Source of the DNA: Macrostomum lignano
Lineage: Eukaryota
Reading direction: 5' to 3'
DNA: 64,000 nucleotides
Assembly (NCBI GenBank): GCA_002269645.1
Contig: NIVC01000181.1
Coordinates: forward strand, 461,693-525,692
In this document: one piece after another, positions 1-64,000 of the stretch
Layout of the letters: the number at the start of each line of letters is the position of its first letter
Numbering within the stretch: position 1 is the first letter of the stretch
Notes under the pieces: model-generated
The model's database searches: none
What the model saw: only the letters and a program-made list of their open reading frames with translations
Told to the model about the DNA's origin: nothing
Translations under genes and position numbers: made by a program

Positions 1-11925: not shown

Positions 11926-13701
11926 AAGTTGGCTAGAAGACTATATTGGTAATTAAAGAACACAATAATTTAAAGTCGGATAGAAATGCAAGTCCGACAA
12001 GAGATTAAGCTTAAATCCCCAACTTGCACAGCACGGATATTAGGATGGGTAGTCCGACTCAAATAGCTGCATTTGCACCGAGCTGCCATTTTGTTGAAGC
12101 GGATTTGTGCCTAGCAACCGTCAAGATTTTGAGGCAGAAGTTTTGGCTAATGAGTTACTACTCGTGTCGTATAATTTTTACAAAACTTTCACAAATATAA
12201 AACAGATCGATAGTACTATGTCCATAATATTTCAAGCCTAAACTTTGGTAAGCAAATTTTGTTAACAAGCCCTCACATGTATGAACAGCTAGTGGAATAA
12301 GTCTTGCAAACATTTTGCTGCTAATAAATTCTAGCCTTGACTTTATAGCGGCTGATCGATCAAGTGAAGAGCAGCAGGAATATAAATTGGCGATTGAATT
12401 TTCAAGTAAGCCTTTTATACATGTACACGGCATGCGGTACGGGCCATGCAGGGACAGGAATTGCACAGATTCCATACTGGGTTTTCATGTACTTTATATA
12501 GCTCGTAATAAAGTAGTGGTTTAAGTCTGGCTTGAATCGCTTTCGCGGCAATAAAAGTGGCCAATCTGCCAATCTATCTGCATATCGTGGCTTAACGCCT
12601 GAGAGCGCCTACAGATGTGACTGTTTTTTTGTGGCAAACCGCACCAACTTGTGCTTTTTATAGCTTTCGACTGAATGTACTTGTCACGAAATCATCCTTC
12701 TGCAGCATAACAAGTACATGTTCTATGCAGTTTACATTAAAAAGCTTACACCTTGTTTTTAATGCTTTCGTTTGTAAGTCGAATTCTACCGATTCGGAAT
12801 CTATAGCCATGGTTCAGAAGTCCATGCAAATGTCTAGCCATACTGTCCATACATCCGTTAATCTTCTCCACGGTTTTCTAATTCGCTCAGCAAACTATTT
12901 GGGACTCTTGCAAATGGTGATTAAGGCGACCAAGTATCTCATTTCGCAGACGAAGAAGTAGCTCGTACTTGGCCGATTTAAACAAACGCGTTATTGGGTT
13001 GGGGGATGTGTCTGCCAGCTAGGTGTCCCAAGCCTCTGTGCCGGCATACAGCAGCTAGCTTTGGTCTCCTTGCCAGTGGTTCGACTTTGTATGGGCCAAG
13101 AAGTCCTTTTCCGAGATAGGGCTCAAGCTGAGGCAATAGGAGGCAATTTGCTCTCTAGATTACTATGAGCAGTAGGCTGCCACCACCGATTAAAAGAGGA
13201 CATGCAGCCACCTGATGTAGCTTGATTGCACTGTAGCACTAGCCTCCTCTTTAGGTACGAGAGAAATAATGAAATTCTCTGGATAGACTTCTCCCAGATT
13301 TCCCTGGGGACAACCCCAATTTTTATCAATGCAGAAGTCAAAAGACCTCCAGAGGTCAAAGACCAAGTTTTTAGGCTATAACACATGGTTGTATGTAAAT
13401 AAACTTTTGCGAACGGAACGGCAATTGTTTAAGCTCATAATTGTGCCTTAATTAAAAAATATTTCAAATTCATTCGGAAATTCAATATCTCCACCACCAG
13501 CCTCCGCTCCAGTCTCTCTGCTCCAGTAGTGTCAGGTTGTTAATGTAGGTTAATTGTTAATTAGGTTGTTACCTAGTGTAGGTTGATGCATGGTCTAGGA
13601 ATAGAATTCAAAATAGATGGAAGCAAATTTATGTAGCATTTCCAGTATAAGAAAGGGTGTATTGACACCATATACATGTATATTGATATACATCTGCACA
13701 G

Positions 13702-14021
13702 CAGGGGCGTCGCGATTGGATTTTATGGTGGGGGGACAAAAGCTAAGAATTCTACATGTACATGATATGTACTTGACTATTCCTACATGTACATTATTTT
13801 CGGAATTGGTGTTGTCAGCGCTTATTTCATGGCGCCGCATGTGCTATGTTTTGTCGCCTGGAAACAAAATTATTGATTGATCCATACCGGGTCCATGCGT
13901 TACTTTAGTCGTCCTTGGTCTTAATAAGGTGGGGGGAAACAAAGCATTGGCATTTCCCCATAACTTTTACTGGGGGGGGGGCATATCCCTCCTGCCCCCC
14001 CCCCCGGTGGCGACGCCCCTG
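13702..14021. mobile_element. MITE with 12-bp TIR CAGGGGCGTCGC
   Basis: Perfect inverted ends CAGGGGCGTCGC / GCGACGCCCCTG with subterminal G and C runs; no clear TSD, so superfamily is unassigned. Confidence 0.65.
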
Positions 14022-14045
14022 TGTGTGCGCGATTTAACTATAGCT

Positions 14046-14194
14046 AGGCGCGTAGCTAGGATTCACGTCAGGGGGACAGAGACATATGAATCCATCTCCG
14101 ATGGAAGCAATGGAAGCAAGATACAAAGGCAGTAAGAAAATCCCCCCTTCAGGGAGGACATGTTCCCAGTGTCACCACTTTGGCTACGCCCCTG
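14046..14194. mobile_element. Small related MITE
   Basis: Imperfect TIR AGGCGCGTAGCTA / TGGCTACGCCCCT. Confidence 0.45.
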
Positions 14195-15276
14195 TGCAGT
14201 TGTTGTAGTAAATTAATGCAATTAAGGCAAATTTATTTACATTAATTACATTTTCTAGTTACATTTTTACTTTTTGTCGAGTCCAACCTCGTAATAAATT
14301 ACATGTAGCCAAATTTATTTTTTCATAGCTTCTGTAACTATTTCGAGCAAATAGGCAAAAGTCTAACATTTTGTTTGGTATATTCTAGGTAAACATTTCT
14401 CCGAAAAGAGAACAAAAAGCTTTCGCCGAAATGACTCACCTTCGCTAAATGTTGCTAATTTGCTTATTTTAGGACCGTAAATTTTGTTCTGGATGATGTG
14501 ACAAGACCTAGCTAGCCAATAAATTTATACGGTTCCTTTTCTGGTTTATTTGTAAGCCTAGTCTATTGTTTCCTCAATATAAGGCTTATATTAAGTACCT
14601 AAAGTCCTATGTTCCTCCTTAGTTATACACGTATGCGTGACGTATTGGGCCTATTTATTATTTTCTGGGCCTGGCCTGCCGCGTATGTAGGCCCTAGTTA
14701 TTTAAATTCTTAGTTTTTAAATAAATATAGTTGCAACGCCGCGCTAAAAATCATATGCAGCTGTTTTTTTATGCCAGCAATTCATGCGGTGTAAGACTAG
14801 GCATAAGATGGCCATATACACACAGTCACACACACCAAGATCAAGATGGCCACAATATTGAATCTTTATTATTAGCCTAGGCCTGCCTACTCCTACTCAG
14901 AGTATTATTAGTACTATTGTTAATCCATATTTTGCAAACTAAAAACTAATAGCTATTGTTATATTATTAAACTATAATTTATTATGTTTAATCAATCATA
15001 TTCATAATTGATTAATATTGATACAATTATTACAATAACAAATTTCAAACTAATTAGGACTAGGACTACCTAATTATAATACAAAAACTATCATCTTTTT
15101 TAATGTTTATGCCAATTTATTCCCTATCATTACATCTATCAAATCTATTAGTATTACTATCTATCAGCTTATTAAGAATTATATCATTGCCAGTGCTAGT
15201 GGTAATGCTATGCAAAAATATAATTAATATGCAATAGCAATAGTGTATTTGTTTTCTATGCCTACTAGACTACTTG

Positions 15277-15917
15277 TAGTGATGGATTGAAATTCAATTT
15301 CGATTTCGATATTCCAAATTTTGAAACTAATTTTGCATTGAAATAATTTTGATTTCAATTTCGAATTTCAACACCATTCATCAAAAATCATTTCAAAATT
15401 TTGGTTATATTTTACCAATTTAGACATTAATGATCATGCTACATGAGAAAGAAAATCTATAGGAAGTAAAAAGAAGTGCAGTTCAAAGACTTAGTGGGAA
15501 AGTGAGAATCGCCTTTTCTACAAGAAAGATTGTCTGGGGCACACACTGTTCCAGGCCTTGTGCTGCACCCACCTCAACCTCTACAAGCCCACTGGCTGAA
15601 CTCATCGGCGTGGATTTTAATTGGCTAAAGACTTATGAAATTGATATAAGTATAATACAACTTCTACTATATTTCTATGTACGAGTATATAATACATAAT
15701 ACACTAGCATTTTCTATTTTGTATTTTTAAAGTTAAGTTAAATCTTAAGTATTCTGGTTTAAACATATCAAATATACTTTTTATAAAACATGTAAGCTCA
15801 TGCATGCAGATGCAAGGTGTTAACCTTTTTGCATGATTAGTGAAAAAGTAAAAATTTGTTAAGCTCAAAAATTTCGATTTCAATTTTGATTTGAAAAATA
15901 ATTTCGATCCATCACTA
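15277..15917. mobile_element. hAT-type MITE (TAGTGATGG termini)
   Basis: TIR TAGTGATGGATTGAAATT / AATTTCGATCCATCACTA; 8-bp TSD ACTACTTG / ACTACTTA. Confidence 0.8.
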
Positions 15918-17819
15918 ACTACTTATATTATTTAATAGATAAAACATTATAGGTTAGGCACTACAATACATATAGGCCTATTAAAATTGGTCTATTGATA
16001 AATAAATAGGTATATGGGTTATGTGAGTACTATACTCTGGATCATGTAGTATATGCCCAAAAATTTGGGCATGCATTAGCCTTGCATGCTAAATGTCAGC
16101 ATGCATAGGCCTAGTTGGCCTACATCACTCCTAAGAAAATAACGTGCGTGCATAACCTGGCATGCATTTCACTTCATAGAATCACGCAGAAGCGTTATTG
16201 TAAAGTAGAAGAAATATAAAAAAGGGTTCATTTTAAGTGCAATTTTAAGCTTTCCATGTTTTTAAGCTCATTAAAAAGCATTTAAAGAAATATTTGCATG
16301 TATCAATTTTTACTGTTAATAATATTGTCAAAAAAGCAGAAAAATTAACTAAATAATTTGCCAAAATGGTTCCTTATGCAATTCAAAAAAGGTCATTTAT
16401 TGTCGCAACATCAGCGTAGTTTTGAAAATGGGCATACACTCAATTTTTTAGCAAGCATTTATAATTATTTGATTTTTTGGGCATTTATTAGAGGCAGGAG
16501 GATTGTGTGCACTCTGGCGCACTTTAAGCGACATAGGCACACAACCCGCGAGAGGCATTACTGCACATTCTGCCGACTCCCCTGAGCTAGCATATAAGCG
16601 TGCGGATATGTACGCAGGCACACACTCACACAGGAATGTATAGTAGCCCTAACTTTGTTTTATTGTTAGGCATGTACACTTCACTATGCCTTGGGGGTTG
16701 GCTCTAATATAGCATCTATATTCCTAAGACTTAAAGATCTATACCTAATACAAATTGCTACCAATAAAAAATAAATGAAATATATAGACTTAGGCTTAAT
16801 ATTAGACCTTATCTATTTAAACATTTAGAGCTGTGGCCTCATATACCATTTATAGCCTAGGGTCTACTAATCCATTTTTATTAATTTTTGTATTAGGCTT
16901 AGGCATTTATGCCAATGCTATTTTTTATTTTTAGTATAACTAGGCCTATAACTAAATGGACTAGGCTTATAGGTACAAGATCATGCTATTAGTAAGAAAA
17001 ACAAATTTATCATTATATGCTTTATCTAATGAGATATTTTTTTGTTTAGTGACATGTTTTAAAATATAAGTGGCATCATCAGGCAATGAATATTGATAGA
17101 TTAAACAAAATTGTGCAAAAATATAAGTCAATAAGTGAAAGTGGATAAAGGTAATAAGCAGCAAGAGCTTGTAGCACTAGGGGTATGTGCCTTTGAAAAT
17201 AAGTCCATTTGTCACAATGCATTATGCCCCTTGAATTTTCAAGTTTTAGATACCCCCATTTTAGTGCTTAGTAATAGCTAATATCTAAAATTTTTAGTGC
17301 TTTTTATGATTTTAGGCCATAATTCAGTATGTGATTACTAGTATAAAATAATATAATGATACAATGAATAATATTATATAAAATAATATAATGAATAAAA
17401 TAATGTTCCTATGCTCTATGCCATGCCTAATGCCTTCCTTAAAATATTAGACTCCGTTGCCCCTAGTAAAGGCTAACAAAAGTGGTGATAGGTGATTGCA
17501 CAGAATAAGAAAATACTGGTCAAAAAACCTTTAAGTGTACATTATTGCCTCTGTTAAATAGCCGGCTATTGAGAGTAGGTTTAAGCTATATATAATGCTT
17601 CTAAAGCTAGTGGTTTTCCACTGTATTTATGCCTGTCTTTGTTTTTGTTTAAATTTAATTGTGGCTTTGCTAATGAATGATAAAGTATTATTGATCATAT
17701 TTTATTTAGCATTTAATGAATCATGGTGTTCTTTTGTTTTGAGCTACACTTTTAGTTGATAAAGTAGTACACAAAGGTAAAATTAGCCCATGATTCTTTT
17801 TGCATATTATTACTTAAAG

Positions 17820-18416
17820 TAGGGGTAGGCAACCTCTAGCAAGAGCAAGAGCCAAATAACCAAATTTTTAAAGGGCTCAGGGGCCAATAACAATCCATAT
17901 AAAGAAGTGAAATACCATAATTGCATCATGTCAGTTTGAAAAAGAAAACATTTTTTTTCTGGGCTTTTAACCTAGGATAGGGATAATAAAGAGAGAATGT
18001 AGAGTGAAAGCCCAGGGGGCAGATGCAGTCATACATGCGCAACAGTTGGCCGAGTCGGCCAATCCGGCCGACCAATTTGGCGGCCAACCAAGGAAGTCGC
18101 AAAAATGCCCACCTAAAATACCGAAGTAGTAGTACTAATTAGCTGACGAGGCATTTTGACTAAATAAGACAGTCATAGTTACTCTTGCCGTTTACCCAAA
18201 GTTGCGTTAATTTTGCTTAATGGTTTTCTTACATGTAAGTCGCATTTTTGGCCAAAAACTACGTCGCATTTTGTTAAAACTAAGTCGCATGGCCAACCGA
18301 ATTTTGGAGGTTGCGCATGTATGGATGCAATACTAGTTCATCAAGGACCTTGGGAGCTGGATTAGAAAGCTTTAAAGGCTGGATCTGGCCTTGGGACTAG
18401 AGGTTGCTGATGCCTG
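17820..18416. mobile_element. hAT-type MITE carrying a nested MITE
   Basis: TIR TAGGGGTAGGCAACCTCTAG / CTAGAGGTTGCTGATGCCTG; perfect 8-bp TSD ACTTAAAG. Confidence 0.85.
18030..18323. mobile_element. Nested hAT-type MITE (CATACATGCGCAAC family)
   Basis: 14-bp perfect TIR; TSD GATGCAGT / GATGCAAT; second copy in the opposite orientation at 29259-29555. Confidence 0.85.
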
Positions 18417-18877
18417 ACTTAAAGCAATATAAAACACTTGATGATTTACTAAAGCCTATTTAAAAGACTGTTATAAATAAATTCACTATCTTTGTAGATT
18501 TCATCAAATATCTTTTTCTTTTTAAATTGTCTTATTAATTTATTTGAATATTTTTAGTTTTGTCATAATTAACTATCTTAACCTCCCAATGTATATATTA
18601 AAAACTAAAACTCTGTCTTTTTTTATAAGCATTACTACAATAAAATGAATGTCCCTACTATTTATAACTCCAAGAAATGTCCCAGTTTGTACTGAATGGT
18701 CCCAAATGGTAATATTTGAAGGTTATTTATCTTAATTAAAATAACGACTAAAACATTATTGCTGGGGCATGGGTCAGGTATAACAATGATTGAGTATTGC
18801 AGACAATAACCTAGGCCTAATCTTTCCCTCATGCCAATCGCTGCATTCCAATTGCATTGGCCAGCGCACCAGAGACA

Positions 18878-21800
18878 ATGGACTCAGACTGCACCAGCAA
18901 CAATCTGGACAAACAGATTGAAAAGCTTCGCCGATGCGAGCTGATTACGGAGGCCGAGGTCAAGGCTCTGTGCGGCAAAGCTAGAGAAATCCTCATTGAA
19001 GAGTCCAATGTGCAGTGCGTTGACGCCCCAGTCACAGTCTGCGGCGACATCCACGGCCAGTACTACGACCTCAAGGAGCTCTTCAGCCACGGCGGGGATG
19101 TGCCCGACACGAACTACCTGTTCCTTGGCGACTTTGTCGATCGCGGCTTCTACTCGGTTGAGACGTTCCTGCTGCTGCTGGCGCTGAAGGTGCGGTATCC
19201 CGACCGCATCACCCTGATCCGGGGCAACCACGAGAGTCGCCAGATAACTCAGGTTTGGAGGGCAAAAATTTCAACTCGAAATTGGTTTTCTCTGGTCAGA
19301 AAAGTTTCTAGGTATTCTCGAAAAGCAAGAAAATTAAATCTTAACCAATGTTCATCTTTTGATATGTCTTGCCTCTCCTTTAGCTCCATTGATATTCATA
19401 GAGCTATTTGTTCAGAATTAAACGCTTAAATTAAATTAGGCCAATACAGGCCATATTAATGAGAAAGTGGAGCCTAGTCAATATTGTCCCATTTTTCTGA
19501 ATGCTTGTACTCTTATTATTCTAGTTAAAATTCAACTTTTTTTACACATTCAATAAGCTGAGCATTACGAAATAGATTCATAAATCAAGCTGTCATTTTT
19601 TATTTTAGACACAGGGCATGTACGTAGGATATAAAATAAAAATAAAGGCAGCTAAAACAACTTTGATAAGATTAGAAGCCCAAGCTTGCAGGCGTAAACA
19701 ACTTGCTAATTGGTTCAGCAATGATGTACATTGGCCAGTCTACTGAAATGTACATGGCAGCTTTAGGCTGGAAGTCCGAGAAAGGCAATAAAAATTGGGG
19801 TGGGGCGGGAGTAGTGTGGAAAGGCGCGGTCGGGGGGGGGTTTAAGCTGGGGGTAAGAGCCAATAAATGAGCCTTGGCTTTAAAAATACATTAAAATGCT
19901 TCTGTTTAACTTACTACTTAACTGAAAGTAGCTCACACGCAAATGTGCTGAGTGGCCCAACTAGTTATTCTAGTATCTGTGGATAAAACCGGCCTCCCAA
20001 AGTAGTTGCTACTGCAGCAAAGCTGACCTCGAACCCCTTGTCAAGGTGTACGGTTTCTACGAAGAGTGCAACCGCAAGTACGGCTCCTCCACAGTGTGGC
20101 GCTACTGCACCGAAATATTCGACTACCTCAGCCTCTCCGCCATCATTGACGGCAAGATTTTCTGCGTCCACGGCGGCCTCAGCCCGTCAATCAGCACCCT
20201 GGACCAGATTCGGGCCATCGATCGCAAACAGGAGGTGCCGCACGACGGCGCCATGTGCGACCTGCTCTGGTCGGACCCGGAGGACACCCTCGGCTGGGGC
20301 GTGTCGCCTCGCGGCGCCGGCTTCCTGTTTGGCTCGGATGTGGTGGCGCAGTTCAACCAGGTGAGGCATTGAGCGCGATTTTATACTACTGTCTATTCAG
20401 TAGATAGTTGTAGATGAATTTAGTTGCACTCTGACCCCTATTGCTCCTGTGTACTGTGCATTGAACACATGAGCGCTTTTGGGAAAAATTAGGACTTTCT
20501 GGCAGAATCGTTGAATATCTCGACGGTCCGAAGGATTGCTGACTTTATTCTTGCTTGAGAAGGTGCGCAACCAAGCTTAGGCCATTTTCTCTAATTGGCC
20601 TACCACAAGTTGGCCTACCACCTGCTTCTTGTTCTTGCGCGCCTTGGGTCGAATTGTCGCTGGCGTTTGTGTGCCTGCGCTGCTCCGTTACGCCGGTTAT
20701 GCTGCAGCAAAACATCGTAATGGCTTGGTATTATATACACAGATTCTAGAATAACTGGATGGGCCACTCAGCACATTTGCGTGTAAACTACTTTCAGTTC
20801 AGTAGTGAGTTAAACAGAAGCATTTTATTGTATTTTTTAAAGCCAAGGCTCATTTATTAGCCCTTTCCACACTACCCCCCGCCCGCCCCAATTTTTATTG
20901 CCTTCCTCAGACTTCCAGCCTAAAGCTGCCATGTACATTTCAGTGGACTGGCTAATGTACATTATTGCTGAACCAATTAGCAAGTTGTTTACGCCTGCAA
21001 AGGCTTGGGCTTGAAGGGCTTCTAAACTTATCAAAGTCATGTCAGCTGCCTTTATTTGTATAAAATAGCTTATGTATTCTTCTTTGCTACTGAACAGAAA
21101 GTAGAAAGCTGTTTTACTAAGTATACATGCCTGAGTGGCACATCTAGTTATAGTATCCGTAGTATTATACAGCTGTATCCTCGAGGCGCTTTCATTAGGC
21201 CGAAATTTCACTTCGCCGAAATGACTAGCACGCTGTTTCATAAGGCCGAAACTTCACATTGCTGAAAAATCATTTTAGCAGCGTCCTTATTATGGTCGAA
21301 AGGGGATGTGACCTTAAGCCTCCAAAATGGAACCGCAAGCAGTGACGATTTCTCTGCACCAGTTTCTTTATTTTGAGACCTAAGCGTTACTCTTCTACCA
21401 AAGTGGGAGCACGATATGGTCACTCAGTTTTTTGTACGGAATATTTTCGACATTTCTGACTTCATTTAGGGGGGAACTCTGATTGCTTATTATTTTCATT
21501 GCATTTTCTGTCTCAGTCGGATGGACTTTTAAGTTATAGAATGTTTGTATGTTTCCTATGGCTCCTTTGACTTTGAAAGCATGCAGATTTGCCTAGATTC
21601 CGATTCGTAGAATATTCATGGCTTTAAGATTCAGTTTAATGTTACCATGTTAGTTTCGGCCTTGTGAAAGAGGCTGCTAAAATGGGTTTTCGGCAATGTG
21701 AAGTTTCGGCCTTACGAAAGAGCGTGCTAGTCATTTCGGCCTAGTGAAAGAGGCTGCTAGAATGATTTTTCGGCAATGTGAAGTTTCGGCCTTATCGAGG

Positions 21801-22147
21801 AAGATGCTTTCGGCGAAGTGATATTTCGGCCTAATGAAACCCCCCGTATCCTGCGCTCAGAGTCTCATCATCGTAATCTATACTTTTCCGTACCCTTACA
21901 GTCGAACAACATCGAGCTGATATGCCGAGCGCACCAGCTAGTCATGGAAGGCTATAAATGGCATTTCGCCAGCCAGTCAGTGCTCACTGTTTGGTCTGCG
22001 CCCAACTATTGCTACCGATGCGGCAATGTGGCCGCCATACTCAAACTCGACGACTGTCTTGAGAAAGAGTTCACCATATTCGAGGCGGCGCCGCAAGAGA
22101 CCAGAGGCGTACCAGCTAAGAAACCTGTGGCCGAGTACTTCCTTTAG
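18878..22147 (+). CDS. PPP4C: Serine/threonine protein phosphatase 4 catalytic subunit; exons 18878-19252, 20046-20360, 21902-22147 (311 aa)
   Basis: PPP motifs [30 protein letters not shown]; PP4-type segments [32 protein letters not shown] and C-terminal [21 protein letters not shown]. All junctions are phase 0 GT-AG. Confidence 0.97.
19640..19984. repeat. Intronic inverted repeat, left arm (PPP4C intron 1)
   Basis: Reverse complement of about 20734-21057, with high identity and a few indels. Confidence 0.9.
20734..21057. repeat. Intronic inverted repeat, right arm (PPP4C intron 2)
   Basis: For example GGCCACTCAGCACATTTGCGTG here versus CACGCAAATGTGCTGAGTGGCC in intron 1. Confidence 0.9.
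21182..21845. mobile_element. Fold-back/MITE element in PPP4C intron 2 with GGCCGAAA subterminal repeats
   Basis: Inverted ends TTTCATTAGGCCGAAATTTCACTTCGCCGAAA / TTTCGGCGAAGTGATATTTCGGCCTAATGAAA; GTATCCT on both flanks is a possible TSD. Confidence 0.7.
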
Positions 22148-23981
22148 AGACCTGTTGAATCTTGTACTTGTATTGTCATGCTTTTGGTGTGAAAACGCAT
22201 TGCTTTTTACTTGTGAATTGATCAGAATATTGAATTCTCCTCCTCTCTACCGTTCTCTCCATCCTACCGTCCTCTCCATCCTACCGTCCTCTCCATCCTA
22301 CCATCCTCTCTACCCCACCATCCTCTCCACCCTACCGTTCTCCATTTCCCCTTTCTACCGTCTTCACACCTCCATATTTCTCAACTAAGAAATTTTAAAT
22401 TCAAATTGAATCGGACGAATTCAAGTTAAAATAAATTATACTCTGTATATCTTGGCCAGTTTTTACTGATTTATTGGCCTGTGCAATTACTGTTGTAATG
22501 TATTTGTATTTCGGTATTGCAGAAAAGGATAAACAGAGCTAAATGAAAAATATCGGTGCGAGCTGTAAACTTTCCATTGTTAGCGAACGCATCGCTTGCT
22601 TGCTTTGGATGTTATTCTGCTACTGTTTATCACTTTATGAATTGAATTGAATCGCTGATTGCCTCTCTGAGTGGCAAAAAAATGCAATACTTGCTGGTGC
22701 GCACTTGTCTTTTGTTTATCTATTCGATATCGCTGTGTAATTTAATAATAAACCAACCGCGTTAATAATATTAGTACAGCTAATTTTTATATAGTCAATT
22801 GAAAGAGACGGCTCAAGGCTAAGTTTGTTTTTGTCGAAGTACACGGTGCACCGTGTGTTACATTAACAAGATGAAATATTTAATTTTTGCTATGACGTCA
22901 ATAAATATTAGCTAAATGTTACTTTAGGCGATATAAGGTTTCGATGTCGTGTCGTCGCTCTCTTTTATGGGAATGCGAACAGAATCAAGCAGCATGGCGT
23001 AGTAGTTTGGAATTCAGAATAACAGTCTTACTATTAAATTAAATGAACCCGTGGAAACTTTTAGCTAACTAGAGTTGAATCAAAGCAGAGCACACGGAAC
23101 AGACACGAAAAGCTTGGTTAGCTTGGGGAAAAGCCATTGCACTCGTGCAATAAAAATAACATTTTGGTTCACCAAGCAGTTATTCTAATTCCCGCTTGAA
23201 AACTCTAATATATCAACAGTAGCGCGTACAATTACAGACTGTCAGAAGTGTATTTAAAAAATCTAATGACAACCATTGGTATGAAAGAGACCTGTCAGTC
23301 GAAGTACATCTTGATTTTGTTTTTGTGAGTAATCGAAAATTTAAACTCGTGCTTAAAAACGATATATTTTTTTAGATAAAATGTTTTGAACAATTAGTCT
23401 ATATTTGCGGGTTTTGGCACGAATTTAAATTTTCTATTATTCAACAACGAAATAATCGTCTGCTAGACGAATATCGATAACTTTAATGAAGTAACTAAAG
23501 TACAGAAAATAATTTGGCTACAAATGAAAACACGATGGTCATTGTTAAATAACGCACGCATACTGTAAGATGAGTTTTTTGAAAGCCAACTGACTTGACA
23601 AGTACAACAACACGGAAAAAGAGTTATAACGCATTCGACCGCCGAACGTAGCTGTCAGCGAGGAGGAAACTATGAGGAAGTGCGAGCAACAAAGAAAATC
23701 GCTGGATGATGATCATAAGTAGCATAGCATGATTTTTCTTATTATTTGTGTAGCAAAGAATAAAAACTCGTAATAACTATATATATTTCACTACATATCG
23801 GCTTAACTCAAAACTACTTTATTATAACTATTGATTAGAAATACTTAGTTAGATGCAAATGTTAAGCAACAAGAATAGTACCATTAGCAACAAAATAATC
23901 TCGGTCTGCTTCCCAAATGATACTTCATCAAGGGTGATATGCACCGCTGCATAATCGCGCGATTAGAGCAAATCCACCCGT

Positions 23982-26405
23982 TCAGCCGGCGCCACTGCCC
24001 TCCATCTGGTCCGTCACGCTCAGTCCATAGATTCGCTTCCGGAATGCCTCCCTGTGCTGCTCTTGTAAACTGCTCTTCGGCTTGCTCCGCTTCAGATTGC
24101 CGTCCCACTGCAGGTCAACCAGACCGCCGCGGCCGGCAATTTGACGCTTCACTCGATTGGCGAAGGCAACCTTAGTGGAATTTCATTTCGATACATATCG
24201 TCTGAACTTTTGTCAATTATGCTACTGTAGCATCACTGTGCAAAGACTAAATTATGAGGCGAAATGGGGATATTTTGTTATGGGGAGGCTCTAGAGAGAT
24301 CCTAAGGGATACCTGTGGGCGATTCACATGGATACCTGTGGGAAGTTCTCAGGGATACCTGTGGGCGATTCTCAGGGATACCTGTGGGCAATTCTCATGG
24401 ATACCTGTGGGCAATTCTCAGGGATACCTGTGGGCAATTCTCAGGGATACCTGTGGGCAATTCTCATGGATACCTGTGGGCAATTCTCAGGGATACCTGT
24501 GGGCAATTCTCATGGATAGCTGTGGGCGATTCTCAGGGAGCCTGTAGGAAATTCTCAAAGAAATTTAAGAGCGAATTCCCAGGGACAATTAAGGGGCGAT
24601 TGTCGGAAATTGTCAGACGATTCTCAAGAAGCTGAAGCTCGTGGGCGATTCTCGGCAATACAGTATTGAGAAAGCGACCAAACTCACGGAACTCTCGCCC
24701 TCCTGCTGAATCTGCGGCGGCAGATACCAGACGTCAGCAACAATGGCCCAGCTGGTCATCATCATGAACAGGTAGGTGACCATGCCGCAGGCGGAGCTAT
24801 TCCAGAAGCAGTCGGCAAATCTCGGATCGTATTTGATGGCCACCGGGTAGACAACGCCGCCAGCTTCGAAGCCGCCTTTACGGAACATCATCACGGAGGT
24901 GTTGTTGATGCAGGTGCCCTCGGGGAAGATCAGCACAGGCGGCAGGCCTGGTGTGGACACGTGCTCCTCAAGTTTGCGTTTCACAACGCTGGCATCGCTG
25001 GATTCCGAGCGTTCGAACCAGATATGCGGCGAGGTCCGGTGCAGGGTCTTCTGCATGAAGCCGGTGAAGCCGCCATGGCTCTGGCCCACTATAGAGAACA
25101 CCTGGACGGGTGGGGCGCGAGCGGGCATCGATTTCAGGGCGATTCGAAATGCAGGTTGATCTACGATAACTACGTAGAACATGTGTAGGCAAACTACAGC
25201 CCGCTCAATGTTTGTCTCCTCTCAGCGTTATCATTCTCTCTAATCTCCTTCTTCTCTTCTCCTCTCCTCTCGATCCTCTACTCTCTCCTCTTCTCCTTTT
25301 CTCTTCTCTCTCCTCAGGCTGGCAAACTCCGGCCCCGCAAAGCCTCTCTATCCGGCCCTCGGGGTCGTTTACCTCACAATAGCAATCCGGCCCGCTCAAT
25401 TTTTGTCCCCTGGCAGCGCTATTCTCTCTAATCTCCTCTCCTCTCTCTTTTCTTCTCTCCTTTCCTCTCTTCTCTACCCTCTCCTCTCCCTTGATCCTCT
25501 ACTTTCTTCTTTCCTTCTTCCTCTCTCCCTCTCTCCTCTCCTTTCCTCTTATCTCGCCCCTCCTTTCTTCAATATTCCCTTCTATACTACAGGCGTGAGC
25601 AAAGCACAACAACAGCAATTGGCACCTGTCTGCAGCCCAGCACAACAACATCAATCGGTGAGGTGTGATTGGCCACGCAGATGCCGTTATTCTGCGGCAT
25701 GTTCTCAACGTCGTGAAAGCGCAGCACGGCCGAGAACGCCCTGGCAAAGAGTCGGAAAGCTGTCGGGGTCAGGATTGAGTTGAGGTAGCGGCGCAGGCCG
25801 GGCCAGGGCAGCAGCGCAATGATCAGCGACCCAATGACCAGGTACAGCACGGCGGTGAGGGCCAGAAGCATCCGGAATGGGAACAGGATGCAGTAGCGCA
25901 GAAAGCAGCCCAGCACCCAATAGCAGGTGAGGCGGCTGCTAATGAACTGATACTTATTAGTTCGGGTCAGCAGATTCCACGAGGCCAGGTCTTCCGCAGC
26001 GAACCGTTTCGTCACCTCATCCTCGATGATGGACTCGATGCCGCTCTGCACAAACACGCACAGGTCGGACAGGTGGAATGGTCGCTTCTGACTCGATGTT
26101 GAAGCCTTCGATGGGTCGTCGCTGCTGGCGCAGTCGGCGTGCAGCAACTCGATGCCCTCGGTGGTGAGCTTGGCGTGCCGTTGAATTAGTCGATTGTCTC
26201 GGCTGAGATTGTCGCTGCTCTCCTTCCTAGACGGCGGCCTGCGCTTCTCAACGGCCTGCTCAAACAGGTGCAGCAGTATCCTGATGTACAGCCGGCGGAT
26301 GCCGAAGGAGAAGTTGAATACGGCAAGCAGGGTGGCCACTAGCAGGACCAGACCGACTAAGCGGCCGATCAGCTGCACCGCCCAGTAGAATGCTTCCAGC
26401 GGCAT
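23982..26405 (-). CDS. GPAT4: Glycerol-3-phosphate acyltransferase 3/4-like (AGPAT6/9 family); exons 26405-25626, 25101-24688, 24170-23982 (460 aa)
   Basis: Acyltransferase motifs NHTSPID, WFERSE, IFPEGTCINN, YPVAIKYDPRFADCFWNS, FANRVKRQIAGRGGLVDLQWDGNLKR; phase 0 GT-AG junctions. GPAT3 versus GPAT4 cannot be resolved. Confidence 0.93.
24300..24545. repeat. 23-bp minisatellite in GPAT intron 2, about 11 copies, with degenerate extension to about 24655
   Basis: Unit CTCAGGGATACCTGTGGGCAATT in head-to-tail copies. Confidence 0.95.
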
Positions 26406-26994
26406 GAAGCGAAGCGAGTAGATTAGCAATCCGTTTTGTAGTGTTAGAATCGAGCTTTTTATTGTATATGGCCCATATTAGAGAATTTGGGCTTTTTATC
26501 GTTTTCGTGAAATTCGAAGGAATATCATTTCAGTAAAGAAGTTTTTGTCTCAAAAAGCAAATGTATGCATTCGATAGTCTATGGTACATAGGGATGTTGG
26601 ATCGTATCGTACGCAGTCCAAAATGATTTAGAGTTCCCTCGCGTCGCGTTCAAGCAAAAACTAATAAAGTTGAAGTTGATCGCAGATGAGCAAAGAGCAA
26701 TACATGATATTCCTTCATCCATGTTTCACAGGGATGCAAGCCTTGACCATAGAAAAACAAGAGATTTCAACAGACAAAGATGGATATGGCAGGTGAAGTA
26801 TTAATTTAGCAAGCAGAGCTTCACCCCGAACAGCTTAAACGGCGAAGATATTATCAGAATATATATATATCGGTTTCGATTTCAACATGTACAGCCCCAA
26901 TTTCCTAATCGGTTTCTCTATAGAACTATAGACCCCATTTTCAGCCTACAGACCCCAGGACCACATAAACAACCTATAGAACACGACTGTGAGC

Positions 26995-27647
26995 CGGAGG
27001 AAAGAAGAGATGAGAGAAGAGATGAATTAGGAGAGGGAGAGGAAGGAGAGGAGGAGAGGGGAGGAGAGGGGAGGAGAGAGTAGAGAATCGAGGAGAGAGG
27101 AGAGGAGAGAGATGAGAGAGTAGAGGATCGAGAGAAGAGAGGAGAGGAGAAGAGAGGGGAGGAGAGAGAAGAGGGAAGGAGAGAGGAGAGGAGAGAGTAG
27201 AGGAGAAGAGAGAAGAGAGGAGAAGAGAGGAGAAGAGAGGAGAGAAGAGAGGAGAGGAGAAGAGAGGAGAAGAGAGGAGAAGAGAGGAGAAGAGAGGAGA
27301 AGAGGGAAGGAGAGAGTAGAGGAGAAGAGAGGAGAAGAGAGAAGAGAGGAGAAGAGAGGAGAGGAGAAGAGATGAGAGGAGAGAGGAGAGGAGAGAGTAG
27401 AGGAGAAGAGAGGAGAAGAGAGGAGAAGAGGGAAGGAGACAGGAGAGGAGAGAGTAGAGGAGAAGAGAGGAGAAGAGAGGAGAAGAGAGGAGAAGAGGGA
27501 AGGAGAGAGTAGAGGAGATGAGAGGAGAAAGGAGAGGGAAGTGAGAAAAGAGAATAGGGCCGGATTGCTATTGTGAGGCTTCAAAGGATCCCCAAAGACC
27601 GGACAGAGAGGATTTGAGGCCTGCGGTCCAGAGTTTTCCGACCCCTG
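26995..27647 (-). repeat. GA-rich polypurine tract joined to a hAT-MITE end
   Basis: GAGAGGAGAAGAGAG-like array 26995-27555, then the reverse complement of the CACAATAGCAATCCGGCC motif and a ...TTTTCCGACCCCTG terminus. Confidence 0.75.
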
Positions 27648-29258
27648 CCATAGGCAATAAAAAGTTAGTCTTCAAGAGTTCGCTCCTCTCACTAAGGATT
27701 GCTTGCTCTTAGGCTCAGTTGGCTTGGAAAACCGCACAGAAAAAAGCACAGCAGACGCTTCACACAAACGCTGACAGGGCGCTGCAGTAGCCGCCCTAAT
27801 AGATTACATTCACAAGACACTCGAGGCCAAAGGCCAAAATCACGGGGCAAAAGACGTGCGTGCCTAAAACCAGGCTGAGTAAACAGATAAGAGCCAAAGC
27901 TGATTTGTTGGTCCTAAGAGCCTCAACAAAGTAAAGCTTGACTGAGCAATTTAAATACAATTTTAACGCTTGTCCTATTGACTAGGGTCAGTTTCCTCTA
28001 GGCTCAACGAAATGCTACATGGTGTAAGACTTAAAAGTACAAGTTAAGAATTAGGTACAATGATAAAGTTTTGGCTTAGCTGACTTTCATAAGTTACCTG
28101 TAATGAAAACTTAATAATGAATTTACATTTCGCAAATAAATCACTCTAGTTTCTTTATGAAACATTTTCAATACTAACATTGAGGGGTCTGTAGCATCAA
28201 GAATTTACTGTTTCAAAAAGTGAAACCCCTTATGAAGACAGTGTTAACCACCTTGGATACAAAGTCGAGTTGAAAAGGGAACTTGAGCCGATTTTGACAC
28301 GACAATAAGATATACAAAATTAGAGACAGAAATACAGTCAAGTCTTACAACTGACATTTTAAGTTTGAAAATGACACAATTTTCATCATAAACAGACCAG
28401 AGAGCAGACTTGGATGCAGCTGCATCAATGGCAAACAGAGCTTTTAACTTGGAGACATCCAGATTCAAGTTCCATATCTCTCTGTGAAGAGAAAAAATCC
28501 ATCTTGCTGTATGTGTAAGTCAAGTGGACTCTTCTTAAACAATGGTGACAATATTGCTAGCGCAAAGATCTCTCTACTCTTCAGTCTTCATTCACCCACT
28601 GGCCAGCTATGAAAATTAAGTGGCATTGCATTGATACTGCACAAGTGTTATTGTCAATAAAAAGTCACCACAAAAGAAAGGCAGTAAATGTGCAATGCTG
28701 TCAACTGAGGATATTCTAGATACTGCCAGTAAAATCCCATCCACTACCCAAAGGAAAGAACTATAGATGGGAAAAAATAAAAATGTTTTTAATTTTGAAG
28801 TCTATGTTTGGCTAAAGGTTTTGGAAATATTACCTAAATACCTAAATCACCTAAATTGAAATATTACCTAAATATTATTGTTAATGCTATTTTTGATAGT
28901 GAAATGTACATAGCTATATAGCTATATAGCCTATTTAATATTATATGAATTTCTTGCTTTTCAAAGCTGCCAAACTACAAGCTATGAGCTTATATTTTGA
29001 TCAACTACTTTATAAAGACTATGAATCAATAGTTAAAATGACTGCAATTTTATTCATCTTTAATGCAATGAAACATTGCATATAAGCATAACTTTATTAT
29101 ATACTTAAAATTCCTATATAAAAATATAGGGTCAAACTTTGCATTATCTAAAAGATAACAAAATTTTATACAACCTAACACAAATTATCACTTTAAGTGC
29201 AACTAATTCAAAGTTAGGCCTTCAAATAATTTTACAATATTTATGAGTGTTATATCCT

Positions 29259-29555
29259 CATACATGCGCAACCTCCAACATTCGGTCGGCCATGCAACTT
29301 AGTTTTAACAAAAATGCGACGTAGTTTTTGGCCAAAAATGCAACTTACATGTAAAAAAACCCTAAAGCAAAATTAATGCAACTCTGGATAAATGGCAAGA
29401 GTAACTATGACTTTCTTATTAAGTCAAAATGCCTCGTCAGCTACTTAGTACTACTACTTTGGTATTTTTTGGGTGGGAATTTTTGCTACTTCCTTGATTG
29501 GCCGCCAAATTGGTTGGCCAGATCGGCCGACTTGGCTGACTGTTGCGCATGTATG
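29259..29555. mobile_element. hAT-type MITE (CATACATGCGCAAC family)
   Basis: 14-bp TIR and perfect 8-bp TSD TATATCCT; inverted copy of 18030-18323. Confidence 0.9.
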
Positions 29556-30099
29556 TATATCCTGATATAATATAATAAGTATATCTACATATACTAAAGT
29601 TCACGTGTTGTTTGTCTGTCTGTCTGTCATTTCGACAACTCCTCCTTGAATAGTGGCAACTCAGCGTTGAAACTTATATGGGAAGATGGGGGGCAAACGG
29701 CAACTTAAACCGAGGGACTCTGTGACATCCGCCAGCTTTTCGTTTTTCGAGGAGGCTCTTCCCCCTCCTTTTCGTTCTGGCCTGGCGTGGAAGCGGCTAG
29801 CTTCCTCGTCTTGGTCTGCTGGTGGGGGACGGATCCCCCCTGCTGCTTTTTTGCGGGGCAGGTGGCTGCTAAGTAGTTGGCTGCTGGCTAAGCGCCAACT
29901 ACCCATCGACAGCCCTTAGTTGCAACTGGTACCACACGGGTTCTCGAGGGCCGCTCTTGTGGGGGAGGGCTCGGGCGTCGGCTGTCAACTCGACCTGGCG
30001 CCTGTGTCCCAAGCCCGCAGCCGGCCTCCCGCCCCCTGATCTTGCAGATTGTGGACCGGGGGCCTGCCGGAGCCTCACCTGGGAGCAATCCTGGGATAA

Positions 30100-34984
<4,885 letters not shown>

Positions 34985-35922
34985 TCCTTGTGCTCTTTTA
35001 CCTTGGGGTTGCGATAGGGGCCTCGCGGCCTATTCGCGGCGCCTGCGCCCCCCGTCAGTAGTAAGTATATGGGAAGATTGGAAATTATCCGAGGTCGGCT
35101 ATAGGCTATTTTAATTCTGAAATTTTAATTTCTAAGATCCTCAAAAAAAGCAGAAAACTGCTTTTTTAACCCCCATTAACCTTCTTTTGCCACTCTGCCT
35201 GGGGCTGCAGCCAGTTTGTAAAAATAGCCACCCCTACCTCCGCCCGTGGGCCGCTGTGTATTGAGGGGTGATGGGTGCCCGTGTTCTGCGTTCAATGCAA
35301 ATAAAACCCCCCGCGTGTTGGGGGGTTGAGTTGAATTTAATGCTTCCCCCAGAACAGGGGTTGGGCTAGAGTTGAGTGTACATAGCAGTTGTACAGTGTA
35401 AATAGATAGACTGTGTCGAGATTCATTTGGTTTTATTATTGGCACCTTTTTTCCATAGGCAGCCCTGTGTTTTAGTTTGGCTAATAAACTTGCAAGCTTC
35501 TCTATCTCTAGCAAGCAGTCGGGAAATCGGTAAATTTCAAATGCTAACTGTTCCTCGAGTTTTAAACTTTGAGAGGAGAGACTTATATTGCTGGAAAGAT
35601 CTTGCAACGCTTAGTTCGGGGATATAAGTTGTTTGCTTTAAATATGAAAAGAAAAAACACAGCATTTAAAAAACTATTTCCATACTTTTAACTTTCTGCA
35701 AAGATTGTACTCAGTTTTGCGAGACGTAATAGATAAAGTTGGGGGGAGGGTTCAACTTCTCACTGCTGCTGTGTAATGGAGGGTTGATTTAGATTGCGCA
35801 ATGTTTTTGTTAACTTTAACTGAGACTGATACTGACTAACTGTGAAATCGGTTGCGCAATGAATTGATTCAATTAGTTCAATATTTTTATCGGTGCCTTT
35901 TAACACGAAGCTGTGCGTAGTT

Positions 35923-35946
35923 CTAACCCTAACCATAACCCTAACC
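35923..35946 (-). repeat. Short interstitial telomere-like repeat (TTAGGG variant x4)
   Basis: CTAACCCTAACCATAACCCTAACC, followed by degenerate ACGGAGAGGATTT repeats to about 36200. Confidence 0.7.
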
Positions 35947-36219
35947 AATGAATCCGGAGAGTTGAGTTGTTTGACGGAAAAAATTCGATTGAGTCCAGTT
36001 TAGCGGAGACGATTTCAATGTTTTAATTTTGACGGAGAGGATTTCTGTTTTGCGGAGATAATTAATTATTGATTTCTGTTTTATGGAGACAATTTTGATG
36101 GATTTAAGTTTCAAGGAGAGGATTTTGAAGGAGTCCAGTTTCACGGAGAGGATTTCGATGGTTTTCAGTTGCACGGACAGGATTTCTGCTTCGCGGAGAA
36201 GATCTTGATAGATTTGGCA

Positions 36220-36545
36220 TCTTTAATCAGTCAGAGAAGAGAGTAAAGAGAAGAATGAAAAGAGAAGAGAGATGAGATGATAGAAAACAGAGTAGAAATG
36301 AGTGGAGAGATTAGACATGACAGATGGGAGAGAAGAGGGGAGTAAGGCGGGAACGAAGGAGAGAGAAGAGAAGAGGAGAGATATGAGAGAAGAGAGGAGA
36401 CAAGAGACAGGAGAGGGTACAAACGAAAGACGAGGGAGAAGAGATAAATAAGGGAGTAGGGGTAAAGATGAGATGAGAGAGAGGAGAGAGAAGAGAGTCA
36501 CGATAATAGCGAATAGAAGAGAGAGGAGATATGAGAGACATGAGA
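36220..36545. repeat. GA-rich low-complexity tract
   Basis: Purine-dominated plus strand. Confidence 0.8.
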
Positions 36546-37491
36546 GTCTTTGAGCTATGGTCTTTGAAAAGTTTTGTAAAGAATTTGGAGACGATTTGGA
36601 AGATGGGATTCAAGTGGAGTTTCAGCTGATGGATTTCAGGGAATGGAATTCCGGTGATGGGAGTTCTTCCCCTTTCTCCTCCGGAGGAGATCCACTCGTA
36701 CATAATATATATTTCTGGTTTTTGGCAATATTATATAAAAGTTCTTTTTATCATTTTGATATATTTTACATTTGATTCTTATATCTAAAGCTAAGTAAAC
36801 CAACCAGCAAGGTTTAACATGTATCTCTTACTGGATGGCTAGCAACTCAAATTTAGGACTTATGCATTTTAATGTAGAATTTTCTTATGCAACAAATAGG
36901 CTATTTTTATATAAAATTTCCTAATTTAGTTTGTAAAAAAGCAAATATATATTTTTTAAGCTTCTTTGGCCACTCCACCTTTCTAGTAGAGATGTGGTAA
37001 CATGTTTTTTTAAAGGATAGAAAATAGATGGCTATCAATTTTTATAACTGCTACTATATATTAGAGAAAGGTTAGTACATTCAATGCTAATAAAACCCCA
37101 TATGTTGTGGGTACCATTACATTTTAATTATTGTTTGTTAGAAAGAGGTTGAATGGCTATTTGAATACTTAAATTCAATTTTGTGCATTTTGTTGGATAG
37201 AGGGCATATCAGCCATGTTGGTATCTTGGCAGTAGAAAAGCTAGCAAATTGTGTGACCATTTTTAACTATGTGCTATTGCATTAAGATTCATTTTGTTTT
37301 ATTATCAATAGGTATATATATTAGCTAGGCAATGAAATTTAATGAATAAACTTATATGCCTTATTGTAGCAAGCAGTGAATATACTTAATAGTCCAATGC
37401 TTTAAATCAAGAAATCAAATGCTATTTATCAAGTTTTTAACTTTGAGAGGAGGCACTTATATTGCTAAAAAGATCTTGCAATGCTAGGTTT

Positions 37492-37758
37492 CCCTATTGC
37501 AGCCAAGGTCTGAACCGCGCCGGACGCCCCCCTTTCCCGCGCCAGACATCTACCCGTACTGCGCCAGGGCCAGTCCCCAGGATCAGTGATTTGGTTCAAT
37601 TAGTCAGTCAATGGCTCGCCGCGCGCTGCGCGCCGCCGCCACACACCACGCCACCGCGCGCCGCCGCCACGCGCCGCGCCGCCGCCGCGCGCCGCGCCGC
37701 CACCAGTCCAATCCGCGCCGGACGCCGTCCACGAAAATGGCCATTGGCTGCAATAGGG
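37492..37758. mobile_element. GC-rich hAT-like MITE
   Basis: 15-bp perfect TIR CCCTATTGCAGCCAA / TTGGCTGCAATAGGG; perfect 8-bp TSD CTAGGTTT; paralogous empty site at about 35560-35630. Confidence 0.9.
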
Positions 37759-37789
37759 CTAGGTTTAGGGATATAAGTTGTTCCCTTTT

Positions 37790-38345
37790 GGGAAATTAAA
37801 TAGAAAGATTAGAGAAAATAAAAAAGAGATAAGAGAAAAGATTGGGGAGTTGAGAAGAAAAAGGAAAGAGAAGAAGATAAAAGGAAAGAAAAAGAAAAAG
37901 AAAAGAGGAGACAAGAGATAGTAAAGGGGAGATAGGAAAGATAAAAGATGATAAAGAAAAGAGTAAAAGATATAACAAATGAGATTAGAGAGAAGAGAAA
38001 AGAAAAGAGAGAAAGGACAAGGTAGAAAAGAGACAATAGATAAGACTAAGAGAATATAGATGAGAGATGTGAGAGATGAAAAGAGATAAAAGAGAAAAAA
38101 GTAGAAGGAAACAAGAGGAAAAGGGAGAGATAAGAAAGATAAAAGTAAAGAGGAGAAATTAGAAAGCAGAAAAGAAGAAAGTAGAGAGGAGAACATAGAG
38201 AAAAGAAAGATGAGAGATAAGAGATAATAGTTAAGAGAGTAAATAGGCCTATGAGAAGAGATGAAAGTAGAGAGGAAAGCTTAGAGATAAAAAGAGCAAA
38301 GAAGAGATAGGAGACAGGAGAGAGTCTTAGTCTGGAGGATAACAA
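37790..38345. repeat. GA-rich low-complexity tract
   Basis: Purine-dominated plus strand. Confidence 0.8.
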
Positions 38346-40822
38346 TCAATTTTTGCAAACAGGGAAATCCCTATTGCGTGTATTGGATTAAATGCTGAAA
38401 ACTCATAGATATACACTTTAGAATAAAGTCAAATTATTTTATTGCACTTTATTTCTTTGACCCTTATTATTAAAAGCATTAGACCTACTATTTTTCAATA
38501 TATTTATCCTGATTGTACCTATGTCTTTGGCCAGTCTATGCCTGGATCTACTTAGCTAATAGCTACCCATGTATATGTATTTACTAGAAAAGTAGTAAGT
38601 AAGAAGGGCAACATACATACTACATTTAAAAAAAAGTAGGCCTACACTAGATGCCATCTACAGTTTTATAACTTTTTCTTATAAGAGGAAAACAAGATAT
38701 GATAGGGCCTATTTAGGAAGTTTTATAGAAGATTTGGAAATTAAATAAGATTTGGGTCATTGGATCATAGGCTCATTATTATAAATATAACAAACATCAT
38801 TTTTTAAATTATTGCTTTTTTCAATATTTGTTTAAGCCTTATAATTCTTAAAAACCATTATATGACCTTAAATAAAATAGAACCATTCTAGGCCTATCAA
38901 ACTATTTATTTTATCTATACATAAAATAGTTCTATATCTATGAGCATAGGCTTATAGTACAATAAGATAAACCAGGGACCTGCCCTGGCTACATTAACAT
39001 ACACAAGTTCTTAGTTCTAGTCCAAATTGAAATATTTATTGTAACTTTTTTATACTTCTAGCAGTCCTATTCTAGGTTTAGTTCAAAGTACTAGCTATAG
39101 TGATGTCGTTACTGCAATGCTGATTTATTGAAGTTTTGCCAGAAACAAAATTAACACAAATGTTGCAAAGCAAAATACAATTGCCAAGAAAGAATGAGAA
39201 GTGTAGAAAACAGTGACTTGCTGTTGCTATAATATTTTGTGCGTGACTAGAGTCGAGAAAGAAAGCTAATAGCTTGCGGGAGCGGCTGAGCCATCCAGGC
39301 TAAGCGCTCTATGGTCACAGGGCTCGTACCTCGTGGAGTCGTGATGAGCCTATATAATCTTATTATCGTTTATCGTCCCAAAGTTAAATTTACTCTCGAT
39401 TTACTCAATGTCTTGTACATAGATAAACAAATAGGAAGTTAGATGAAACAATTTTTTCTCTCTATCCTTGGGCCTGTTGCGACAAAAGCTAACTGCTTCT
39501 ATTATTTTTTATTCTCAAGTCGTCTGACTCGAACTGTTGCTACAAAAGCCGATCTGTCTTATTCAGCAACGAGAATGTCAAATGTAATGTGAATTATGGG
39601 CACAAATGGCCATCAGCTTAATCGCCTGAAAAATCAGCGCACTGCGACAGCTCGGGGTGACTTTCGATCCTTGACTTTAATCTCTAGGCCGCTTCTACAT
39701 GTACCGATGATCAGATCGAGGGGTTGTGTACATGTAGGCCTACACAGCGTCTTGACCAGGCCCGAAGAGCACCTCGCAGTCAATTAGATTGTGATCACAC
39801 CTGATGCAGGCTACTCTTAGTAGCCTGAGCTTCCAGCTACTCAGATTCTCTTATCATCTCAGGCGAGCAGAGAAGTGCTTGGCACTCCATGCGCACCTCT
39901 GCGAGGCCTAAAAACGCGACTCACTGGATAAAGAGCAACAAAGAGCGTAATAAGCTGCGAGCTGTCCAGCACCACCTGCTAGTCAGGCCTACAGCTTTAT
40001 TGAAAGTTAGAAAAGAAGATAACAAAAGAGTAAGCTACGCCAAACCGCGCACTCTCACGTCACACGCACACTACTGCGCTAACTGCGCTACACCAGAGAG
40101 TATACTGTGGCGCTACACTGTTTCGCACAGGCGCGCCTTTCCCGCTACTTTGCTAGCTCCGTCCGTGCGAGACCACCAGGCTCCTGAGTGACCAACTACA
40201 GCAGCTTTGGTGAATTAAATGGCTTAGACAACTAAATATGCCAATATGGCAATGTGATGAGGACGCACTTTTTCCCAAATCCCGCGCTAGCACATGGGCT
40301 CTAAACTTACTCGCCTACTAACAGTGGGCAGTGGGCATTTTTATCCTTTTTCTGCGAATTTTCATAGAATCTATACTAGATATAATGTCTGGCCATACTA
40401 GTAGTCATAATAACATAGGCGCAGCTTTTTGGGTCATAAATCATCGCTTTCGAAGCTGATCTGACAGCCACCTGCGCCTCACTCAGTGTTAAAGCGGGCG
40501 CCAGATGGTCTGAGAGGATGCGGGCGGTAGCTTTTTTTCTCATCATTTTGACAGGCCATCAAGATTTATGAGGTCAGAGCCTATTGTTCGGGTTCACTCA
40601 AGCGTGTGACAGCTTTGACAGCTATGCGTTTTACCCCTAAAAGTACCTTGGGATTAGCGATTAGCGATTTCTCTTCATTATCTTCACTTTCTATTTAATA
40701 AGAGCTTTCTAATGTATATTTTTTCATTAATTTCTGTCAATCCTATGCGAAAAGTCATAAATCATTTTGTTGCGATTTTGAGTGATTTATGGCCGCACCT
40801 GTCATCTTTTTACGACCCTGTG

Positions 40823-43800
40823 ACTACTAAGGGATTCCGTAAGGCTTGATTTTGGAGGTGAGGTGGGTGTCAACCCTCCTCGCCTCTCATTGGCTGGCGC
40901 CCCGATCACTAGGTGATCGATACCCGTATCGATATCGGCGACTCGAACCCGCGACCCTCCCCAGCCGCAGGCGCACCTACCGATATTAGATCCCAATAAA
41001 TCAATCAGATCCCAAATCAATCAGATCCCAAATCAATCAGATCCCAAGCGCACCCTCCCGAGCCGCAGGCGCCCATGCAGCAGGCGCCCATGCCGCAGGC
41101 ACCCCGAGTGTACACTCTCCCGATATGTGTGTACACCGATATGTAGTCATCGATACGGGCCTCTTCCCCTCTCTCACCTACATCTCAACTAGCGAAATCG
41201 AACCCAGGTCGCGCCCATACTAGGACACTACACGGTTGTGGGGTATAGGGAGCGAGAAGTTTTAACCCCGATGCTGACGCAGCCCTGCACACTGAGCGTG
41301 TACGGGCAGAGGGTGGGTGGAAAGAGATGTGAATAACACAGCCTGCTGCAGGAGCCGGATAGAGAGGCGCATGCTAGGACAGAGAGGTAGTGTGAGTCAC
41401 ACACACACCCCACAGAGAAAGCCATACAGAGGATAGAGAGCTCCCTCCCCAGTTGCAGGGGACAGAGAGGCAGGCAGGGTATGCAGGGGCATGCGAACCG
41501 TCAAGGGGCCACGCGAGGATAGAGTGGAGGAGCAGAGATGTGTTTGGACAGAGAGCCAGCCACGTGTGCGTAGTGTGAGGGAACAGAAACATATGGAGCA
41601 GGAGGGAGATAGGAAGCAAACGCGCAGGGTAAGGGAGCCATGCAGCAGGGAGCAGTGTACAGTGAGACACGGGCAGGGGTGGAGCCGTGCGTGGACAGAG
41701 CTGAACGGCACGGTCAGCTGCAGGAATAGGATGATAGAGAGGCGCGGAGGGGGACAGAGAGCAGTGTGCAGGGTAGGCAGCCACGCAGGCTGGGGAACAG
41801 AGAGGCGCGTGTCAGCCAGTTACAGCCCGGGACAGAGAAGTATGAAGGGGGACCTGGGACAGAGAAGTATGAAGGGGGCCTGGGACAGAGTTGCGAGCAA
41901 GGCACAGAGAGAGGTAGGGTCCGGTAGCTATGTATAGGCAGGGACCCACGCGAGGGCAGGACAGGGCATGCAAGGCATGCAAATTACATGCAAGGGCAGT
42001 GAGGTGTGCGCGGAGGGAGACAGAGAGCAGTGTGTAGGGGTAGGTAACAGCAAACTTTAGTAGAGGCGCGTGCGGGGACGGAGAAACCAGTCTGAGCGTA
42101 CAGAGACGTTACAGAGAGGTACACAAACAGAGACCAAAGCGGGCAGAGCACGTGTAGGGACAGAGACGTGAGGGAGAATAGACCAAAACACGCTATGTAT
42201 TTTCAAAAGTTGGTTTTAGTGCAGCATATTTAATAGCGGGTAGTATATTAGTATGTACATAGTAGGTATAATGGTAGTAATAATAGTAAGTATATTAGCC
42301 CAAAAGGTAGGCTAAAACAGGCTAAACTGTGTGTACGCATCCTCATCACCCCACAAGCCCCCTCTCCCGCCAGACTCACTCTTCCATACCCTCCTGTATT
42401 GCTGTATGAAGGAAAATATAGTGTAAAAATACAGATCTTAACCGTCAGACCGCTGAAATCAGGGCACACTAGAGGGGTTTCGGGGTCTGCATGCTCTATG
42501 TAAGCTGTTTCAATTATGTTTTGAAAAAACTAGGGGCTTAAATACAACGTTTTATTCAAAAAGTAGGTTATTTTAATGAAATAGCTGACACAATCATTGT
42601 CGAGAGTAGAAATTTTTATAAGAAACCAGGCATTTTAGCAAAAATAAACCTTCAAACCACATAAAATTGAATAAAAAGCAGACATTTTCAATTATAAACC
42701 GCAAGTATTTTAATAGAAAAGTAAGCAAACAAGGCACAAAACCAGCAAATTTTACCTTTTTATTTTAATGTTACTGATAAGGTAGAGAGTAGAAACTTGT
42801 GAGCTGTACGGAGTTAGAAAGTATTAACCATTATGTATCGTATGAATTATTAGTTCAGTACCAGCCATTGGTCAAGCGAGCATTTATGAAGTTATTACGA
42901 GTGATGAAGGGATAGAGAGCTATATACAGGAAGACAGTATCCTTCTAAACCACCACGAACAGATTGCTAATAGAGATAAGCTTTGTCTGTGTGCAGTATG
43001 AGTAAGCGAAGGCGGGGCAAATACTTTTCCACATGCCGGACAGAACAGTATTGTGCTAGGATTTCTCTCGAAATCGCGGTACGTTACTAGTTTTTATCAC
43101 ACCATCCAGATGCGTCAACTAGTCAGCAGTAGTCATTTATATGTTATTAGAACTTACAAACCCAGGTCAAGTAAATATTACAAAGAGTATATTACGTACA
43201 CACGCAAACTCCGAATACCAAGCCATACTAGTCTACTTGCAGTGCTCCTGGAGGGAAGGGACGGCGGGGTGTACATCCGGCAGGGTGGGCGTCCAGCGAG
43301 TGTACATCTGACAGGATGGGTGTTCAGCAAGTGTACATCTGACAGGGTGGGCGTTCAGCAAGTGTACCTTCAGCGTCGAGTAGGTGTACACCCGTCAGTG
43401 GGAACTCAGCCCCTCCCACCAATGTCGTGTGCATGCGGTTAGTCAGTATAGTGGTGGGGTAGACGGTGCAGGAAGGAAACCCAGATGCTGACGCTACCCT
43501 GTACAGCGAGCAACCAACCCTCCTGTAGCAGGAGGGGGACAGAGAGTGCGTGGAGGCAGTAGGAGATAGAGGACGCTACCCGGCATGTCGCAGCACGCGG
43601 CGCGGGACAGAGAGGCAGTGTGTAAGTCACCCCGCGGAGGGACAGAGAGCTACCCTGGCAGGAGGCGCGGGACAGAGAGGCGGTGAATCACACCCCACGG
43701 AGAGAGCCGTACAACGAGCTTCCCCACCCGAGTCCGGTAAATATTGCAGAGTATTACGTGCACACGCCAGCCCTGAATACCAAGCCATACTAGTCTACCT

Positions 43801-46800
43801 GCAGTGCTCCCAGAGGGAAGGGATGGTCAGGAGTTACACACCAAGAATGCATTCATACAAAGAGTACACAACTCGAGCCTAGACACCAAGTCACAGTCTA
43901 CTTACAGTAGAGATGGTAGATTAATAGCAAGATTATATTACAATTAGACCTCCCTAGCACATGAGGAGTGAAATTCAATAATAATTGAATTCAATAACAA
44001 TACAACATTTAGACGTAGTAATTTAATTACAAAATACCACTAACACTGAGCCAACGAATTGTAGGTTACAAAGGAGTTGCCACTCATATGGAAAGCCAGT
44101 ATAATGCAGGTGTATATTATTAAAACATAGACAAAAACGATGCAGACGTATATACACACTATTGATTTTGTACATGTACATTTCGGCATATTACCACACA
44201 TCGCGGGCACATATTATATATCGGGGGATAGGTTAAAATACACACATCGTAGATGTAGAAGCAGACACAATGCAGGAAAATTATGATACGAGTGTACATA
44301 TTAGTGCGTAAAAGTATCATATTATGACACCCTGTAGCACATATTGACATAATGCAGGGGAAAATATTGACAGAAATAGTACACAATTGTAGAGGTAACA
44401 ACCCGCCAACTAGTAAGGACATCCAGCACTTGTTCAGGTTTTTATTATTTCGAGACGAGTGTCATGCCCCCGCAAGAGATCTTATCAGAAATTTGTTGAA
44501 CTCCACTGCAACTCTCCCCAGAGCCTCCAAATGTGAGTTTTTAACCAGGGTCGAGTACAAAGGACCCGCCCACTCTTAACCCCAAGGGGTGATCGTAGCG
44601 GAGACCAAGTACAGTGCGGACGGAGAGGGGTAACAGAAAGCGCTGCATCAGACCGCAGGGCTGCATTCCTCCCCCGAGGTAGGCGCGTCAGCTCCCACTC
44701 CTCATTTAACCATCAAGTAAACTAAAGAAGTCAAGCAGAAAGCCTTACAATCACCCGCAGCCAGCACAAGTAAGAGTACTTTCCACTAGAGAACCATAGT
44801 GCAAGATTCGCGAGCCAAGTTGAAGAAGCACACCAAATTACACTAAAGACATATGTATTAAAAAGCATACCGGCACCTCTACAAAAACACAGTATGTACC
44901 GATTAAAGTTGCTTTTGGTGCAGTGTATTTAATAAAAAGCAGGTACCTAACACAAAAGTAGGCATCAATGCAGTACACGGGCTAAACTGTATTTACAAAC
45001 GCAGGGCAACGAACTACACACAATGTAGCGCATAGACATAATTGTACGCATAAATGTACGCAATTTCCGGCATATAGGACCAAATGTACGCAAATGTACA
45101 CAATGTACACAAACACACACACACACAGGCGCATCCTGCAGCGCATCCTGCAGCACCGATCGCCGCAGGCGATGGCGCCATCGGCAGGAAGCTTTTGCTG
45201 TGAATACGCCTGAGTGTGTGTGTTTGTGTACATTGTGTACATTTGCGTACATTTGGTCCTATATGCCGGAAATTGCGTACATTTATGCGTACAATTATGT
45301 CTATGCGCTACATTGTGTGTAGTTCGTTGCCCTGCGTTTGTAAATACAGTTTAGCCCGTGTACTGCATTGATGCCTACTTTTGTGTTAGGTACCTGCTTT
45401 TTATTAAATACACTGCACCAAAAGCAACTTTAATCGGTACATACTGTGTTTTTGTAGAGGTGCCGGTATGCTTTTTAATACATATGTCTTTAGTGTAATT
45501 TGGTGTGCTTCTTCAACTTGGCTCGCGAATCTTGCACTATGGTTCTCTAGTGGAAAGTACTCTTACTTGTGCTGGCTGCGGGTGATTGTAAGGCTTTCTG
45601 CTTGACTTCTTTAGTTTACTTGATGGTTAAATGAGGAGTGGGAGCTGACGCGCCTACCTCGGGGAGGAATGCAGCCCTGCGGTCTGATGCAGCGCTTTCT
45701 GTTACCCCTCTCCGTCCGCACTGTACTTGGTCTCCGCTACGATCACCCCTTGGGGTTAAGAGTGGGCGGGTCCTTTGTACTCGACCCTGGGTTAAAAACT
45801 CACATTTGGAGGCTCTGGGGAGAGTTGCAGTGGAGTTCAACAAATTTCTGATAAGATCTCTTGCGGGGGCATGACACTCGTCTCGAAATAATAAAAACCT
45901 GAACAAGTGCTGGATGTCCTTACTAGTTGGCGGTTGTTACCTCTACAATTGTGTACTATTTCTGTCAATATTTTCCCCTGCATTATGTCAATATGTGCTA
46001 CAGGGTGTCATAATATGATACTTTTACGCACTAATATGTACACTCGTATCATAATTTTCCTGCATTGTGTCTGCTTCTACATCTACGATGTGTGTATTTT
46101 AACCTATCCCCCGATATATAATATGTGCCCGCGATGTGTGGTAATATGCCGAAATGTACATGTACAAAACAATAGTGTGTATATACGTCTGCATCGTTTT
46201 TGTCTATGTTTTAATAATATACACCTGCATTATACTGGCTTTCCATATGAGTGGCAACTCCTTTGTAACCTACAATTCGTTGGCTCAGTGTTAGTGGTAT
46301 TTTGTAATTAAATTACTACGTCTAAATGTTGTATTGTTATTGAATTCAATTATTATTGAATTTCACTCCTCATGTGCTAGGGAGGTCTAATTGTAATATA
46401 ATCTTGCTATTAATCTACCATCTCTACTGTAAGTAGACTGTGACTTGGTGTCTGGCTCGAGTTGTGTACTCTTTGTATGAATGCATTCTTGGTGTGTAAC
46501 TCCTGACCATCCCTTCCCTCTGGGAGCACTGCAGGTAGACTAGTATGGCTTGGTATTCAGGGCTGGCGTGTGCACGTAATACTCTGTAATATTTACCGGA
46601 CTCGGGTGGGGAAGCTCGTTGTACGGCTCTCTCCGTGGGGTGTGATTCACCGCCTCTCTGTCCCGCGCCTCCTGCCAGGGTAGCTCTCTGTCCCTCCGCG
46701 GGGTGACTTACACACTGCCTCTCTGTCCCGCGCCGCGTGCTGCGACATGCCGGGTAGCGTCCTCTATCTCCTACTGCCTCCACGCACTCTCTGTCCCCCT

Positions 46801-49510
46801 CCTGCTACAGGAGGGTGGTTGCTCGCTGTACAGGGTAGCGTCAGCATCTGGGTTTCCTTCCTGCACCGTCTACCCCACCACTATACTGACTAACCGCATG
46901 CACACGACATTGGTGGGAGGGGCTGAGTTCCCACTGACGGGTGTACACCTACTCGACGCTGAAGGTACACTTGCTGAACGCCCACCCTGTCAGATGTACA
47001 CTTGCTGAACACCCATCCTGTCAGATGTACACTCGCTGGACGCCCACCCTGCCGGATGTACACCCCGCCGTCCCTTCCCTCCAGGAGCACTGCAAGTAGA
47101 CTAGTATGGCTTGGTATTCGGAGTTGGCGTGTGTACGTAATATACTCTTTGTAATATTTACTTGACCTGGGTTTGTAAGTTCTAATAACATATAAATGAC
47201 TACTGCTGACTAGTTGACGCATCTGGATGGTGTGATAAAAACTAGTAACGTACCGCGATTTCGAGAGAAATCCTAGCACAATACTGTTCTGTCCGGCATG
47301 TGGAAAAGTATTTGCCCCGCCTTCGCTTACTCATACTGCACACAGACAAAGCTTATCTCTATTAGCAATCTGTTCGTGGTGGTTTAGAAGGATACTGTCT
47401 TCCTGTATATAGCTCTCTATCCCTTCATCACTCGTAATAACTTCATAAATGCTCGCTTGACCAATGGCTGGTACTGAACTAATAATTCATACGATACATA
47501 ATGGTTAATACTTTCTAACTCCGTACAGCTCACAAGTTTCTACTCTCTACCTTATCAGTAACATTAAAATAAAAAGGTAAAATTTGCTGGTTTTGTGCCT
47601 TGTTTGCTTACTTTTCTATTAAAATACTTGCGGTTTATAATTGAAAATGTCTGCTTTTTATTCAATTTTATGTGGTTTGAAGGTTTATTTTTGCTAAAAT
47701 GCCTGGTTTCTTATAAAAATTTCTACTCTCGACAATGATTGTGTCAGCTATTTCATTAAAATAACCTACTTTTTGAATAAAACGTTGTATTTAAGCCCCT
47801 AGTTTTTTCAAAACATAATTGAAACAGCTTACATAGAGCATGCAGACCCCGAAACCCCTCTAGTGTGCCCTGATTTCAGCGGTCTGACGGTTAAGATCTG
47901 TATTTTTACACTATATTTTCCTTCATACAGCAATACAGGAGGGTATGGAAGAGTGAGTCTGGCGGGAGAGGGGGCTTGTGGGGTGATGAGGATGCGTACA
48001 CACAGTTTAGCCTGTTTTAGCCTACCTTTTGGGCTAATATACTTACTATTATTACTACCATTATACCTACTATGTACATACTAATATACTACCCGCTATT
48101 AAATATGCTGCACTAAAACCAACTTTTGAAAATACATAGCGTGTTTTGGTCTATTCTCCCTCACGTCTCTGTCCCTACACGTGCTCTGCCCGCTTTGGTC
48201 TCTGTTTGTGTACCTCTCTGTAACGTCTCTGTACGCTCAGACTGGTTTCTCCGTCCCCGCACGCGCCTCTACTAAAGTTTGCTGTTACCTACCCCTACAC
48301 ACTGCTCTCTGTCTCCCTCCGCGCACACCTCACTGCCCTTGCATGTAATTTGCATGCCTTGCATGCCCTGTCCTGCCCTCGCGTGGGTCCCTGCCTATAC
48401 ATAGCTACCGGACCCTACCTCTCTCTGTGCCTTGCTCGCAACTCTGTCCCAGGCCCCCCTTCATACTTCTCTGTCCCAGGTCCCCCTTCATACTTCTCTG
48501 TCCCGGGCTGTAACTGGCTGACACGCGCCTCTCTGTTCCCCAGCCTGCGTGGCTGCCTACCCTGCACACTGCTCTCTGTCCCCCTCCGCGCCTCTCTATC
48601 ATCCTATTCCTGCAGCTGACCGTGCCGTTCAGCTCTGTCCACGCACGGCTCCACCCCTGCCCGTGTCTCACTGTACACTGCTCCCTGCTGCATGGCTCCC
48701 TTACCCTGCGCGTTTGCTTCCTATCTCCCTCCTGCTCCATATGTTTCTGTTCCCTCACACTACGCACACGTGGCTGGCTCTCTGTCCAAACACATCTCTG
48801 CTCCTCCACTCTATCCTCGCGTGGCCCCTTGACGGTTCGCATGCCCCTGCATACCCTGCCTGCCTCTCTGTCCCCTGCAACTGGGGAGGGAGCTCTCTAT
48901 CCTCTGTATGGCTTTCTCTGTGGGGTGTGTGTGTGACTCACACTACCTCTCTGTCCTAGCATGCGCCTCTCTATCCGGCTCCTGCAGCAGGCTGTGTTAT
49001 TCACATCTCTTTCCACCCACCCTCTGCCCGTACACGCTCAGTGTGCAGGGCTGCGTCAGCATCGGGGTTAAAACTTCTCGCTCCCTATACCCCACAACCG
49101 TGTAGTGTCCTAGTATGGGCGCGACCTGGGTTCGATTTCGCTAGTTGAGATGTAGGTGAGAGAGGGGAAGAGGCCCGTATCGATGACTACATATCGGTGT
49201 ACACACATATCGGGAGAGTGTACACTCGGGGTGCCTGCGGCATGGGCGCCTGCTGCATGGGCGCCTGCGGCTCGGGAGGGTGCGCTTGGGATCTGATTGA
49301 TTTGGGATCTGATTGATTTGGGATCTGATTGATTTATTGGGATCTAATATCGGTAGGTGCGCCTGCGGCTGGGGAGGGTCGCGGGTTCGAGTCGCCGATA
49401 TCGATACGGGTATCGATCACCTAGTGATCGGGGCGCCAGCCAATGAGAGGCGAGGAGGGTTGACACCCACCTCACCTCCAAAATCAAGCCTTACGGAATC
49501 CCTTAGTAGT
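40823..49510. mobile_element. 8.7-kb palindromic (fold-back) insertion: 4.3-kb inverted arms, 75-bp spacer, ACTACT...AGTAGT termini, 6-bp TSD; Polinton/Maverick-like non-autonomous element
   Basis: Arms 40823-45131 and 45207-49510 are near-identical reverse complements, and mirrored ORFs appear in the ORF track. CCTGTG lies at both 40817-40822 and 49511-49516. Confidence 0.8.
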
Positions 49511-49534
49511 CCTGTGGGAACTGATAGGATCTCT

Positions 49535-49672
49535 CGGTCACGTGATTCTGGGTAGCAACGAGCTTAGCCAATCAGAAAATTCGGCGCTCATTTTAACAAA
49601 ACGGCTCAGCCAATCAGAATCGACGTGTTCCGTTATAACAAACTGCGGTCCAGTTGGCGGCTATTTAAACCG
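49535..49672 (+). promoter_or_regulatory. Pol II promoter-like cluster (CACGTG, two AGCCAATCAG boxes, TATTTAAA), possibly in an LTR or other repeat
   Basis: Two identical CCAAT boxes about 42 bp apart, upstream of a TATA-like box at about 49662; no downstream CDS recognised. Confidence 0.3.
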
Positions 49673-51991
49673 GAGTTTTTGGCCCGCTCGGACAAAAAAC
49701 CCTGCACTTCTTCTTACTTTGGCTCGGGCCCAGCGCGCAACTTCTGGTTCCCGGAGCACGACCGTCGTTTCTTGATCCCCGGATTGCAACTTGCCCCATC
49801 ATCATCAAGGACGAGTCCCCCGGTCGACAGCAGCGAACATCCAGTTAAGAGCATCACCTGCTAGCTAACAGCGAAGATTGTGACAGCATCATCCCGAGTC
49901 TACAGCTGCAGAGCATCGAGCCGATTCGGTCACTGTGGAATACCTGGTCTCCGGCTGTTGAGTTTCTGATTGGTTGGGTGAGAGGCTACCTAGACTTGCT
50001 TGATTGGGTGATCCCTTTTCTGTCCCCTGTTGCAGTAGCTGAATTAGGCGCACACTTTTGCTCATTTTGTTCAGTAGTGCTGTTGCTGAGGCAGGAATCA
50101 TTCAATAATACTGCCAGAGTAGTCTAAGACTCCAATTCAATCTAAAGTGTGAAGTGAATTAAGGAGAAGGTTAAATCTAACAGTTATCTTTGTCGGCTTT
50201 ATTTCTTTGTTCGCCGATGGCTCAGATGAGTAGCTAAGCTAGTAGGCGCCGGTCACAGTAGACCAATGGCAAGGCAGTTCTCAGTCGACCAATCTAACAA
50301 ATCAGTGAGCAAAACTGCCAAAAGTGCAGAATCGGCGCCAGAGATGTACTTTGTGCACTCTAGGGTAGCCAAGCGGCTCGGGTAAATGAATCATGCGGTC
50401 TCTGAAGTTCGAGTTAGCCTATCATCAGCGCTATGAGAGGCTAGTTGGCGCGTTGAAGGCTAAAAGTACATATCTTCGTATTTAGCAATGTAATAGTACA
50501 TGTAGCTACCCCATAGACTCGCCACCGCAAGAATCCCCTGCACAAGTCCCCTCTGTACCTGCATGGCCAACGCGATCTAGTCCCAGCAGTGTCCCTTATC
50601 ATCGGCTATGACTTCGAGATTGACAGCAAAAAGACACTAGTTGGCAGGTAAGTGCAAAGCCCCTTCTAGTCGGAAGCCCGATTTCGAGAGTCCCGGTGTG
50701 GTGAGCCAGGGCGCACGGGCTGGTGGCAGCAAGTTAGTTGATCTGCGGATTAGCTAATCTCTACTTTCAAAATTCTCCCTGCTCGTCTCTCGCTGTCCCT
50801 CTCTTAGCTATAGGACCTAGACTGCTCGCCACACGATCAAGCTACCATGGGGCTGACCATCTGACAGGAGTGGGGGGCCAGGTCTCTAATTGATTTATTT
50901 CTGAGCCTGAGGCCCGAAGGCTTCCCTAACAAGGAGCCCGAAGGTCGAAACCCATCAAATGACAGAAAGGTGCAGCAGGCAGAAAACTATAAGTACAGAG
51001 ACTAAACTCGAAAGGGAAAGGACAGAGAAAATGGGAGAAAAACTAAAAGAAAAAGATTGAAACCATAAATCATGGCATCGTATAGGACAAAGCCAATTAA
51101 CCTTAAACGTTTGCTGAGGAGAGAAAAATTCACACGGCCGGCCGAGCTTGTTGAGCCCGGAGTACGCGCCAACTTGGACCAAAAATAGCTAAAAATAGCA
51201 ACAAAATTGAGAAGTTTGCAATTAAGGGATGGGGAACAGGCCGATGAGGTTAAGCTGAGTGGTTTAAGATTTGAAAGGACAAATTTTTAAAGCGCCGAAA
51301 TAAAAAAATCAAATTTTCAAAACTCCACACGTTCTACTGTACATCTTGTTGAATGGTTCAGCGTACCGATGATGTGCATATACGACTCTATAATAACAAA
51401 TTTGCGAATGTGCAGCGTGCATAGTAAATCCGTTCTATTTAGTTACGGTGGTCAGGTGCTCATTTAAATCAGTTCTGATCAGTTTAATTCGATCGCAATC
51501 GAAAAGAGCTCTAAAATAGATAAATAAATGAGAGCCAAAATCAGCATTCGAAGGGTAAAATAAATATTTAAAACTTTTCTTCCGGTGCATTTCTTCCAGT
51601 CTGGCAACTGTCTGAGGGCTTAATTTATAATGGGACAGATCAACTAGCTACTTACGGCTTGCACCCCCCATGGCCCCAATGCTGGGAATAAATTCGTCCT
51701 CACACGGATGTTCAAGGCTGGACAAACTAAATGAACCAGTAAATAAAATAGAAATTTAACCTTCCGGGTGTTGATTTTGACATTTGACATTTATTTGACA
51801 TTTGTATTTACTGCTATTCATCCAGCGAGCTGGATACGTACTTGAATTCTTTTTTGGTACAATAGTTCGATAAAATTGATAGGCTAAGATAAAATCAAAG
51901 CTCAGAAAAAAATGTATAATATGGTGCATATTTAACGTGGCGAACATATCCTATACGCCAACAAATAGTTTTTATCGATTGCAGAAAACAT

Positions 51992-54900
51992 TCACCAGGC
52001 ATTTCTGCCACCTCCAGGCTTCTTGGCGGTAGAGGTAGCCGCTGGTTTCGTCATTTTCATCTTCTTCTGCCACACTGTACCCACAGCGCCAGGCAAGGTG
52101 TTCGAGGATTCCGTGTCCGCGCTATTGCTGCTGCTCTCCACCGGGCCCGAAGGCTGCTTCTGCTGCGACTCCGGCTGCTCCTTGCCCGCCGTTCCCGGGG
52201 CCAATTTGCTCACAACCGCCTTTAGTACAGTGTCTCGGCGTTTAATAAATCGCATCTTCCATTCCAGCCTCTCCACGTAGCCCTGTCGAGCCGAGCGAAG
52301 CTCCGAGAACAGGACGAATACGAGCTCGAACAGTTCGCAAACGGTGAGTAGTGACATTCCTAGGTAGAGGCCCAGAATGCCGCCAATGTCGGAGAACAGA
52401 TCAAAGAAACGATAGGATTCGAACTCCTCAACAACAGTGCTGAAGGCCTTGTTAGCGCCAAGAGTTACTTGGGCGAAGTTGCTAGCAAATTCGCGCTGCA
52501 CTTTTTCTTCTGTAGTTAAATTGCGCAGGAAGTAGTAGAAGGTGTCTGGCACACTGAGATTTGCCTTCTCCAGCTGGCTGATATGGTATCCAAGGATTGT
52601 GTCCTTACAGTACACAGCCAGGCTATTCAGTGGCCACGAAGCCATGGACACGATTGGTGTGTAGATTTGTTCGCGACAGTTAGGCAGGCACTGCTGCATG
52701 TTGTTGAAAAGTGTACTCTCGCGCAGGATGAAATCGTGCTCGCACTGCGTCCTACGCAAAAACTCGGTGGCGTTGGTTGCCGGGGTGATGTGGTGGCACC
52801 GTGTAGCGTTGATGGACTCCGTGATGTTGTTGTATGGGGGCACAATGCGGCTGCAGAGGCAACCGCAGTTCTTCAAGATGGTGTCCAGAAGAGCTCGATA
52901 CTGGCAGTCCTCCTTGTTCTTGCTGAACGCGATGCGATTCTGATCGGCGTCCTCATAAAAAACAGATCGGTTCGCGGAAACGCACTGCTTCGCATTGCGG
53001 CTCACGTACCTGAAGTTGAGTAAAATGAGCGTTTTTCTTAGGCTAGTCAATTTACTCTCATGCAAGCTTCGGTCTGCTTTGAACCGGATGGAGCCTATAG
53101 CTTCATCCTGCATCCTTCATTTTATCGTCAGAAGCTTCCGATCAATCAGTCTAAGTTGTCGAGTTCAATCGCAAGAAAAGCTTTTTATTACTATTATAGT
53201 ACTTTCAATAGTGATTGGAATATTCCTAAGTCTTCTTGGCGCACTAGATTGAAGGCTAGATTAAGTTTAATGACATTTGCAGGTTAAAAATTTGTTAAAT
53301 TGCGCACTATTTTAAGCAGGCCAATTGTCTCCACGCGACTTAAAAGTTCTTTTTGGACACACCCACCTTAGTCAGACAGCCAGTTGACGCCGGGTTGAAC
53401 TGGAGATGTGTCAGATTGTGTATCCAATAGCAACAGGATTTGTTAAACTAAATCAAACAATGATTTTCGATAAGAAACCTGACCCAAAGTTTCTTCATTT
53501 TACTCCTTTGGTTGAGGCAAAGTGCAGCTGAATTGCATATGGACATATGACTTGATCGAAGCTAGTGACTTGCCAACTATATTGCTGATTAATATTACTG
53601 GATACTCAATTATTTACAACAATGAAGCCAACTTGCATTCAAAAGTTAAGAGATGATGCACGAAAGCAGTCCATGCAGTCCCCATCGATTTTCACTCTCG
53701 CCGCTTTCGTTCGGCTAATTCAGAAAATGCAATTAAAACTTTTTAGCGACTGTCATCTAACAATAGTTAGATGCTGCGGTAGAAAGCGTCTTGATGTGAC
53801 TAATGGCAACCATCACTCCAAAGTTATAATTAAATGGCCACTGTAGGTGTCAGAGCGCCAATTTTTTATTGAGGGACGCCAAAACTGCGCCCGTGGCGCC
53901 AAAACGAGTGTTGAAAGCGCCAATTAAAAATTTCACCACCAATCGGCTGTTATACGTACCTTTGCGCTTTGAAGATCACCATATTGAGCCCTTATACCGA
54001 GCCCTCAGTATATAAAGTTAGTTTAGAATCAAGTCATGCATACATTTTTACTATCCTTGTTTCTATTGACTGAGATCAATAGCTTTGGTTTTATGTTCAA
54101 CGCCAAGACTTGATTGATCGACGAATTAGCTGTCGTCTGGATCATTTTCATCCGAAATGCGTTATTTTGTTTTCGATTCTCAGAAAAGAAGGCTTTTTAG
54201 TAGCTTTTTCAATTAGCTACAGTTTGAAAATTCAAATTGCAGCTGATCGCTTACCTGTACTCCACCATTTCAAAATTAACGTAAGAATGCACCCCCGGCG
54301 AGAGGTTGATGAAGTCCCTGGGGTAATGGTTCTTAGGGCCGTAGAATAGAATGGCGCCGCCAGATTTTGACACGTCATAGTCGCCCTCGTAGGTGATCCC
54401 GGCCGTCAGTCTTTCAAATATCACCATGCTTTTCGGGTTGGTCACTACTGGGTTGTTGTCCGTGAACAGTACCTGGCATGTGATATAAAATAAGGTTTGG
54501 ATGCTGTTTTTAGAATCGTTTTTTACTTATAATTCTAAGCAAGTATACATGCGCGACGAACCAGTTCGAGCAGGAATTTCTCTATGAGCACAGTCTGCTG
54601 GAGAACACTGTCTCTAGGCATAAACCGGAAACAGTTGCCGTACTTGCTGTCCCAGTAGTTCTGAAAGTCCAGATAAGAGCAATTGAACCCTTTGTACAGG
54701 CACCTGACTATGAAGACCTCGCGTCGCTGACCCAGATGCTGCAGCAGCATGGTGGGGCCGACCATGTCCTTGGCGATTTGCACAATCAGCTGATAGTCAG
54801 TGCCGAGACCTTTCAAGTAGGCCAGACCAGCCACAAATCGGGACTCCGTGTACAACTGGGTGTACAGGCTGGGATTCTTCGCCGTGACCATTTCGTAGTA

Positions 54901-55170
54901 GTTGGTTGAGGATATCGGGCTCACCGAGCACACCGTGATGTCAGGCGTCTCGAACTGGATCGCTCCCGGACTGATGCTTGTTGATATCGGGGTTGACAAG
55001 AAGTTGATGATTAGCTGCGCGATGTGATAGCTGAAGCCGGCCATGGCAGCCGCTAGGAACAGCATCCACAGCAGCTTCAGGGGCAGCGAGCGCCTGGCGT
55101 GGATTCGGCCGAATCCGTGAGCGGTGGTTGTTGAGATAAAGTCCGAAATGGTGGGCACGCTTAGCTCCAT
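51992..55170 (-). CDS. DEG/ENaC family sodium channel subunit; exons 55170-54562, 54472-54255, 53009-51992 (about 614 aa)
   Basis: Pre-TM1 TTAHG motif, TM1, PDITVC, YGNCF, Cys-rich thumb (CGCL...C...C...C...C.PNC), TM2 SDIGGILGLYLGMS with the GxS filter; junction phases 0 and 2 are compatible. Confidence 0.92.
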
Positions 55171-56364
55171 GCTGCACAATCTGACAATTCACCCTTCAAG
55201 GATCAAACCTTATTAAGGATCAAAAGTTAACTTTTCTTGAAGATTCAGCCCTGCTATGGTTGCGTGGGTTTAATAAAAAATTAAGCCGATACGAATAGAA
55301 CTAAAATATTGATTAGGAACACACCCTCTGCCGGGTAGGAGTCTCTGCACCAATCAAGGAATTGCGGCGTCCTGAATGCAACCTTCAGAGCCCAATACCG
55401 TTAGCTTTCGTCAAGGTCATTAGGCAGCATCCCTTTTCTATAGTGTTTGATGTCAGTAGTACTTCCAGTACATAAACGTAATTTCATGTGTCAAACATAG
55501 ACTAAACGGATATCAAGGAAGACTACCATGTCACGGACAGCTAAATTGCGACGCTACACCAAACTCTCATAATCTCGACCTTTCCAGACTTCCGAGTTCC
55601 AAATGAAGTTAAGCCTCGTTCGAGATGCACTCACAAGTTTAATCAAGTTTCAGTTTTCCTATCTCTTTAGTGTATGTTTATAGTCTATGGCAAACCCCCA
55701 TTCAGAGCAGTGCAAAACAGCAAATCTGCGAAATCTGTGATAAAAAGCACAACTGTATTTTGAAAGTTGTCGCTCTTCAATGATAACTTTTTCTAACTAT
55801 CTCTCAACAAACTTGTGAAGTCACCTCGAACGAAACCGCTCACGGATGCTTGCTTTATTTGGAATTGGGAAGCAAAAACCATGTCTCTACCAGCGTCCTA
55901 AATGTACTTTTAACTGTCCTTGCTGCATACTTAGAAAGTCCGAACAGGGTGGGCTGCAATAAAGTGCAGTTTGGGTCATAATTACATGCACCTGTAAGAA
56001 GCCCAGCAGGATCACATGAAAAGTTTCAACTGCTGCATGTACATGTATTGTCCTGGAATTGGGGAAAAGCTATAAGCTGAATCGGCCATATGTCACGGAT
56101 CCCATGGAAAACAATTGTTTAAACAAGGCAAATCAGATCCCGTGCAGTTTGTTAGGCTAATTGCAGAGCATTTGCAATTCAAAGAAGCGAATCCACCGTT
56201 CACTCAATTCATTTGTTGATTCAGAAATTCTGAACAGCAAAATCAAACGCTCTGTAAATATGCAGGAGAAGCATCTAGAAAATTCTGAGTACGTGTAATT
56301 CTTACTGTTCGTAGTCTTAGTATTGAATAGTTTATTCAGTGTACCGATTATTAATCCACAGATA

Positions 56365-58350
56365 GGGGCGCCAGTCAACATGTAGGAGACGAGAGGGCGC
56401 CAATCTACATGTACATGTAGGAGATATGTGGGGCGCCAATCTACATGCACATGTAGGAGATGTGTGGGGCGCCAATCTACATGCACATGTAGGAGATGTG
56501 TGGGGCGCCAATCTACATGCACATGTAGGAGATGTGTGGGGCACTAATCTACATGTAGGAGATATGTGGGCCGCCAATCTACATGTAGGAGATGTATGGG
56601 GCGTTAATCTACATGTAGGAGTTGTGTGGGGCGCCAATCTACATGTACATGTAGGAGATATGTGGGGCACTAATCTACATGTAGGAGATATGTGGGGCGC
56701 CAATCTACATGCACATGTAGGAGATGTGTGGGGCGCCAATCTACATGTACATGTAGGAGATATGTGGGGCGCCAATCTACATGTAGGAGATATGTGGGCC
56801 GCCAATCTATATGTAGGAGATGTGTGGGCCGCTAATCTATATGTAGGAGATGTGTGGGCCGCCAATCTACATGTAGGAGATGTGTGGGGCGCCAATCTAC
56901 ATGTAGGAGATGTGTGGGGCGCCAATCTACATGTACATGTAGGAGATATGTGGGGCGCCAATCTACATGTAGGAGATGTGTGGGCCGCCAATCTACATTT
57001 ACATGTAGGAGATGTGTGGGGCGCCAATCTACATGTACATGTAGGTGATATGTGGGGCGCCGATCTATATGTAGGAGATGTGTGGGGCGCCAATCTATGT
57101 GTTTGAGATGTGTGGGGCGCCATCTACATGTACGAGCCGTACATGTAGGAGATGTGTGGGGCGCCAATCTACATGTAGGAGATGTGTGGGCCGCCAATCT
57201 ACATGTAGGAGATGTGTGGGGCGCCAATCTACATGTAGGAGATGTGTGGGGCGCCAATCTACATGTACATGTAGGAGATATGTGGGGCGCCAATCTACAT
57301 GTAGGAGATGTGTGGGGCGCCAATCTACATGTACATGTAGGAGATGTGTGGGGCGCCAATCTACATGTAGGAGATGTGTGGGGCGCCAATCTACATGTAG
57401 GAGATGTGTGGGGCGCCAATCTATATGTAGGAGATGTGTGGGGCGCCAATCTACATGTACATGTAGGAGATATGTGGGGCGCCAATCTACATGTAGGAGA
57501 TATGTGGGGCGCCAATCTACATTTACATGTAGGAGATATGTGGGGCGCCAATCTATGTGTAGGAGATGTGTGGGGCGCCAATCTATATGTAGGAGATGTG
57601 TGGGGCGCCAATCTACATTTACATGTAGGAGATGTGTGGGGCGCCGATCTATATGTAGGAGATGTGTGGGGCGCCAATCTACATGCACATGTAGGAGATG
57701 TGTGGGGCGCCGATCTATATGTAGGAGATGTGTGGGGCGCCAATCTACATGTAGGAAATGTGTGGGGCGCCCATCTACATGTAGGAGATGTGTGGGGCGC
57801 CAATCTATATGTAGGAGATGTGTGGGGCGCCAATCTACATGTACATGTAGGAGATATGTGGGGCGCCAATCTACATGTAGGAGATATGTGGGGCGCCAAT
57901 CTACATGTACATGTAGGAGATATGTGGGGCGCCAATCTACATGTACATGTAGGAGATATGTGGGGCGCCAATCTACATGTAGGAGATATGTGGGGCGCCA
58001 ATCTACATTTACATGTAGGAGATATGTGGGGCGCCAATCTATGTGTAGGAGATGTGTGGGGCGCCAATCTATATGTAGGAGATGTGTGGGGCGCCAATCT
58101 ACATTTACATGTAGGAGATGTGTGGGGCGCTGATCTATATGTAGGAGATGTGTGGGGCGCCAATCTACATGCACATGTAGGAGATGTGTGGGGCGCCGAT
58201 CTATATGTAGGAGATGTGTGGGGCGCCAATCTATATGTAGGAGATGGGGGCGCCAATGTAACTACATGTAGGAGATGGGGGTGCCAATCCACATGTATAT
58301 ATGAGATGGGGGCGCCAATCTACATGTAGGAGATGCGTGGGGCGCCAATC
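56365..58350. repeat. 30/36-bp minisatellite, about 60 units
   Basis: Unit CTACATGTAGGAGATGTGTGGGGCGCCAAT, with 6-bp (TACATG/CACATG) insertion variants. Confidence 0.98.
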
Positions 58351-58519
58351 TGCATGTGTCACTTTCTGATCACAGGCCGGTTTTAATTGAGTCGGCAACT
58401 CAAGGCAAATGATCAATCTATTATAGTAGTCAGGCCGGGTATTTTTGTGATACATACTGCACATGAGTATAGTTGAGTTGCCTATTGCAATTGAAAGAAA
58501 GCTTTTGATTACAACCAAT

Positions 58520-58849
58520 TTATGTAACCAGAAGTTGCAAAATTCCAAATTTTTGCTGGCCTGGCTTACAGGTAAACAAGTTGGTTGAGGATATCGGGCT
58601 CACCGAGCACACCGTGATGTCAGGCGTCTCGAACTGGATCGCTCCCGGACTGATGCTTGTTGATATCGGGGTTGACAAGAAGTTGATGATTAGCTGCGCG
58701 ATGTGATAGCTGAAGCCGGCCATGGCAGCCGCTAGGAACAGCATCCACAGCAGCTTCAGGGGCAGCGAGCGCCTGGCGTGGATTCGGCCGAATCCGTGAG
58801 CGGTGGTTGTTGAGATAAAGTCCGAAATGGTGGGCACGCTTAGCTCCAT
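58520..58849 (-). pseudogene. Truncated duplicate of DEG/ENaC exon 1 (N-terminus plus TM1, then a novel 19-aa tail)
   Basis: Identical to 55170-54901, then reads through the duplication junction to a stop at 58520. Confidence 0.8.
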
Positions 58850-60043
58850 GCTGCACAATCTGACAATTCACCCTTCAAGGATCAAACCTTATTAAGGATC
58901 AAAAGTTAACTTTTCTTGAAGATTCAGCCCTGCTATGGTTGCGTGGGTTTAATAAAAAATTAAGCCGATACGAATAGAACTAAAATATTGATTAGGAACA
59001 CACCCTCTGCCGGGTAGGAGTCTCTGCACCAATCAAGGAATTGCGGCGTCCTGAATGCAACCTTCAGAGCCCAATACCGTTAGCTTTCGTCAAGGTCATT
59101 AGGCAGCATCCCTTTTCTATAGTGTTTGATGTCAGTAGTACTTCCAGTACATAAACGTAATTTCATGTGTCAAACATAGACTAAACGGATATCAAGGAAG
59201 ACTACCATGTCACGGACAGCTAAATTGCGACGCTACACCAAACTCTCATAATCTCGACCTTTCCAGACTTCCGAGTTCCAAATGAAGTTAAGCCTCGTTC
59301 GAGATGCACTCACAAGTTTAATCAAGTTTCAGTTTTCCTATCTCTTTAGTGTATGTTTATAGTCTATGGCAAACCCCCATTCAGAGCAGTGCAAAACAGC
59401 AAATCTGCGAAATCTGTGATAAAAAGCACAACTGTATTTTGAAAGTTGTCGCTCTTCAATGATAACTTTTTCTAACTATCTCTCAACAAACTTGTGAAGT
59501 CACCTCGAACGAAACCGCTCACGGATGCTTGCTTTATTTGGAATTGGGAAGCAAAAACCATGTCTCTACCAGCGTCCTAAATGTACTTTTAACTGTCCTT
59601 GCTGCATACTTAGAAAGTCCGAACAGGGTGGGCTGCAATAAAGTGCAGTTTGGGTCATAATTACATGCACCTGTAAGAAGCCCAGCAGGATCACATGAAA
59701 AGTTTCAACTGCTGCATGTACATGTATTGTCCTGGAATTGGGGAAAAGCTATAAGCTGAATCGGCCATATGTCACGGATCCCATGGAAAACAATTGTTTA
59801 AACAAGGCAAATCAGATCCCGTGCAGTTTGTTAGGCTAATTGCAGAGCATTTGCAATTCAAAGAAGCGAATCCACCGTTCACTCAATTCATTTGTTGATT
59901 CAGAAATTCTGAACAGCAAAATCAAACGCTCTGTAAATATGCAGGAGAAGCATCTAGAAAATTCTGAGTACGTGTAATTCTTACTGTTCGTAGTCTTAGT
60001 ATTGAATAGTTTATTCAGTGTACCGATTATTAATCCACAGATA

Positions 60044-62029
60044 GGGGCGCCAGTCAACATGTAGGAGACGAGAGGGCGCCAATCTACATGTACATGTAGG
60101 AGATATGTGGGGCGCCAATCTACATGCACATGTAGGAGATGTGTGGGGCGCCAATCTACATGCACATGTAGGAGATGTGTGGGGCGCCAATCTACATGCA
60201 CATGTAGGAGATGTGTGGGGCACTAATCTACATGTAGGAGATATGTGGGCCGCCAATCTACATGTAGGAGATGTATGGGGCGTTAATCTACATGTAGGAG
60301 TTGTGTGGGGCGCCAATCTACATGTACATGTAGGAGATATGTGGGGCACTAATCTACATGTAGGAGATATGTGGGGCGCCAATCTACATGCACATGTAGG
60401 AGATGTGTGGGGCGCCAATCTACATGTACATGTAGGAGATATGTGGGGCGCCAATCTACATGTAGGAGATATGTGGGCCGCCAATCTATATGTAGGAGAT
60501 GTGTGGGCCGCTAATCTATATGTAGGAGATGTGTGGGCCGCCAATCTACATGTAGGAGATGTGTGGGGCGCCAATCTACATGTAGGAGATGTGTGGGGCG
60601 CCAATCTACATGTACATGTAGGAGATATGTGGGGCGCCAATCTACATGTAGGAGATGTGTGGGCCGCCAATCTACATTTACATGTAGGAGATGTGTGGGG
60701 CGCCAATCTACATGTACATGTAGGTGATATGTGGGGCGCCGATCTATATGTAGGAGATGTGTGGGGCGCCAATCTATGTGTTTGAGATGTGTGGGGCGCC
60801 ATCTACATGTACGAGCCGTACATGTAGGAGATGTGTGGGGCGCCAATCTACATGTAGGAGATGTGTGGGCCGCCAATCTACATGTAGGAGATGTGTGGGG
60901 CGCCAATCTACATGTAGGAGATGTGTGGGGCGCCAATCTACATGTACATGTAGGAGATATGTGGGGCGCCAATCTACATGTAGGAGATGTGTGGGGCGCC
61001 AATCTACATGTACATGTAGGAGATGTGTGGGGCGCCAATCTACATGTAGGAGATGTGTGGGGCGCCAATCTACATGTAGGAGATGTGTGGGGCGCCAATC
61101 TATATGTAGGAGATGTGTGGGGCGCCAATCTACATGTACATGTAGGAGATATGTGGGGCGCCAATCTACATGTAGGAGATATGTGGGGCGCCAATCTACA
61201 TTTACATGTAGGAGATATGTGGGGCGCCAATCTATGTGTAGGAGATGTGTGGGGCGCCAATCTATATGTAGGAGATGTGTGGGGCGCCAATCTACATTTA
61301 CATGTAGGAGATGTGTGGGGCGCCGATCTATATGTAGGAGATGTGTGGGGCGCCAATCTACATGCACATGTAGGAGATGTGTGGGGCGCCGATCTATATG
61401 TAGGAGATGTGTGGGGCGCCAATCTACATGTAGGAAATGTGTGGGGCGCCCATCTACATGTAGGAGATGTGTGGGGCGCCAATCTATATGTAGGAGATGT
61501 GTGGGGCGCCAATCTACATGTACATGTAGGAGATATGTGGGGCGCCAATCTACATGTAGGAGATATGTGGGGCGCCAATCTACATGTACATGTAGGAGAT
61601 ATGTGGGGCGCCAATCTACATGTACATGTAGGAGATATGTGGGGCGCCAATCTACATGTAGGAGATATGTGGGGCGCCAATCTACATTTACATGTAGGAG
61701 ATATGTGGGGCGCCAATCTATGTGTAGGAGATGTGTGGGGCGCCAATCTATATGTAGGAGATGTGTGGGGCGCCAATCTACATTTACATGTAGGAGATGT
61801 GTGGGGCGCTGATCTATATGTAGGAGATGTGTGGGGCGCCAATCTACATGCACATGTAGGAGATGTGTGGGGCGCCGATCTATATGTAGGAGATGTGTGG
61901 GGCGCCAATCTATATGTAGGAGATGGGGGCGCCAATGTAACTACATGTAGGAGATGGGGGTGCCAATCCACATGTATATATGAGATGGGGGCGCCAATCT
62001 ACATGTAGGAGATGCGTGGGGCGCCAATC
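60044..62029. repeat. Second copy of the 30/36-bp minisatellite
   Basis: Same variant order as the first copy. Confidence 0.98.
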
Positions 62030-62982
62030 TGCATGTGTCACTTTCTGATCACAGGCCGGTTTTAATTGAGTCGGCAACTCAAGGCAAATGATCAATCTAT
62101 TATAGTAGTCAGGCCGGGTATTTTTGTGATACATACTGCACATGAGTATAGTTGAGTTGCCTATTGCAATTGAAAGAAAGCTTTTGATTACAACCAATTT
62201 ATGTAACCAGAAGTTGCAAAATTCCAAATTTTTGCTGGCCTGGCTTACAGGTAAACAATTGTTTGTTTGAAAATTCCTGCTATTATATAATTGAGTCTCT
62301 GCTGAAACCTAGACCATCGCTGCAAAATTTCAGTCATAAATGTTTTCTCTAATGAATTTAGAAACCCAATATTCAAAATATGATTTTATTCATAAAACCT
62401 TTTTAGCATATATAGGATTTAATACAGTTCCTTGATACTTCCTTTGATACATGTACTTTGAGCCTCTTCGTTTAACAATGAAAATTAAATGAAGATTTAA
62501 TGGGGCAAATTAAATGCCCCAAAAACTCTAAAATATGCAAAGTTGTACTTAAAGTAACAGCGGAATGGAGGGCTCTGGAAGGCTCTGGAAGCTAGGCTCT
62601 GAAGGCTCGACCCAAGTACAGAATCAACGTACTACATAAGAATGATACATGTAAATTGTAATGTAAATTGCATGTCGGACAAATCGTCTAAAATCCAGCA
62701 AACTTTTTAGCGAGTTTGGACTTTCTCGGGTAAATAGAGAATTTAATTATTAACTGTCCGTAGGGTCCGAAGCTCAAATTAACTTAGATAAGAATATAGT
62801 AGATTCTTGAGAGGTGAAATCGACCTATAAGTGTCATATTGTGCATATCTTAGGAGGATTCCTTGATCAGGCAAATACACCATTTTACCTCCTATTTTGA
62901 ACAAAGTCTTGTTCAAAAGAAACAAGCAGAACTTCAATTCAAACACTTTAAGAAATATCAGCCCTTGCGGAAATTCAATTCA

Positions 62983-64000
62983 AACAAAGTCCCTTTCTAT
63001 TGAAACAGAAGAACTTCAATTCAGACTGTCTGTGGCAAAAATTGTCCTTGAGTGACGCGCATGCGCAAACTTGAAATTCAAAAGAAACAAAGTCGCATTC
63101 TATATTCGACAGAGGGATAAAACACAGCATATCGACGAACATAAGAGTAAAATGAAAAACAGGAACAAGACAGTGTCAGTTGGCCAACTTGAGACACCTA
63201 ATCATCAATTGCCTGTCCACCAACGCAGCGAGGTACGTATGTAAACACATGGTTGAACCACTCAGTGCACTTGTCCACAGAGATGCAGCCAATGGTTTTG
63301 TCCACCATGTTGTACAGAATGTCTCGCCGATAGGCCGCCATTGACTGATTCCTGTGCTGCTCAGCTATCGGAGTGATGAAATTTTGCTGGTCTGCTGCTG
63401 CCAGTTTTCTCTTCAGAGTGTTCTTCCAACAGGAGATTGAGTTCTCCACAGGAATAAAAAATGGACTGTATGGTGGAAGCCACTTGACCTGAATGGTGTC
63501 CGGAATCTCGTAGGCTGCTTTTCTGCTCTCCCTGACCTCACGATCATGTTCGCTGTTGACCTCTTGACTCCAAGTTGGCGCGCCAGTTCCACAAGTCATC
63601 CCCAACAATCAGCAGCCCTGATGATACGGTCTCTGTCACTGTTGCTTAAACAATAGTGCACTGCCAAGGCTGCTGTTCCATGATATCTTCATCGAATTCT
63701 GCTTCAAATTCATCGATTCCATCTTCCAGCAATTCATCGTCTTCTTCAATCTGATCTTCAGCATTAATATCGTTTCTTGTTGCGCAACGATTGTACAGTT
63801 ATGCAGTACAGGGACAACAAAAAAGTTAGATTAATGTACTTAAATGTACTTGTACCCATGTGCGAAAATCTCTGTCGAAATAGAATGCGACTTTGTTTCT
63901 TTTGAATTTCAAGTTTGCGCATGCGCGTCACTCAAGGACAATTTTTGCCACAGACAGTCTGAATTGAAGTTCTTCTGTTTCAATAGAAAGGGACTTTGTT
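62983..64000 (-). mobile_element. Internally deleted Tc1/IS630-like DNA transposon with long TIRs (runs off the window)
   Basis: At least 130 bp inverted repeat (62983-63114 / 63870-64000). Minus-strand remnants: HTH-like DRDRIIRAAD..ELARQLGVKRSTANMIVRSGR (across a frameshift), joined to the catalytic tail WLPPYSPFFIPVENSISCWK. Confidence 0.85.

Follow-up and report, generated by a model that had tools for sequence, protein, structure and literature searches.

The Kluyveromyces linear plasmid pGKL1 gives rise to the hairpin plasmid F2 and the inverted dimer F1, in which a protein-primed linear replicon has been cut to one end, doubled into a palindrome and made dependent on a helper. Both arose in the laboratory as deletion products; they reside in the cytoplasm and are colinear with one plasmid end. 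The snap-back or copy-back defective genomes of viruses likewise combine complementary ends of nearly full length with a lack of genes and dependence on a helper. Animal Polintons/Mavericks (adintoviruses) are described in the relevant sections of PMC8097293 and PMC8502044 as single elements of 13 to 25 kb with a 6-bp target duplication, long terminal inverted repeats, a short terminal tandem repeat, and genes for a protein-primed polymerase (pPolB), an rve integrase, an ATPase and a double-jelly-roll capsid protein. Intact vertebrate Polintons are reported there to be intronless, and the end motifs listed for vertebrates in PMC8097293 are (AGT)2, (AG)3, and (AC)3A.

The window, a 64,000-nucleotide stretch of Macrostomum lignano contig NIVC01000181.1 (positions 461,693 to 525,692), yielded a single inverted match in self-BLAST (40822-49511, 99.3% identity). 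The element spans 40823-49510 (8,688 bp) with the ends ACTACTAAGG...CCTTAGTAGT, and the comparison of its left and right arms shows 2 substitutions and 7 gap positions across 4.3 kb (Table 1). It cuts a host repeat into two parts, 40255-40822 and 49511-50957. As the initial annotation had anticipated for the empty site, in all four paralogous copies of the host repeat that were read the two flanks adjoin across a single CCTGTG, and the same empty junction was present in contigs from four of four sequencing runs; CCTGTG is therefore a genuine target-site duplication. Self-BLAST, end reading, and the empty sites thus established the annotated palindrome, trinucleotide-repeat ends and 6-bp duplication as real. 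Equally, the ORF list, Pfam and tblastn bore out the absence of an integrase, pPolB, or capsid ORF: the left arm and spacer contain seven ORFs of at least 100 aa, Pfam matched none of the three element ORFs scanned, and no polymerase, integrase, or capsid was found inside the element (best tblastn E value of 0.47 against 13 partner proteins). Rfam matched nothing in the arm, and the spacer folds no better than shuffled sequences (z = -0.74). The palindrome shares the 6-bp duplication and long inverted repeats of an autonomous Polinton, but it is geneless and all inverted repeat, and its ACTACTA ends lie outside the vertebrate motifs listed in PMC8097293.

Table 1. Coordinates of the palindromic element and its target in the window
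Feature	Position	Strand	Remarks
Left target-site duplication copy, CCTGTG	40817..40822	.	single copy at empty paralogous sites
Left palindrome arm, 4.3 kb, non-coding	40823..45131	+	
Terminal ACTACTA, common to units A and B; predicted protein-primed origin	40823..40829	+	
Sub-terminal 20-nt segment, hypervariable, modular	40830..40849	+	variants common to palindromes, A, and B
Part resembling the unit A terminal repeat	40823..41155	+	97% in first 123 nt, then 72-81%
Two short blocks resembling the unit B terminal repeat, 32 and 26 nt	41266..41402	+	96-97%
Internal 420-nt block resembling the inner part of the unit B terminal repeat	43265..43686	+	69-76%
Unpaired spacer, 75 bp	45132..45206	.	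central 25-mer 50 times in assembly
Right arm, reverse complement of left arm	45207..49510	-	
Right target-site duplication copy, CCTGTG	49511..49516	.	
Insertion target: 2-kb high-copy host repeat, solo-LTR-like	40255..50957	.	TG...CA ends, 4-bp flanking duplication

The genome contains about 50 copies of the palindrome, as counted by spacer 25-mer matches (50 in the assembly, 0 for the control). The copies share one spacer but have differing 6-bp duplications, so that the annotated expectation of many other copies at different target sequences held genome-wide. The duplication was exact at 18 of the 19 palindrome-family loci with both ends, the 19th becoming exact after its end was set correctly, and at 9 of 11 such loci in a second set, where both misses were explained. 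Among complete family members, 26 of 28 measure 8.1 to 9.4 kb; internal deletions and one-armed derivatives are frequent. A one-armed 5.1-kb copy (C1283) was rejected as a candidate non-palindromic parent: it retains the second arm's first bases after the spacer and hence reads as a deletion product. Variants shared in the arm ORFs (57 synonymous versus 137 non-synonymous) show that the arms evolve as non-coding DNA, without coding constraint.

In 12 of 17 copies, 0 to 3 substitutions per 4.1 kb separate the two arms of the same copy (for C176, C261, and C660, distances were inflated by MAFFT and pairwise BLAST values were used), and the window copy differs from other copies by a median of 11.8 differences per kb. 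At seven separate insertion sites the same two mismatches are found, one 21 bp and the other 62 bp away from the spacer. Mutations common to both arms together with inherited spacer-side mismatches are as expected from whole copying and fold-back; chromosomal gene conversion or assembly polishing could be a partial source of the arm identity.

Coding partners with the same termini, encoding the polymerase, integrase, ATPase, and capsid foreseen by the initial annotation, were found, although not as the single autonomous element envisaged: they are two integrated, ACTACTA-ended units of about 10 kb with disjoint gene sets. Unit A (~9.5 kb; median 9.5 kb) carries a spliced pPolB (PF03175) and a PC4-like gene, while unit B (~10.5 kb) carries an rve integrase (PF00665 in Pfam), a double-jelly-roll capsid, and an ATPase with weak Pfam matches only. 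All 14 A units possess the polymerase and PC4-like genes and none of the 10 B genes; across 11 B-type loci, all 22 stretches contained neither a match to the A polymerase exon nor an ORF longer than 443 aa. An exact 6-bp duplication flanks 14 of 14 A units and all five B units whose two ends were read. The A polymerase gene has five GT..AG joints in contigs from three studies, and the shared variants in its exon (134 synonymous versus 44 non-synonymous) show the signature of strong purifying selection on unit A. The 427-aa B capsid is 99 to 100% identical across 15 intact copies. Its fold predicted from an alignment (pLDDT of 96), used because the single-sequence fold was uninformative (pLDDT of 35), resembles the major capsid proteins of PBCV-1 and mavirus. 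Pfam gave no match for this capsid or for the 286-, 145-, 226-, 129-, and 114-aa ORFs of unit B, PDB sequence searches gave no significant match, and the viral and metagenome contigs searched contained no relatives of the capsid. Motif and gene order suggest that unit B also encodes a putative protease and a putative minor capsid protein.

A bipartite virus would have its genes divided in this complementary way between separate units whose termini match, and the helper is thereby split into a replication module and a capsid-integrase module as separate genomes. Genes that Polintons carry on one element are here distributed over two, and the partner polymerase, unlike that of intact vertebrate Polintons, has spliced introns (PMC8097293 and PMC8502044, relevant sections). 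Bidnaviruses, as far as PMC8502044 treats them, also have two units with matching termini, one of them with pPolB, but they are single-stranded and parvovirus-like and lack such an integrase and double-jelly-roll module. Our literature search found no description of a split Polinton or a palindromic satellite. Non-autonomous Polintons do exist in Repbase, which may lower the novelty of the family.

The hypervariable segment inside the ends links the three classes. Nucleotides 8 to 27 occur in 47 variants in 85 loci; 10 variants are common to palindromes and A, three to palindromes and B, and six to A and B, and three occur in all three classes, the B evidence for one of these being a hybrid end at C150. 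Terminal variants are evidently shuffled within a single pool that serves palindromes, A, and B alike. An identical arm-polymerase chimera is present at two sites with different flanks, with the duplication read at one; palindrome-A recombinants thus exist, and the chimera has integrated twice. As a satellite should, the palindromes end like coding partners in the same genome, have inserted independently many times with duplications as long as those of the partners, and have no coding capacity under selection.

We consider it probable (roughly 75%) that the palindrome family is a snap-back satellite copied by the A polymerase and integrated by the B integrase. The material behind this reading is integrated copies and short-read contigs only, among which there was no free form, whether linear, hairpin, or protein-capped. 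Complete AGT-ended Polintons with a full gene set also occur in this genome and could help in trans. In the proposed cycle, pPolB would prime at the ACTACTA ends and displace a strand; the displaced satellite strand would fold into a 4.3-kb hairpin, rebuilding a duplex origin at once; copying through the loop would restore the 8.8-kb duplex; and the B integrase would insert it. Rebuilding of the duplex origin by the hairpin would equalize the arms and confer a replication edge, and the pattern of arm equalization would then be a record of the fold-back step predicted by the model. More speculatively, the doubled form may be favored because its size matches the ~9 to 10.5 kb of A and B, and may be packaged in the B capsid; duplications also flank short elements with ACTACTA ends (3.2, 3.4, and 5.1 kb), so size is no absolute limit. 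Polinton replication and virion formation have been modeled from sequence and hardly observed, and a geneless palindrome that is still spreading would show what cis signals are enough for an element to be copied, integrated, and perhaps packaged. It is tempting, if somewhat short of an even bet, to assume that the animal harbors an active Polinton-type virus, bipartite and integrating, with a double-stranded DNA genome, that it also harbors this virus's own inherited snap-back defective-interfering genome, of a length adjusted to the small capsid, and that the three classes race via a combinatorial 20-nt code lying just inward of the replication origin.

The origin proposed in the initial annotation, one end of a linear element copied back on itself, stands in part. 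As in a snap-back defective genome, the molecule is over its full length an inverted dimer, and both of its ends bear the same type of origin. The arm, however, is not colinear with one helper end: it is a mosaic of A-end and B-end sequences plus ~3 kb, its larger part, that matched none of the non-palindromic loci examined, and no fold-back parent was found. Simple copy-back of one end thus does not account for it. In contrast to pGKL1 F1 and F2, the family is nuclear, integrating, and long-lived, with a mosaic arm; in contrast to viral snap-back genomes, it is germ-line-fixed, has many copies, and bears integrase-type duplications.

It is unlikely that the palindrome is instead a giant foldback-type transposon, cut and pasted by the B integrase and never copied by the polymerase, with arms kept alike by chromosomal gene conversion. 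Integrated copies alone have been seen, an integrase suffices for a 6-bp duplication and shared ends, and long palindromes can undergo conversion in place; Galileo and FB, too, have very long inverted repeats and are often geneless. Those transposons, however, use cut-and-paste transposases with other duplication lengths, while the palindromes share their ends with units encoding pPolB or rve integrase and capsid. Moreover, the arm end is closest to the repeat of the polymerase unit, terminal variants have been exchanged among three unlinked classes, the palindrome-polymerase chimera has moved as one unit, and, in a single case, a copy bears a third ACT at just one of its ends, as slide-back priming would leave it.

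Marginally less likely again is a functional third segment that viral or host selection maintains and that is no parasite, acting for instance as a decoy, as a regulator, or as a source of non-coding RNA. Its ends are those of A and B, its size is similar and its copy number about equal to either, the arm holds blocks of both partners' repeats, and two runs with spliced polymerase contigs also contain more than half of the arm's words. No RNA data set was listed as a holder of the arm, a result that carries no information about expression. The lack of coding constraint and of any Rfam match, and the frequency of deleted and one-armed derivatives, speak against such a function.

We regard as improbable that the satellite, A, and B are all moved by the complete AGT-ended Polintons that this genome also contains, and that A and B are two kinds of deletion derivative. 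In the genome, at least four complete elements that end in AGTAGTA encode a polymerase and an integrase, two such elements checked by eye have 6-bp duplications, and polymerase-plus-repeat loci without integrase are described for Caenorhabditis elegans in the pertinent part of PMC11414722. Nevertheless, the ends of AGT-ended Polintons have nothing in common with the arm, the B proteins are just 27 to 35% identical to theirs, and the large A polymerase exon has no match in them; strong selection and splicing in A and the near-identity of the intact B capsids also argue against derivatives.

That the palindrome is a long-read or assembly artefact of the fold-back type is very improbable: long-read chimeras are known to produce palindromes, a few loci (C201 and C843) have inverted duplications that include flanks, and none of the short-read contigs examined spans the spacer into both arms, but one spacer recurs at 50 places, the duplication differs from site to site, empty sites exist, and mismatches specific to one arm are inherited at seven sites, which mirror-image read errors cannot give. 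The initial annotation had likewise argued against an artefact from the target duplication.

The C506/C2506/C166 family was rejected as the helper: it is an AGT-ended Polinton, nested at C271 in an A unit. An apparent extra ACT at C212 belongs to the duplication. Gypsy- and mariner-type ORFs each occur inside one ACTACTA-ended element only and are read as nested insertions.

A self-comparison of the window returned a single long inverted match (40822-49511, 99.3% identity) and bears out the initial annotation's description of two inverted arms around a 75-bp spacer; over ~4.3 kb, 2 substitutions and 7 gap positions separate the arms. The hexamer CCTGTG adjoins the element on the left and right, within a 2-kb host repeat for which the search gave 1,177 candidates. 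Since the four other host-repeat copies read all contain one CCTGTG, and the empty junction is present in contigs of 4/4 sequencing runs, the hexamer is a genuine target-site duplication, as had been proposed. None of the sequencing-run contigs compared crosses the spacer into both arms. The host repeat is solo-LTR-like, with 4-bp duplications in three copies read.

The palindrome was also predicted to have relatives elsewhere with their own 6-bp duplications, and these were found. In the assembly searched, the 25-mer at the middle of the spacer has 50 matches (control, 0), a count that includes sites assembled twice, e.g., on contigs C2536 and C2243. Among loci whose fetched stretch includes both ends, exact duplications flank 18/19 in one set and 9/11 in another; 1 further locus of the first set and 9 of the second, with one or both ends outside the stretch, were not counted. 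The misses reflect a boundary offset at C212, an additional (third) ACT on one end of C1201, and, at C3499, a duplicate, error-containing assembly of the C1575 site. Complete members are mostly 8.1 to 9.4 kb long (26/28), and shorter derivatives of 3.2 to 5.1 kb also have duplications. Arm sequence was found in 20 of the 24 sequencing runs listed, spanning 7 studies. That the palindromes are a real mobile family is practically certain. Variants in ten partly overlapping arm ORFs of at least 90 aa comprise 57 synonymous, 137 nonsynonymous, and 4 stop changes, versus 134, 44, and 0 in the polymerase exon of unit A, a coding partner with ACTACTA ends; the arm is therefore non-coding. In two family members, on C201 (stretch L126) and C843 (L122), the inverted duplication takes in flanking DNA, through either rearrangement or local misassembly.

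The initial annotation had envisaged one autonomous partner. Polymerase, integrase, ATPase, and capsid genes do exist, but they are spread over two ACTACTA-ended units, A and B. A looser form of the terminal pattern gave 228 matches, and a second terminal type gave 58. Unit A (8.8 to 9.8 kb, repeats of ~0.65 to 1.3 kb, exact duplication in 14/14) encodes a PF03175 polymerase, 97 to 99% identical to database proteins labelled Macrostomum lignano, and a weak PC4-like ORF, a 44%-identical relative of which reaches an E value of 6e-6; none of 10 unit B genes tested was found in the 14 A units. The polymerase matches make M. lignano, a flatworm, very probably the host. The polymerase exons are joined at five GT..AG junctions in contigs of three runs, each from a different study, the contigs of a fourth run examined having no coverage of this gene. 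A loose contig end suggests a sixth junction. Unit B (~10.5 kb, 650-bp repeats, duplication in 5/5 units with two ends read) carries a Fic ORF, an rve integrase, a Walker-A ATPase (weak Pfam matches), and a protein of 427 aa; the structural model of this protein (pLDDT 96) matches the major capsid proteins of PBCV-1, iridovirus, and mavirus with E values down to 2e-18. This capsid protein is 99 to 100% identical among 15 uninterrupted copies. At 11 B-type loci, some without both ends read, none of the 22 stretches examined has a match to the unit A polymerase exon or an ORF above 443 aa; 8 of these loci are close copies, and the other 3 belong to a subfamily whose capsid is 88% identical. One element of the B subfamily (C1313:243594-257956, L179/L180) has capsid and ATPase genes plus a 145-aa ORF at each end, within a 3.66-kb inverted repeat; partner repeats, too, seem to be lengthened by copy-back.

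A second polymerase-only subfamily (L091/L092 on C566 and L115-L117 on C157) has 62% identity to the A exon and ACTACTAT ends, with several copies clustered on C157 in both orientations. Complete AGT-ended Polintons coexist with units A and B in the genome; their proteins share 27 to 35% identity with those of unit B, and the unit A polymerase exon has no match among them. On C271 (L095/L096), an AGT-ended Polinton that includes a pX-like ORF is nested in an A unit. Across the duplications of 42 elements, target preference is symmetric: position 2 is mostly A/T and position 3 mostly C/T, mirrored at positions 4 and 5.

The first 32 nt follow a common plan in the satellite, A, and B. Nucleotides 8 to 27 consist of three short modules, combinatorially shuffled and swapped between classes, with 47 variants in 85 loci; the satellite has 10 in common with A and 3 with B, A and B have 6 in common, and 3 occur in all classes, one of which rests, for B, on a hybrid B end. 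The two ends of the same element are often unlike in B units and rarely in palindromes. The arm resembles the unit A repeat up to ~nt 330 and contains unit B repeat blocks at nt 444-475, 555-580, and 2443-2864, while ~3 kb matches none of the non-palindromic loci fetched, and the parent of most of the arm was not found there. Of the earlier proposal that one end was copied back on itself, the inverted dimer stands; the arm, though, is a mosaic of A and B blocks with ~3 kb parentless among these loci. Two loci, C428 and C4851, have arm nt 1-4147 fused at the identical base to the unit A polymerase gene body, with different flanks and, at C428, a 6-bp duplication of its own. The satellite very probably depends on units A and B.

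The arms of one copy differ by 0 to 3 substitutions per 4.1 kb in 12/17 copies, versus 7.3 per kb between the window copy and its nearest relative and 11.8 per kb against the median copy, which indicates that new mutations reach both arms. C1009 (11 substitutions) and C1575 (8) are exceptions, as is C660, whose arms look recombinant. Gene conversion or assembly polishing could partly account for such within-copy identity. Seven insertion sites have inherited the same two mismatches, which lie 21 and 62 bp from the spacer; the molecule has thus been copied through its center. Among the integrated copies and short-read contigs compared, no free form of the satellite was observed; we consider its fold-back replication likely (probability, ~0.7). 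On the model of adenovirus-type strand displacement, the unit A polymerase would prime at ACTACTA, the displaced strand would fold up into an almost perfect hairpin carrying a double-stranded origin, mismatches far from the loop would be corrected or overwritten, and the unit B integrase would insert the duplex. Packaging of the satellite is possible but somewhat doubtful; we hypothesize that its size is matched to the capsid.

The satellite is a non-coding, probable snap-back family of a Polinton-like system divided into two units, stands outside autonomous Polintons, and probably works like a helper-dependent fold-back genome; its parts are ordinary and their arrangement is unusual. The closest known mechanistic precedent is the pGKL1-derived hairpin plasmid of yeast with its inverted dimer. 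According to the available portions of the following reports, intact vertebrate Mavericks are intronless, measure 12.7 to 24.6 kb, carry both gene modules on a single element, and end in (AGT)2, (AG)3, or (AC)3A (PMC8097293); large contigs that carry protease and PolB almost always carry integrase and ATPase as well, virion modules shift between PolB classes, and "bipartite" is applied to bidnaviruses only (PMC8502044); the anole has no non-autonomous copies (PMC3014272); and 10 Caenorhabditis elegans loci have polymerase and repeats without integrase (PMC11414722). No palindromic satellite or split element is described in the available portions of 10.1101/2023.08.22.554363, PMC3014272, PMC6431247, PMC8504770, or 10.64898/2026.10.13.758929, and literature searches, covering search listings and the main texts cited here, gave no description of either.

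Coordinates of the element, its partners' genes, and other features of the window
Feature	Position	Description
Palindromic element	window 40823-49510	two ~4.3-kb inverted arms
Unpaired spacer	window 45132-45206	75 bp
Hypervariable modular segment	nt 8-27 of ACTACTA ends; window 40830-40849	comparison of 85 loci
Target repeat around insertion	window 40255-50957	2 kb, TG...CA ends
Spliced protein-primed polymerase gene, unit A	L073:4045-8751 (G000, the assembly searched, C3939) and other A units	spliceosomal introns, run contigs
Fic-domain gene	L148:8384-9187 (C150)	adjoins left repeat of unit B
Non-LTR retrotransposon-like ORFs	window 30100-34984	reverse transcriptase and RNase H
Serine/threonine phosphatase exons and acyltransferase gene exons	window 18821-26477	
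132-bp inverted repeat	window 62983-63114 and 63870-64000	99%; continues past window end

The window also contains a 3.68-kb tandem duplication (54900-62265, 99.95%), either a recent duplication or an assembly error, within which lie a minisatellite rich in TACATGTA and a portion of an amiloride-sensitive channel gene.
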